A DNA stretch of 61,179 bases, the filler included, from Hausera hauseri (lineage: Eukaryota), in the NCBI GenBank assembly GCA_046269625.1. It is 11 parts of 11 records of this genome, joined end to end, with 100 filler letters (N's around TTAATTAATTAA, not from the genome) between each part and the next. Parts side by side here need not be neighbours in the genome. Positions count along the whole stretch, not along the records: positions 55,228 to 61,179 come from JBJURY010164198.1; 10 more parts are not named here. One strand, written 5' to 3'. Of the stretch, positions 1 to 61,179 are shown one piece after another. How positions within the stretch are numbered: the first letter of the stretch is position 1; each line of letters starts with the position of its first letter. Both the position numbers and the translations under genes were made by a program. Under the pieces are notes generated by a model. The model saw only the letters and a program-made list of their open reading frames with translations, was not told the origin of the DNA and did not search any database.

Positions 1-475
1 CACCCGTAATCTCCCCCTCCTCCGGTCGAGGAGCGTTGAAATAGGAGGAGTTTTGGCTGCAACTTCTGACAGCGAGAGGGTGCCACTTCAGTGCGTTCCA
101 GACGACGGCGAAGCAACTTCTTACCTCCATCTTATCTCCACTTCACCCCGAATCCATCACCCCACGCCGTTTTAGCTAAAGCGGCCGCAGCAGCGAGGTT
201 TCAATCTGCAAACTTTCTGGTCAGTAACTGTTTTATTAATATGTTTTTAATCATGTTACAATTCTTTACTAAATATCTGATTTTATAATTTGCTTCTATA
301 TTTTTACAATTTAATTTAAACTAGATTTTCCCCTCTTCTCTCTGTTTCTCTTTCAGAAAAAACTTTAATATGCCCAAGAGAATCAGACCTGCTTTTGCTC
401 CTCGAGATGATGCAGCTGGGACGTGCACAAGAGAGGCCTCCACTTCAACAGAGTTGGACAGGCAGAATGCCCCAT
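1..475 (+). repeat. Copy 1 of a long direct repeat (period ~6141 bp) containing an exon-intron-ATG structure
   Basis: cacccgtaatctccccctcc...gcggccgc...tttcag...atgcccaagagaatcagacc recurs at 6142-6757 with high identity. Confidence 0.92.
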
Positions 476-921
476 GTCCTCTTTTAAACACATAAAAAAT
501 GTGTTTGAGTGACTAAATCTGAAATAAATGTTAAAAAAATATAATATTAAAAGTAAAACTAGTATAATTTTACTCACTGAGTTTCTAGTTAGAAGCTGCC
601 ATCTTGAATTTTTAACTCTCCCATTTTCTGACAGGGAATTCCCATGGATGATCAACATGCATTATGGGAGATGTAGTTTATGGTTGATGCTGACTTTAAA
701 GCATCTTATTTTGAGACATTAATAATGTGCTTTCCAACTCAAGTGTTCAGTTACCTAAAACCAACAGCTCAGGGGCTTGAGAATTATTATTATATTTCAC
801 CTTTTAAATTAGTTTACTTTCTTGTATTTAGTCATCAATTTAAGTTTACATCAATATAAGAAACAATTTTCATATTTAGTGAAAAAATATATATCTTTTT
901 TGTGGGGGTGGAGGGGGTACC

Positions 922-968
922 CTCCTGCGGGCCAAATGTGGCCCACGGGCCTAAGGTTTGACACATGT
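922..968. mobile_element. hAT/Charlie-type DNA transposon terminal remnant (teleost-like)
   Basis: cctgcgggccaaatgtggccc...aggtttgacacatgtg resembles fish hAT termini. Confidence 0.5.
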
Positions 969-2119
969 GCCCCCCCCCCCCCCTTCCTGTCCACTGTTAG
1001 AGTCTGTGACAGCATAGAGGAGCAGAAACAGAAACCAAACAGGGCAGCGGCTCACTGTCACCATAAAAACTAATAGATAAACAGCAACTAAAGCGGTTTC
1101 ACAAATTATCTCTAATAATTTTACAATAAATTTATAACTGTTAATTTCATTCAATCATCATGTAAAATTGCAGCTATATACCAGAAAAACATGTATTTAT
1201 AGATAACAATATTCTAAAGGAGACCTGAAGTAACTGTAACATACATAGACTTTTTAGCTTTTTGAAAAATTTGGATTTCAGCTTGTAATAAAGTATATTT
1301 ATTATTTTTTACTACCATTAAAAAATAAATAATAATAAAGTCAAAAGTTATAAAATGTTCTCAGTATACCTATTATAGGATGAAACTTGTCTCTTTTAGC
1401 TAACCATCTTCTCAACAGGTCAGGTTACTCTAACAAACCTGAATATACTTACATTTATAATATTAGTTTAAACTCTTAGGTTTAAAGATTTATCAGAGGT
1501 CAAATCAGCTGTAATATTTAATAGTTTGTTTCAATTTCTAGCATGATTCAGCAGAGCTACACTGTATATATGCTCCACAAGCTAATATCTGCTAACAAGT
1601 TCAATAAATAGGTGATAACATCGATTTTAAAAGATTATTTTAATTTTAAACTGTTACATTATTAGCTTCAGTTCTGCTAAGATCACATTGAGGTAAATAA
1701 GATCAAATCTGCTTACTTGTCTTGTGAAAGGAGACGTTTTCCTGCTTCTCTTCTGTTAATAAATCCATAACACAAACAGCTTTTCTGACATTATTTAAAA
1801 CATTAGATTATATAAACTATAAAATATTAATAATTAATTAATAATTCATTTCTATGATTTTTACATCATCAGTCCTTTTTTCTGCCCTGTTACCACAGCA
1901 TTACTGTACAACATGTACAGTAATGGTAAATCCACTCTCTTGACCGTTTAGCGTTAGCCCTTAGCTTCTTCAGCTAATCACATGCTCACCTGGTTTCTGA
2001 GCACTCCAGCTGTTATATATACCTCCATGATCTGGCACTAAGTCTTGTCAGCAAACAAATACATGCCCCCCATAAACAGTGTGTTGAGAGTGGGTCGCAG
2101 TAACAGTTTCCTCAGCATT

Positions 2120-3700
2120 TCATCAATAATAACACTGAGAAACGTCACCACACTGCCTCTACAAATCTCATCAGTATTAAATCTAAACGGAACATCGACA
2201 GTTTTCTTTTTGTTACTGAATATCAATTATTTTGATCCATATTTAATAATAATGTATGAAGTTGAAACCAAGCTTTTTTTTATAAATTCTGTCTGCATCA
2301 TCTCAAACATCCGTTCTATATCTTTATCCAAACAAAAAGAAATGTAGTGTGTAGTATCATTTGTGAAACATATAAAAGTCCTTGGTCCAAATACAGAACC
2401 CTGAGAAACTTCACATGTGATGTTGCAGAGTTCAGATCTTACATTATTTATTTGTACAAACTGTTTCCTGTTTTTCAAATAACTAGATACAAACTGTAGA
2501 GCTGCTCCTCTAATACACTATTCATCTTTTCAAGAAGAAAAATGAGATCAATAGAGTTAGATGCTTTCTTAAATCATCATAAATACTAAGAATACTGTTT
2601 TTCAATTCCATAAGAGCCATTGACAGAATTATTTTCTCTAAACCCATACTGACTCCTACTTAAAATATTTTGATTATTGATAAATTGATCTAATCTGGTC
2701 ACAGAATTTCTTTAAATTTATTTTAAAACTGTGGTAACAAGGATATTGAATATCAATTATTGAACGCACATTTCTTACCATTCTTAAAAAGAAGAATTAT
2801 CATAGCAATTCTTAATTTTTCTGGAAATATACCTGTTCAAAATGAAATGTAAATGACTCAATAACAATTTATTATAACCTTTACAAACATCATGTCCACC
2901 CAATCTTTTGATATTCTTTTGAAATATTTTTTTTACAATACTAATTATTTTTTGTCAGTTTCTCAAGGAAAAATCTTGTTGGCAGGACCTTTAACTGTAG
3001 TACTCTTATTATCTACTTTTGGTATTTTAGCTGCAAGCTTGGGCCAACATCCACTTAGTATTGATTAAATTAATTTACTATCTCATTTTGATCGTCTTGA
3101 ATAAAATTCAGTGAATCAACTGATCATACTTTGACTTTTCAGAACACACTTCATTACACGCCATGTTGCTTTCTGCCCACAAAAAGTAAGGGTGTTGTTG
3201 TCACCCTTACATTTATTTAGTAAGTCACTCTAATATTCCTTCTTATGTTTTCTTAAAATCCACTTATGTTCATACTGTATACTACTTTTATACAACTTTG
3301 TTTATACTTTATACTACTTAAAATCTCTTCTACTCTATCTCTCTCCTACTTCTTTTGTTCTCAATTTCAAGAAGAATGAAAACAAGTAGTTTTTTAAAGC
3401 ATGTCTTGATAAAGCAGGGCTGACCAAAGCATTAAAATTTCTTTCACATTTTTCATACAGAGCTCCCAAAAACGTACAAAAACACATATGCCCTGTTCTT
3501 TTAAATTGTCCTTTAGTTTATCCAAAGCTTTTTTAATCATTTTCATTTCCTATCCACGGTAGCAGCTGCAACACTGCACAGACAATTTCTACAAATTACC
3601 CAAACTGGCAAATGATCACTTATATCAATCATGAAGATCCCACTTTGGTCAGTCACTGTTGTGCTTTAAACTGCGATTTTTGTTCAGGGGTTGACTTAAG
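2120..3700 (-). mobile_element. Decayed non-LTR retrotransposon (LINE, CR1/Daphne/Jockey-like) ORF2 reverse transcriptase fragment
   Basis: KNRKQFVQINNVRSELCNITCEVSQGSVFGP (GVPQGSVLGP motif) and FLSVIIDE fragments; many stops and frameshifts. Confidence 0.8.
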
Positions 3701-3929
3701 TGTTATTTAGGTGTCTGAGATGATCTATTTTTGTTTCAGATTAAACTCAGTTTTAGCAGAAAGAGGCTTTTGTTTAGTTTTGAGTGCACCTCCCTAAAAA
3801 TAACCCTCAGGTTTAAACAGTAATATTTAAATTATATTATTAAATAAAAAGATGCAGTAAGAGAAGTACAAACCCTCAATTTAACTACAGAAACAAAAAT
3901 GAAAATATTGAAATCATATTAGAGGTGAT

Positions 3930-4480
3930 ACTGACATAATTTAGGAAGATACCAACTTGTTTTTAACTTAATACATTAGCACTGAATTTGGATAAAACAA
4001 AGTAAATGACATTTAGTAACATAAAGAAAATGATAAAAGTTCCATTCTTTATTGATGATACTGAAATTTGTAGAGTCAGTGACCTAAAATTTTGGGGTGT
4101 CTTCATTGATGAAAAGTTGACATGGAAATCTGATATAAATTATTTAAAAATAAAAATAGCAAAATCAGTTGTTTTACTGTATTAAGAAAAAGAAATGATA
4201 AATAATAAAGCTCTGTACTGTATAATACAATTATGTTCCAAATATAATTTATAGTAATAAAGTTTGGGAGACAGCATGCAAGACATGTAGAAATCCTATT
4301 ATTGGACAAAAAAGACGCATAAGAATTATCAGTAGTAGAAAGTACTATTGTCACGTGACAAATTATTTCACGAGTTGAAATTCTCAAAACTTTATGATTT
4401 TGTCTGATTTATATTTTACAAATTATATTTAAAGCTCATAAACAAACATATTACCTTCTAATAATCAAAACTTGTTAAGA
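3930..4480 (+). mobile_element. Second LINE RT C-terminal fragment, opposite orientation
   Basis: Manual translation NLDKTK*MTFSN...ICRVSDLKFWGVFIDEKLTWKSDINYLKIKIAK, typical of a LINE RT thumb. Confidence 0.75.
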
Positions 4481-5345
4481 TATTTATAGCCTTGAAGGAA
4501 CAAGTTGGAAGGAGCACTGTTGTAATTCAGGAATACTTTTTATACAAAGATAAAAACGTCTACAACAAAGTATATCTTTAAAATATTACCAAGTTAAATT
4601 TATTGAGAAAATATGATGCTATGTAGTGTTTAGTCAATATATCATGCGATTCCTATTATTTTTGTTTTTTATTTTAATGTTATGGTTTTATTTTCTCAAA
4701 TGAGAATTCAAGTTTAAGTTGTTGTTTGAAGGCATTTTTTAATAAGAAGTGGAGATATAAGATTTTTTTCTTTTTTCTGGACTTTTTTTTTTTTGTCCAA
4801 AGCTTGATTCTGATTCATATTCTATGAGTTACTTTATTAGACAGGTAGAAGTTTGACCTGTCTGCTGAACAGGAACTCATTAAAGGACAAAACTCAGTTA
4901 AAACATGTAATAAGGAGAGAATATGATGTCTGAAAGTGTGTGTCTGGTAACATTTCCTTGTTTTATCAAAATCAATCCCCATGCCTGGCCAACAGACAGA
5001 TGATGAAACCGTAAGGGAAAGCTGCTGTGACAGGTAGGTTCAATTTAAATTTACAGTTTATTTGTATGGCTCTAAGTCACAAGTTATCTAGAATCAAAGT
5101 TACTTAAAGTAATTTCCACTTATGAAGGTAAAAGATTTTCTATATGATTTTACAAGACATGCACCTGAATATTTGTTTCCAGAACTGAAAGTGTTGAGCT
5201 TATTTATACTAAAAAAGTCACAGCACAGTTGCCTATGTGAACCATTGGGAAAAAAATCCTGTTAAGTTCTTGGGTCTTAGATATGTGTAGACAATTGTAA
5301 CACGTTGTTTTTTTTTGTTTTGTTTTCATTCTGTAAGTTTTAGAA

Positions 5346-5400
5346 CAGTGGTTCTCAATTCTGGTCCTCACGACCCACTATCCTGCATGTTTTAGTTGAT
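5346..5400. mobile_element. hAT-like MITE terminus (teleost-like)
   Basis: cagtggttctcaattctggtcctc...cctgcatgttttag, common in fish non-autonomous hAT elements. Confidence 0.5.
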
Positions 5401-6141
5401 AAATCCTGACTAAGTGCATTAAAATTGGCCTCTGTTTATTTAAGAACCTCTTACTAACCGACACACTCCTATTTTAGACAATGCCTTTAACCCACATAAC
5501 CCAGAGTTCTGCTGCAGACATAGTTCCAGGGAGGAGCTATGTACAAATTGGTGGCACTTTGTACCAGCAAGCGTTTAGGCAGCTCCACATGATTACCACA
5601 TGAAATTCAAAGATTTTTAAAACATGCATGAATAAGTCCAAGCAACATTTGGGATCAGTTTTTGATGAGAGGATAACATTATAACATGATGTAAAACTCA
5701 AAAAAGTTGATTCTACATGATATTGCCCCCTTTTTTTGCCCCAAATTTTAAATGTGTCAAACTACAACTACACATAGCAAAATGTAAATATAAAAAATAT
5801 CCAAAATTATCAACTAATTTCAGAGTACATAGATTCATGGATGTCAATAAAAATTATTAATGAAAAGCCAATCCACTATTATAACTGTGTTATTACAAAC
5901 TACAATCCAATGAGCTTCATCAGCATTTTAGTTTTCTTAAACCATTTAATACATGCATTTGTCCTATAGTACCTGAAACCTAACATACACCCATACACAG
6001 CATCAGAATCATCATAAATCATGACTATAAAATAACATTTTGAAAGACGACCTTTGGACAGACAGCCTTCCCTGTTAAGAGATGAAAGCACACACCCGCA
6101 ACAAAGGCACATCCTTTCACACCTCCACTTCCTTCCACTTC

Positions 6142-6573
6142 CACCCGTAATCTCCCCCTCCTCCGGCCGAGGAACGTTGAAATAGGAGGAGTTCAGACAG
6201 CAACTTCTGACAGCGAGAGGGTGTCACTTCAGTGCATTCCTAACGACGGCGAAGCAGCTTCTTACCTCCATCTTATCTCCACTTCACCCGAATCCATCAC
6301 CCCACGACGTTTCAGCTACAGCGGCCGCAGCAGCGAGGCTTCAACCGTCAATCTATCTGGTCAGTAACTGTTTTATTAATATGTATTTAATCGTGTTACG
6401 ATTCTTTACTAAATATTTCTGGTTAGTAACTGATTTAATAATATGTTTTTAATCATGTTACAAATCTTTACTAAATATCTCGTTTTATCATTTTTTTTCT
6501 ATATTTATACAATTTAATTTAACTAGATTTTCCCCCTCTTCTTTCTCTTAATTTAACTAGATTTTCCCTCTCT

Positions 6574-6631
<58 letters not shown>

Positions 6632-6757
6632 AGAAAAAAAAAATCCTCTAAAATGCCCAAGAGAATCAGACCCGCACTGGCACCAAGACGTCCACGAAAG
6701 AGGCCTCCACATCAACAGAGCTGGACAGAAAGAATGCCCGCTTCGAAACTGACGCCT
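6142..6757 (+). repeat. Copy 2 of the long direct repeat, with an internal ~60-bp tandem duplication and an expanded (CT)n tract
   Basis: Aligns to 1-475; (CT)n at ~6575-6628. Confidence 0.92.
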
Positions 6758-6857
6758 NNNNNNNNNNNNNNNNNNNNNNNNNNNNNNNNNNNNNNNNNNN
6801 NTTAATTAATTAANNNNNNNNNNNNNNNNNNNNNNNNNNNNNNNNNNNNNNNNNNNN
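6758..6857. other. Artificial contig-joining spacer (44N-TTAATTAATTAA-44N); identical spacers at 14775-14874, 18844-18943, 24957-25056, 31919-32018, 35991-36090, 40201-40300, 44508-44607, 51044-51143, 55128-55227
   Basis: Ten identical 100-bp blocks with a core that has stops in all six frames; sequence content changes abruptly at each. Confidence 0.98.
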
Positions 6858-7013
6858 TTTTACTGCTTCTGAAAGGTCAGACGAATAAAGAATGCAAAAG
6901 TTGTAAAACATCAAAAAATATATAATATAAATATCACGAACACAATAAAGTTAAATGTGTGACGAACCGTCATAGAGATACATTTGCAACCCGTAAAGGT
7001 GGCAGGCACTACA
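6858..7013 (-). repeat. 3' LTR (truncated by contig end) of the Gypsy element
   Basis: Minus strand: purine run GGGGGTA then TGTAGTGCC, downstream of integrase. Confidence 0.65.
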
Positions 7014-7605
7014 ATACCCCCGGTGGCGAAATGTGACTATAAAGAAGAAAAAAAGTAAATGAACGTTGAACGAAAAGCTGTGGGCTAACTATGTCCGTCT
7101 TAACTATCAGATAAGAGGGAATACCTAACGAACACAGAAACAGAAGGATCTGGGACGACTATATGGTCTTGGTACGTACAAGGCGTTGTATACCTTCAGT
7201 ATCTTTCTCCTTACTGTACTTGCTGAAAGTGACAGTTTTGTGATATGTGTTTGTTTTTATCTCTGTTTGTTGAGATGCTTTGAGAGGAAAGGTGTTACAT
7301 TCTGTCGCGTTAAGTGTAGTGTCTTTCTGAGGTAAAATAGCAGAAAAAAGGCGTGACTGAATGTGGATGTTTGGGATTGTCGAAGGAAGTTTCCAACGAT
7401 GAGTAGTTGGAGGGAAGAGTAGTAACTGGTGAAAGAGCGGGGGGAGAAAGTGGAGTAGGGATAGGTATAGGAATAGGAGGTGAAATGAATGTGTGAACAG
7501 AAACAGGAACAGGACACAATGGAGTAGGAGTAGAGACGGGAGCAGAAACAGAGGGAAATACAGGGGTGCGAAAAGTTGCCGAAGTTTCGGTTGGAGACGT
7601 GACGT

Positions 7606-10400
7606 CTACAAAAAAGCTGGTTTCACGTTATTTATATGAACTGTTAATTCTTTTCCATCTTTAAGAATTACAGCGTTGTGGGAATGTAGTTGAATTAGCT
7701 TATAGGGCACTAGATACTGCGGTTGAAAACCAAACGGCGCTTGATTCCGTAGCCAAACGAACTTTGCAGAATACAAATCGTCGGGTAAATACGTTTTATT
7801 GTTGTGTAGTATTCTACAGAACAAGTCTTTACTGACATCGACAAAGTGGTCCTGTGCTGCTCTGATCTTTTCGCCTGTAGGCGTATTATCTAGGGCGGTT
7901 AATTCGAATAAGGAACGAAGCGTGATATGCATGGAAAATGGTATAATAAAGGTTTTAGGTGTTTTATTGTTTTATGTTTCTGACAAGGCACGCACTCTTT
8001 AACACATGCTTACACATCTGAACTTATGGTTGGCCACACTAATTGTCGTTAAAGTAAGCGGAAAGTAGCTTTGGCACCAGGATGATATAACGAATGTACA
8101 TTATGAAATGCCTGTTTGTGTAAAGATGGAGCAAGAATTATCTTGGACTGTCCTGGTTTGGTGGTATCTAAGGCCACGCCGTCGACTATCTGATTAGATT
8201 TGAACGATTTGAGAATATCTTGCGATGGATGATTTTCCTGGAGCTTTGTCTGAGTGAAGATTGGCGAAAAGTTGGTCGAACCGACTGATCTGGATAAGAA
8301 ATCGACAACTAGGTTGTCAACACCCTCGATATGTTTAATATAAAAGTTGAATGTGGACAAATATGAAATTTGCCGTTCTTGTCGAGTGGAAGGGTGTTTC
8401 ATTGCCATTATATTAATCAACGGCTTATGATCAGTCTGTATAAAAAATGGCGTGCTGTAAGTAAATGCGAAAAATGCCTTAAAGCAAGGCCTATTGCTAA
8501 CAGTTCCCGATCGAAAGTTGAATATCTGGTTTCTGATGGCGTTAACTTTCGGGAAAATAATTCTAGAGGTTGATTGTCTCCTTTGTATAGGTGGTGTAAT
8601 ACAGCTTCTACTGCGATGTTTGATGCATCTGTAGTTAAAATTAACTCAGCGTCAGGTTTAGGAAATGCAAGTATTTCCACAGTCTTTAGTCCTTCACGTA
8701 ACTTGTCAAAATCATTAACCAGTTGTAATGTCCACATGATTTTCTGATGTTCCTTTCCTCCGCTTAAGTGTGCAAAAGGTGCCGTGAGTTCTGAACAATA
8801 CGGAATATATTTGTGGGCAAAATGCAAGGTACCAAGAAAACTGCTCATTTCTGTGATTGTCTTGGGTAGTTGAACATTTTTAAGAATCTCAACTCGATCA
8901 GGCTGAGGTGAATGGCCGTCTGATGAGATCATATGTCCAAGGAAATTAACGCGTTTTTGAAAGAAGTTGCATTTCGCAAAATTGATCTGTAGATTGAACT
9001 GGTTAAGGCGTTTGAAGATGGATCGTAGATGTTCGTCGTGTTATTTAACCGATGGAGAGGCAACCAAGATATCGTCGATATATGGATGCGCGAAGGTGAA
9101 ATCTAAAAGTATTGAATCGATGTGTCGTTGAAAAGTCTGCGCGTCATTCCGGAGACCGAAAGGCATATAGAAATACTTATAAATACCGAAAGATGTGGTA
9201 ACTGCAGTTTTCTCGATGTCTTCCAGTGCGGCAGGGATTTGGTGGTAAGCTTTGGCTAAATCGATTGTCGAATAAATTGAAGTAGTATTAAGCCGATGTA
9301 ATATATCTTTGATTAATGGTAGTGGATATGCGTCTATTGTGGTTAAAGTGTTAAGTTGGCGGTAATCGCCGCATGGTCGGAAGGATTTATCTTTTTTTGA
9401 AGAACGTGGAGGGGCGAAGACCATAGTGATTTAGATCTGCGGACGATACCTGATTGATCGAGTTCCATAAATTCAGCTTCTAGTGCCTGTCTGCGTCGCG
9501 GTGATAATGGACGGACCTTTTGTCTAATTGGCTTCTGATGTTTTGTGATTATATGGTGGTAAATGCTGTTTGCTGGGGTGAAATTCCTATTTTTCTGAAG
9601 TATACAAGGGCAAGAAGTATGGACGAATTGTTGTAAACTTGCCGGTAGTTGTTGGAAAGTTGTAGCTGACGATGAACCGAGGTTGGTAGCAGTACTTGGT
9701 ATATGATGATTGGTTGTTGATGAGGAATCAAGTGGAGTTTGGAGTAGGATGGGTAAGTCCGGAAACGTGTATAAGTAAGTGTTATTGTTCAATAATTTTA
9801 CGGAAAATACCAGATTGTTGTTGTAAACATTGAGCTGTGATTGGCTGTCGACATTAGCCTTTGGAAGCTTACTATATAAAACGTGATAGTTATTGGGATT
9901 AGAACGAGGTACTGACTGTTTTAAAATAGATTGCTTACTTACTGTTTCCTGTGGTGTCGTTGAATATTGTTTATACCTGTGCTATGATCTACAAGTGTAT
10001 TTGTTTTCAGGCAGCGTCGGTTACAGTCGATTAGCAAATTATAGTGCGAAAGGAAATCTGAACCAAGTATTGCCTTCTGGACGTTAGCGACTGTAAACGT
10101 CCAATGAAATAATGAGGAAAAGTTTGGTAAAGTAAAAGATAATTTGCAAGTTTCGGCATTACGGATGGATTGACCAGATGCAGTGTATAAAGGTTGTATC
10201 TTAGATGAAGAATGTTGAACCGGAAAAGAGTGTGGAAGTAGTAATATCGCTGCACCAGTATCGATGAAAAAATCTATGGATTGAATGTTAGGATTAGAGA
10301 TAGCAGCTTTTAGTGTGAAGACTGCATATGAAGTGTGTCGGCAAAAGGAATTAAATAAATTGCCTTTGCCAGGATCTGCCGAAAATGCTGGCGGCGAAAT
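7606..10400 (-). pseudogene. pol: Ty3/Gypsy pol (protease, RT, RNase H, partial integrase), frameshifted
   Basis: FFIDTGA, RPCGDYRQLN, MPFGLRN, HPYIDDILVAS, LTTDASNIA, YSTFDRELLAI; integrase core largely deleted. Confidence 0.95.
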
Positions 10401-11704
10401 CAGTTTTTTGAAAACGGGGAATCTGAGCGACTGTTAGAAACGAAAGTTGTGCGTTCGTCACTTGCATGGTGGGTTTGTTTTTAAACCTGCAACCTAGGAT
10501 GCATTTGCATGCATTATGTCTGAATTTTATGCAAATGATGTTGTCCGTATGGTATCCTTGATCATAAAATTTGCACCTAGGTGGCATTTTTGTGCGTTAT
10601 TGTGAAATCTACTGTGGTAATAGAAAATCAGTGATCGTCCAGGTGAAGGTGAATGACCAGGAGATACTAAACGTTTACGGTCACGTATTAAACCCTCACG
10701 TCGAGTCAATGAAATCTCGTTAAGTTTATTTTTCATGGTGTTGATTGTGTGTTGTAGTGACGCATTTTCGGCACGGAAGTGGTTCAACTGGTGCTAAATA
10801 GAAGTGTGTTGTTGAATGTTATCGGTTTTAATGGCGGCTGATATGATGGATTATGCTTAGATTTATAAGACTTCGTTTGCTTTATCTGCGAATTCAGCCA
10901 GTTTATCTAAAGCTGTAGGATCTTCAACAACGGTAAGTAAAGCCCTAATTTGAATGGGTAAGGCATTAAGGAAATATCGTCGAAGTAGATCTGGACTGTG
11001 TTCCTTGGTGACATCTACAGTACGTAAATGAGCCAACGAGGTGCGTAGGAAATCGCTAGGTTTTTGTGTTTTCATTGCGTTTTCATTAAAGAAACGTTGC
11101 ATTATTGAATCAGTTGATGGTTCTGTCTGTTTTAACACAGCATTGAACAATTGCGTATAAGGGTCGGTGTGTTGAAAGATATCGAGTAAGTTATGGATTG
11201 AGGTCTTTATAGAGTTTGGCAGAAGATACAGTAGATTATGGGCTTTGGATAACGAGTCTGTAATACGGTTGGATTGTAGCCATAGTTGATGGAAGTGGAG
11301 CCCAGTTTTGCTAGAATTTTCGTTGTCTATAAATTATTCGGTGCACTGTGGGGAAGTACTGATAGGATTTTTGTGGGAAGAATTTGTATCGTTGAAGTAG
11401 GTGGATGGCTTGATTTGCGGTAGTAAAGAATGGACTTCGGTTTTGTGATCACCTTATCGGTGCTGTCACTAGTTGATGGAGAAGTTATACCGCCGCGGAT
11501 TTTAGAATTGATATGTATACATAGATAGTTATTTGATGCCATGATTTGTGGGAGGTCGGTTAAAATGCACCCGTTGTGGGTCAAGTAGAAATCATTGTAG
11601 GCGGTAGCTTTACGAATGAGGTCATATAATTGTAATGTATCGGTACGGTGTGTGATATTTGTGGCATGTATCAATTTGTTATTAGCAAAAAGGTAGATGG
11701 GAAA
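10400..11704 (-). pseudogene. gag: Ty3/Gypsy (CsRn1-type) gag with N-terminal ubiquitin-like domain (11489-11704)
   Basis: FPIYLFANNKLIHATNIT...DFYLTHNG...CIHINSKIRGG; QKPSDFL..LP.QIRALL..LAEFADK; C-terminal Cys/His boxes; AAAAAAC-TGA slippery site at 10400-10409. Confidence 0.85.
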
Positions 11705-11734
11705 TGACGTTGATAAACAACAAGCTGGATCATG

Positions 11735-12409
11735 TCATATCTCCTCATAGTTTATCTCGTGTTTTGTCAAGACAAGTTTAATTCCATCAGTGTGTACAGT
11801 TGCAGGTGTGGTAAGACCCACAGAATTCCTTTTTACGATCTGTCCGATCACTTGTGCTTCAGGGAACCTTTTGTAAGCGTCTGTACCTGCCTGGGTGATT
11901 CGTGTGTCGTATGAGGAATCAGTATTATGCGTGTAGAGTAGAAATTTATGAAAACTCAATCTTACAGACCAATCAGTTAGATAATGTTTATGAACGAAAG
12001 ACTCACGAAAGGGCATCGAGATGCCCCTCGGACAGGTCGGAGACGTATTAAACAGATGAACACCAGGAATTAGTTGAATAGTCGTGCCGACAAGGCATTC
12101 CATTCTTTTGTCTCTGAACCTACTCGATCGTGTTTCATGTCGGTAAGATATGTGCGACGGTACAAATGTACAGTTGCTTATCTGGTCGTCACTCATTTGA
12201 CGTAATGTAGTAAATGTATTGTGGTAAATGTGGACTTGTTCAGTAATCGAACTGACGTATATAACGAGAAATTCGCTGTACATTTCCACGTGGAATAGTA
12301 TTACCGCATTGTAAGATTGGTGTTTCATTATAATGTCTTTAAACGATTGTTTCTGTTTCAAAGATGTTGATGTGCGCAGGGATGTGGTGAGGACACTGAT
12401 ATTATTCAC
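11735..12409 (-). CDS. Unassigned 224-aa ORF directly upstream of Ubl-gag (possible cargo fragment)
   Basis: Open frame only; no motif recognised. Confidence 0.3.
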   Translation of the reverse strand: MNNISVLTTSLRTSTSLKQKQSFKDIIMKHQSYNAVILFHVEMYSEFLVIYVSSITEQVHIYHNTFTTLRQMSDDQISNCTFVPSHISYRHETRSSRFRDKRMECLVGTTIQLIPGVHLFNTSPTCPRGISMPFRESFVHKHYLTDWSVRLSFHKFLLYTHNTDSSYDTRITQAGTDAYKRFPEAQVIGQIVKRNSVGLTTPATVHTDGIKLVLTKHEINYEEI

Positions 12410-12800
12410 TGATTTATTCGAAAAGTACGAAAATTCAGGTAAAAGCTACTATTGTGAATATACGACAAAATGAGGCCTTGAATTCGAGGAATATGGGGAC
12501 AAAGTGAAATTCCTATTAGTTTATATTGAACTTTTGGCATGCTACCTGTGTAGGAGTATTTTGATTCAGATGCATTTTTTGCAATTGCGCTGTTTTCAGT
12601 TTTCAGATCAGATTCTGACACAACCACTTTAACACCATACAGCATATTCAGTCCATTTGTGTTATAGGTCAGAATAATGTTATAGAAATCTGGACGTCCA
12701 TGTTATTCTGATTCTATAGGTGCATCCCATTGGAAAGTTAAATGATGTACACCTCTACTAGACAAGTTCGCATATGAAGGAACATTAGGTACAATTAATT
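12410..12800 (-). pseudogene. Fibronectin type III domain fragment
   Basis: VPNVPSYANLSSRGVHHLTFQWDAPIESE*HGRPDFYNIIL and SKYSYTGSMPKVQYKL fit the FN3 W-x-x-P, G-x3-Y and P-x3-Y pattern. Confidence 0.6.
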
Positions 12801-12839
12801 TGGTCTTTATCAGCAGTCGTTTTATGTTAACATACATTT

Positions 12840-14343
12840 GCCGACCGTCAGAAAGCAATTGCATATCATCTGGAAAATTCTGATGATTTGATGCCTAGTA
12901 AATGGCCATGATTTTCTGCAATTTCTCTTCAGATTGTCGTTTGCAATTGAACAAAACTGAAAGATTAATTTGTACAAGCCGATACTGATTTGGATTAAGA
13001 GCAATGTCAGAAGTTGCAGATTTGTCATAAGTTTTGTAATTCATACACAATGACTTGTACAGATAGGATTCAAGAGGGTCACCTGATCCGTACCTCGTCG
13101 GTTCATCTAATATTACCTCGTACAATCGACCTTGTGAATTTTGCTGAAGCTTGTGCAAAGCACTTCCAGCTGTAGTCGGTGTGAAGTTTGTGCGCATTTC
13201 TTCAAACAGCTTTGTTGCTAAAGTTCCCCCAGTTCCCTCATATCCAGAAACCGTTGTCGAGACAAACACAAGCCCAGAAAAATAACGAAGATACATATTG
13301 ATAATATGCAATGGAATGGCCGCTGCTTCATCAATACACAACGGATCACAGTCCAACGACTGTTTCCGATGGTTCAACATAACGAATAATTTGAGAAAAT
13401 TTCCCTCGTTTTAATTCGAGCTTCTTTATGATTTTTGTCTTATTATAAACTGCGATGTTGTGTTTTCGTAATCAACGTGTTCCGAATATTCAAAAGCCTT
13501 CAATCCAAATTTCATATACTGCCATAAAATAATAATGTTTGTCTGACTTGGAGATGTTACACAAATCCGCCCAACACCGATCTGAAACGCAGCACATAAT
13601 GCCATGCCCAATGCTGCGGATTTTCCGCGACCACGAGCAGCAGTAACGAGGGTTGTTATAGACTGTTGTAAACCGTTGTCGTTTACATTATCGTGATGAA
13701 CAAATGTTCTTAACACTCTGAATAGAGTACACAAACAATGGGCATGATCATAAGTGGCACAGAGATTTACTAGTGGGAAAAAAAACAGAATCCGAAACCC
13801 TTAATGAATCCTTCAAAAAATTCAAATCTTCCTTCTTCTTCGTATTTGTATTTTTTTATGATTTATCGTTTTTTTCGAAACTTCCAATTCAAATTTATCA
13901 TTTAAGCAGAGGCAAAAATTTTCGTTCAAAAGCGACAATGTAAACCTGCGTAAAAATGTTTACTACTTGACTTCACGAATGACAATTTCTGCAATGGGGG
14001 TGTTAAGAATATAACAATTCCTCCTCCAGAAACGGTTTCTATACAGCGTGCAATCGTATTCGGCGTAAGCAATTCATAATCTTGAAAAATACAAATATCG
14101 AACGTCTGTCCGAGAATATTTTGAGTTTCCTCATACAAACACGATGTTGTGCTGCAGGGACAATTTTTCGTGGTATTTTTTCACAAAATAACGCGTGTTT
14201 TTGGTCCGCGTTATGACCTCATTCGAACAATCAGTCGAATATTCATAGACATATTTGTTGTTCTTCAAACACCAAAAGCAACCGAATTTGTTTGCGATGT
14301 TGCTTTTACATGTTTGGACGTGAGAACAGTAGAAAATGAACAA
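12840..14343 (-). pseudogene. NAT10: NAT10/Kre33 RNA cytidine acetyltransferase, N-terminal and helicase part, intronless and disrupted
   Basis: QDYELLTPNTIARCIETVSGGG, TAARGRGKSAALG, IDEAAAIPL, STTVSGYEGTG, EPTRYGSGDPLE. Confidence 0.93.
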
Positions 14344-14358
14344 TTTTTAGTAGTAGGA

Positions 14359-14774
14359 TGTGAGTACTTGGCGCCAACCCCGCCCCCGGGGAAGGAAAGA
14401 AACCAATGGTAAGAGGACACGTCATCGGGGGAAGGAAGGAAAAGTGACCAATGAGAAAGGAAGTTGGCCCCAATTGGGTTTCACTATTCCCACCCCGGAA
14501 CAAAGCAATCTGGCACCGATTGGGTTTTCCCACCCCTAATTTGTTTTGAACAAAGCATTCTGGCGCCGATTGGGTTTTCCCACCCCTTATTTTGAACAAA
14601 GCGGTTTTGAACAAGGCGGTATTGAACAAGGCATAAGAAATAAAAATTTATTTACATAAGAATTTATTTACATAAGTAATGTCCATAGGCGACACTGTGG
14701 TTTTTATCAACCCAGTGTCGTTTATCGTCAAAGGGATCCAGTGCTTTCTTTTTTGATGTGATGGTCATGAGCTG
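14359..14774 (+). repeat. LTR-like sequence of a second family, interrupting the NAT10 5' end, with internal 50-bp and ~13-bp tandem repeats
   Basis: Starts TGTGAGTACTTGGCGCC, similar to TGTGAGCACATGGCGTC at 61088; repeats gaacaaagca..ccgattgggttttcccacccct at 14498 and 14548. Confidence 0.55.
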
Positions 14775-14874
14775 NNNNNNNNNNNNNNNNNNNNNNNNNN
14801 NNNNNNNNNNNNNNNNNNTTAATTAATTAANNNNNNNNNNNNNNNNNNNNNNNNNNNNNNNNNNNNNNNNNNNN

Positions 14875-15346
14875 CGTCACTGTGGTAGATTTCCTTTCTC
14901 ATTTCTGGATTGTCGCAACAGTGGATCATCAATTCCTCTGTTAGAGCTTCCGCTGTTATTTTGTGGATAAGAATGCCCTTCACCAACTGTTCGATTTTGC
15001 TGAAGTAGGCGTCCGGTTCTGCCCCATTCATTCTGTAGTCCAATGCTTCCCGCTAATCTTTTCACAGCGTTGCTGGTTTTGCAAAGGCCCTTTTCAACCG
15101 GTTTTGATAACTTTTCACCTTCTGGCTAACCAAATGGTATTTTTTCTGTGCTTCGTCCGCCAATAGGCACAGGACCGCCGTTTCCCGATCCGACTCTGAC
15201 ATCTTTATGAAGTCGAAGTATCACTCGCATTTTCCAATAAAGGTTTCCACGTTGTCACCTTTGTGGAATTCTTTTGGCATCAATTTCTTCTCGAAGAAGT
15301 CCCTTGAAGCGTGATTCGCGATGTTAGTAGATCGCGTTTCTACCAT
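14875..15346 (-). pseudogene. gag: gag N-terminus of a second LTR retrotransposon family
   Basis: MVETRS...EALDYRMNGAEPDAYF..LTEELMIHCCDNPEMRKEI, homologous to 50124-50597. Confidence 0.75.
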
Positions 15347-15679
15347 TCCGACCTAAACGTCACTTGATGATTGTAAGATTAAATTTTGCATAAGAAATTT
15401 ATTATAAAAGTTTTGTATAGCAATTATCTCCGTCACTCATTAAATGATTCTTATTTTTGTACTTTTTTGAAATACCTGACTTCATATTGCCTGTTGATTG
15501 ATTTAACTTTGAATTGAATTTAAACATTAATATTCGCTTAAATTCCTCCTCACAACCTATATAGTAGTTACTTAGTATTACTTGACTTTATCCTATATCC
15601 CACATTACCTGATAAAGAAGGCAACACGATATTTCTACACAACATTTATTAAACAAAGAAAAACAATGAATAACGATAT

Positions 15680-18600
15680 TTACAATGTCACATGTCCGTG
15701 AGGTAATGTATGGATTCCATCGCTCAGGATCTGCCGCTTGTCATCCATCCAATCTATGCTTTTCTTATGGAGAGTTACTGTTTGGATGTTATGATCCCTA
15801 GATTGTATCCTTCTCATTTCCGATATAAAGTGAGTCTGCTCCTGCTGAACTCTCATTGTTCTCAAAACTGATCTTGGCCAATGTAGCCCTTTGAATGCCC
15901 TTGGCTATCTTTTTAATCTGACCACATACGTCTAGAGAATACATTCTGGACCTGAGAGCCACAAATTTCGAGAGGATCGCTCCATTTACCTCGTCTTTAA
16001 ATTTCCCAAAGACATTCTTATTGGCAATTAAATAGTTGGGATAATCATTCGGATGTTCCGAGGTATCCATGTGTTGAACCAATTGGGCAAAATCCTTATA
16101 AATATCATCTGTATGGATCTGATAAATGAAACTACCAGTATCCATAAACATCAGCTGCATGGACTTAAATGTGACGACCATGATGTCGTAGTGGAAATTG
16201 TACATCAAGGTCTTTGACAGGTCCAGTATCGCCATACCCACATATATGGGTTTGTTGAATACCAATGCTATTTTCAGCATGTGGATGCCTACCAAGTTCT
16301 CAGTATATATGGTGCTGATATGGAAGTTAGGCTCGGAAATAAGCTTCTTTGCCCGCTTCCAGTCACATACTAGCTCAATGTTGATCCTGTTGCGGATATT
16401 CTTCGTGGTCTTGCCAAAAACGCTGTTGTTATATAGTTTTTATTGATCTTTCTTAAAGTCTTTCTTGGCATTAGTCCGCAGCTTAGTATTGAGATTTATG
16501 TATGACTGCATCCACATGGACTGGTTGAACTGCAGGGCTCTATGGACCTTAGTAATGCGGAGTCAATGTCTAGCAGCTTGCTGGAGATTAATGAAATGAA
16601 CTACATACCTTTCCCTATTACCCATATGACAGAGCAACTTTCTATGCCTTCCATGAGCCGGAGACCTGCTCTCAGGGAGGAAAGGCAGCTGTTGATGCCT
16701 TGCGTGGATGGAAGCCGTATATTCCATTTCTACCTCCAGTATGTAGCTTGTATCTCCAGTGGGATCCAGGTCAAATATAGGGATGTTTTCAGGATTCTCA
16801 ACCCATTTGAAGTTATCATATGGCAATGCGACGCTCAATGCATATCCATACAAGTTGTTGGCATCCTGATATGATATATATGAGAATTCTTTGTTGAGTC
16901 GTATTCGGCCATATACTTGTTGTTGGCCTCACTATACCGGTGAATGGCTTGGCATATTCCGCCTCTAATGCCTCTCTTGATCATAAGGATTATATCATAA
17001 TCATTAATGATCTGCGGCCTATACCAGTATATCTCAACATTGCTGCCCAACTCATCCCTGGAGCCGTGAAGAAATGTGCCGGATCCAGTGCATGGCTCTT
17101 CATTGTAACATCCCTGAAACTCTCAAAGACATCCGTCAGCAACACATCCGTCTTGAGGTAAATATCACTGTATTCCCATATTGTTCTGCATTGGAATGCA
17201 TTCCAGACGTTTTGAGCTTGCNNNNNNNNNNGGCTATAAAAACCAGTATTTCCCATGATGTTATATAGTCATAGGGAAATATGCTTTTCTTCTTGACTAT
17301 GTCAAATGTAGTGGGGAAGAACCACTTCGTCTCCTTGAGTTCTTCTGCAAGGAAGTTCTTCACTAAACTATCCAGTGAAGACGACATGGAACAAAAGCTG
17401 TCAATGAAGCGAAGTCGGATTTTGCCCACATGCTTAGTGAAAGTGATATATTTCTCTTCACTGTTGGGGATCACATCTATATTACCATCAATGTTGCCTA
17501 ATTCTCGGACTATGAAATGGGAATCATAAACACTGAGATTATGAAACACTACAGACACATATGTGCATGTTTTGCAGCAAAGATTGAAGTTTTTGCATGC
17601 CGCGCCCCAATATGCATCTGTAAAATGGCAGTGAACCTTAACCTTCCAATTTTCCTTGGTGAAGGACTTGTCGCACAAGTAACATGCTGTTGCCTTGCGT
17701 CATTCTTCTTGTTTCCACGACATGCTCATATTATCCTTATGCTGCTGAAGCATATTTCCAAGCCTATGAGCCATGTCTTCAAGTCGTTTCATGAAATGTG
17801 CTGCTGCACCTGGACCTCTGAATAGAAATGGTTCACTGCCCAGTCCTTTGGCATACATGCAATACGATGAGAGTTCATGATATTGGTATGCCGTTGTTCT
17901 GCTATGTTGAGGACTGGGAGTGTAGCCGTGAATTGGCCAGATAATAGCTTCAAAGTCGCAATAGATAATTATTGGGACCTTGATCTTCTTCTTGAACTCC
18001 TTGAATTTAATATAATCCTCCTTGGGAAATTTTGGCCTGATACAATAATTGTTGTTGCAGTACATTTTGTTCTCAGCAAGCTTGTCCACAGCCGAATCAT
18101 CACTGAAATGGGAAAAGCATCGTTTACATATTTTTATTCTTTTCTTATGTTTCCTAATTTGGGATCTGACTAGACACTCAAAGATTTTGATCCAAACATA
18201 ATGTTTCTTTTCTGCATTGTCTAGTAGGAGCATATCCCTATGATCTTCCAATTCAGTATCATATATCTGCAGGGAACAAAATTTGTCCTCCTCATCCAAT
18301 CCAATAATGTTGATGGATATGTTGTTAATTCGGCAGAACTTCTTAATTTCATCTAAGGATGGAGGGAATGTGATAGATTGAAAGTCATAGTTGTGCTTCA
18401 GATTATTATATAGCCAAAGTCGATCTGCTGCATGTTTTTGATTCGGTACGAGTATTGGTAGAATGGCATACATGAAACACTTGTTGTCATTATTATGGAC
18501 ATTGACACATGCTTTTTATTAGCGATCCATTCCGGAAGCTGAATATAAGAACTGACCCGCATTGGAGAGTACTTGTAAACATACACAAGCAATCTGTTGA

Positions 18601-18843
18601 TAGTTGCCAGAGCCCATCCGCTCTTTTTACTCTGGCTCTCATCGGCTTCATGGATCAGCTTTGCATGCTCTTCATGCAGCCATTGTACTATATTGGTGGC
18701 TTCAAAAATGGGTCTATTTATGGTCTTGAAGTCCCTTTTGGACTCTTCGGCATCAGCATTGACGTATGTGGCTTCCAGTTTTATATTAGCCTTAATGGCC
18801 TTGAGCTCAGCTATGTTGTCCTGGAGAATCCCCTCTGTTTCTT
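15680..18843 (-). pseudogene. polB: Polinton/adintovirus-type protein-primed DNA polymerase B with endonuclease VII-like insert, frameshifted
   Basis: SGWAL..YSPMRVSSYIQLP, IYCDFEA, KVHCHFT..GAAC, FHNLSVYDSH, DANNLYGYA, YNNSVFGKT, FMDTGSF, GKFKDEVNG. Confidence 0.95.
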
Positions 18844-18945
18844 NNNNNNNNNNNNNNNNNNNNNNNNNNNNNNNNNNNNNNNNNNNNTTAATTAATTAAN
18901 NNNNNNNNNNNNNNNNNNNNNNNNNNNNNNNNNNNNNNNNNNNAA

Positions 18946-20847
18946 TCACATGGTAAAATAAGTGTAATACCACACAACCAAGAACGCTACATCACCTTCA
19001 CGAAGCATGTGGGGAAAATTGCGTTGCGGTTCATCGACAGTTTCAAGTTTATGAGTAGCAGTCTCGATGAACTAGCTAGAAATCTACCTCCGGATGCCTT
19101 CATGGAAACAATGCGGTATTTTGATGACAATCGATTGTTCAATTTGGTGACAAGAAAAGGTGTATTTCCATATGAATACATCACCGACTTGAGCAAATTG
19201 GAAGAAACTTCATTGCCACCGAGGGAAGCATTTTCCAGTTCCCTATATCAATCAAATGTATCAGATGAAGATTATGCACACGCACAAAAGGTATGGGAAG
19301 CATTCAACTGTGAAAATATCGGTCAGTACAGTGATGTATATTTGAAGACGGATGTATTAATATTGACCGATGTATTTGAAAGTTTCCGTGCAGTGACAAT
19401 GGCATCACACAAAGTTGATCCGGCTCACTACTTTACAGCACCGGGGATGGCATGGAGTGCAATGCTGAAGATGACAAAGGTAAAGCTGCAGATCATAAAA
19501 GATTACAATATGCTGCTAATGGTGGAAAGTGGAATTAGAGGTGGTCTATATCAAGTCATACATCGATATGCTGAGGCAAACAACAGACATATGCATGAAA
19601 TGTATGATGCAAGAAAACCGGATACGTACATAACATATTTAGACGCCAACAATTTGTACGGATGGGCTATGTCTCATTACTTACCATATGGTGATTTTGA
19701 ATGGATAACATGGACTGGAAATATGGTGGAGGACATACTCGATATACGAAAAACAGCATCCACAGGCTACATATTTGAAGTGGATGTGGAGTATCCGGAA
19801 AGCCTACATGTAGACCACGATCAGCTACCATTTCTACCTGAATTGGTAAAACCACCAGGAAGCAGGTGCAGTAAAATTAAGAAGTTAATTCCCCACCTCG
19901 GTGGTCGGCAGAGGTATGTGGCATATTACCAATATCTGCAGCAGGCAATCAAACATGGATTGAAAATAGTGAAAATCCATCGGGTAATAAAATTCAGTCA
20001 GTCTCCATGGTTGAAACCCTACATTCAATTTAACACGGAATTACGAAAGTTGGCCAAAAACAACTTTGAAAAGGAGCAATTTAAATTATATAACAATTCT
20101 GTGTTCGGAAAAACTATGGAGAATATCCGAAATCGACAGCACATTGAGCTGGTAAACGACTGGAGAAAAGCAAGAAAACTCATCGCAAAAACCAATTTCC
20201 TCAATTCACAAATTTACTCTGAAAAACTCGTTAGCATCCACTTGGCAAAAACCCAACTGGTATTCGATAAGCCAATATACGTTGGAATGTGTATATTGGA
20301 CATGAGTAAATTACTCATGTATGAATTCCATTATGATGTGATGCTACCAAAGTTTGGGTTGAATCAACTGCAGTTGATGTATATGGACACAGACTCGTTC
20401 ATGTATAAAATTCAGTCAGCAGATATATTTGAGGATTTTCATGAAATGGCGTCATTCTTGGATACAAGTGAATATCCCATGGACCATCCAAATTACTCAA
20501 CACAAAACAAAAAGGTGTTGGGAAAATTTAAGGACGAAGTAAATGGTGCCATTATCACAAGATTTGTGGGCCTTCGTCCAAAAATGTATGCTTTGGAAAT
20601 TGATGGTGGTATTATCAAAAAACGAGCGAAGGGTGTACAGCGTGCTGTGCTGCAAAAACATGTGAAATTTGATGACTTCGTGAAAACATTGCACGATGAA
20701 CGAACTATGTTACACACAATGCATGCAATCAGATCACAGGCTCATACAGTAACAACAGTCCAGATACAAAAGGTCAGTCTGAGTAGACATGATGATAAAC
20801 GAGAGATTATGGATGATGGGATAAGAACTAAATCATTTCTACTGTAA
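18946..20847 (+). CDS. polB: Protein-primed DNA polymerase B (Polinton/adintovirus-like), 5'-truncated by contig start, uninterrupted frame
   Basis: FIDSFKFM, RKGVFPYEY, YLDANNLYGWAM (A), KLYNNSVFGK (B), YMDTDS (C), LRPKMYA, KRAKGV. Confidence 0.97.
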   Translation, partial: SHGKISVIPHNQERYITFTKHVGKIALRFIDSFKFMSSSLDELARNLPPDAFMETMRYFDDNRLFNLVTRKGVFPYEYITDLSKLEETSLPPREAFSSSLYQSNVSDEDYAHAQKVWEAFNCENIGQYSDVYLKTDVLILTDVFESFRAVTMASHKVDPAHYFTAPGMAWSAMLKMTKVKLQIIKDYNMLLMVESGIRGGLYQVIHRYAEANNRHMHEMYDARKPDTYITYLDANNLYGWAMSHYLPYGDFEWITWTGNMVEDILDIRKTASTGYIFEVDVEYPESLHVDHDQLPFLPELVKPPGSRCSKIKKLIPHLGGRQRYVAYYQYLQQAIKHGLKIVKIHRVIKFSQSPWLKPYIQFNTELRKLAKNNFEKEQFKLYNNSVFGKTMENIRNRQHIELVNDWRKARKLIAKTNFLNSQIYSEKLVSIHLAKTQLVFDKPIYVGMCILDMSKLLMYEFHYDVMLPKFGLNQLQLMYMDTDSFMYKIQSADIFEDFHEMASFLDTSEYPMDHPNYSTQNKKVLGKFKDEVNGAIITRFVGLRPKMYALEIDGGIIKKRAKGVQRAVLQKHVKFDDFVKTLHDERTMLHTMHAIRSQAHTVTTVQIQKVSLSRHDDKREIMDDGIRTKSFLL

Positions 20848-21209
20848 TAAAGTTTTAGTGTTCACCTTTTGTTTTGTCTGTGAATTGAAATATATGCGTA
20901 TTGTTTTTCCGAATTATGTTGTAACATTGGTGATACCATCAACTAAGTATTGAGATAATAAAACCTACCAAGTACGGGTTACACGTGAAAATCTTAGTGC
21001 TTTTCCTACTTTTTGGGTATTAGTTTAAGTAATGTATATTTGTTTTCTTAATGATGAGTATTACATAAAGTTGAGTAATAATTAGAGTATGAGGTGAGCT
21101 ACTAATCAATAACACGTAACCCATTGTTATTCCGAATTGTGTTGTAACATTGGTATGTCCGCAGAAGCAAAATCGGATCGTTTGTAGTTACTCATTGAAA
21201 GTTAATACC

Positions 21210-22225
21210 TCTTGTTGAAAATTTTTATTCTATCTCAAAATACTGCTTTTGAAATAAATTTTCAGAAATTCCAAAATCAAATCACACTTTTAATATTTAC
21301 ATTTTTAATTTTAACAATAGGATTCTTTTGGAGCAACATATTAAGTTATAAACTTTATATACATGTCTTTTTGAGGACAATAATGTTACAGAATTTGTTT
21401 AACGTTCTTTATGTGACGTTCTAATATTTCGATCTCATTAAGATCTTCATCACATAACATTTTATACTCTACTCATAAACCATTAAATCTGTTACATATG
21501 ATGAGCCTTAATGAATTAAATGCCGATACAATTGTTTATGCGTTTGTCTGTCTCAGTACACGTGTCATTGGAAAACGCCCAAAAATTCTGTTAACTAGTA
21601 TTTGACACACACGCACACACACATTTAATGCGTAATTATTGATTGTTACTACCAAATGATAAAACAGTTCGAAATACGCATCTGCACGTTACTGATTTAA
21701 ATGAACAATTTATCCGACAGTCATTCGCTTTTCTCACTATGTTTGAATTATTTAACTGAATGTCAATGTTGACTTTAAAAATATTCTGACACCGCTAATT
21801 GAAACTGAACGACAAAAACAACTTTCATTCGTTGTTCAAACAACACTGTGTGAAATGGTATTGAAACAGAATGATTATATTCAACTTTTAAAGTTTGATT
21901 TACGTTGATGCCGAAAATCGCTGTTGGTCTTAATAACGAAATTTAAATGCTATTAATACGTCAAATGGTTTGTATCATTTCTGTTTAAAGGTTTGAACTT
22001 ATGGGATATGCAAGAAGATCGGTTTGTTTAATTAATAATTCACAGCTGCCCAATATTCAAAAATTGGTATTTGGGGCTTAGTGGATTCTCCTACGTGAAA
22101 CCAAAAATGACATTCTAGCCACCCCATGATTTAATTTTTAATTTTAAATTCATTGTCGAATTTTAAAATTTAAAAATGCTTTTAATTTAATTTTTGGATT
22201 TCAGTTCTCGATTATATTCTCACAG
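21210..22225 (-). repeat. AT-rich interspersed repeat, split by an ~820-bp insertion; uninterrupted copy at 49928-50105
   Basis: 21210-21314 and 22134-22225 are reverse complements of contiguous 49928-50105; atttttaattttaa duplicated at 21301-21314 and 22134-22147. Confidence 0.75.
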
Positions 22226-22489
22226 ACTACATGTTATCTTGTACACGTTTCATACTAATGAATCCCATTCTCACTTAATTAAAGTTGAACCAAAACATCA
22301 ATAATGGACAATTGATTTATATTTAATTCAAAATACTATAATATAGGACAATGGTTATTTATTCAGGGCAATTGTCAACAGCTGGTATTACGACTACTGC
22401 AAATAATAAACATTACACTAACACTACAAACACAACACTTCAATACATGGTGGTATAAATATGCGCACTAGTTTACTGTATTTCATTAA

Positions 22490-22969
22490 ATGTGCGCACA
22501 AATGTCTGAAACCGAAGAGCAGAACTATTCATTATCAAAAGGAAGCAGCACGTTGACTCAATCAAATGGTCGCTACTCTCAATACTCACTCAGAAAACCA
22601 AGGTTATTTAACGGTTACAACCTGCACTTCCTGCGCAGCCCAATTCTGTTGGTTTTGGAACACCCTGTCAAATTGAAACCTGCCAAGTATGGGTTGCAGG
22701 TGAAAAACATTCATGATGATGATCTTGATGCCGTGGAAGAATCCATCAAGAAAATCGATAACGACTTGGTGTTGTCAAATGATAGTAGAGACACCTCATC
22801 GATTTTCATGAAAGGAAATATGAAGAATGTTGTTGACTCAAGAGGACAGCCATTAACCCTACCAGCGGGAGGAGTAAAAGGAAACCTAACGATCAAAATC
22901 AAAGGCTTTAAGGAGATTCACTTTCACAAGACACCCATGTGGAAGTTGGGTAAATTTACCTCCATTTAA
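22490..22969 (+). CDS. Polinton-associated orphan ORF, possibly an OB-fold ssDNA-binding protein
   Basis: Intact 159 aa; TATAAATA at 22454, TCATT initiator-like motif ~29 bp later, AATAAA after the stop; beta-rich C-terminus GNLTIKIKGF..PMWKL. Confidence 0.6.
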   Translation: MCAQMSETEEQNYSLSKGSSTLTQSNGRYSQYSLRKPRLFNGYNLHFLRSPILLVLEHPVKLKPAKYGLQVKNIHDDDLDAVEESIKKIDNDLVLSNDSRDTSSIFMKGNMKNVVDSRGQPLTLPAGGVKGNLTIKIKGFKEIHFHKTPMWKLGKFTSI

Positions 22970-23637
22970 CTTCATTCATTTCTTTGATTTATAGTTTAAT
23001 AAAATGTTAGTGTTATTATTCTTACTGCTTTTTATTTTCCTTTCGTCCTTGTTGGGTATTAGTTAAAGTAATGTACTTTTCACACACTTTCTATTTCTTT
23101 ATTATTGTCAAATATTTTCATAATCTAAGAAATTATTGTTACAAAATCCAATTCGTTTGTTGAGAACCACCGAGCAGCCAGTCGAAAGTGTTTGTTACAA
23201 AAAGTCACAGTCATGTTAAATAAGCTGCTGCTGATGCTGCTTGTGAATCCACATTGAACAAATTCATTAACCCGAAACTTGTTAATAAACTTTTATTCAA
23301 ATTGTTTTAACAATTATAAATTATTAATTCCTATTAATGGATAGTCAATAATTCAAATGTCATGCATAAGTGATTACGAAACGTAAAACTTTCCAAATGT
23401 GAATAATGTTATGATTTGAAGCCGTGTCTTGTTTTCTTAATTTTTCCAAAATCCGTATCTCTTCCGAAGCCTGTCGATTGAGTCTTTTCTCATTTCAAAT
23501 CATTTTTAACATAACATAAACGTTACATTTATGATAATAGGCCTTCACAACCTGACCTAACCTTCCTTAAGAGGTCTACTTACTTAATTATAAACAATTA
23601 TTCTAAACGCTACAACATCAACAACGACTAAAATCTC

Positions 23638-23904
23638 ATGGAGCAGTACATTGAAACTGAGATTAAGAAACTGACCGATGACATTTTGACTGGACATGTG
23701 TTTGATGTTCAGTTTTTGTGTGAGCTTACAGAAACCCGAATAATTAGCCGACGGGAATATATCGATTTAATAGTCAGATCTCTCTTCGTACAACGCATCA
23801 AAGATGAAATGAGTCGGAAACGGCAACGGATTAATATCCTTATTGCACTCACACTTTCTGTTTCATTTTGTATTGTATTCAAGAAATTGATTGACCATAT
23901 TTGA
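23638..23904 (+). CDS. Small orphan ORF with C-terminal hydrophobic (tail-anchor-like) helix
   Basis: Intact 88 aa; TATAAA at 23589; RKRQR then INILIALTLSVSFCIVF. Confidence 0.55.
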   Translation: MEQYIETEIKKLTDDILTGHVFDVQFLCELTETRIISRREYIDLIVRSLFVQRIKDEMSRKRQRINILIALTLSVSFCIVFKKLIDHI

Positions 23905-24036
23905 CTATTTTTGTTTTTGTAATACATACTATTTCGCTATACGTTTGTTTTTATGTGTCAATTACATTTATTTCATTTCTTTTCCTTACACTACTGTATA
24001 AATACTTGTGCTTCTTCGTTCCTGTATGATTATAAA

Positions 24037-24495
24037 ATGACTCATTTGTCACAACTCATTCGCTTATATTACACCTTTGATGGTCTCCGGAGTCACCTAT
24101 ACAATCTCGATCGGCCTTTACCGCATGCTTGGTATTCGTCTCCTGAAACGATACTGCTAAGTGCTGAGGAGAATTGGAAGGCACGGGAACCTTATATACG
24201 ACATATGAAGCAGGTTATTGGTGACATCGATATATTATTCGGTCAGATTTTTCACACATGGCAGAAATTGGTGGATACCTATGCACTGTGTGGCAACAGT
24301 CCACGTCAAATGCAGTTTGTAGATGATTTTGTCCAAAGCGACCAGATAGATTACATTCCCATGTGGCAATCAGCGGATCAGATTTGTTTTAAGCAACATT
24401 TCAATATAACCAATTCCGATGGACTCGTTCATTCTCCTACGGAATTGGTAAACCCATGTGGTTTGTGTGCTTCTAATTCATCAGAAACGATTTAA
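24037..24495 (+). CDS. Orphan ORF (likely start MTHLSQL) with C-terminal Cys/His motif
   Basis: TATAAATA at 23997, then AAAATG; intact; C..H...CGLC near the end; AATAAA downstream. Confidence 0.55.
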   Translation: MTHLSQLIRLYYTFDGLRSHLYNLDRPLPHAWYSSPETILLSAEENWKAREPYIRHMKQVIGDIDILFGQIFHTWQKLVDTYALCGNSPRQMQFVDDFVQSDQIDYIPMWQSADQICFKQHFNITNSDGLVHSPTELVNPCGLCASNSSETI

Positions 24496-24599
24496 TTGTT
24501 GTTGCTGTTGTACAAAACAAAGGAAATAAATGTTCTATTCAGACTTGGTGGTATGCCCCTTTTAAACGATTTTACAACGATAATGATTTTGATTTTTTG

Positions 24600-24956
24600 A
24601 CCTTTCACAATGCGTTTCGTTTCGTTTTTGTGATTTATCCGTTGGTCTGATCGGCAGGCGATTATAATACTAAACTTTCTCCTACTTATGCGCAATGTAT
24701 TTGACCCATTTCCATCACCGTCTAACTTGTGCAAGGGGAAATTTTACCAATTTGAAAATTTCCCATCGATTTTCCCCCATGTTCCCATGGTCTGACAGAG
24801 TTTCAACAGTGTCCATTGTAATCGCCAACATCGATTTACCCTTTGTACACATTTTCTCAGCGCTAACAGAATGTTTCTCGTTACACGTGGCGCTTTTCCT
24901 GTTTTGCTTCTGCCTCTTCTAGTGAGCCTCTCCCTTACATTTTTCAAAGCTGCAGC
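24600..24956 (-). repeat. Probable Polinton terminal inverted repeat segment
   Basis: Reverse-complement homology with ~36400-36740 (shared cggtgatggaaatggg, gaacatgggg, gtaaaattt); stops in all frames checked. Confidence 0.55.
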
Positions 24957-25711
24957 NNNNNNNNNNNNNNNNNNNNNNNNNNNNNNNNNNNNNNNNNNNN
25001 TTAATTAATTAANNNNNNNNNNNNNNNNNNNNNNNNNNNNNNNNNNNNNNNNNNNNAGTCCAACCATGAGTTTTGTTTCTGAAACATTCGCCTTTTACTT
25101 TTCATTATTTCTCCACCTCTTACAGTGATATGGATTCCGATTTGTTTTATTTCCAACACTGTCCATTAATCTAGTTGTATTCCTGTATGAAAAGTTGTAT
25201 TCCATTTATCAGCGTGGTGTTGTATATTTCTACGAACAATTTATGGGAACTCAAATAATATTTTATGGTGACCATGATCAGATGTTTGATCATAAGGATA
25301 TCAGAATATCTGGAACTTTAAAATCAAATCTTCCAAACATCAATAGGAAATGATCCAATAGCCCGATTGGAGACAATTACACCATTTGTAATATCAGCAT
25401 CGTCCTCATCGTCTTCAAACGCTCAAGCAGACCACTCAATCCATTGTTGTGGTGAGACGTGTGAAATAAATCGGAAAGAGGAACGTGGATATATTTTCGT
25501 CAGTGTCATCAGTTTTGATCAGATTCCTTTGGGGTTTGCGTTTTTGTGCCGTACTGGAATATGACAATACGTGCAATATTATAATAACTGTTATCTAGAT
25601 TGTTGATGTTTTGTTTTACGAGACTAAATGAATAGAAACGAAAGTGTAATTTTTTTTAGAAATTTGAATAAATTGATTGAATTTTATGTTGACGATTTGG
25701 AGACCAACATT

Positions 25712-25729
25712 TGGTGTCAGAAATGGGAT
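25712..25729 (+). promoter_or_regulatory. Primer-binding site complementary to tRNA-Leu 3' end
   Basis: TGGTGTCAGAAATGGGAT, 17/18 to TGGTGTCAGAAGTGGGAT, preceded by ACA-tt. Confidence 0.8.
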
Positions 25730-27625
25730 TACCCCCACCGACAAAAAGGCAAAAAATATCTAGCAACGTCGATACAGCCAATTATATGAATATAATTAAT
25801 TGTGGTTCGCATAGTGAAACTCATAATGGTTACATTATTGACGAAAATCTGTACAGCCGTCAATTATATGTTATTGGAAAGGAATGTATGAGGAATACTG
25901 CCAATTCTAACACTGTAATATCGGGACTTGGTGGTCTAGGTGTAGAAACAGCGAAAATTCTCATTTTGGCTGGTGTAAAATACGTTTATGCTTCATGATA
26001 AAAAATTGGTTTCGTCAAGTGATCTTTCATCACAATTTTATTTCAAAAAGTCTGATATTGGAAAGGATCGAGCCGAAGCTTGTCTGGTCAAATGACAAGA
26101 ACTAAATTCATAAGTTATTGTTAACCAAAGCTCAGAAGATTTAACATTGAATTTTCTTAAACGATTTACACTAGTCTTCCGGACGAATTCAACTCACGAA
26201 GAGTGCATAAAATTAGGAAATGTTTGCCATAGCAATAACATTCTACTGATTATTTCACGAAGTGCTGGACTTTTCGGTCGAGTTTTTTGTGATTTCGGCA
26301 CCGAACATTTAATTAATGATGCTATTGGTGAATAGCCGTTATCTATTATGATTCAGAGTGTTTCACGCGAAGAAGGAATCGTTCTTTGTTTAGAAGAAAC
26401 AAGACACGGTGTTGAAGATGGTGACTGTGACGTTTTCCGAATTTAATGGAATGACCGAATTGAATAATTGTGAACCACGGGAAATCAAGGTTGAGGGCCC
26501 AGTAAGTTTCAATATTGGTGGCACGTCGAAGTTATCATCGTACATTCATGGTGATGTTTTTATGCAAGTGAAAATGCCTCAGACTGAATCGTTCAAGTCT
26601 TTTGAAGAAGCTTACAAATCATCGGAATTTGTTGAGTGATTTTGTCAAAATGGAAAGACCCGAACAATTGCATTTGTTGTTATCTTTGGTGGATAAAGTA
26701 TATCCGAATGACTTTCCAAGTCTCTTAAAACAACTGAAAGAGGTCCGTGAAACAGCGTTTCCAAATATCGAGTTAAATGAAGAACTTGCTTCGTCATTTT
26801 TCAACTATACTAATGGAAATCTAGCTCCGATGCAGGCTGTAATCGGTGGTATTACAGCACAGGATGTATTCAAAGCAACTTCATCAAGATTCTTTCAGAT
26901 TAAACAATCCTTTTATTTCGACGCATTGGAATGTTTACCGGACAGTAGCGAGTCAGAAAACATTGCTAATGGATCCAATCCACTCACGTGGAGTACAAAT
27001 CATACGACAGATATGGAAGCCAGATTTCCTTTTTCAGCGTTGATGTCCAACAGAAGCTTTCCCATTTAAAATTGTTTATAGTCGAGTCCGATAAAACTGG
27101 TTGTGCATTGTTGAAAAGCTTTGCTGTAATGGGCGTTGGATCGATGTTCGAGGGTCAGGTCAGTTATAATTATCGATATGGACAATATAGATAAGTCCAA
27201 TCTTAATCGACAGTTTCTTTTCCGACCGTCGGATATCGGCAAATTGAAATCGTTGACTGCGGCAAAAGCATTCGATTTGAAAGTTGGTAAAGAAACCGAG
27301 TCTTTCTTTGACGATTCGTTTTTCGACAGTATTGACATTGTTGCAAAGGCACTGGATAACATCGACGCCCGAATGTACATGTGTATACGATGTGTCTTCT
27401 ATCAAAAACCGTTGCTCGAGTCGGGCACTTTAGGAACGAACATCCAAGTTATCTTTCCTCACTTGATTGAATGGTACAGTTCATCACAATATCCACCGGA
27501 AAAGTCAATTCCAGTTTGTACATTGAAGAATTTCCTATACACAATCGATCATACTATCCAATGGTCAAGTGACATGTTTGAGGGGTTGTTTACTCAGCCA
27601 TCGATTGCTGCACTACAATTTTTAA
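25730..27625 (+). pseudogene. UBA1: Ubiquitin-activating enzyme E1 (5' ~60%), intronless and disrupted
   Basis: [84 protein letters not shown] (active-site Cys). Confidence 0.96.
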
Positions 27626-28682
27626 ATATCAGGGAAAAAATTATTAACTCTGCTAACAATTCACAGTCTACAGAAAACTTCGAAAACGCTGTCATTATTG
27701 CATTTATGGTCGCCGATATGCTTAACGAATTGATTAATAAAAAATTCGATGTTCTCATAAACTTTCTTATTGGTACTTGTTCAGACAAAATTAAAACTGC
27801 CGATGTGTACCTCCAGGTCATTGATCTTCACATTTACAATTTAATTTTGTATTTTGTTTTAATGGCTCAGCTGTTATGCCGCATTGGACGGTATGGCGAA
27901 ATGCCTTATGCTTTGAATTCACTAAACAGAAAGATGACCTCGAATAATTCGAAATTGTTTACCACAAGTACAACTGGCACTATGAAGTAACTGAAACCCA
28001 ATCCACACGAGCTGTATCCTCTATTAAGAAACCGAAACCTTCTTTTCATCCTATTTGCAATAAAACCGACTAAAAGGTACATTGGATTTAATGGTCTATG
28101 ATCTAATTGAATCTTGTCGAAATTATTTGAAAGTTAAATGCTTCGAAATTGTTTGACAAAATTTTAGTGAATCCCAAAGTTTTAGATTGCAACACATCGC
28201 TGGAAGATGACGAAAGGACATGCGAAAGGCGATGAAGTTAATGCCAAGCAAATTGAATCTGCCAGAAACCCATGTGTCTGTCTGTCAAATCGACGCTCAC
28301 TGTCAAGTGTTGGACTTCGAACTTTCTGGCCCAGACCACCGTAATAATCCAATGGACGTACTGCGAGTCAACAGCAACCTCACCGATCGACTGGCAGACA
28401 TTCCATCATTAGAGGCATCTAAACACAGGTTGGTGAAGTTCTCTTCTCTGATTCACGCCCGCCAGTGCGACCATTTTTTGCGAATATACAAATCTTTCAT
28501 AGCTAACACCATTTTTCATTGTAAGGGGGTTTTTAAGCTCAACAACTTTGGATATTCCTTTATCACAATCATCATTTGCCACTTCTTCCCCGGCTGTACG
28601 CTCGAACCTCTCCTTAACCCAGAAGGAAACCGCCCAAGCCCCCCATGCATTTCAACATTATCCTCGGATTACCTCGCTGCAA

Positions 28683-29950
28683 CTTTCCTTACTGGCCTTC
28701 AGCAATAATCAACAAATTAAAGCCATTAGAGCTCCACTCAACACCACAGCGCTGCTCCTATACAACTCTATCCTCCTTACTCAACACTTCTAACTTCTAT
28801 TTCACACATCCAGGTATCACTGTACATCCTGTCGACTCCCTCCTGTCTTTCGTATGCCACGAACGTCCAGTCACCCATCTCATGCTCCATTTTCGTCTTC
28901 GTGGTGGATCGGACTCAAATTCATCTTTCTCGGATGATAGATCCACAAATACATATATTTATCGTCTACCAAATGGTCAACAAAGACGAGCCTTGCTAAA
29001 TCTACCTTGTGGAGATTTTTTTCTTGATAAAAACAACTCCAGCAAACCATGGCTCCAATTCCATCAACAGTGGATAAAATCCAACAACATCATCGACTTC
29101 TTTGCGCGAGCCAATAGTCTTTTGATACTTCTTCCTGCCAACGTCAAGCAGCAGATCAGTAACATCTCTGAACTGCTCCAATCATCGACACCATATGAAA
29201 CACTCTGTGAAGCTGTACTCCATATTATCGATCCTTCGATAGATTACATTATACGTAAATACTTTAATGATCATGCGATAGGAAACCAAAGCCATCCGAT
29301 TTTCTCCAAACGGCCATTCTGCAGTTTAGCACTTTAGGAGTAACACCTACGAATAACGCGGATTTAATTCGACGTTATTTTTTGTCATCTTTGCCTATCT
29401 CAATCAGAGCACTGCTCACCGTTGTCGACGAGTCCACTGCTATCGAAAAACTGGCCATAATGGCCGATAAATCCTTTGAGATTCTCCACACAAATAATTC
29501 TCTCCCAATTTCGGCTGCAACCACATGTGCTCCAACTACAGATACCACATTATTCACTCAACAATTGCAAATGATGCAGCAACAGTTTGACAAGTAATAG
29601 CAGTCAATTAGGACCATTACTACCCAACTAAATAATCTTAATGGGCCTCGACGAAGTGATGCAAAACCTTCAAGGGAGCCAAGCACTTCAAGACTCTCGA
29701 CTCGATCCATTTCACCTGGCGGACGTATAACTTGCTTCTATCACATGCGTTTTCGAAAGGAAACAAGGAAATGTTTCTTGGGCTGTCAATTCTATAGCAA
29801 GCGATACGCTGTAAACAACCCTATCTAAATATACCATAACAAATATTAGTCACAGGCCAGGTCATGTGTGCTTGCTTGTAAACACTATAAAGATAAATTT
29901 CCTCCTTTTCCTTCCTCATCTTTCTTTTCTCCAAATCCTTCAAAAACTAA
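28683..29950 (+). pseudogene. gag: CsRn1-type Gypsy gag with ubiquitin-like domain (28683-28908) ending HLMLHFRLRGG
   Basis: Two-frame reconstruction of a 76-aa Ubl; capsid-like region; C-x2-H-x9-C-x3-C box (CFYHMRFRKETRKCFLGC). Confidence 0.88.
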
Positions 29951-31918
29951 TAATGCCGCCAGATTTTACGGCACATTCTGGCGCAGGCAATATCGCTCAA
30001 TCTTCTGGCCGTTTTAACACCGCCTCTGCAGTCTTTCTGTTGCAAGATGCATTGTTATGCAGAGATACCTCACATATCGAATTTCTAATAGATTCAGGAG
30101 CTTCCTTCTCACTCCTTCCATTGTCCTTCACCCCTACATCCACTATAATTTCCTGTCCTCCGCTTTTCACTGTCAGTGGACAACTGTTGCATGTTACAGG
30201 AACAACGGAACTGACTTTCACTTTCGCCAACTTGCCAGATAAGTTTGTTTGGAAGTTCCACATGACCAATATTAAATCTCCCATAATTGGCTTAGATTTT
30301 CTTGTTGCACATGATCTATTAATCCATCGCAAATACGGCTGTTTTCTAAGCAGGAACTCGATCGCAATTCCAAACATGTGTTTCGCAAACAATCTAGCGA
30401 GCAATTCATTGCACGCATCTGTAAACATGTTGAACGCTTTATCATTTATAAAAAAGGCTTCCGATAAACTCGGTATTCCTTCAATTACGAACAACAATCA
30501 TAAATCTATTCTAAAACAAAAATCCAAATTAGGTGTCGACAGTAGCGATGCCAGTTGCTTTTTGTAAATCACTAAAGCTGTTCTTTCTAATGATATGCCT
30601 CATTCATTTTTATCTCTAGATTCCGATCGTAAATCGTACATCACGAAGTTATGCTTTCGCATAGTTAAACGAGACATCAACTTCAAGCTCTTATTCTCAA
30701 CTTATCATCACATAGTAACAGAGCATTAGAGGCCTGTCAAACAAAAGGTCAGACCCTTGTCGCCACGCAAACGTAAAGCTGTGGAACAGGAATTTAATGA
30801 AATGAAAAGGTCTGGCATCATTCGGAGATCGAATTCACCGTGGACTTCTCCTATTCATGTAGTGGTAAAGAAAGATGGTACCTATAGGCCATGTGGCAAC
30901 TATCGACAAATAAATAATCTAACTGTTACAAATGCCAATCTACTACCACTTATTAAGGATATTCTTCATAGTCTCAATAACATTAATACCTACTTTACAA
31001 TTGATCCGCACAAGGCCTACCATCAAATTCCTGTTGCACCCGATGACATCCCAAAAACTGATGTCGTCACACCATTTGGTCTTTATGAATACATCTCTAT
31101 ACCTTGGCAGAGCATCTCTCCTTTCAGCACCACATTGACATCTTTCTCTCAGGTCTTGATTTTGCTCACCCATACATAGATGACATATTAGCCGCTTCCA
31201 CCTCGATCAAACAACATCATGAGCACCTTACAATTATTTCCCACTGATTGCATCAAAGCAACCTGCAAATCAATTTTGCCAAATGCAATTTCTTCCAGAA
31301 ACACGTCAACTTCTTAGGCCACATAATTACTCCCGAAGGTCATTCGCCCCAGCCTGATCGCTTATAGCAATTAAAAAATGTGACATTACGACCTACTACT
31401 ACTACCCATATGAGGAATTTTTTAGGGACACTGCATTTCATACACAAATACCTGCCACATTGCTCCGAGCTAACGGCACCTTTCGCAACCCTCCCATCGG
31501 CGAAGAAAAGACAATTAATCCATTGGACTCCCGATCTAGTAAATCATTTTGACTGCCTTCGTTAATGTCTAAAAACCGCTGAAATTTTGGCTTTTTTAAA
31601 ACCAAACGCGGAACTGATATTAACTACCGATGCCTCAACCACAGCCACTGGTGTGATATTACACAAATATACAATGATGTTGACGAGCTATTTGAATTCT
31701 ATTCCCGAAAGCTCACGCAACCGGAAAGCCGATACTCAACATTCGATCGTGAACTCCTGGCCGTAGTTCTAGAGGTAAAGCATTTCGAACATTTGCTTGT
31801 ATCACGTCAATTTACCATCCAAACCGACCACAAGCCTCTATTTCATATCAAGACGTTAAAACAGCCATCTCCCAGACAGGAACGACAAATATCATACCTG
31901 TCGATATTCAGTTTTTCT
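29951..31918 (+). pseudogene. pol: Gypsy pol (protease, RT, RNase H), disrupted, truncated by contig end
   Basis: FLIDSGASFSLLP, IIGLDFL, SNSPWTSPIHVVVKKDG, HPYIDDIL, LTTDAS, STFDRELLAV. Confidence 0.95.
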
Positions 31919-32522
31919 NNNNNNNNNNNNNNNNNNNNNNNNNNNNNNNNNNNNNNNNNNNNTTAATTAATTAANNNNNNNNNNNNNNNNNNNNNNNNNN
32001 NNNNNNNNNNNNNNNNNNGAAATCATCCACCTTCAGGAACCGAAATCTAGAAGCCCTTGAATATAAATGGGAGTTAGACTTCATGTACACTTATTAATGA
32101 TAGTAATGAATAGTGTTTTTAGAGAATCGCATTCTCATATCCTCCTGGTTGATGGTGGACGAGAAGATCATTACAGGAGGATGTCAAATTAGGCATGGCC
32201 AGTAAGAATATTTGTTAGTTTTTATTCAACAAGACGAGTTAAAAATTTGTATAAAGATTGTCGATTAGTTTATCAGGTTATAATGAATACCAGTAGGTGC
32301 AGGCTGACTTCGGTCACCGTGCCGCCTGAACTCCGGCTTTGGATGAGGCTGATAATATATCTATATGAACTTCTCACGAAAACAAGAATCCTGTTGGGTT
32401 ACCTTGTCTACTATAACTAATTCTTTAAGTTGCTTTACATGTTAATATAATTCTCAGCAGGGACAATTGTCAGATAAATAAGAAATAACCCACACCCAGC
32501 TAACCTGCTAACTAACATAAAT

Positions 32523-32540
32523 TGGTGCCCCGAGTGAGGA
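32523..32540 (+). promoter_or_regulatory. Primer-binding site complementary to elongator tRNA-Met
   Basis: TGGTGCCCCGAGTGAGGA, 17/18 to TGGTGCCCCGTGTGAGGA; preceded by ACA-taaat. Confidence 0.75.
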
Positions 32541-32612
32541 AGTGTTTCAAATGTCCTTATCTCAGTCTTTTAAAATAAAAACCGTTGACTTAATTTTACA
32601 GAATCCAGCACA

Positions 32613-32876
32613 GTGGAATGCGGAATTTGCTTTCGCGAAATTCATCTACGACATGCTTTATTTGTCAGGTGTACCCATTTAACCTGTGTACCATGTGCAA
32701 ACAAATGGCTCAGTAGACAGCAGAATTGTCCTGTCTATCGACGAAAGGTATCGAGTTATAATTGCATGGGAAATACCGTAGTAGTCCTCCCGGATGACGA
32801 AAATGAAGAAGTTGAAGAGGACCCCAATCTGATCTATCTGGTGGGACCAAATGGAATATTACACATATTGATATGA
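32613..32876 (+). pseudogene. Small RING-HC finger gene with acidic tail
   Basis: CGIC-x13-CTH-x2-CVPC-x10-CPVY (last Cys to Tyr). Confidence 0.8.
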
Positions 32877-33255
32877 AGTAGTGACTGTGGGATATTTACA
32901 ACTGTAGTAGTTTTATTAATCTGTTAAGAATTGAATAAATTCCTGTGGTTATTGACAATGATTAATAATACGATAAAGGAAAGATGGTTAAAATGATTAT
33001 TAAAATTATTAGTTTATTTGTCATTAAAGAGAAAGAAAAGTTGGAGGATGAAGAAGTATCAACATTGCGATAACTGTTTCGAAACAACTGGTTTAGAGTC
33101 ATTTAGTATGACTATAAAATTAGATTTTTGCACATTAATCGGTGAAAATATAGAAGAAAGAAATGTCTATTAAAATAGATAGTAAAAGAGAATAAATAAA
33201 CCAGTATTGAATTACGAGTTAATTATGGAACTATATATTAACAGACATTGCTTTA

Positions 33256-33495
33256 GCGTGTACTATATGCCAGAAATATTCCATAACTTTAATGGAAGGA
33301 AATAATCCTTGTTCTCTGTGCAGATTTATCATGGAACTGGGAGAAGAGGATAACTAAGTCAGATGCAGTCACTGCGGAGAAACGATAGACCTAGAGATAG
33401 CCACGATGGATGAAAATTGCCTACCTTTATGCCCAATATGTGTGCTGACGCTAGCAGATATAGACGAAATAAATATGTTATTGAATAATTTGTAA
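33256..33495 (+). pseudogene. Double zinc-ribbon ORF (four CxxC), one internal stop
   Basis: Manual translation ACTICQKY..NPCSLCRF..*VRCSHCGE..PLCPICVL; absent from the ORF track. Confidence 0.6.
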
Positions 33496-33550
33496 ATAAC
33501 AATTGTAATACTCAATAAATGTCAAGTTCTCATAAAGTTGATATATAAAT

Positions 33551-33988
33551 ATGGAAATTAAACGATAGTATTTTATAGAAACCTCTCATATCTGCCTGGA
33601 GAACCTGACCCAGGAACAAACAACTTTGCCTTGCGGTCATCAGTACTGTCCGCATTGTATACTTACATGGCTATCCGAACAAACCACTTGTCCATGCTAC
33701 CGAAGAGCATGCACGTTTTGTACAACATGCTTAACTATAGTAGTGGATACATTGGCAACACTTCCTTGCCAACGAGCCTTTTGTCAAAACTGTATAACAG
33801 AACATTTCAAGATTTATCGAACATATCCTTCTTGTTACGAGTTTACAGATTTTTAATTTTTGGGACAACTAATTGTTTATCTGGACGTTGACAATAGACA
33901 GTCAAGAATACAATTAATAGATGAGGATGAAGAAGAACGGCAGGATGAATGGAGAAATGCCAGACCATTTATGATTGCTGACTCATAG
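33551..33988 (+). pseudogene. Tandem double-RING gene with acidic tail, in-frame stops
   Basis: HICLENL..TLPCGHQYCPHCILTWL..CPCYR then CTTC..TLPCQRAFCQNCI..YPSC; DEDEEE tail. Confidence 0.75.
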
Positions 33989-34648
33989 GCTATTGTATAT
34001 AAATTATTATTGTATATGAAATGTCAATAAAATTAATGTATTCATTTCATTTCGGAAAGGGATTAATATCAGTTCTATTAAGGTTCCCTTTGTCTACTGT
34101 GCAGAAGGCACATCTTATGCTACGGATTCCAAGTCCCTTGTTTTCACGTGACACCGAATACTCACCCCATCTATAATCCACAAGGAATATTTACTCCTAT
34201 AGGAATGGCCTGCACAATCTGTTTACATCATTATTTCGTAAACCCGGTGGAGTTGGTCACATGCAGACGTGAATTTTGCCTCTCCTGCTTAAAGGAATAG
34301 TTCCTGATATCAAAATCCCGCCCTTTGTGTCGTGCAAATAATAGACTATTTCGAAGCGGAAACCTATACTTTACTGTACGAAATTTATAAAAACATTCTT
34401 GTTCTTACAAGCCATTTAATTGTGCGGGATGAAATAAATATAATTATTACCCACAAATAGAATAATTGATTAAAACCCATTTCGTTTTAGACGAAATGCA
34501 AAGGATCGAATATACGGAATACAGAACGTCGAAATAGTATGAATGTCAGGAATCATCTAAACTCTATATAATAAGATACTTACGATATTACAGAATTAGA
34601 CAAAATTGACCAGCTACGATTATTAGAAGAACTATAGATTATACAAAG

Positions 34649-35701
34649 ATGGAAGTGATTGACAACTCAGTGAGAGATACGCAGACGAGAAAAATATTTT
34701 TGAGCCACTCGAATTCACCCGTTCCAGGAGAGTTAGCACAGCCATATGCAAACACTGGATTATTTCGAACCACGTCTGGACGAATAAAATGCCTATAGTG
34801 CCAGGGAGAGTTCCTTTATGAGTCTACAAACTTTTATTCAAAAAGGACTCATAGGAAATTATATACTACCTGTCCTTATTTGTTAAACATTAATGCTAAC
34901 AACGTACCACTGAGAGATTGCTTTTCTAAATAGCCTGATGTAGAGGCGGATACTGGTTACGATACGATAATACCAATTTGAATGGTTTACGCAACGGATA
35001 ACGCTGTGGAAAAAAACGTATACCTAATTTCAAGCACAGTACAAAGAGAAAGTCAACCTTCAAAGGAAACAAGAATATTGAACATTTAGCCAGACAAGGA
35101 CTAATATTAATCTTAAAAGGCGAAGAGTAATATGTAAAATGTACCATATGTTTAAAAGAAACTTACCAGAAAATATTGACCAGCGATGTCCAAGCATATT
35201 GCATACTACCAAATGCAATTATTTAATTTGTAAAATCCTCCAGAGTTACACTACAAGACGATGCCGAATACAATTCGATATGGGAAACCTTTACGAGCGT
35301 TACCAGGAAAGTCCAGTAGCCGTATCAATAATAGCCTGACATCCTACAAAGCGTAAAAGTATACTACAAGATATTAAATATCGAACAGAAATTCAATCTG
35401 ACTGGTCTATAAGTGCATTCGAACTGTTTCAGAATCTAAATTTTGTTTCTCCAGAGGAAGAGAGAGAACCAGAACAAAATATTCTAATGAACTTTACCTG
35501 CGCGATTTGGAGTGTACAATCTGCTACGCAGACTCAGTGCAAGTTATCCTTTTGCCTTGTGGTCATTTGAAAACATGCGAGGAATGCTCAAATCGAACAG
35601 CGAATTGTTCAGTTTGCAGAAGTCATATAGAAAGAAGAATAACATGTCTCCAATTTTCAGAAATGAACATAGAGAATATCTCTATTTTGAACGAACACTG
35701 A
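34649..35701 (+). pseudogene. Inhibitor-of-apoptosis-like gene (BIR-BIR-RING), intronless and disrupted
   Basis: BIR1 R..F...YANTGL...IKCL*C...H...TCPYL...NNVP; BIR2 RKSTF..LARQGL..VKCTIC...HTTKCNYL; RING ECTICYADSVQVILLPCGHLKTCEECS...CSVCR. Confidence 0.8.
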
Positions 35702-36175
35702 CCAATAAATTAATGTATAACCGATATGAATAAATAAATGTTTATTAGCCTATGTATATGAATTTATTAAATAACCCCGCATTGTGACAGATTGAACAAA
35801 TTTGTTTATAGAATTAGCAAATATCAACAGCATAATCCTGAACAACCTCAACAATTGGACAATCCAGTTACTGACTATAAGAAATCAACCCCTAAAAGAG
35901 TTTACGGATGGTAAAAACTATACAGTAATCCTCTACTCAATAGGATAACGGAACTAGGATACTCCAAATATCTGGCTATGATTGCCATCANNNNNNNNNN
36001 NNNNNNNNNNNNNNNNNNNNNNNNNNNNNNNNNNTTAATTAATTAANNNNNNNNNNNNNNNNNNNNNNNNNNNNNNNNNNNNNNNNNNNNATTTGACATG
36101 GGATCATGATCAGTGATTTTGAGAAATATTACTTAAATTATAGACAAAACATGCTTGTGACAGAAATATTATTAA

Positions 36176-36740
36176 AGTAGGTAGAAGTGTGGGCTCCACC
36201 CCACTTACCCAAAAGTGCTCAGATAAACCTCGAACTTAGTTTTCCCCGCCTATTTCGCAATTCTGAGCATTTCATGTCTCGAAGTCGGAGACCCTCCCCC
36301 AAAAAAGACGGTCGAGTAATGGACTTTGAACTGAGACCAATCGGTCGAGCCGGACAAGGCGAACAAAAGTTAACAGCGCCGCTAAGCTCAAAAATGTAAC
36401 GCGGTGGCACAGGAGGCGGAAGAAGAAAAACGGGCAATATGCAACTGGCAACACAACACATGTTGCTGGTATACCGAAATTTTGTAGAGGTAAAATTGAT
36501 GTTAGCAAGTCGAATGGACACGGTTTCGTCGTCGTTCAACCAAAAGAACATGGGGAAAACCGGCTGGGAAAATTTCCGTCGGGTAAAATTTCCCAATGTT
36601 CAAGTCTGCCGGTGATGGAAATGGGTGTCATACATTGCTCATAAGTTGGGTAAGTTTCATATTGTAACCGCCTCACGATCGGACTAACCGATTCGGGTGA
36701 AAATGCAATCGAAAAACGCATTGTTAAAAAGTCATCGTTG
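36176..36740 (+). repeat. Probable Polinton terminus and TIR
   Basis: Begins AGTAGGTAG (Polinton ends start AG/AGT) at a shift from AT-rich flank; homologous in inverted sense to 24600-24956. Confidence 0.5.
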
Positions 36741-37056
36741 TAAATGAGTTCGTTTTTGTAGAAAAATCGTGAATTTTATTTTGTACGACGACGACAACAA
36801 CGCTTAAAACAGAATGCATAAATCACCACGAGCTCATAATTGAGTACTACTACTCACAAGCAGGTGGTCGTGGTGACATCGGAGACCGTCTGCCTAGAAA
36901 CTAATAAGTACCACCACCACCAAATGTGTAACAGAGATATTAAAATGATATAACAACAGCAACAGCAATATAACAAGTTTTATATTTCAAAATCACAAAA
37001 ACAATCTGTCTGCCTCTCTGTCCATTCAAAAAAGCGGAATACGTTCATAATTGCGT

Positions 37057-37419
37057 CTATAATATAAGCCACAACATGCAGTAATGTCCACACAATACGG
37101 TAAGTAGATGTTCATAATGAAATCGATTATATTCAACAAGATATGATTATCTTTCAATTTGAGAAACTAAAGATGATGGGTAATAAAACACGAGTGGATC
37201 GAATACTTTGATGATGGTCAGATGTACTTACACTGCAATCCAATGTTCACCCGGTAGCGATGAACTGTGTCTATTGACGATGAAACCTCCTGCACCATTT
37301 TGTCGTAAGTCACGCGGCACACGATCCAGTGGAAACACACCGCAGAATTTTACAACCAAGAGCAGTTTTCCATAGTAACTGAGTTTAGTTAAGCTAAACG
37401 TAAAACGTGATTTAATCAT
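37057..37419 (-). pseudogene. Adenain-like cysteine protease of Polinton
   Basis: FCGVFPLD..FIVN..PGEHWIAV*..VFDPL..LCGHYCMLWL: His/Asp/Cys triad in one frame with two stops. Confidence 0.9.
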
Positions 37420-37477
37420 AATGATAATAATGGTAATAAATTACTTCGTGGTACAAAGAGGAAGAAGAAGGTTTTAT

Positions 37478-38690
37478 TTATACAATAACGGTTCCGTTTT
37501 TCGTTATTTCAACCTGGGCATCAAATACACCGTAAATGTACATCACAGTAGACTGCTCCGACGCTTTAACAAAGTGAACCTCCAATCGCAGGTTTACCTG
37601 CTGAGGTATTTGAGTCTGTTCAACGTCATAATATGGCACCAAGACAAAGGTAAAGAATGGATAGGTGGACTTGAACAAATCCATCGATATGCCATTGTTG
37701 ACATTTTTGTTCAACAAACCCATGTTGCGCACGATATATTGCATGTATGTGCAAACATAATCATTAGACTCAAAGTTTTGTTTGTACGTCTCAACAAAAT
37801 CCGCATTCCAGCCCAAACTGATGTAATTTACATTGCTATGGCTAAATGTTTCCGAATCGGTCGTATAACTGCCCGTTTGTTGAACGGTCGTTTGAAATGT
37901 AACGAGCACAAATTTCGGCAATCGCATGTCACCAAATTGTGCATCTTTGTAAAACGTTGTCGAACCTTTGGGTATGGTATAAAACAAAAGTTTTGTGCGT
38001 TGTATCGGGTAACAGGCATTTACGTTGGATCTACCTTTACACGACGTACGTATAATCGTGCCTCAGTAATTTTCAGTATGGGTTTGAGATTTGTAATTGC
38101 AGTTTTCAAGCAAAATCATTGTCGCTGCGTTTGAGCCGAATCACGACTTTAACACCGGGCATTAGGTGTTTCGGCTGATCGAAAAAGTCAAAGTACAGCG
38201 GTCCACACATGATAAGCGCTTTTGATTCTGCTACCCATGCCTGATGGTTTGGCGCTGTGGCATCGTATCCGATGGTTTTTGTCAACTGAGTCGTTTTCGT
38301 GTCTGCACTGTAATTCAGAGCTGTTTCAATGAGTGCTTTGATATTGCATAGATTGGTGTTGCCTTCAATTTTGACGCTGTTTAGAGTCAGTGAAGCCTCC
38401 TGAAACAGTGTGAGGAAAAGATAATTGGCCGGTGTGACAGTGTCTGTTGCAGCGAGAACCGTCAATGCATCCTTTTTAACAATGACTTTTACATATAGTA
38501 GTGTATCGTTCAAATCCAGGTATTTATTGTCCGATGCCATAATGTTAAATTGAATATCAATATTATTGTCCGTTGAAACAGAATCAACGGGGTAGATTTC
38601 TTCAAATACTGCATTGTCAAAGACACCTTGTGGTGCGCCTTTGCCAAATATACACAATTAAGATTTTGCAAATGCAATTTGCCTATCAAT
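37478..38690 (-). pseudogene. Polinton/adintovirus double-jelly-roll major capsid protein
   Basis: AKS*LCIF, YLDLNDTLLYVKV, PANYLFLTLF, KALIETALNYS, GPLYFDFFDQPK, LRLEVHF; one frameshift near 38000-38100. Confidence 0.9.
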
Positions 38691-39042
38691 CGAAAATCGT
38701 ACAACGACGTCATTTGTTTATAGTTGAAAAGCTAGCTGATGTACCACTACGTTTTTTCAAGCCACTATCAGCGAATTGTTTCTTGACTGATCCAACGACT
38801 CCCGGTGCAACAGTTTTTATTTATCACGAGGCGTGTTCCTTCAGTGATGGTAAAATCGATTTGTTTTCATAAGATGTATCCTGTGCTGTTTTTGCAGTCA
38901 CGGATCCAATACGCTTCAACACTGGAAGTGCTAAACGTGCCAGTGTACGCAACCATCCAGAGCCATACTGTTAACCAACGAAATACGGCACTTCACCACC
39001 TTGTTGAGGTTTACTGTAAATGGAAACGATTTCAGAATCAAT
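38686..39042 (-). pseudogene. Small Polinton virion protein with Gly-Gly motif and amphipathic helix (pVI/pX-like)
   Basis: Manual translation IDSEIVSIYSKPQQGGEVPYFVG*QYGSGWLRTLARLALPVLKRIG...; lies between penton and MCP. Confidence 0.7.
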
Positions 39043-40111
39043 TATGTTGTTTTCGACGGAAATGAAGCATTTGAGTGGTTGTGGTACTGTATAGAAATTC
39101 GATAAAGTAGGCCGCGTCACATCTACTATTGACTTCAACATTGTTTATAGATCTAGATGCCACAGGTAGGTACATTGGATTATCGAGCTTGACAGTGACA
39201 TTGTCGCAAGCAGTATACTTGCTGCCGTCCGGATAAATTGCACGGAGTAGCGGTACACGTACTCCACCGACCAAAATGGGTTCGGTGACGTTCACGTAAA
39301 TCTACAATTGACTTAGACCAATTTTCAGTTTGGGTATAAGTGTTGCAACATGTGCCGCCACCGCCTTCGATGCCTCAAACCACTGTTTTTCAAAACCCAA
39401 TATCATAGCCAAACCTTTGTCCAATGAAATGTCGACAATATCCTTAGCCAGTTCAAATTTTATGTACCCATTTGTATCCAACTCAAAAACTTTAAATATC
39501 TCCTTGTACTTTTGATTTGAAGAAGAAAAGTGTAGACAGAGATGTGCTACAGATTCGCAATAGACGTTGTCTCCAATCGATACATATGACGTTGACACCC
39601 TTTCCGTTGTATAGGTAAATTTTACCGTTGTTTGGTAATACACGTGACTTAATTTTGGACCAACTACATATTCACTTTTAATATGTTTACCTTTGTACTC
39701 TGTATTTTTGAATCCAAATTTCTGCGCATATCAGAGGACTCAAAAGTAACAGTAAATTAAAAATCTCATAAAATGTAAGTTCTGATCTAAAATAAAAATA
39801 TCGATTTTGCAGTGTGAACCGTAATTTGCTTCGGTCGTGCAAATGGTCGATTCTTCAACTGTTATTTTATTGTTAGTAAATGTCAGGGGACAAGACTGTG
39901 TTTTGGTTTCAGTAACAGTCTTGTTGTACGTTATTTTCATACTACCTTTAAATGCCACCGGTGCGTAGGGAAAGTTAAATTCCGTCAGAGCAACTTCCCA
40001 TTTTCCAGATAAATCCAAAGGATCGTTCCAGTCTACAACGTATTCACTGGCTGAATTGTTCGGACGAGTCGTCGGACAACTGTTGCTCAGCAACACCATG
40101 CAAATACTCAT
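39038..40111 (-). pseudogene. Polinton minor capsid (penton) protein
   Basis: VLLSNS...NSASEY..PLDLSGKWEVALTEF; VGGVRVPLLR; PMYLPV; LHFRRK. Confidence 0.9.
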
Positions 40112-40124
40112 GATCTCGATGATT

Positions 40125-40200
<76 letters not shown>
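40125..40200 (+). repeat. (ATG)n microsatellite at contig end
   Basis: ~25 perfect trinucleotide units. Confidence 0.97.
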
Positions 40201-40300
40201 NNNNNNNNNNNNNNNNNNNNNNNNNNNNNNNNNNNNNNNNNNNNTTAATTAATTAANNNNNNNNNNNNNNNNNNNNNNNNNNNNNNNNNNNNNNNNNNNN

Positions 40301-42675
40301 GCGAGAAGCGCGATCCATCATGGATAAGATATATTGATAGCCGTTATCGGATGGTAAAGGACCGACAAGATCCAAATGAACAGTGTAAAAACGAGATGTG
40401 CAAAGGAAGTGGTAAAGTGGTGGTTTTATGTGTTTGTGAACCTTGTATTGCTGGCATGCTGCACATCCCTTAATTCAGATTTGTACATCTGTGCACATAG
40501 TTGGCCATACAACGTGGCGTTGCAGTAGACGGAATGTGGCTTTTGAACCCGAGTGATGAAGAGAGTGAAAGTGATTGAAAGCTGTCTTTTGTAGCGATGG
40601 AGCAAGAATGATTTTCTTATTGGTCAAGTTGGAAGTGTTATAAGCAATGCCATTCATGATTTCAATAGATTTAAAAGCTTGGAGAATACCAGATGATGGC
40701 TGATTGCTTCTCAAGACCTCAGAGGAGAAAACTGGCTGAACTGTAATTGAATTAATCGACCGCGAAAGAAAGTCCGCTACTAAGTTTTCGGTGCCAGAAA
40801 TATATTTCATGGGAAAACTAAACGGCAACAGGTATGATATTTGTCGTTCTTGTCTGGGTGAGGGCTGTTTCAAAGTAATTATGTGAAGTAGTTGTTTATG
40901 GTCGGTTTGGATGGTAAATTGGCGTGAAAGAAGCAAGTGCTTGAAATGCTTTACCGCTAGAACTACAGCCAAGAGTACACGATCGAATGCTAAATATCGG
41001 ATTTCCGATTGCGTGAGCTTTCGGGAATTGAATTCTAATGGTTTATTGACGCCATTGTATATTTGGTGTAATATTGCACCAGTTGATGTGGTTGAGGCAT
41101 CGGTATTTAATATTAGTTCAGCGTTTGATTAATTGTCTTTTCTTCCCAGATGAGAGGTGTGCGAACTGTGCCGTTAGTTCGAAGCAGTGTGGCACGTTTT
41201 TGTGTACGAAATGGAATGTTTCTAGAAAACTCCTCATATCGGTAGTAGTAGTTGGAAACGTCACATTTTTTAATTGTTGTAAGCGATCAGGCTGAGGCGA
41301 ATGCCCTTCAGGAGTAATTACGTGGCCTAAGAAATTGACACATTTTTGAAAGAAATTGCACTTTGCGAAATTAACTTGCAGGTTGCTTTGATGCAATCTG
41401 TGGAAAATAATCCGAAGGGGTTCATGATGTTGTTGGATGGAGCTAGAAGCAAATAATATGTCATCTATGTATGGGTGAGCAAAATCATGACCAGAAAGAA
41501 CAGTGACAATGTGGCAATGAAAGGTCTGAGATGCACTACGTAGGCCGAAAGGCATGAAGATGTATTCATAAAGACCAAATGGTGTGATAGCAGCAGTTTT
41601 TGGAATGTCATCAGGGGCAACAAGAATTTGATGTTAGGCTTTGTGCAGATCAATGGTAGAATAGGTATTGGTGTTGTTGAGGCTATGACGATTATCTTTA
41701 ATAAGTGGTAGTGGATAGGCATCTGTAATAGTTAGATTTTTTAATTGTCGATAGTCGCCACATGGCCTATAGGTGCCATCTTTCTTTACCACTACATATA
41801 GAGGAGAAGCCCACGGTGAATTCGATCTACGAATAATCCAGACCTTTCCAGTTAATTAAATTCCTGTTCCACAGCTTTACGTCGGCGTGGCGACAAAGGT
41901 CTAACCCTTTGTTTGATGGGCCTCTGATGCTCTGTTACTATATCAGGATGAATCGAGGAGGGAGGCCTGAAGTTGATGTCCCTCTGAACTATGCGAAAAC
42001 AAGACGTTGTGACGTATGATTTAAGATCGGAGTCTAGAGACAAGAATGAATGAGGCATATCATTAAATAGAACAGCTCCAGTGATTTATGAAAAGTAACT
42101 GGCATCGCTACTGTCGACGCCTAATTTGGATTTTTGTTTTGGAATAGATTTATGATTGCCGTTCATAATTGAAATATTGCCAAGTTTATTGGAAGTTTTT
42201 TTATAGACGAGTGCAGTGAATTGCTCGCTAAGTTGTCTACGAGACACATTTTTGGAGTTGCAGTTAAGTTCCTGATTAAATGACAGCTGTATTTGCAATC
42301 GACCAAAATATCATGTGCGGCGAGAAAATCTGAGCCTATTATGGGAGATTTAATGTTGGCCACATGGAACTTCCAGACAAACTTGTCCGGCAAGTTGGCG
42401 AATGCGAAGGTCAATTCCGTGGTTTTTGCAACATGCAACGGTTGGCCACTGGCAGTGAAAAGAGGTGGACAGAAAATCATAGTCGATGTAAAAAGGAAGG
42501 ACAAGGGAAGGAGCGAAAAGGCAGCTCGTGAGTCTATAAGGAAGTCGATCTGTAAAGTATCTCTGCATAACAGTACAGCTTTCAACAGAAAGACTGCAGA
42601 TGCGGTGTCGACATGGCCACAAGATTGAGCGATATTGCCTGCGCCAGAATGTGCCTTAAAATATGGCAATATTAT
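40301..42675 (-). pseudogene. pol: Gypsy pol (protease, RT, RNase H, integrase start), same family as 29951-31918
   Basis: FLIDSRAAFSLLP, MPFGLRSASQTF, HPYIDDIL, TDHKQL, NLVADFLSR, HLDLVGPLP. Confidence 0.95.
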
Positions 42676-43934
42676 TAGTTTTTTGAAGGTTTTGGAGAAA
42701 AGGAAAAGTAGGAGGAAAAGCGAGGAGATTTATCGTTGTAATATTTACAACCAGGCACACATGATGTAGCCTGTGACTGAAACTTATTTGATAGACTCAA
42801 ATGGGGTTGTCCACAGCGTACCGTTCGCTGTAAAACCGACAACCCAAAAAACATTTCCTAGCATCCCTTCGAAATCGCGTGTGATAGAAGCAGGCCATGC
42901 ATCTGCCAGGTGAAATGGATCGAGCAGTGTCTGGAAATGCTTCTCTCCCTTGAAGGTCTGGTTTCACTTCGTCGAGGCCCATTAAGATTATTTAGTTGGG
43001 TATTAATGGCTAAAATCGACTGCTGCAACTCGTCAAACAGTTGCTGCATCATTTGCAATTGTTATGAAAATGAAGTGTTATCTGTGTGTGAAGGTGTGTG
43101 AGCGGTTGCTGCAGCTACTGGTTGTGTATTATTAGATTGCAAAATGTCAAACTTTTGTCTGCCAATAAGGCAAGATTTTTCAAGGGCCGTTGAGTCGTCT
43201 ACTACAGTAAGCAGCGCTCTAATGGAGGTTGGCAAGGATGAAAGAAAATACCGACAAAAAAGATCTCATTGTTTATAGGAGTGACGCCTAAGGAACTCAG
43301 TTGAGATATTGCTGTTTTGAGGAAATCCGATGGTTTTTGATTTCCGATGGCATGTTCATTAAAGTATTTCTGAATTATGTTGTCAATGGAAGGGTCGGTA
43401 ATGTGCAGAAATGATTCATAAAGCATATCATATGGGGTTGAAGAAGTAAGTATATCAGCAAGATTGTTGATTTGCAGCTTGATAATAGCTGGAAGTAATA
43501 GCAGCAAACTGTTCGCCCGCAAAAAGGAGTCTGTGATATGATTGGCTTTAAGCCATTGCAAATGGAATTGTAACCATGTACGACTCGAATTTTTCTTATC
43601 AAGAAAAAAATCCGCACAAGGGCGATTTGGAGATACATTTGGTGTGGGGTCGTCAGGACAACGACCAGATCTGATTTTGGTTAAATTTTCGGCAGAAGGG
43701 TCAGAGTCTGATCTACCACGGATACGAAAATGGATAGTGAGAATCATTAAATGCTTCCCGGATGCAAAAGATGACAGAGTCGGAAGGTAACAGAGTCAGG
43801 CCATTGTGCATGCAATAAAAATCGGAGGAGCCGAAAAAGGAAGACAATGCAGAATAAAGGATATGTGCCGTATGTTTGCATGCAACCCTCAATGTATATA
43901 CATGTTTATTATTGGAAGAAATAAAAAAAGAAAG
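42675..43934 (-). pseudogene. gag: CsRn1-type gag with ubiquitin-like domain (43712-43934)
   Basis: LSFFISSNNKHVYTLRV..SDFYCMHNGL../LTIHFRIRGR (GGT AGA); CFYHTRFRRDARKCFLGC; AAAAAAC-TAA at 42675-42684. Confidence 0.87.
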
Positions 43935-44872
43935 GGGGTGCAGTACAGCGGGATCGGGCAAGCTCGGTCCCTCAGCTACACAGTTTATCGAATGCTCCTT
44001 AAATGTAGAAAGATAACCAATCATAAAATTACTTTGAAAAATTCCAATGGTCTGTGAAGTCTGAGTTGTCACAGAGACACCCACAATTATTGTAGGCTTT
44101 GTATCAGCAGTATTCGTGGTAAACTGCAATGAACCTGGATTATCCGGCGTGAAACTGGTTGAAAAGGGCGCATTCATCTGCTTCTGGTTTTCATCATTTT
44201 CTGAAGTTACTAGAGATGCGGTTGTTGAAGCAGTTGATAGTTCCGTGGTAAGTGTAGCGAATGATTTTGTAGTCAACTTTGATGACCCGAGAAGGAAATT
44301 CGTTGATTGGTAAGATGTTGGGATTGGCATATAATTAAGAGTCGAATTTCGATGTTTATCACTGAATAATTTTCAACTTTGACATCTGACTCGTGTTTAC
44401 CCCTCGAACACTCTGAAAATTTCTCCATTTGTTTTATTATATGGAAAATTTTGGCCACAATTAAAACATGCCAACACGTTTTTATCATCTTTGTCGTCTG
44501 AATTGTGNNNNNNNNNNNNNNNNNNNNNNNNNNNNNNNNNNNNNNNNNNNNTTAATTAATTAANNNNNNNNNNNNNNNNNNNNNNNNNNNNNNNNNNNNN
44601 NNNNNNNGTGTCCTGATAAAAAGCAAATCGACTAGAATTTTCTCTTTAAGACGCTACATCATTGTGTTTCTTTTGTAGAAATGAACATCTGCAATTTATT
44701 GGACTTTGCAACTGTGAATTGTTTTTATGGATTAGTGGTCGGCAGAACGGCAAAATGTTAATTAATAAAATTTGCATGGTTGTTTATGATTTAACATTTT
44801 ACGATTGAGAAGCTCCACTGAACAGACATTTCATTATCTCAAATAATCGACAACTGGCTTGAAGTACATGTA

Positions 44873-46157
44873 CAGAGGTGGTCAAATTATTACAATCAAG
44901 GCATAAACATAGCACTTGTTGCATATAGTTAGTAACTGATTACTAACAATTTAGTTACCGTACAAATTTAATTATGTTTTGATTTCTAGCAAATGTTATT
45001 TAAATATTTAATGCAGATAAAACGTTAGTATCACAGTTTTATCTTGTTTCTTGTTGAATAATGGGCAAATCTCGTGATTTAACGGAATCAGAAGTCTCTA
45101 AAATTAAAGTTTTACTTCAACACACCGACAAGACACAGAATGAAATTGCATTAATTGTTAATGTATCACAGTGAAAGGTCTGGCGTCAAAAGCAGAAGAA
45201 ATGGAGCTTGTGGAAGAAAGATTGTCAAATCCTCTTGATGATCGGATATTAAAAAACGTAGCCATGAACAATAGAAGGCTGACGTCTACAAAGCTCCAAA
45301 ACAAATGGACTAAACATAATGTTGTAGCTAGCACGCGCACAATCCGACGAAGACTGTGTGAATTTGGCTTATTTGCTCTCAGACCAAGAAAGAAAGCGAA
45401 ATTAACTGCTGGAATGATGGAAAAACTATATCAGTGGGCAAGAAATCTTTCCCACTGGAATTCTGATTATTGGTCTAAAGTTGTCTTCACGGATGAGTGT
45501 TATATTGAAGTGAAGAATAAGCAAGGCCAGTATGTAGGAAGGTTTCCAACAAAAGAGTTGGAAAAAAAACTGTGTTAGTTAAACGGCCAAGCATCATGAG
45601 AAATGTATGACATGGAGCTGCTGCAAGGCTTTTGGTACTGGGAGGATAAAAATTCTTAAATGTAGCATGAATGCTACTTGTTACAAAGGTGTTTTAATAG
45701 ATAGTTTGATACCACAATTGACTGAATGGTTTGGTAATGTTGGTGAATGCATTTTAATGCACGATGGAGCACCAGAGCAAAAAGCAAAGACTGTTACCTC
45801 TTTTCTTCAGCACAGTTGAATTCGTATATTGGATTGGTCTGGAAACAGTCCAGACATGAACTCCATTGAAAATTTATGGAGCATTTTGAAGAATAAAATC
45901 CATCAGCACAAAATTAATACCAAGCAAATACTTGTTAAATCTATCATTCAGTCGTGGCATGGCGATGGAATAATTTCTCAGAAATGTGCATCCATGATCA
46001 GACAGATGCCAGAGCGAATCAAAGCTTGCATCAAAGCCAAAGGTGGATTTACTAATGGTAACAATTTCAATTTAAAAATAAAATATATACATTCTGGAAT
46101 GCCTTTTATGTTTTTGTCTGATTTTCCTGGTTCACTGTAATAATTTGGCCACCTCTA
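44873..46157 (+). mobile_element. Tc1-family DNA transposon (DD34E), near full length, disrupted transposase 45061-46060
   Basis: TA-flanked TIRs cagaggtggtcaaattattaca / tgtaataatttggccacctcta; MGKSRDL, VFTDE, HDGAP, WSGNSPDMNSIENLW; 34 codons between D and E. Confidence 0.95.
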
Positions 46158-46436
46158 TATGTAACAGGTTTTCGTACTTGTTCAAATCTCTCTCAGTATG
46201 TTTAAAAATTTTAAAGTTTGGCATTTTCATTTATTTTCTGGAGCTAATGTTCGTTTCGTATTTGATTTTAAGTGTTTTTTCATGTTTAATTAATCTGAAA
46301 TGTATTCCTCTAACTAACAATCGCATATTCTCTCAGGTATAAATTTGTTTAATGAAATAACTGACCACAGACTGTATTCCAAGGATGTTTTTAATTTCTG
46401 CAAAACATTAAGGAAACGCTATAAATTAAATATTAA

Positions 46437-48050
46437 TCCTGGGAGTACCAGAAACAATAGCATCTACTGAATACCACAGGGGCAGAATGACTCAATTCGT
46501 ACACAGGTCATACAGGATATCTGTGGGCCACATTATAAAGACAAATACACGAAAGTTATTTCCAATTTGTATATTTAAGCAAATACTACACGAATAAAGG
46601 TATATATCATTGTGGTATTAACAAAGTCCGTTAATTATATAGTTATACTAAAATGTAATAAATTATTACCGTTAGACAGCTGTTTGCGTGCTCCTTGCAC
46701 ACTTATCGTTGACACCTAATTCACCTGTCCTTAGTCTTACGATCGTTTCCACGAGGACATACAGCACAACGAAGACGGCAATCAGAGTTTAAATTTTCAA
46801 CTACGCCTCTTGGAATCAATTATCTTCTTTGCGTATTTGGTGTTACTAACTGTTTTCCTAATTCTATAAGATATAATCGTCGTCTGTGGTTTTTTGATTT
46901 CATCCAGTCAGCATTAATCGTAATCAAAATTATAAAGCTATGGATACCTGTAACATCAATCATAGTATGAAACATTATGACTGATAATTGCCTAGTCATT
47001 CGTTTTGTAAAGTAAGCGTTCACTATTTGATCCACTCTATCCATCCCAGACTTTGTCTTGTTTTATTTTAATATAATGTAAGGTTTCCTTCTCTCAGAAT
47101 CATCAGCTTCGGCCAGGAAATGCATAGAACTTAGCACAGCAATAGCCGTCCCTTTGGCCAATATAACACTAGACTTGAATCATCAGTAAAGGCAAACATA
47201 GATAAAAACTGTCGCCTGCCTCGTATTCCAATCAATTCCTTTGGCAATTCAACACGATTTTTACTGATTGTTCTCAGAATTGTCAATCATTGAGAAAGTA
47301 ACTGATTAGAGTTCTTTACTAGAAAAAAGTGATCACAGGTAACGTGTGGTCCGGATTTTTCCATTCTATTTATAAGATCATTAATTTTGACCTTGACATT
47401 TTACGGTACTTGTTCATTGTCATTTTCTTGTGTATACTTGCATATTCCATGTGTAGAAATTATCACTGTCACAAAGTGTTCACACCTTTATCCGATATTT
47501 TCCCTGCTTAGATGGTCTGTATTGCCCGAATGGGCATTTGCCACGGAAAGAAACCAATCGTTCGCTTATCGTAACGTTATCGGATAGGGTATAGCACAAT
47601 TGTAGTTTCTCAAACCAGTGCTGAAAAACAACGTATTGGTGTTAACATGTCTGGTTAACATTGTAATCTGCGAGTATTTGCATCATCAAATCGAGTGACC
47701 CTTGATATTTTTTGAAAGCGATTTCGTGCCGTCGATTTTGAAAAAAGGGACGACCATCTTGTACGTTCCATAGTGATATAATTGGTTCATTGTTTGACCG
47801 AGAAACATCAGCTGTAATTAGTAATCCGATATAATATCTCAATTCAAATAAATCAGTGTTATCCAACTTGTCCCTATAACATTACAACTCTGAATTCGAC
47901 CATTTCATTATTTTATTCAATATCAAGTCGGAGAGAAATAAGTCAAATGTTGAAAAAATTGAATAAACATTACGATTAGTATATCCTGTAACACCTGGAT
48001 GTATCCTTACAACATTCTGTAATCTTTGACGACTTGTAGATGACCTTGAA
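46437..48050 (-). mobile_element. Decayed piggyBac transposon
   Basis: ELRYYIGLLI, KTKSGMDRVDQ, FHTMID, RRLYLIELGKQL, C-terminal Cys-rich region; TTAA at 46433. Confidence 0.85.
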
Positions 48051-48215
48051 AGTGTTTATTTCCGCCTGATTTTTTGGTCTTTAGGCTTCATTACAGAAAC
48101 GATAACATCTTCAAAATGTTCGCTCCAAAAAGTAATGAAAATTTTGTAAAAGTTCAAAATTGAAAAAAGTAGTAAAAAGGCAAAATGAACAAGTACGATA
48201 TGCTGTCATATTTAA

Positions 48216-49800
48216 CACATTCACCACTATGGATGTCTTTAGACGTCCCTCCTTTAGCAATGGTAGGCGCTAGGGACGTTTTAAGACGTCCCTCATTGTA
48301 TGTATGTATGCATTATAATATTTTATATTTGTATTTGTCTTGAATTAATTGAAAGTTTAAATTTTTAAAATTCTATAAGTTCAATAAGTCTACAAACATG
48401 GATCCTCACGAATAGGAAGAGGTAAACCCTAACTACACTGCACCAACATGTAGCTTCACCAGCGATACAGGCATCAACAAAGCTTACTGACTCATACCTG
48501 AATCTAGTCCAATGGATATTGTTGGTGCATTCATTACTCCAGAGATATTTGAAATTATGACACTTGAAACGAACAAATATGCTGAACAATTCATATCGTC
48601 AAATGTTTTAAAAAAGCATAGCAAAGTTCAGTGTTGGAAAGTTATAGACACGATCTGAAACGAAGAAATTTTTGGGTTTGGTATTTCTCTAGGGCCTAGT
48701 TAAAATGACATCCATTGAAGACTACTCGTCCACAAACCCAATACTAGCAATGCCTGATGTCAACAGTATCATGCCACATGACCTTTTTGTGTTGTTGAAG
48801 TTATGACACTTTACTGACAATAGCGAGGCTGTTGATGGAGACAGGCTGCATAAGTTGAAATTGATTTGTGATACCTTGCTTGCGGCATTCCAGGATGTGT
48901 ATTATCCCAGCAAACATGTGTCAAATGATGAAGCTATGGTTGTGTGGTATGGAAGGCTTGCATTTAGGCAGTACATGGCAAAAAACACAAATATGGAGTC
49001 AAGCTGTATTTGCTGCATGAACTAAGTGGCTATGTGTGGAATACAATGGTTTACTGCGGAAAGTCTGACTAAATTTCAGGATTGGGTCATTCGGACGCAG
49101 TAGTTATGAAGCTGATGAATAAGTTGTTTGACAAAGACCATGAACTTTATATGGACAATTTCTACATCGGGTGTTCCATGGGTTCCAGAACTGTTGAAGC
49201 GCAAAACTCAGTTATGTGGAACACTTCGTAAAAACAAGAAACATTTGCCATCAGCAGGAGTATCTGCAAAACGGCAGAAAGGACATTGTGTAAATGGGCG
49301 CGATGGTCCAATTGTTGTGGTCAAGTGGAGAGACAACAGAGACGTCATGATGCTGTCTACTTTTCACACAAATCAAATCAAATCATTAAGGTGAACAAAT
49401 CCAAAAACCAGATGCCATATTAGATTACAACATGAACACGTGTGCTGTAGACCGCACAGATCAGCTGACATACTATTCACCACTTCGCAAGTCACTGCGT
49501 TGGTACAAAAAATCATTCAGCATTTCCTGGACATGGCCATGACCAATGCCTACCTGCCGTGGCAATCGAGAGCAGGTATGATTTCGTACACAGGTGATAC
49601 GTCAATTGTTGATGTCAGACGACCGTCCACCAAAACTGTCACCAGATACATCATTTTTCCATCACAGGTCTGCGGATATGTCACGATTGAGCGGACAGAA
49701 CTTTATTATTGAAATTCCATGTCAAAATAATAAAGCAAAAACAATGCGAAAATGTGTTGTGTGGTGCTCACATTCACCCAATAGGACACAAAATTATATA
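48216..49800 (+). mobile_element. Second decayed piggyBac (PGBD4-like) transposon
   Basis: TTAA-cacattcacc end with gacgtccct subterminal repeats; ETNKYAEQ, DEAMV, LYMDNFYI, CGTLRKN, KWRDNRDVMMLSTFH. Confidence 0.88.
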
Positions 49801-50123
49801 GTCTTGTTTTGTTTAAATATTCGTATTCACTATCATTGTAAAATTTTAAGTGAAATAGAAATTTATTTGTCGTTTTGATATTGCTGAATCACAATCATAT
49901 TGGATTTATTACAAAACATGATCGAAACTGTAAGGATATAATCGAGAATTGAAATTCAAAATTTAAATTAGAAACATTTTTAATTTTAAAAATTCGACCA
50001 TGGATTTAATTTAAAAATGTAATATTAAACGTATAATTTAATTTTGGAATTTTTAGGAAAATTTGTTTCCAAATAAGTATTTCGAGATACAATAAAATTT
50101 TCAATAACTGGTCAGCGGCCAAC

Positions 50124-51043
50124 ATGGAGACTTATTCCACGATGGACATTTTCGCGAACCAATTGTTGCCCAACAAATGCAGAAAAGACAACGACGTGAG
50201 GAGATTCATTAAAGGATGTGAAAAACTCTTTAAATATATGAACACCCCGGCGGCGAAGCGGGAAATAATGGTTGAATGCCCCTTGGAAGAAGAATCACAA
50301 GAAAGATACGAGGCAGTAGATGCGAAAATAACTGTATATCAAAACCAGCTACGGAAGGTTTTTGTCCGATCCTCAACGCTGTGCGAAGATTTGAAAGAAG
50401 CGCTCGAGTACAGAATGAATGGAGCGCAACTGGAGACTTACTTCGATGCAATTGAGAAACTGCTGGATAAAGTCAAGAAACACGATCTTTCTCACAAGGC
50501 TCTAAAAGAGGAACTATTGTTCCAGTGTTGTAACGATAGAGAGATGAGAAGAGAAATATGTCTCAGTGACAAACGAGACACGGAAACCATAAAGTAGAAA
50601 ATACGGAAGATACACGAAGTAAAGAATAAGACAGAAGAAGTTAACATTGTTAAGGAGTATCCAGAGATCGGTAGAAGTAGCTACCAGGAAGTGGCAGCAC
50701 AAAATATCAGTAAATCCTTTTTTAGAATCAAGACGACACGAACAAGACCACAAAATAGTCGATTAAAGTGTTGGACATGCCAAAAGGAGGGACATACGAG
50801 CAGAACTTGCACCACACTGAGACCGATTAAATGCTTTGGATGCGGAAAAGAAAGACACATAAGCAGGCAGTATCCCGAAAGAAAGTCAGTAAGATGCTAC
50901 GGATGTGGTAAGCTAGGGCACATCAGACGAAATTGTGCAAACCTTAGCTGTTCAAGATGTCACTATAGGGTACATACTGAAAAGGAGTGCTACACCAGGT
51001 TGGAGGGGAAAAGAGAACCAGGATGGGATGTAAACAACGTCAA
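50124..51043 (+). pseudogene. gag: gag with multiple CCHC zinc knuckles (second LTR family)
   Basis: CWTCQKEGHTSRTC, CFGCGKERHI, CYGCGKLGHIRRNC; one in-frame stop; TGGTCAGCGG PBS-like motif just upstream. Confidence 0.85.
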
Positions 51044-51143
51044 NNNNNNNNNNNNNNNNNNNNNNNNNNNNNNNNNNNNNNNNNNNNTTAATTAATTAAN
51101 NNNNNNNNNNNNNNNNNNNNNNNNNNNNNNNNNNNNNNNNNNN

Positions 51144-52675
51144 AGTGGCCTTTGGAGGATTTCTCGTAATCTTCGGGGAACAAATTTAAATTACTAGGAT
51201 CACCATTTATCATCGCTGCGTAGCAGAGATTGTGAGCCATTATGATACTGGAATACAAACTGGATAAATCCAATGTTGCGATGGGATTAGGATAGAATCC
51301 TCGAACAGGTTTAATAATCGTAGCTCCTGTATATTTATAATCAGTGTTTTTTTGGAATAAATGGGCGAATATAATCAACTGACAGCTATTTTCGTATTAG
51401 TTGTGAAAGAACTCTCACTTGCTGACCACGAGTAAGTAAATACGACAATAGAACTCCGGTAACTCTTGCCATTTCAACATGATTTACAACGCACATGAGT
51501 TTATTCATTAATCGAATGACTAAATAGGAATCTTTCGGATTATAGACTGTTAAACGACGGCGAGTTATTTCGTCACCGTTTTGTAAATCTGTGATTATCT
51601 GATATACCACATTTTCTTTTTGTTCTTCAAGAAAAAGGAAAGACACTGAATTCAGCGAGTAACTTCTCAATTTGTGGTCTAACAATATAATCTGTAATAG
51701 GTCTAACTGAACTCGACCGTTGACGTTTATCGACTTATTTATTCGAGCACCCATCTATTTAGATTGTGTTTGAATGTCGCGAACTGTCGATAAAATATCA
51801 TGCAAACGTCCTAGATATGCGGAATTTGTGGCATTTAACTGTTCGACTCTGTTGATCAAATATGAAAGATAGAAATTCTGAATATTGTATCCTGTCAAAA
51901 TGTCGTGATTAACTTCCCGAATGAAAATGGACCATTTTTCTAACAGCTCCTCTTCCGTATCAAATGGCATCACATGTGAGACAACTATCGGTGTACAAGA
52001 TTTTAGGGCAAATATACTGACGTCTTGCCAATCAGCGTCAATCTTAATTTGACAAAGCGAATTCCGTTTGTCCTTAGATCTAACAATACACTTTCCGGTT
52101 TAGATTTCCACGCACCTACCGCCAACAAGTCCGGAATCGGCCATAAATCGAATGGTAAGATCAATATCCGTATCAAGTATCCCCAAGGGCTGGGTTAGGT
52201 ATCCAGGAATTTGTAATCCTTCATCAATAACTCTCTTTGATGTTGCTATTAACGAATGAGTAGTCAGCGTTACTTTCAAATATTTAATTTTTTCTCATTG
52301 TTGTACAAAAATAGATTTCTTTTCATACAGCATTCTGCATTAATATCAAAATCATTAATCCGTTTGGCACTACTCTAACTATTGAAATATGATGCTTTTA
52401 TTTTCATCAAAATTAAACGGGCTTGGACAAGCCCACTTTTCATATTCCTCGCTACCCAGTTCCACAGAAACTTTTCCATCAGTCATTTCGCAGGTATTAT
52501 ATCCCTCGAGTTCATCGGCAAAATCATATCTCGGTTTTTTGAATGACGGTACATTTTTCTGGGCTTTATTTTCAAATGAATTAAATTGCTTTTTCGAAGG
52601 CACCACATTACTTTCCGCCGATTCGGCGATTACAGAACGATAATCCACCGACTTCCATTTTATAGGATACTCCAA
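51144..52675 (-). pseudogene. POLD1: DNA polymerase delta catalytic subunit 5' half, intronless, disrupted, ExoI region deleted
   Basis: [88 protein letters not shown]. Confidence 0.95.
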
Positions 52676-52732
52676 ATTATCACTTTTACCTCACTGAAGA
52701 AATATAATCTGATAAGTTTGCATTTGCTGATA

Positions 52733-52743
52733 TTCGGACACCA
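52733..52743 (-). promoter_or_regulatory. Partial tRNA-Leu PBS-like motif
   Basis: Minus strand ...ATTACA-a-TGGTGTCCGAA (10/11 to TGGTGTCAGAA). Confidence 0.55.
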
Positions 52744-52744
52744 T

Positions 52745-53305
52745 TGTAATTTCGAAACGTTGTAAATAAACTCGTATATAAAGGTTTCCATCGAAGCAAT
52801 AATTAGAATGATCCAACGGCAACAAAATATAAAATTTATATTTTTAAATTTTTTACAAATCAATTTTTTTATATTCTAAATCTACATATTCATATTGTCT
52901 TGCATTAATATATTTCGTCTTTCATTAGAAAAAAACGTGCCATTCGGACCTTTTTCTTGGTTATAAAGTCACGAGAAGCTTAATTAGGAAAACTGAAGTA
53001 AGAATTAGTCTAGTTGATAAATTAGTCTAGTATGATAAATTGACGATAATAACGATGAAGATTGTTGAAAAATCGTTGGTGAGACCAACGAAATGTCATT
53101 CAAATTCGTTGAGAATTTGGAAAAATTAAATGGACTGTCCACTGATTCCGTTTTGGTTTATTGATAGAATCGTTTTCAAATAGCTAACAACAAATAAATT
53201 TAGTCGTTGATTATAGTAAGCATTCATTAAAGAATTAGTAGCACCCATTATGGATTGTGGCGGATTGTAGTGGATTGTGGTGGCACCCGAGCCCGCGGCA
53301 CCACA
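52745..53305 (-). repeat. Candidate complete LTR (~560 bp, TG...CA)
   Basis: Preceded by purine-rich CGGAGGTAA downstream of integrase; starts TGTGGT, ends ATTACA; AATAAA inside. Confidence 0.6.
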
Positions 53306-53604
53306 TTACCTCCGTTACGAAAAAGACACTGTGTTAATGTAACAAGAGTAAAGATACAAAACAGAGAGGTGTAAGCAAATTGTAGCGTCTTTGTATGGAC
53401 AAGACGTTAAATCTTGTCTATATTTTGTTCTCTGCTGTATTTGCTGAAAATGGATGTTTTGTGTTTTTTACTATGTTGTGTGATTGTTTGCTGAGTTGGT
53501 TGATAGGAAGTTAAATTTAGATTTGACGTGTCACCAGCTTGAGAACTAGTCGGTATGTCGTTTAGTGTAGTTTTTTATATTGATGTCGGTTTGAGAAAAG
53601 CAGG

Positions 53605-55127
53605 TTATTGTGGAAGTAGAACAGAAGTAGAATTGAATGAGTCAAGAAAATTTCGCGTAGGCTCAGCTGAGGATTCAGGCGTGTCGTTGACGAAAGGTGC
53701 GGGTTTTACGTTGGTTATGTGCACATTTTGCTGTTTGTCATTTTTGATTATTGTAACTGTGTGTGAACTTAGGTTAAGGACTTTAAATGGTCCTACACAG
53801 TTTGGTTGGAATCCTGCAGGTGAAGGGTTTTTTAACCAAACGAATTTTGCGTTGAATAGTGAATCGGGTAAATATGTTTTATCGCCATCTATTATTTTGC
53901 AAAAAGAGTCCTGGCTTAACTGAACAAAGTTATTTTGTGCTGACCTAATTGTTTCATCAGTTGGTGTGTTGTCCAAATCAATGAGCTCGAAACGTGCGCG
54001 AATTGTAGTACCGAAGAGTGCTTCCGCGGATGCTCAACCGGTGGTAGTAGATGGCGTGTTGCGCCAACCTAGTAAAACAAAAGGAAGGATGGTTGTCCAA
54101 TTCTTATGAGATTCGGTCAGGATTTTAAGCGAGATCTTCAGTCTATATTGATGGAGCGCAAAGGGACGGCTTCAGGCCAACGAGATGTGCGGTCCATCAT
54201 TGTTAAGATGAATTGGTTGCCGTTAACGGAAGGTAATGGGCCAACGATATCTATATGAACTGACTCAAAACGTGATGTGCATGGGAAATGAAATAATGGT
54301 GGTTTAAGATATTTAGCAACTTTGAATTTTTGTCAAGCTACGCATTGCCTAACCCAACTCTGTACATCAGACCTCATTGATGGGAATGTTACGTGGTGTT
54401 TGAGAAGGCGGAATATAGCCTTGGAATCTGGGTGATGCAGAGAATGAACATGTTGAAATGCAGTTTGTTGAAGAGTGGGTGCCAAAATTGGCAAATGTTG
54501 TCCAGGTGTCGAAGTATCCATGGCTATTCCATCGATGATTTGTACGGATTTGTATTGTTTCAGAATTTCATTGGTAGGTGGATTTTGGATTAACTGGTCC
54601 TTTGAGAAAATTGGTGTGACGCTAATTGCACCGACTAAACGTGATAGGAAATCACCTATTAAATTGTCAGTTACTGAAATATAGCAAATTTTTAAGTTGA
54701 ATGTTGAAAGATATGATATATGGCGTTCTTGTCGCAGTGATGGCTGTTTTATGTTCATTACGTGAACGGGACTTTTGTGGTCAGTTTGAATGGTGAAGGA
54801 ACGAGCGATAAGCAAGTGTGAAAAGTGTTTCAGAGCTAAAACGATAGCCAAGAGGTCTCTATCGAAGGTAGAATAGCAGCGTTCTTGTAGCTGCAGCTTG
54901 CGCGAAAAAAATTCTAGTGGTTCATTTATTCCTTGGGATATTTGATGAAAAACCTCTCCTACTGCTGTAGTTGACGCGTTGGTTGTTAAAATGAGTTTAG
55001 CATCAGGTTTTGGGTAGGCTAAAATCTCGACTGTTTTAAGCTTTTCGCGTAGTTCATCGAACTGGTTGACGAGCTCTGGTGTCCAATATATAAGCTTTTT
55101 CTTCGGCCCTGCTCCTAGTTGAGCGAA
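53605..55127 (-). pseudogene. pol: Gypsy pol RNase H and integrase
   Basis: YSTFDRDLLAIV, TDHKSP, HSLHHP, WVRQCVA, HIDIVGPLP, TMMDRTSRWPEA, GPFKV, HITNVKP. Confidence 0.93.
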
Positions 55128-55446
55128 NNNNNNNNNNNNNNNNNNNNNNNNNNNNNNNNNNNNNNNNNNNNTTAATTAATTAANNNNNNNNNNNNNNNNN
55201 NNNNNNNNNNNNNNNNNNNNNNNNNNNACGATAATCGAACCTACTCAAAAACTTCATACGGACTAGAGGTAATAGAAAGATCCACAAAAGTGATAACGAC
55301 GACTACTTCTACAAAAATACCGTCACCTACTTCAGTGTTACCGCGAGAAATAGCGACAAGTCCAAAAGTTGAAATGAAAAAGTTGTTAAAGAACTGGACA
55401 TAACAGTGCAACCAACGACACACTCCCTCATCATTACATTACCGAT

Positions 55447-55896
55447 TTGAAAACAATAAATGTAATATTTGAATGCTTCCTTCACAACAGGATGGTAAAT
55501 GAAGGAGTAATCACATCAGAAGAACCAACATCGGCTTGTTTCTTTTTAAAGGGCGATGCGAATTATAAAATTCTATTCACAGAATTAGACGAAGAAGGGC
55601 AAAGCTTGCAGACTGCTATTCGAATGGAGAAAACTTTGAAACAAATACTTATGATAACTAAAAGTGTTATAAAAACAACTACAATACAGAGTTCTGGAGT
55701 CATTTCAAAAGGATACCTCGAAGTAATCGTTATTGTTTTCGGTACTTCCCTACTATTAATAGTCATGTTGCGCCCCTTAGTACATTATATAAACAAAAGG
55801 CGTAGAATAAATAAGACAAAAATTATATTACAACAACTTAAACTATTAAGGGAAGATCCTCAAAACAATCGAGATATAAATCAACATCCATTTTAA
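55447..55896 (+). CDS. Orphan ORF fragment with one C-terminal transmembrane helix
   Basis: YLEVIVIVFGTSLLLIVML followed by basic KRRR; preceded by a Thr/Ser-rich stretch. Confidence 0.4.
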   Translation: MKTINVIFECFLHNRMVNEGVITSEEPTSACFFLKGDANYKILFTELDEEGQSLQTAIRMEKTLKQILMITKSVIKTTTIQSSGVISKGYLEVIVIVFGTSLLLIVMLRPLVHYINKRRRINKTKIILQQLKLLREDPQNNRDINQHPF

Positions 55897-56172
55897 ACCT
55901 ACCTTGGCCAATATTAATGTACCCTTTTTTAGTCCAAGAAGGACCAGAAACAGATCAGTGCCCAATTCCTTTATAACAGTATTATTGCCAACCTAATGGC
56001 AACAACCCATAAACATTTTTGTTATTTTGGGAAGACCTCTTTAATCCAGAACAACCTAAAAGGACACGCAGTCGGTCAAAGAAGTGACCTCATCATCAAA
56101 CTACCACGTCCCTCAGTCAGATTTTCAGATCTCATGGAACTCTCAAATCGGATACTAGCCGCATACATTTAG

Positions 56173-56935
56173 GTGAATAAAGAAAACATACAAGTGAAGA
56201 GCACAGTTAACCCCAATGGTACGACAGACACCATCGAAATAATCCCACAGATCACGATCCATTTTGATCAAAGATTTTACAGAAACGTCGCAATAACAAT
56301 ACGAACCCTCATTAGTCGTTGTCCATTCATCTACATTGAAATAGCTAAGAGGGAATTCTTCATTCGACCCATCTATCAGATACCCCACTACAGCAAGCCT
56401 ACCCCAAATGACTCTCAGTTGGAAAAACGGATCTCCTTCACCAGATATCCAACAGTACAAAATAATCAAATATTAATTATGGCAATCAATTCCGCCGATT
56501 TGATGAAACCAATCGGGAAGAAAGAAAAAGTCCTGATAGAAATTACTCTCATGGATTTGGACGAAAACGGCATGCTCGACCACATTCTCTGTCCAAGATA
56601 TAGGATTGACAGTTATAATTGTCATATCACTGGCCTAAAAGAAACAGATATAATTAGCTGGACAAACTTCCTGGAAATGGAATCTGAAATCAGAAAACAC
56701 TTGGTCGGAAAAATTATTGTCGGTATGGACGTCTATCATATATTCATCCATACCTATCCCTATAAATATGAAAACCTACTAGGTCTGAGAGACCTTCTCC
56801 ATCACGATTATACCAGTCCTAATGGCAATCAGACAGAAAAGCAACTCCTCTCCAGAAATAATTACCAACGATAAAAGCAAAAGCATCGACGATGTTAAAA
56901 ATTTACAATTCTATCTCCGAATATCGAAATGAGTT
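56173..56935 (+). pseudogene. Degenerate DEDDh (REX4/ISG20-like) exonuclease-fold gene
   Basis: IMAINS..LIEITLMD..LDHIL.P..IDSYNCHITGL..IRKHLVGKIIVG..LRDL; SIDDVK in a shifted frame after the stop. Confidence 0.65.
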
Positions 56936-57432
56936 CATAAATCAAAAACATGATAAAGAAAGTCTGACATGAATAGATACAGGAAAATCTGTGAAAACAC
57001 CGATATTGACGTCCTCTCAGGCAATGGTGTCAATACAGACATCTTTTCAATTGATAGCACCAATCCCGACGCTTTCTCAAAGACCAGTGCCCAACCAGAC
57101 ACTTTCCCTGAGTACAACTTCAATTTAAATGCCCTCTTCAAATGCGGAACCAATCAATTGGCAACCCTTATTATGAGATATTTTATCTACTTCAGATACC
57201 ATAGACCTCACAAAAAGGAATAAAAGAACAAAAAGCACACTTACTTTTAAAAGAAAAATCAAGGAGGACAAGCGGCGGTTGGAATTAGATGCTGCCAGAT
57301 ACTGACGTCTGGACATATCCTTAAAGATCTACCCATTGAAGTCTAGGACGGCTTTGCAGTGTGACGGATATCATTTCAATGGTCGGCTGCGCATCTTGTG
57401 GAGATTTGTTCAGTGAATTACCAGCACGACAC

Positions 57433-57443
57433 TGGTGTCAGAA
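57433..57443 (+). promoter_or_regulatory. Partial tRNA-Leu PBS
   Basis: ACA-c-TGGTGTCAGAA, 11/11 match, fused directly to IPO5 coding sequence. Confidence 0.65.
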
Positions 57444-60410
57444 AAGTCAAGCAGAAAGCACTTATAAGTCCAATGATATCAAAAACAAACTGGAGTTGCT
57501 TTTGAACGTGCTTTCGTCTCAACAATATGATTTAGATGCACAAATATTTGCTGGAATATTCGCCGTCGTTTATTGGATTCGTATTTCAAAGAGGTTTTTT
57601 CAGGTTTACCGAATGAAACCCAAACATTTACCAAACAGAAGCTATTGGAGTGGATCGTAAATGAAAGCCATCCGACAATTCGTAAGAAATTGTCGGAAAT
57701 CACAATTGAAATCGCCAAAGAAGATTTCGATGACAATGGAAATCTATTGTTTCCGGAATTGTTGCAGTTTGTCTTCGACGGTTGTCTCAATTCGACGGGT
57801 GATGGATTGAAAATCATTGGTTTGCAAATTTTCTATGCCTTGCCGAACTTCTTGGGCGAACAATTGGCAACGAATATCGATTTAGATTGTCACATTTTCA
57901 TTACTCCGATGAACCAGACGACCAATGGGGGATTGTTGCAAAATCTGGAGATTCGGTTTTCCAGTGTGAAGACGATTTCATCGTTTATTGTGTCGCAGGT
58001 CGACGAGAACAGTCCATTTCGGCATATGGTTAATATTGTTCCGATGATGTTGCAGACAACGGCAGATTCAATAACGGCAAATCCGACTGATGATGTTGGC
58101 ATAAAGGGGCTAGTGGATCTTGAGGATTCGGCGTAGGAATTTTTGGAATGTCGTACGAGTGATGTTTTGCAATTGTTTGAATACATTGCACATTGGCGAT
58201 GTCGACGATTCACAGAAACATTTGGCCGTGAAAACATTCGTGACATTAACCGAGAACATTCCCGGTGCCGTCAAGAAATTCAGTAATCACATGCAGGGGC
58301 TTATTCATATTTCATTCAAGATACTGACGGAATTCGAGGACCATCCTATATTGGCGACATTGGATGTGGAGGAATATGAGGATGACACGAGCCCGAGTAT
58401 TGTTGCCGAAACGCCATTGGACAGAATGTCAGGTGCGAAGGGCGCGATGCTGCACAGTGCTAAATGGCAGGAAAGATATGGCGGACTGATGGCCATCTAG
58501 TCATTTGCTGAGGGACTGAGTAAAGTTATGGAGGTGATTCTGTGGTCATTAATTGATGAGATTGTCCCACTGTTGAGTGACACTCATCTTCGTGTTCGTT
58601 ATGCTGCATGCAATGCAATTGGTCAGCTATCGGCGAACTTCGTTGATAAATTACAGAAAAGTTTCCATGGAAAAATACTGCCGGCATTGATGTCTGTATT
58701 GGATGACAACTTGTATCCTAGTGCCCAGGCATATGCTGGTGCTGCTATGGTCAATGTCTTTGAATTGACACCAATGAACATTCTCTTTGTCTATCTACCA
58801 ACACTTGCCGAGAAATTGCTGCACGTTCTCCAAAATAAATACAACGAATTTCTACAAACCGGCCGTAAATTAGTTTTGGAACAAATCATCACAACAACAG
58901 CCGCACTTGCCGATTCATCGGGCGAAGAGTTCGCATCGTACTATGATAGTTTCATGCAATTTCTGAAATTTCTCATGCACCAATGCAATAGCGATTCATT
59001 GAGATCATTACGTGGCAAAATCATCAAATATATTTCCCTTATGGGATTGGCCGTTGGTCACGATCGATTTCTCCCCGATGCACAAGACGCTATGCAGTTG
59101 TTATTGAAAACGCAACCTGTCGATGAAGACGATAGTCATGCTAATCCTGTTGACGATCCACAACATAGTTACGTGATCAGTGCGTCGGCACGTATTTGCA
59201 AATTTTTGAGCAAATCGTTTGCTGAACTTCTCAAATTGGTCATGAAATCTGTCCTGAAAACCGTCAGTATCAAACCGGATGTCTGTATGATGTACAAAGA
59301 TGAAGCGGAAGACACTGACAAATACTCGCAAGTCGTGAAACTTGCCGGCAATTAGAATTTTGCAATCCACAGTGTGGACTGGAGGACAGGGCAATAGCAT
59401 GTCAAATGCTTGTTTATTACGCACAGGAATTGTCAGATGCGTTCTATCCGCAAGTGATGCAAGTAGCCAACATAATGATTCAATTGTTGAAGTTTTTTCA
59501 ATGACGAAGTACGCAGTAGTGTAGCAAACATTATGCCATATGTAATTGGCTGCAGTAGTCCATTGGGTCATGTAACCACTCATGAATTGTGGGAGAGAAT
59601 GATCAATTCATTCTTGAGTACAATTCCCAATGAACCGTACAAGACACAAATTGCGGCTATGATGGAGGCATTAGCAGAGGGAATCAAGAAAATGGGAAAG
59701 AAGTCTGTCAGTCCTGAACGAATGCAGTTGTTAATTTACATAATAAACAAACAATTTGATAAGATATTCAAGAATCAGGATAGTCGAATACGGAAGAGGA
59801 AGTCGGATGAGTACGAAGAGGAAGATGAGGAGAATTTGTAGACGGACAGAGATGAACACGACGACATTCTGTATAAATTAGTCGATATCATGCATTTATT
59901 GTTCCCCTCGTATAAGAATAACGCATTGCCGGTATTTGAGTAATTGTTAACAAATGTCATAAAATTGCTCGAAACTGGTAGATCATGGACGGATGTGCAA
60001 TTTCGAATTTGTTTCTGAGATGATCTTATCGAATGTACCGGTCCAGTTAGTTGACGGTACTGTCAGAATTTTCTACCGGTCATGTTTGGTGGACTGAATT
60101 ATGAACTAAAGGAAATTCATCAGGCAACAGTTTAAGGATTTGGTGTATTGATAATGTGTAGAGGACCAGATTACAGTAACATTCGCCGGGCGGCATTGTC
60201 AATTCTTGTTGGTCTAATTGAGACATTGTGTTCACTGGATGAGTTGATCAATATCACAATAGAGAATGCCATCAGAGCATTGACGAAGATCTGTAAATAT
60301 CAACCGGATCGGATACCGTATGATGATCTGAATGGATTCCTCAGTAAATGGATCAATTAGTCACCGACCTGGAAGGATGGGGAAGAAACTCCAACATGTC
60401 ATATGCTATA
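57444..60410 (+). pseudogene. IPO5: Importin-5 (karyopherin beta-3), near full length, intronless and disrupted
   Basis: QAESTY, IRKKLSEI, RVRYAACNAIGQL, GRKLVLEQI, LRGKII..ISLMGLAVG, MQLLLKTQ, DDPQHSYVISA, ENAIRAL. Confidence 0.95.
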
Positions 60411-60931
60411 TGGATACGCTTTGGAACCTATTCAGCAAGAGTACATTACTAAAATGTTAAATAAAGATTCGAAGTATTCAAATATATCCGGTAATACCCC
60501 ATGCACTCTATCAAGTAGAACAAGAGAAGTAAAACAGGAAAGCGCGTCAAAACTTCTTCTGGGTTACAGTATTTTATCGTGAAACGCGGAAGAATATCAT
60601 GCATGAGAATCCAGAGGAAAGAATATATCAAATTTGGTGAAATTCGGCAGACGTCTTACAATCACAGACATTTAGACACAGGTTGATGGAATTTTTGTTG
60701 CAGATTTGCACACACCAGTACAATCATTTTTGCATGTAGACGAATTATTAGTAGCCAATACCAGTATCAATTTTAAAAGACCTTTAAGTTCATAAACTTT
60801 GGATATTATTTTATTACAATTAATATTTGCCACTATTTTCCATGCTGCGCGCTCAAACCTTTTTCAGGCCAAAAAAAACTCTTCCAGCCTTAAACGTACA
60901 CCAACGCTGTTCTTGCATTACTTCACATCAA

Positions 60932-61087
60932 TTTTCCTTTTTGGTTTTCAGCAATAATCAACATATAAAAACATTAAGAGCTCCATTCAACGGCACAGCA
61001 CAGCCCTTATACAACTCTTTGACTTCCTTACTCAACACTTCTGACTTCTACTTCACATATCAAGGTCTTACTATACAAGTAGATAGA
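60932..61087 (+). pseudogene. gag: Ubiquitin-like domain of a fourth Gypsy gag copy, cut by an LTR insertion
   Basis: FSFLVFSNNQHIKTLRAPFNGTAQPLYNSLTSLLNTSDFYFTYQGLTI; upstream 60646-60930 aligns to 28393-28680. Confidence 0.8.
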
Positions 61088-61179
61088 TGTGAGCACATGG
61101 CGTCAGACCCCCGCAGGGAAGAAACAATGTTTAGCGTGGGAAAATTTTCTGGACCGTGGGGAAATTTTAATGTTATGGG
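61088..61179 (+). repeat. Start of an LTR-like element related to 14359-14774
   Basis: TGTGAGCACATGGCGTCAGACCCC vs TGTGAGTACTTGGCGCCAACCCC. Confidence 0.5.

Follow-up and report, generated by a model that had tools for sequence, protein, structure and literature searches.

A UBA1 copy at a tRNA-Leu primer-binding site and a possible cargo slot ahead of gag in a CsRn1-like Gypsy lineage

How does an intronless copy of an essential host gene come to start at the primer-binding site (PBS) of an LTR retrotransposon and to be followed by gag and pol? We addressed this question for a UBA1 copy on contig 5 (25057-31918) of a 61,179-nucleotide stretch of DNA, the window (1-61179), in which 11 unrelated contigs are joined by N44-TTAATTAATTAA-N44 spacers. 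Since the window is a set of joined contigs, its UBA1, IPO5 and POLD1 cases are unlinked. Junctions and introns were compared in a sequencing run, X1, which contains half of contig 5's words and whose cover has a hole at 25616-25641. The best database proteins share just 53-65% identity with the host genes, and in a 29-row tree IPO5 sits, together with three rows, on a long branch that lies apart from fishes, insects, molluscs, nematodes and cnidarians. The chimera DNA comes from an invertebrate; our guess at the host, from a 40-nt intron described below and the CsRn1-like elements, is a flatworm-like parasite. Contig 1 is CpG-depleted (0.40, vertebrate-like), while the CpG observed/expected ratio is 0.59 on contig 3 and 0.8-1.1 on contigs 2 and 4-11; a second, non-fish organism within the assembly is the likely source of this contrast.

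The UBA1 chimera on contig 5

The sequence ACA-TT-TGGTGTCAGAAATGGGAT at 25707-25729 contains a tRNA-Leu PBS (25712-25729, plus strand) that matches the 18-nt PBS of intact relatives (loci L002, L003 and L006, see below) at 17 of 18 positions, the mismatch being at position 12. Its first 12 nt are those of the Leu-tRNA PBS printed for Steamer elements in the accessible text of PMC8905726. The DNA upstream (25057-25711, plus strand) is LTR-like, with a U5 end supported by a sister copy, a candidate PPT (25473-25483) and a candidate LTR containing AATAAA (25484-25709). From this DNA a Met with 28 open codons (25628-25711, plus strand) continues into the PBS; the frame is WCQKWD, and the intact relatives show the same arrangement. 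Downstream lies a processed, 3'-truncated and decayed UBA1 copy (25723-27690, plus strand; profile positions 8-683 of 1049). Profile homology begins at 25729 and extends through five frame segments with three stops and no intron-size insert; the copy is near-complete at its 5' side, truncated at its 3' side and devoid of poly(A). Its reading frame is VSE, whereas the frame left open from the LTR onward is WCQK. Next comes an older leader of no recognised origin (27691-28673; the stretch 28393-28826 is common to contig 11), and the UBA1 frame remains open for 99 codons past the UBA1 homology (4/5000 shuffles). The leader is followed, still on the plus strand, by a frameshifted ubiquitin-like domain (Ubl) ending in LRGG (28674-28908), a CsRn1-type Gag (28909-29830) and a decayed pol (PR-RT-RNase H, 29815-31918). 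The Gag carries a CX2HX9CX3C (CHCC) motif at 29733, which is not known from the Steamer/SURL C clade. Contig 5 stops inside pol, so that a second LTR and a target-site duplication fall outside view. UBA1 is thus flanked on both sides by LTR-element sequence on the same strand, with an LTR end and PBS upstream and Ubl-gag-pol downstream, and the preliminary description of an intronless UBA1 that begins at a tRNA-Leu PBS and is followed by Ubl-gag-pol was borne out.

Short, unplaced, repeat-rich contigs invite the suspicion of an assembly chimera, all the more as X1 and the source sample may be connected; a plain segmental duplicate of an intron-poor gene would be a further trivial origin. A 127-nt X1 contig, however, matches 25662-25780 without a single difference and departs from the window sequence immediately upstream. 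Consequently, the PBS-UBA1 junction is present in the sequencing data. Another X1 contig is interrupted between 25865 and 25866 by a 40-nt insert with GT..AG ends, and the window lacks precisely these 40 nt, so an intron-bearing UBA1 exists and the gene is not intronless throughout; this loss of a parental intron concerns one intron in one run, and the intron-bearing contig may represent a UBA1 paralogue or another organism in X1. Since the pattern also recurs on three contigs and in a gene model of another organism (P0274, below), we consider chimeric assembly or duplication extremely unlikely. It had also been conceivable that the upstream DNA was single-copy and unrelated to an LTR. This is not so: in an X1 sister contig the same upstream DNA extends up to 25706 and is followed by CA-T, the Leu PBS (with two deviations) and then non-UBA1 DNA. 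The PBS therefore belongs to the element, and UBA1 was joined to it there. The first Met of UBA1 overlaps PBS nucleotides 12-14, the single mismatching position, and on this sequence overlap the crossover may sit inside the PBS.

Could UBA1 and the element have met by chance, as a LINE-made processed pseudogene next to which LTR elements inserted or recombined? The poly(A) tail and 5' truncation expected of an L1-type processed pseudogene are absent from the UBA1 copy, which is near-complete at its 5' side and truncated at its 3' side, and neither an LTR nor a Trp PBS was found between cargo and Ubl in the window. The preliminary description had offered a variant in which elements integrated with an unremoved tRNA copy; it leaves unexplained why the copy is intronless and 3'-truncated and why the Ubl-gag-pol behind it has no LTR. 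What does favor a chance encounter is the low depth of the LTR end beside gag-pol. Summed X1 depth, which is not copy number, rises along contig 5 from 6 at the junction to 35-110 in UBA1, 500-900 in the leader and 2000-18000 in gag-pol; the LTR and pol of contig 5 may accordingly stem from different subfamilies. Depth at the junction (about 6) is also far below that deeper in UBA1 (25-70; again, depth is not copy number), which indicates that most X1 copies of UBA1 do not show this 5' junction. X1 contigs with a summed depth of 80 skip 364 nt at 26467-26832, and a deleted UBA1 variant seems to have been amplified more than the window copy. At 25777 an X1 contig joins UBA1 to a different 58-nt 5' part, which could be the parent, a paralogue or a second capture.

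Other host-gene copies in the window

The compound motif CA-N1-3-TGG (with at most 1 mismatch) occurs three times in the window against 0.19 expected (Poisson P=0.001), and each occurrence sits at the 5' portion of a copied host gene. The second PBS (57433-57443, plus strand, 11/11 nt) is in frame with an IPO5 copy (57439-60450, plus strand; profile positions 22-1025 of 1097) that has neither an intron-size insert nor poly(A). Behind it come leader sequence that contig 5 has as well and the first half of a Ubl, which other DNA then interrupts (60646-61077, plus strand). IPO5 lies in the WCQK frame, which is open for 31 codons upstream. The junction attributed to IPO5 in the preliminary description thus repeats the UBA1 pattern, but the PBS match is limited to 11 nt and the junction lies about 20 codons inside the ORF. 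Microhomology at the switch point is plausible for IPO5 only: V-R is the commonest dipeptide at that place (20/48), and a 2-nt offset is required. The idea that the upstream DNA is IPO5's own N-terminus was not supported (score 4.4 against at least 20.6 for real homologues, p=0.11). Two orphan open frames lie upstream of this PBS (55390-56871); by eye one of them (56173-56871) resembles a DEDDh exonuclease, without a Pfam hit.

The POLD1 case, on the minus strand of contig 10, consists of the RNase H-integrase end of a pol of the same clade (53668-55127), a PPT and an LTR of about 560 nt (TGTGG...ACA, 52745-53312) that starts as in L001 and L004, the third PBS (52733-52743, 10/11 nt) and a POLD1 copy with internal deletions that ends at the contig end (51144-52600). 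About 130 nt downstream of the PBS, 13 nt of the PPT/LTR-start junction recur exactly (52599-52611, minus strand; 0/3000 random stretches score as high). Because these 130 nt and the 13-nt copy precede the recognisable POLD1 N-terminus, POLD1 is not joined directly at the PBS, and the case is weaker than had been claimed. The 13-nt copy could mark a miniature LTR-PBS-PPT remnant with POLD1 at the second LTR start, or microhomology at the start of POLD1.

Contig 2 carries, on its minus strand, a decayed 5' part of NAT10 (12898-14340) whose own 5' end is cut off, with a limit read by eye and no visible PBS, and a Drosha RNase III fragment (11873-12157, E 1e-4) in the same frame as the Ubl with one stop between. 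A TGGTGT at 14274 was rejected as a PBS, as it has 2 mismatches, lacks the CA and by eye reads as W-C of NAT10; NAT10 is cut by a likely Polinton end. The stretch between NAT10 and the Drosha piece (12409-12894, minus strand) is fibronectin-III-like by eye with no Pfam hit, and is possibly a further captured gene. Ubl-Gag-pol with a degenerate CHCC (7585-11707, minus strand) and a PPT with the start of the 3' LTR (6858-7020, minus strand) complete this element. On contig 8, 145 open codons of no recognised origin, a Ubl, a CHCC Gag (motif at 42892) and pol occupy 40301-44372 on the minus strand. All five identified host pieces (UBA1, IPO5, POLD1, NAT10 and Drosha) lie in the element's sense, which is a further point against chance juxtaposition, and gag and pol remain in order after the cargo on contigs 2 and 5. 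With IPO5 repeating the pattern and NAT10 and Drosha on contig 2, the earlier proposal of recurrent capture of housekeeping mRNAs as LTR-PBS-host gene-gag-pol chimeras gains support.

Frames upstream of the Ubl are long even in these dead copies: besides the 99 codons past UBA1, a frame of 246 codons on contig 2 that passes through the Drosha piece is broken by a single stop (0/5000 shuffles), and the 145 codons of contig 8 were matched in 1/5000. Ordinary LTR-mediated retroposition with no special slot would treat such frames, and the PBS junctions, as incidental: reverse transcriptase would switch by short homology anywhere in the leader, and the Ubl would have another role (stability, targeting or decoy). 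This reading gains from the fact that a full-length PBS abuts cargo only at UBA1 and not at POLD1, and from the partial, 3'-truncated, multi-gene and re-amplified LTR retrocopies of Tan et al. 2016 (PMC5131818), who in the accessible text also report one recurrent switch site in BLASTOPIA. Against it, the internal ORFs are replaced in all the Drosophila cases in that text, whereas here Ubl-gag-pol remains in order on contigs 2 and 5; moreover, the long open frames upstream of the Ubl and the invariant GG described below call for an explanation. We regard a slot-free origin as unlikely.

Several searches of the window returned nothing. Six upstream/LTR regions compared pairwise gave 0/15 pairs above shuffles, the three junction upstream regions being without detectable similarity. 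Trp PBS matches in the window were at chance (9 loose matches against 8.6 expected), and tRNA and Rfam searches gave no match. Among leader ORFs, Pfam searches of 20 and 77 pieces yielded weak chance rows only, and PDB searches of three yielded none. The window also contains other remnants. Polinton/adintovirus-like pieces occupy 14875-24956, 36091-40200 and 14350-14774, with a Pfam match to protein-primed DNA polymerase B on contig 3, a homologous 633-aa open frame on contig 4 and, judged by eye, frames on contig 7 that resemble a capsid and an ATPase. At 32019-35990, short RING-finger genes in decay, three of them with Pfam hits, form a cluster with what by eye is a BIR-like piece; the whole resembles a virus-like IAP/RING cassette. 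The stretch 44608-51043 contains remnants of Tc1 and piggyBac transposases and a CCHC gag from another family.

Intact relatives, the ubiquitin-like domain and ORF1

Used as a query against 1.84 billion representatives, the Gag of contig 8 gave 22 matches. In 16 of the 22 relatives a GG lies shortly before the Gag start motif; five lack that motif and one lacks the GG. Among 12 rows picked for having the N-terminal part, both glycines are invariant at about 30% identity. A profile of the relatives (A2) aligns to PDB ubiquitin with the GG in register, a structure model of the relatives' Ubl matches ubiquitin with a TM of about 0.8, and with the Ubl profile all four copies in the window were recovered. 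Intact relatives thus carry a ubiquitin fold that ends in GG ahead of Gag. A fold search with a model of the decayed window Ubl was uninformative (best Z 4.8), profile A1 found no match in PDB, and a homologue search with profile A2 returned only two rows, both its own. The Ubl of locus L004 (Pfam ubiquitin E 7e-24; L004:1110-2597) is near true ubiquitin, while that of the other relatives is highly diverged; it was possibly refreshed recently from a host ubiquitin mRNA. By analogy with captured ubiquitins elsewhere, host hydrolases may cleave after the GG, a step to which we give an even chance.

DNA of relatives was supplied by seven metagenome loci (L001-L007); locus searches for P0249, P0242, A3 (viral) and the RH-IN piece gave no loci. 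A Leu PBS lies upstream of Ubl-Gag in six of the seven loci, at 18/18 in three of them. Two of these six appear to be one element, and the seventh locus has only about 220 nt upstream of the match. The preliminary description had warned that the PBS might belong to another family, since described CsRn1-clade elements use tRNA-Trp; the six loci dispose of this caveat and indicate that the CHCC lineage uses tRNA-Leu. In the relatives a G-rich PPT is followed by an LTR starting TGTGG, TGTCG or TGTGC, an arrangement also present on contigs 2 and 10. The pol-PPT-LTR-PBS order on contig 10, like the fragmentation of the contigs, could be counted in favor of independent events brought together. The order pol-PPT-LTR-PBS-gag, however, also occurs in L004, L006 and L007, the last a circular contig, which argues that the order on contig 10 reflects LTR collapse in the assembly. 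Taken with the same-sense cargo and the state of the UBA1 ends, this makes chance juxtaposition, with or without an unremoved tRNA copy, very unlikely.

In all five distinct PBS loci a stop-free stretch of 77-146 codons leads from an upstream Met across the PBS to the Ubl. Shuffled sequences were as open in 0/5000 trials for four loci and in 8/5000 for one. The start of this frame, ORF1, lies 96-252 nt upstream of the PBS in L002, L003, L004, L006 and L007, and ORF1 crosses the PBS in frame; the same five loci have a hydrophobic stretch after the PBS. Since this open frame has its Met in the LTR and runs past the PBS up to the Ubl, the cargo slot lies inside ORF1, a point absent from the preliminary description. 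From the PBS to the GG the distance is 363-445 nt in the relatives, compared with 3.2-3.5 kb in the window and about 3.2 kb on contig 5. Upstream of each of the three window junctions no frame stays open longer than WC (28, 31 and 43 codons); UBA1 and POLD1 read in the VSE frame, one that other relatives use. Since all three PBS frames occur among relatives, being in frame is by itself weak evidence.

Cargo also appears in gene models. In P0274, from another organism, an MVSEV PBS peptide is followed by a 5'-nucleotidase piece, the Ubl and Gag, and in P0241 a CNOT1 piece directly precedes the Ubl. P0241, P0248 and P0249 have DIS3L (1-364), ARP8 and HSP90 pieces upstream of a putative PBS peptide; these are either cargo inside the LTR or gene-model merges.

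Capture at the PBS and what it may mean

Plus-strand strong-stop DNA ends in a copy of the primer tRNA. An obligatory plus-strand transfer pairs this PBS copy with the minus strand (PMC3187697, in the accessible text), and m1A58 sets the plus-strand strong stop (PMC8599865, likewise). Since the transfer has to proceed through the tRNA-derived end of the strong-stop DNA, aberrant junctions would fall at the PBS. We propose that the intronless, 3'-truncated UBA1 is probably the copy of a packaged mRNA, acquired while the element was being reverse-transcribed and placed in an N-terminal extension of ORF1 which host deubiquitinases would cut off at the GG. LTR-mediated capture alone is very likely, while the strand-transfer step at the PBS stands at roughly even chances. 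During minus-strand synthesis, reverse transcriptase would switch from the element's leader into the middle of a packaged host mRNA, which would account for the 3' truncation and the lack of poly(A). Synthesis would return at or inside the PBS, where plus-strand strong-stop DNA, ending in the PBS copy, could pair with the host cDNA through a few bases. Gag would then be translated through the cargo stretch, so that in-frame captures would survive, and cleavage at the GG by host deubiquitinases would restore the normal N-terminus of Gag, leaving gag-pol usable and the chimera free to be re-copied. Host enzymes that sever the ubiquitin link would release the capsid protein, and this is the likely reason why the slot can accommodate cargo. 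Repeated rounds would stack fragments with the newest beside the PBS, in line with the X1 depth gradient of contig 5. All window copies are now dead; the living side of this biology is to be found among the intact relatives.

How does this compare with known systems? Retroviral strand-transfer errors were reportedly treated by Pulsinelli and Temin in 1991; unlike the present case, they are described for deletions in retroviruses and not for recurrent host-gene capture. That LTR elements of metazoans capture host mRNA by template switching was reported by Tan et al. 2016 (PMC5131818), in whose main text, as far as it is accessible, the terms "PBS" and "primer binding" are absent. Their retrocopies are likewise partial, 3'-truncated, poly(A)-less, sometimes multi-gene and later re-amplified, but in the available text the cargo replaces internal ORFs and makes the element non-autonomous, whereas here it lies upstream of Ubl-gag-pol in an ORF1 that crosses the PBS. 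With the CsRn1 clade (PwRn1, AgCR; PMC2582038, accessible part) the lineage shares a CX2HX9CX3C Gag, a DUF7041 Gag and the order PR-RT-RH-IN; it differs in its tRNA-Leu instead of tRNA-Trp PBS, in the Ubl-GG before Gag and in an ORF1 that begins in the LTR. We therefore call it CsRn1-like, on Gag motif and domain order, and do not file it as a member of CsRn1, whose Trp PBS it lacks. The Steamer/SURL C-clade Gypsy elements have the same 12-nt Leu PBS, but their LTRs start TGTAACA and measure 153-219 nt, and no Ubl is reported in the accessible text (PMC8905726). Switching of the PBS has been described among tapeworm Saci2 families (PMC12471100, part of the text). The bdelloid Juno and Vesta elements, with a captured ORF3, are also autonomous LTR elements with extra captured ORFs; there, however, the extra ORF is 3' of pol and family-specific, and the word "ubiquitin" is absent from the accessible part of that paper (PMC5408684). 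Closest in function to the proposed Ubl-GG-Gag are the ubiquitin insertions of cytopathic pestiviruses, in which, according to the accessible text of PMC8310069, captured ubiquitin is cut by cellular hydrolases and the downstream protein receives an authentic N-terminus. There, too, a host protein piece can lie upstream of ubiquitin, but those insertions are short-lived recombinants of an RNA virus, whereas the Ubl is here a fixed, diverged family trait. A search of openly accessible papers found no published description of Ubl-Gag or of capture into a PBS-gag slot. On our best reading, then, LTR-mediated mRNA capture is known, and what was not found in print is a cleavable N-terminal extension that leaves gag-pol in place.

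More tentatively, and with somewhat less than an even chance, this Ty3/Gypsy lineage, widespread and undescribed, would be a built-in gene-capture vector, in which host genes are captured at the PBS, translated, cut off at the GG and stacked in a polar manner while the element stays autonomous. An ORF that reads through the PBS is unusual in itself, and the PBS hotspot offers a natural, countable test of reverse transcriptase jump sites. Among retrotransposons, the lineage is also a counterpart to the ubiquitin insertions of pestiviruses and to the transduction of oncogenes. Capture of host mRNA by LTR elements is known but usually wrecks the element's genes; if the proposed model is true, a cleavable ubiquitin spacer could allow the lineage to transport parts of host proteins and have them expressed with no loss of autonomy. 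Such a lineage would be a steady source of retrogenes and exon shuffling, and possibly of dominant-negative fragments or antisense guides against the essential UBA1, IPO5, POLD1, NAT10 and Drosha.

What the first reader, a model, noticed from the sequence alone, without database searches (positions are those of the whole stretch)
32019..35990. tRNA-Met PBS followed by a RING / zinc-ribbon / double-RING / IAP cassette instead of gag
Seen: ACA-taaat-TGGTGCCCCGAGTGAGGA (17/18 to elongator tRNA-Met), then at least four compact, intronless, co-oriented Cys-rich genes. Most are followed by AATAAA, and acceptor-like motifs occur (ttttacag just before 32601, ttttatag near 33575). Established: BIR-BIR-RING IAPs and small RING E3 ligases are typical accessory genes of large invertebrate DNA viruses. 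From memory (to be verified), giant planarian Gypsy elements carry BIR domains. Inference: a giant LTR retroelement with a virus-like anti-apoptotic and ubiquitin-ligase toolkit, or an LTR capture of DNA-virus genes.
Basis: partly seen in the sequence, partly recalled or inferred. Interest (0 to 1): 0.72.

Follow-up and report, generated by a model that had tools for sequence, protein, structure and literature searches.

The report
Spliced ubiquitin-ligase array in retrotransposon
A decayed copy of a repeated, likely LTR-type jumping gene carries a row of small ubiquitin-ligase-type genes and a cell-death-inhibitor-type gene right behind its priming site; they are likely expressed one at a time by splicing from one shared leader and would help the element disarm host defences.

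Summary
The finding is one whole 3,972-base contig; the window joins 11 unrelated contigs, so its flanks are not linked. The LTR end and primer-binding site (PBS) are real. Another copy in run X1 leaves the sequence exactly at the ...TAACA end (32517). The same 18-mer follows TAACA in 47 of 58 metagenome hits (48 from one assembly) and precedes Pfam-confirmed gag in two loci. Behind it lie decayed genes: RING, zinc-ribbon-like, double RING, RING, an intronless IAP collinear with an intact natural protein (E 2.7e-49), and an unknown truncated gene. New here: in 5 of 5 anchored genes the best nearby splice acceptor is in phase 1, and each gene has an AATAAA near its end. Both best donors inside the LTR are phase 1 behind a short ATG. 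Two RING genes carry SUMO-interacting-like motifs. Best reading: the 5' accessory array of an LTR retroelement family, expressed as alternative last exons from an LTR leader. Not shown: gag-pol, giant size, any transcript, DNA-virus origin. It resembles planarian Burro in cargo, not in layout.

The parts
32019..32517 (+). 3' part of an LTR, ending ...TAACA; its 5' end lies off the contig; no perfect AATAAA in it
   Evidence: record 5 (9 differences in 120 nt) leaves the sequence at exactly 32517. Same terminus before this PBS in 47 of 58 hits. AATAAA list.
32062..32067 (+). TATA-like box, candidate LTR promoter (inferred)
   Evidence: Sequence only.
32195..32207 (+). Candidate shared leader end: ATG, two codons plus one base, then donor GTAAGA at 32202 (phase 1), upstream of the PBS
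   Evidence: one of two donors scoring 4 or more of 7 in 32025-32600; no RNA evidence.
32283..32298 (+). Second candidate leader end: ATG, three codons plus one base, then donor GTAGGT at 32293 (phase 1); lies in a ~55-nt stretch shared with more diverged contigs
   Evidence: (loose ends at 32284, 32285, 32295 and 32339); no unusual fold and no Rfam family.
32523..32540 (+). 18-nt primer-binding site, tRNA-Met type
32602..32876 (+). Gene 1: phase-1 acceptor, no ATG before the RING in its frame, C3HC4 RING (last Cys lost), SIM-like motif plus acidic tail; AATAAA at 32934
   Evidence: Pfam E 6e-8; a sister copy aligns without gaps over 32517-32640 and lacks the upstream out-of-frame ATG.
33048..33173 (+). 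Possible 41-aa CxxC ORF (uncertain); acceptor phase ambiguous; AATAAA at 33191
   Evidence: No Pfam hit.
33245..33495 (+). Gene 2: phase-1 acceptor, four CxxC pairs (zinc-ribbon-like), one internal stop; AATAAA at 33468 and 33514
   Evidence: Only sub-threshold zinc-ribbon hits, best E 0.005.
33579..33988 (+). Gene 3: phase-1 acceptor, two RINGs, SIM-like motif plus acidic tail behind one internal stop; AATAAA at 34026
   Evidence: Pfam zf-C3HC4 E 3.5e-14, 2 stretches.
34203..34460 (+). Gene 4: phase-1 acceptor, ATG at 34205, decayed RING; 3' end uncertain; AATAAA at 34433
   Evidence: Pfam zf-RING_2 E 4e-4 when read through with X.
34491..35701 (+). Gene 5: phase-1 acceptor, ATG at 34496, intronless IAP pseudogene (BIR, degenerate BIR-like unit, helical domain, RING); AATAAA at 35704 and 35729
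   Evidence: Collinear with natural P0001 (403 aa), tblastn E 7e-81, 41-54% identity; BIR; model pLDDT 70.
35812..35990 (+). Gene 6: acceptor, open in phase 1, unknown product, broken and cut off by the contig end
   Evidence: sister contigs cover it; no Pfam hit; UBA-like look only marginal, 7 of 300 shuffles.

Best explanation
This contig is a decayed copy of the 5' end of a multi-copy, likely LTR-type retroelement, in which a row of RING, zinc-finger and IAP genes lies behind the primer-binding site and is likely expressed as alternative last exons spliced from one short leader inside the LTR; the products are predicted to be ubiquitin ligases that would blunt host cell death and silencing. 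SHOWN: the LTR end, the PBS, the gene row and its decay, same-phase acceptors, and an AATAAA near each gene end. INFERRED: (1) the LTR promoter makes a leader ending in ATG plus a few codons plus one base; (2) it is spliced to any one acceptor, and the RNA ends at that gene's AATAAA; (3) because the donor precedes the PBS, spliced RNAs lose the PBS and cannot be reverse-transcribed, so the acceptors survive copying; (4) unspliced read-through RNA would be the genome, with gag-pol further downstream or supplied in trans; (5) the IAP would block apoptosis, and the two RING + SIM-like proteins would act as SUMO-targeted ligases, like herpesvirus ICP0. Odds by step: LTR element 0.85, cis-spliced array 0.6, SUMO-targeted activity 0.35.
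For: LTR boundary: one contig leaves the sequence at 32517, another joins it there and follows PBS plus gene 1 (10 differences in 124 nt), and a third with 0 differences bridges 32384-32640. Family: 1,560 contigs of run X1 lie on the stretch at 80% or more, 887 of them under 90% alike. PBS: 47 of 58 exact hits follow TAACA by 1-5 nt, and base 19 varies, A35 C13 T6 G4; Retrotrans_gag + CCHC directly follows in L062 and L071. Acceptors: the best-scoring AG within 40, 60 or 90 nt of the first Zn-site codon or ATG is phase 1 in 5 of 5 anchored genes. Chance from phase alone is (1/3)^4 = 0.012. A strong, open phase-1 acceptor within 20 nt occurs at 224 of 3,385 positions (thresholds chosen after seeing the data). 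Both best LTR donors are phase 1 behind an ATG. SIM-like motif: 2 of the 4 hits in 122,354 six-frame residues of the window fall in genes 1 and 3 (consensus). Intact, 49%-identical natural IAP relatives keep the Zn ligands. Precedents: foamy-virus major donor in the LTR R region; Burro with BIR, RING-related and SUMO-like domains and an upstream accessory ORF.
Against: No gag, pol, env or second LTR is linked to the contig. The boundary evidence is one contig on each side, from a run that may be the window's own source, laid at 80% likeness. The sister copy that shares PBS + gene 1 has a different 75 nt upstream, so the leader may not be common to all copies. Summed depth is 13-44 over the LTR but 240-1,950 over most of the IAP, the reverse of what a twice-per-element LTR predicts, unless the 5' part is subfamily-specific. 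Genes 1, 3 and 4 may be tandem duplicates, so phases are not fully independent (three classes give only 1/9). The 41-aa ORF is a tie between phase 0 and 1. Genes 4 and 5 have their own ATG; gene 3 has an in-frame ATG and a TATA-like stretch upstream of a stop. The donor matches are modest (4 of 7). In five other elements with this PBS only 3 of 6 ORFs had a phase-1 best acceptor. Up to ten sense AATAAA sites would have to be read through to make a genome, and how is unexplained. The spacer (5 nt) is longer than in 46 of 47 TAACA hits.
Confidence: 0.55

Rival explanations
1. Same LTR element, but the array is an operon resolved by spliced-leader trans-splicing, or each gene has its own small promoter.
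For: The layout AATAAA - about 55-180 nt - acceptor resembles trans-spliced operons (operon description). Unchecked earlier notes call the host a probable flatworm, a group that trans-splices. TATA-like stretch and ATG before gene 3.
Against: The flatworm leader ends in AUG, which needs phase 0; all five anchored acceptors are phase 1. A leader without AUG would leave gene 1 without a start before its RING. Own promoters would not explain a common phase.
Confidence: 0.15
2. A non-autonomous LTR element carrying passive cargo: captured host or viral mRNA pieces and tandem duplicates, with no gag-pol and no working expression programme.
For: No gag within 3.45 kb of the PBS; genes 1-5 all carry lesions in this copy. 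Other contigs of the window hold intronless host-gene scraps beside Gypsy-like sequence, and earlier notes describe such capture in this sample.
Against: Captured mRNA pieces would not each start with a same-phase acceptor. The IAP family is remote from every named host IAP seen and has intact members at about 49% identity. All cargo is from one functional theme.
Confidence: 0.18
3. An endogenous large DNA virus or Polinton-like element whose IAP/RING region received, or was captured by, an LTR fragment.
For: Intronless IAPs are common in large invertebrate DNA viruses (one search lists many). Polinton-like genes, recognised by eye, occur on other contigs of the window. The IAP end is far more repeated than the LTR end.
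Against: No viral core gene in the contig. No relative in viral contigs. Listed viral IAPs are all 13-23% identical to the modelled relative. The PBS-gene 1 junction exists in at least two diverged copies. The Polinton-like contigs are unlinked.
Confidence: 0.08

Closest known systems
Burro / GYPSM1 giant Gypsy-like LTR retrotransposons of planarians (review PMC6431247; passages and section 7 read; the primary paper was not held)
   Same: LTR element carrying BIR, RING-related and ubiquitin/SUMO-related cargo; one Burro-like element has an accessory ORF upstream of the gag polyprotein; tampering with apoptosis and ubiquitination was proposed there.
   Different: Burro's BIR and most cargo lie inside a ~5,000-aa polyprotein. 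Here they are five to seven separate small genes behind the PBS, each with an acceptor and poly(A) signal, including a complete BIR...RING IAP. Size and polyprotein are unknown here.
Foamy viruses and other complex retroviruses (PMC5035957; passages read)
   Same: Major splice donor in the LTR R region, upstream of the PBS, feeds subgenomic RNAs.
   Different: Their subgenomic RNAs share the 3' LTR poly(A) site and accessory genes lie 3' of env (recalled). Here each gene has its own AATAAA and lies directly behind the PBS. Walleye dermal sarcoma virus has one ORF before gag (recalled, not checked).
Bdelloid rotifer LTR retrotransposons with accessory ORF3 (PMC5408684; passages read)
   Same: Family-specific accessory ORFs expressed from spliced messages.
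   Different: An ORF3 after pol (env, GDSL, DEDDy); no RING in the text (0 hits), no 5' array.
Viral IAPs and viral SUMO-targeted ligases such as ICP0 (PMC8616421 passages)
   Same: BIR + RING architecture; RING plus hydrophobic-acidic SIM-like motif.
   Different: No close sequence relative; carried by an LTR element; activity untested.

Membership tests
LTR retrotransposon / Metaviridae-like element | LTR 3' end in CA, repeated elsewhere in the genome | tested here: met
   one other copy ends at exactly 32517; TAACA terminus shared with 47 of 58 PBS hits.
LTR retrotransposon / Metaviridae-like element | tRNA primer-binding site next to the LTR | tested here: met
LTR retrotransposon / Metaviridae-like element | gag and pol (PR-RT-RH-IN) between the LTRs | tested here: inconclusive
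   None in the 3.45 kb held; the contig ends; no longer locus was found.
LTR retrotransposon / Metaviridae-like element | Second LTR, polypurine tract, target-site duplication | not testable with these tools
   No genome held; contig too short.
Burro / GYPSM1 | BIR and ubiquitin-related domains as cargo | tested here: met
Burro / GYPSM1 | Cargo within one ~5,000-aa gag-env-pol polyprotein | tested here: not met
   Separate ORFs with their own stops; the intact relative is a free-standing 403-aa protein.
Burro / GYPSM1 | Length over 30 kb; RT clade | not testable with these tools
   No RT linked.
IAP protein family | At least one BIR domain with CCHC zinc site | tested here: met
   P0001 Pfam BIR 27 bits, above cut-off 22.9; window 34748-34894 E 8.5e-7 with my own BIR profile.
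IAP protein family | Second BIR, as in baculovirus-type BIR-BIR-RING | tested here: inconclusive
   5-7 bits; 0 and 2 of 300 shuffles reach it; R, G and three Cys align with other IAPs; His spacing is shortened.
IAP protein family | C-terminal C3HC4 RING | tested here: met
IAP protein family | Inhibits apoptosis or binds caspases/IBM proteins | not testable with these tools
   Needs an assay.
SUMO-targeted ubiquitin ligase (RNF4/ICP0 type) | RING plus hXhh/hhXh core with acidic flank | tested here: met
   Genes 1 and 3; motif is degenerate and often non-functional; in gene 3 it lies behind a stop.
SUMO-targeted ubiquitin ligase (RNF4/ICP0 type) | SUMO binding and SUMO-dependent ubiquitination | not testable with these tools
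   Needs an assay.
Endogenous large DNA virus / Polinton | Core genes (PolB, capsid, ATPase) or terminal inverted repeats linked to the cassette | tested here: inconclusive
   None in the contig, which is only 4 kb.
Flatworm SL trans-spliced operon | Leader's terminal AUG in frame (phase 0) for genes lacking a start | tested here: not met
   Phase 1 in 5 of 5.

The most novel reading that the evidence does not exclude
A family of animal LTR retroelements has evolved a virus-like 'early region' in front of its replication genes: one LTR leader exon spliced to a row of alternative last exons, each with its own poly(A) site, encoding an IAP and SUMO-targeted ubiquitin ligases that disable host apoptosis and silencing, while loss of the PBS keeps those mRNAs out of the copying cycle.
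Probability: 0.4. Interest if true: 0.82.

Novelty: new variant of a known kind. Interest (0 to 1): 0.62.

Why it matters
Retrotransposons are usually seen as gag-pol(-env) units that endure host silencing. An element with a multi-gene, alternatively spliced and polyadenylated counter-defence region would bring them closer to complex viruses. It makes the open proposal that giant LTR elements tamper with apoptosis and ubiquitination (PMC6431247) testable gene by gene, because an intact natural IAP relative exists. It also poses a clear puzzle: how genomic RNA is made through many internal poly(A) signals. The searches (listings only) showed no such layout. The library lacks most subscription papers, Repbase and the primary Burro paper, whose supplements may bear on this.

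Tried and rejected
No genome is held, so the contig could not be extended. No RNA holder was listed. Word-based protein searches with the decayed IAP and with gene 3 found nothing. Locus scans with the IAP RING or the family alignment were empty in viral, metagenome and prokaryote contigs. The 15-mer PBS scan of viral contigs gave 13 hits, none with TGG before it and none a tRNA 3' end; ARAGORN found no tRNA in the 58 metagenome loci. The primer tRNA itself was therefore not found. No tblastx match between the contig and those 58 loci beyond the PBS: they prove the PBS, not the cargo. Gag-like ORFs 2.5 kb (L063) and 3.4 kb (L054) behind the same PBS were not confirmed by Pfam; L063 has only E 0.002 to L071 gag. 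My idea of a UBA domain between BIR and RING was not supported: 19, 88 and 211 of 300 shuffles reach the score. A ribozyme or structured RNA in the LTR was not supported. The first fold, 4 sequences, was useless at pLDDT 31. The second model depends on an alignment with other IAPs, so its domains lean towards them. A RING-only FastTree of 138 sequences groups the window copy with seven unnamed ENA proteins (support 0.79) but holds no named viral IAP, so origin is unresolved. Joints listed (15 of 33 shown) have no GT..AG ends and look like deletions in decayed copies. The Atlas gave no result for any query. Earlier-finding searches by words and sequence were empty.
Full report
Setting. The window is 11 contigs joined by N-TTAATTAATTAA-N spacers; the finding is the whole contig 32019-35990. 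It has no real match to the other ten, so the Gypsy RT just upstream and the Polinton-like genes elsewhere are not linked to it. No genome is held. One run, X1, holds half its words and may be the source sample. Unchecked earlier notes call the host a probable flatworm and describe other retroelements with accessory genes in the same sample; I did not test the host's identity.

LTR end and PBS. The contig starts inside a 499-base stretch ending ...AACTAACA at 32517, followed by TAAAT and an 18-mer at 32523-32540. Of 18 contigs laid on 32200-32680, 8 pieces were listed. One (9 differences in 120 nt) leaves the sequence at exactly 32517. One joins at 32517 and follows to 32640 with 10 differences and no gap, with 75 unlike bases before. 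One bridges 32384-32640 with no difference. An exact scan for the 18-mer gave 58 metagenome loci, 48 from one assembly. TAACA precedes it by 1-5 nt in 47 of 58 and base 19 varies. In L062 and L071 Pfam finds Retrotrans_gag and CCHC right behind it; two further candidate gag ORFs were not confirmed. It matches a published Met PBS at 16/18, or 17/18 for a variant in that table (PMC1084362, one passage), and a Met-CAU 12-mer at 11/12, tied with two other 12-mers (supplement 1 of PMC13524379, search hits). So the PBS is real and used by gag-bearing LTR elements; 'elongator' is recalled.

The genes. CxxC motifs number 23 on + and 4 on -, against at most 8 in 500 shuffles. Pfam finds RINGs in genes 1, 3 (two), 4 (weak) and 5; gene 2 gives only sub-threshold zinc-ribbon hits. 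HMMER over 1.84 billion proteins gave one strong hit, P0001 (403 aa, E 2.7e-49), an unnamed ENA protein on a 15,990-base record. P0164 and P0002 are 49% identical to it. The window gene 34496-35701 is collinear with P0001 from Met1, without introns, and has three frameshifts and seven stops; sister contigs carry indels at the three frameshift sites. BIR1 is firm. The second unit is BIR-like but degenerate, and a UBA is not supported. A model of P0001 (pLDDT 70) matches cIAP1, NAIP, XIAP and DIAP1 domains and viral IAPs only remotely, 13-23% identity among 50 listed. Origin from host or virus is unresolved. The family is repetitive: 1,560 contigs lie on the stretch, far more on the IAP end than on the LTR end (depth is not copy number).

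The layout, which is the new part. I scored every AG with a simple acceptor rule, written after noticing the pattern. The best acceptor upstream of the first Zn-site codon (genes 1-4) or of the ATG shared with P0001 (gene 5) lies 5-17 nt away and is in phase 1 in 5 of 5 genes, for windows of 40, 60 and 90 nt. The doubtful 41-aa ORF is a tie. Gene 6 is open in phase 1. Phase alone gives 0.012; if the three RING genes are duplicates it weakens to about 1/9. Such an acceptor occurs within 20 nt at 224 of 3,385 positions. Gene 1 has no ATG before its RING, and the sister copy is gap-free there and lacks the upstream out-of-frame ATG, so it needs an upstream exon. The two best donors in 32025-32600 (32202, 32293; score 4 of 7) each follow a short ATG-started frame in phase 1 and lie upstream of the PBS. 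An AATAAA lies 3-58 nt behind the stop of genes 1, 2, 3, 5 and the small ORF, and near the uncertain end of gene 4; the total count is only mildly raised, 33 of 500 shuffles. Genes 1 and 3 carry a hydrophobic core plus acidic run matching the SIM consensus (PMC8616421, passages); they are 2 of only 4 such hits in 122,354 six-frame residues of the window.

How it most likely works (inferred). The LTR promoter makes a short coding leader that is spliced to one of the acceptors and polyadenylated behind that gene: an array of alternative last exons. With the donor before the PBS, as in foamy viruses (PMC5035957, passages), spliced RNAs cannot prime reverse transcription, which explains why acceptors persist in a retro-copied element. 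The products would be E3 ligases: an IAP against cell death and two SUMO-targeted ligases against silencing. How a full-length RNA passes the internal poly(A) signals is unexplained.

Results against. No gag-pol, second LTR or transcript was seen. The boundary rests on single contigs at 80% likeness. The LTR is less repeated than the IAP. One sister copy has a different upstream sequence. Genes 3-5 could start on their own ATGs. Other elements with this PBS show no phase rule, 3 of 6 ORFs. Trans-splicing fits the spacing but not the phase, since flatworm leaders end in AUG (PMC12582326, passages).

Comparison. Burro elements carry BIR, RING-related, BCL2, TRAF and SUMO-like domains, mostly inside one ~5,000-aa polyprotein, with one upstream accessory ORF in one species (PMC6431247, section 7 read). 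Rotifer LTR elements have spliced accessory ORF3s after pol (PMC5408684, passages). The metazoan errantivirus survey does not mention RING or BIR in its main text (PMC13524379; abstract, passages, section 5 part 1 of 2). This locus works like Burro in cargo but fails the polyprotein test, so I do not file it as Burro. Searches (listings only) showed no 5' multi-gene array. The primary Burro paper and its supplements were not held.

Verdict. Observation confirmed; interpretation partly supported. New variant of a known kind; interest 0.62; best explanation 0.55.

Noticed in passing
window 26572-27990, 57531-59355, 12895-13410: Decayed, apparently intronless host-gene pieces (E1/UBA1-like, importin-beta-like HEAT repeats, NAT10 helicase) lie on the same contigs as related Gypsy-like sequence, as in the host-mRNA-capturing family of earlier notes.
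   Followed up: partly
window 55228-57300: By eye, the end of an env-like transmembrane ORF followed by a DEDD-exonuclease-like ORF (56173-56874); no Pfam hit. Possibly the 3' accessory region of another large retroelement.
   Followed up: partly
window 15798-20847 and 37478-40200: Polinton/adintovirus-like polymerase and capsid-like ORFs recognised by eye on three separate contigs; no Pfam support.
   Followed up: partly
window 32285-32339: A ~55-nt LTR core, containing the second candidate donor and a small hairpin, is shared with contigs that differ on both sides; folding is not better than shuffles.
   Followed up: partly
L014-L071 (48 of 58 loci from one assembly): Another eukaryote has at least two LTR families with this exact PBS: one with gag right behind it (L036, L062, L071) and one with an AT-rich leader lacking long ORFs for up to 3 kb or more (L054, L016, L026).
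   Followed up: partly
L068 (about 1028-3334, minus strand): A 769-aa ORF beginning at the PBS-like 18-mer holds, by eye, a RING-like motif and a ubiquitin-like stretch fused ahead of a Gypsy gag, followed by protease and RT; a second RING-before-gag case, not tested.
   Followed up: no
window 1-472 and 6142-6757: Direct repeat of about 0.5-0.6 kb, 6.1 kb apart, 72-91% identical; possibly tandem copies or LTR-like ends.
   Followed up: no
P0006, P0048, P0161, P0162: Further unnamed ENA IAP-like proteins group loosely with this family in the RING tree (support 0.79-0.82); they may mark related elements in other hosts.
   Followed up: partly

Follow-up and report, generated by a model that had tools for sequence, protein, structure and literature searches.

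An importin-5 pseudogene joined to an LTR PBS and followed by part of a Gypsy Ubl region: a likely retrocopy in Hausera hauseri

The DNA analysed here, referred to as the window (61,179 nucleotides of Hausera hauseri, assembly GCA_046269625.1), consists of 11 short animal contigs joined through artificial N spacers, and elements within it are therefore not neighbours in the genome. The contigs are repeat-dense and carry decayed copies of four host genes, IPO5, UBA1, POLD1 and NAT10, of which the IPO5 copy lies in the last contig (55228-61179). Coordinates of the main features are collected in Table 1. Contigs from X1, the only sequencing run listed with this stretch and possibly its source sample, were compared with the window; their summed depth is not to be read as a copy number. 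No RNA data set is listed with the stretch, which carries no information on expression.

Table 1. Features around the IPO5 copy and related copies elsewhere in the window
Feature	Position	Strand	Remarks
Ubl copies	11489-11734 (-), 28680-28908 (+), 43716-43961 (-)		also in P0250-P0253, P0256, P0258
Second PBS, 17/18 bases	25712..25729	+	overlaps apparent UBA1 start codon at 25723
Decayed colinear UBA1 copy	25723..27687	+	residue 1 to ~690 of 1067 (P0201)
UBA1-bearing element: S/T-rich segment, then Ubl (GG end near 28908) and gag	28393..29930	+	pol onward to 31918
10/11 PBS-like motif ahead of POLD1 copy, behind a Gypsy 3' end	52733..52743	-	ambiguous
3' end of LTR, ending in CA	57358..57431	+	only these 74 bases common to X1 siblings
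First 11 bases of tRNA-Leu(CAA) PBS	57433..57443	+	after CA at 57430-31 and one base
Decayed IPO5 copy, sense to element	57444..60435	+	residues ~23-1020 of ~1095
Linker	60436..60645	+	no A-run of at least 7; X1 repetition about IPO5 level
Segment common with 28.4-kb Gypsy element, probably decayed S/T-rich coding ahead of Ubl	60646..60913	+
5' two-thirds of Ubl domain, cut before GG end	60914..61077	+
Different, very deep repeat interrupting Ubl	61078..61179	+	X1 summed depth 3234 in last bin

The original prediction placed about 3 kb of intronless IPO5 sequence, devoid of its first residues, directly behind the PBS; in the alignments the copy has this place and length and no intron-size insertion. 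In a frameshift-aware alignment with 44 full-length homologs, IPO5 similarity begins at 57442-57445, corresponding to consensus column 23-24 (column 19 at low penalty), and the K of KSQAE is made up of the last two PBS bases and one further base. Alignments with individual homologs span 57442/57564 to 60435-60450, including matches to residues 72-1078 of 1154 in P0002 and up to residue 1022 of 1093 in P0006; about 75 C-terminal residues are absent. Compared with four homologs, the biggest insertion is at most nine codons and the biggest deletion 13, and the copy may have lost introns. It matches PF25780 (E 9e-27), is 44-53% identical to the 120 importin-5 matches listed, and falls on a long branch with P0001, P0002 and P0015 in a tree using 63 of 129 proteins. 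With nine in-frame stops and four frameshifts (near 57563, 58174, 59376 and 59495), it is a pseudogene and no working gene. The X1 summed depth reaches 30-96 over 57616-60401, where single records have 6-8, and variants with several different internal deletions occur, a pattern that points to IPO5 being repeated in X1 as many diverged copies. No X1 contig was recognised as the parent IPO5 gene.

On the 5' side, the X1 summed depth is 23-62 over 57358-57437 as compared with 5.9 upstream. Four X1 contigs carry different sequence ahead of 57358/57368, three depart at 57431, directly after the CA, with dissimilar continuations (agreement 0.58), and record 5, although it matches 57373-57431 without a difference, runs into other sequence from there. 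The repetitiveness expected of an LTR over 57250-57431 is thus seen for 57358-57431, but the DNA upstream of that is at single depth. The 11-mer that follows has the properties of a tRNA-Leu PBS, being complementary to the tRNA's 3' end and placed directly after an LTR ending in CA. The available parts of PMC8905726 name an identical 12-base PBS for Steamer, assigned to tRNA-Leu, and those of PMC7997516 describe a tRNA-Leu(CAA) probe whose start matches the 11-mer. Only two exact copies of the 11-mer (25712 and 57433) were found in 120,578 non-N bases, both strands counted, where 0.026 would be expected. Record 2 of X1 tracks the window to 57443, completes all 18 of the 18 PBS bases and then enters non-IPO5 DNA. 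Since the repeat ends at the CA and a sibling has the full 18-base PBS without IPO5, the motif at 57433 is a genuine PBS behind an LTR end, as had been proposed, cut after base 11 in the window.

Continuity across the join was followed in the 13 X1 records mapping across 57230-57700, a join being regarded as bridged only if the 31-base rule of the tool is satisfied. By this rule none of the 13 bridges the window's own LTR-PBS-IPO5 join, and 57502-57549 is left uncovered. The PBS-IPO5 join (57429-57493) recurs in record 6 with six differences in 65 bases and with different DNA upstream; it reaches just 15 bases on the PBS side, under the 31-base rule.

Exonuclease-like and transmembrane ORFs are seen upstream of this LTR end. 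An open ORF of 233 residues at 56173-56871 (+) has RNase_T (DEDDh exonuclease) as its top ESM Atlas match (0.90, 164 shared features) and no Pfam match, and resembles accessory exonucleases in rotifer LTR elements. At 55228-55893 (+), a T/S-rich stretch is followed by an ORF with a hydrophobic segment and basic residues, env-like by eye; the X1 summed depth at 55427-55625 is 319. Other elements in the window, labelled by eye, include ORFs like Polinton-type protein-primed DNA polymerase and capsid (15798-20847 and 37478-38657) and Tc1/mariner-like transposase pieces (45162-46140, +).

On the 3' side, DNA common with the 28.4-kb Gypsy element begins about 210 bases past the IPO5 end (60646-61077 against 28393-28826), with 71% identity over 60666-61077. 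Element sequence is indeed present within the ~250 bp claimed; what had been called a leader, however, is probably decayed S/T-rich coding sequence leading into the Ubl, and would then be no plain leader. The frame at 28.3 kb aligns with an ORF at 43713-44372 (E 2e-5), in which an S/T-rich stretch likewise runs on into the Ubl. An ORF at 28211-28708, taken by eye for an HD-domain piece, gave no Pfam, PDB or Atlas match and is probably a wrong frame. The Ubl-gag expected after IPO5 is there only as the 5' part of the Ubl, which is broken off at 61077, and no gag is present in this contig. Loose X1 contig ends at 61077/61078 number 18 and 30, the 18 contigs at 61077 continuing with other sequence. 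Within the linker, at 60458/60459, one X1 record (depth 30) carries extra sequence.

A second gene in the same arrangement was also part of the original prediction. UBA1, at a 17/18 PBS and with Ubl-gag-pol after it, answers to this description, but the IPO5 contig is without gag, none of the X1 records extends over the whole element, and the stretches preceding the IPO5 and UBA1 PBSs did not align with each other (the score was attained by 41 of 100 and by 179 of 500 shuffled sequences). The LTR is therefore not tied by sequence to the Ubl family; such non-alignment is expected for LTRs of subfamilies that are 64-79% alike in coding DNA. In each case the 5' join falls inside the PBS: IPO5 is attached after base 11, and UBA1 somewhere in bases 11-18. 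Both cargos are in sense orientation, start at or near the N-terminus, have different 3' cut points and are free of intron-size insertions, and no A-run of at least seven bases occurs in 60420-60660 (IPO5 linker) or 27680-28400 (UBA1 linker). Upstream of both the UBA1 motif and the POLD1 motif, the opposite strand has acidic coding-looking frames without a Pfam match, at 25100-25480 (-) and 52960-53200 (+) respectively.

For the remaining host-gene copies the PBS assignment is less clear. The POLD1 motif is ambiguous, since an ATG in the POLD1 reading frame overlaps it. Near NAT10, a 9/11 motif at 14274, one of 12 such matches in the window, was not accepted as a PBS; it is probably native coding sequence for Trp-Cys, some 42 codons ahead of human residue 103, and NAT10-like residues presumably extend upstream of it. 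Another 10/11 motif, at 12623, lies inside an open frame and was taken as chance. With POLD1 ambiguous and NAT10 rejected, a convincing PBS is present in two of the four host-gene copies. No homology was found among the regions upstream of the PBS-like motifs in the window. After the NAT10 copy, a stretch at 12500-12804 (-) is fibronectin type III-like by eye, with no Pfam or PDB match, and could be a second cargo. The Gypsy 3' ends at 7013 (-) and 53305 (-) each have a purine-rich tract and then a similar 9-base TG start; the POLD1 motif comes about 560 bases after the latter, as in a tandem sharing one LTR.

Across the Gypsy family, a Ubl precedes a DUF7041-type gag and ends in GG in most copies. 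Other window copies proceed from gag to protease-RT-RNase H-integrase, which is the Ty3/Gypsy order and is not found in the IPO5 contig. Ubiquitin is aligned over its full length by a Ubl profile of nine members (E about 0.05 for the single domain), and the model of the P0253 Ubl (pLDDT 84.8) matches ubiquitin with E 8e-6 and TM 0.76-0.80; the window-only profile and model gave no PDB match. As judged from these models, the Ubl is real at the family level, with a predicted beta-grasp fold and a C-terminal GG, the IPO5 copy being without the GG end. A Ubl-gag search covering 1.84 billion representatives returned nine matches. In the top match, P0250, and in P0259 from the same cluster, the same Ubl-gag is preceded by DIS3L residues ~45-360 (E 4e-25) together with a piece of CNOT1 (E 1e-16); both are gene models, from contigs 3554 and 7611 bases long, read as protein, and may come from the same organism. 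Five more of the nine are Ubl-GG-gag, and P0254 is a false match due to SprB repeats. A word-index search with Ubl-gag yielded none among 218 candidates, and viral and metagenome locus scans were empty.

The IPO5 copy is bordered by LTR-element sequence on both sides, with the LTR end and PBS at 5' and the Gypsy Ubl region at 3', and is without poly(A) at its 3' join, as is the case for LTR-mediated retrocopies; its missing C-terminus and the lack of an A-run do not agree with a LINE-made processed pseudogene, for which poly(A) and an intact 3' end are characteristic. We lean, with somewhat better than even confidence, towards a retrocopy made in the particle of the element, with its PBS join behind the LTR end and part of the Gypsy Ubl region at 3', and we infer that the LTR end and PBS, IPO5 and Ubl are parts of a single element. 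Minus-strand synthesis would switch once, from the element template to a host mRNA, and then come an irregular plus-strand transfer joining the PBS copy to the cDNA end, which would fix the 5' join at the PBS; the UBA1 chimera may have arisen by the same route. Deletions adjacent to the PBS have reportedly been described in a retroviral paper. The accessible parts of the cited sources state that plus-strand strong-stop DNA includes a copy of 18 tRNA bases and has to pair with the end of the minus strand (PMC8599865), that cellular RNA is carried in particles (PMC5086612) and that template switching by LTR elements gives sense, partial, poly(A)-less retrocopies which can be re-amplified (PMC5131818).

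Only one step would differ if the copy had instead arisen by a double minus-strand template switch, following the model of Tan et al., with a preferred switch-back site within the PBS, and we regard this as a possible, though tentative, explanation. Five BLASTOPIA retrocopies share one fixed switch-back site, and the median microsimilarity is 6 bp, in the available text of PMC5131818; the UBA1 start shares six bases in register with PBS bases 13-18; and the IPO5 consensus has an invariant R (44/44), with V before it in 12/44 and S after it in 12/44, which is codable like PBS bases 5-13. However, the IPO5 join is out of register by two bases, a comparison that concerns the copies and not their parents, and both robust joins (n = 2) fall inside the 18-base target, none deeper in the leader. 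Since plus-strand transfer and double switch give the same product, LTR-mediated capture in total can be considered quite probable. It is very improbable, on the other hand, that the 11-mer belongs to the IPO5 coding sequence itself, as DTGVR in a shifted frame, and that the copy reaches further 5'. A low frameshift penalty does extend the alignment to DTGVR against consensus DNDVR, and an in-frame ATG lies 21 codons upstream, but when the PBS is kept fixed the extension score is attained by 33-61 of 400 random flanks, and the 74 bases upstream are a repeat that is elsewhere followed by the full PBS and non-IPO5 DNA.

The arrangement could also be a patchwork at the DNA level, in which what is left of LTRs, parts of Gypsy elements and gene fragments, these last derived from an intron-poor genome or from other retrocopies, were united through nested insertion or recombination, or by short reads being misjoined through the 74-base repeat. 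The small extent of the shared LTR sequence with single-depth DNA upstream, the unbridged join in X1 among repeat-dense contigs and the NAT10 copy, which precedes Ubl-gag without a real PBS, would all fit such an origin. Nevertheless, all three copies with a visible 3' side (IPO5, UBA1 and NAT10) face Ubl-gag in the same orientation, as do P0250/P0259, and two joins lie at the PBS where the exact sites expected per window amount to a small fraction of one; we therefore consider the patchwork unlikely. A more far-reaching form of the capture reading, which we find doubtful but worth stating, is a Ubl-Gypsy lineage with a standing cargo slot at the PBS, which would routinely capture long 5' parts of housekeeping mRNAs (IPO5, UBA1, perhaps POLD1, NAT10, DIS3L and CNOT1) and spread them, and in which Ubl-GG could let host deubiquitinases free gag from any fused ORF in front of it. 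If true, such release of gag would mean that capture costs the element next to nothing.

Returning to the retrocopy made in the particle, a 5' join that is fixed in the PBS would mean that the structure records second-strand transfer as a route of gene capture, countable genome-wide and testable against the double-switch model. One family would then be filling this animal's genome with decayed core-gene copies of nearly full length, affecting annotation and ortholog calling and providing raw material for retrogenes. The IPO5 cargo itself is dead and therefore implies no new function.

LTR-mediated retroposition and a fixed switch-back site (BLASTOPIA) are already known, and the IPO5-PBS join would be a variant of a known process. 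A literature search, largely of openly available papers, found no paper on a cargo joined inside the PBS or on a Ubl-gag Gypsy element. The term 'PBS' is absent from the main text and the nine searched supplement files of Tan et al. 2016 (PMC5131818). As far as the available text of that study goes, the likeness is considerable, with gene copies that are sense, partial, free of poly(A) and bordered by DNA of LTR elements, more truncation at the 3' than at the 5' end, multi-gene chimeras, secondary amplification and the BLASTOPIA switch-back site; its copies, however, have a median of 26% of the transcript and replace internal ORFs, whereas here about 90% of the IPO5 CDS stands between PBS and Ubl region, with the join in the PBS. 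The accessible portions of PMC6431247, PMC5408684, PMC6338049 and PMC7264820 describe accessory ORFs and transduction in other arrangements. Among these, bdelloid Vesta/Juno (PMC5408684) and planarian Burro (PMC6431247) similarly have extra non-core sequence in Gypsy elements, but there the ORFs remain open and are placed behind pol or in the polyprotein, while here the cargo is decayed and differs between copies. Steamer, in the parts of PMC8905726 consulted, has the same PBS sequence beside an LTR ending in CA. Maize Bs1 and plant LTR transduction (PMC7264820 and PMC5131818, in their available parts) share with the present case the sense host-gene pieces inside an LTR element; in contrast to these, the carrier here is an animal Gypsy element, with different housekeeping cargos at one position ahead of Ubl-gag.
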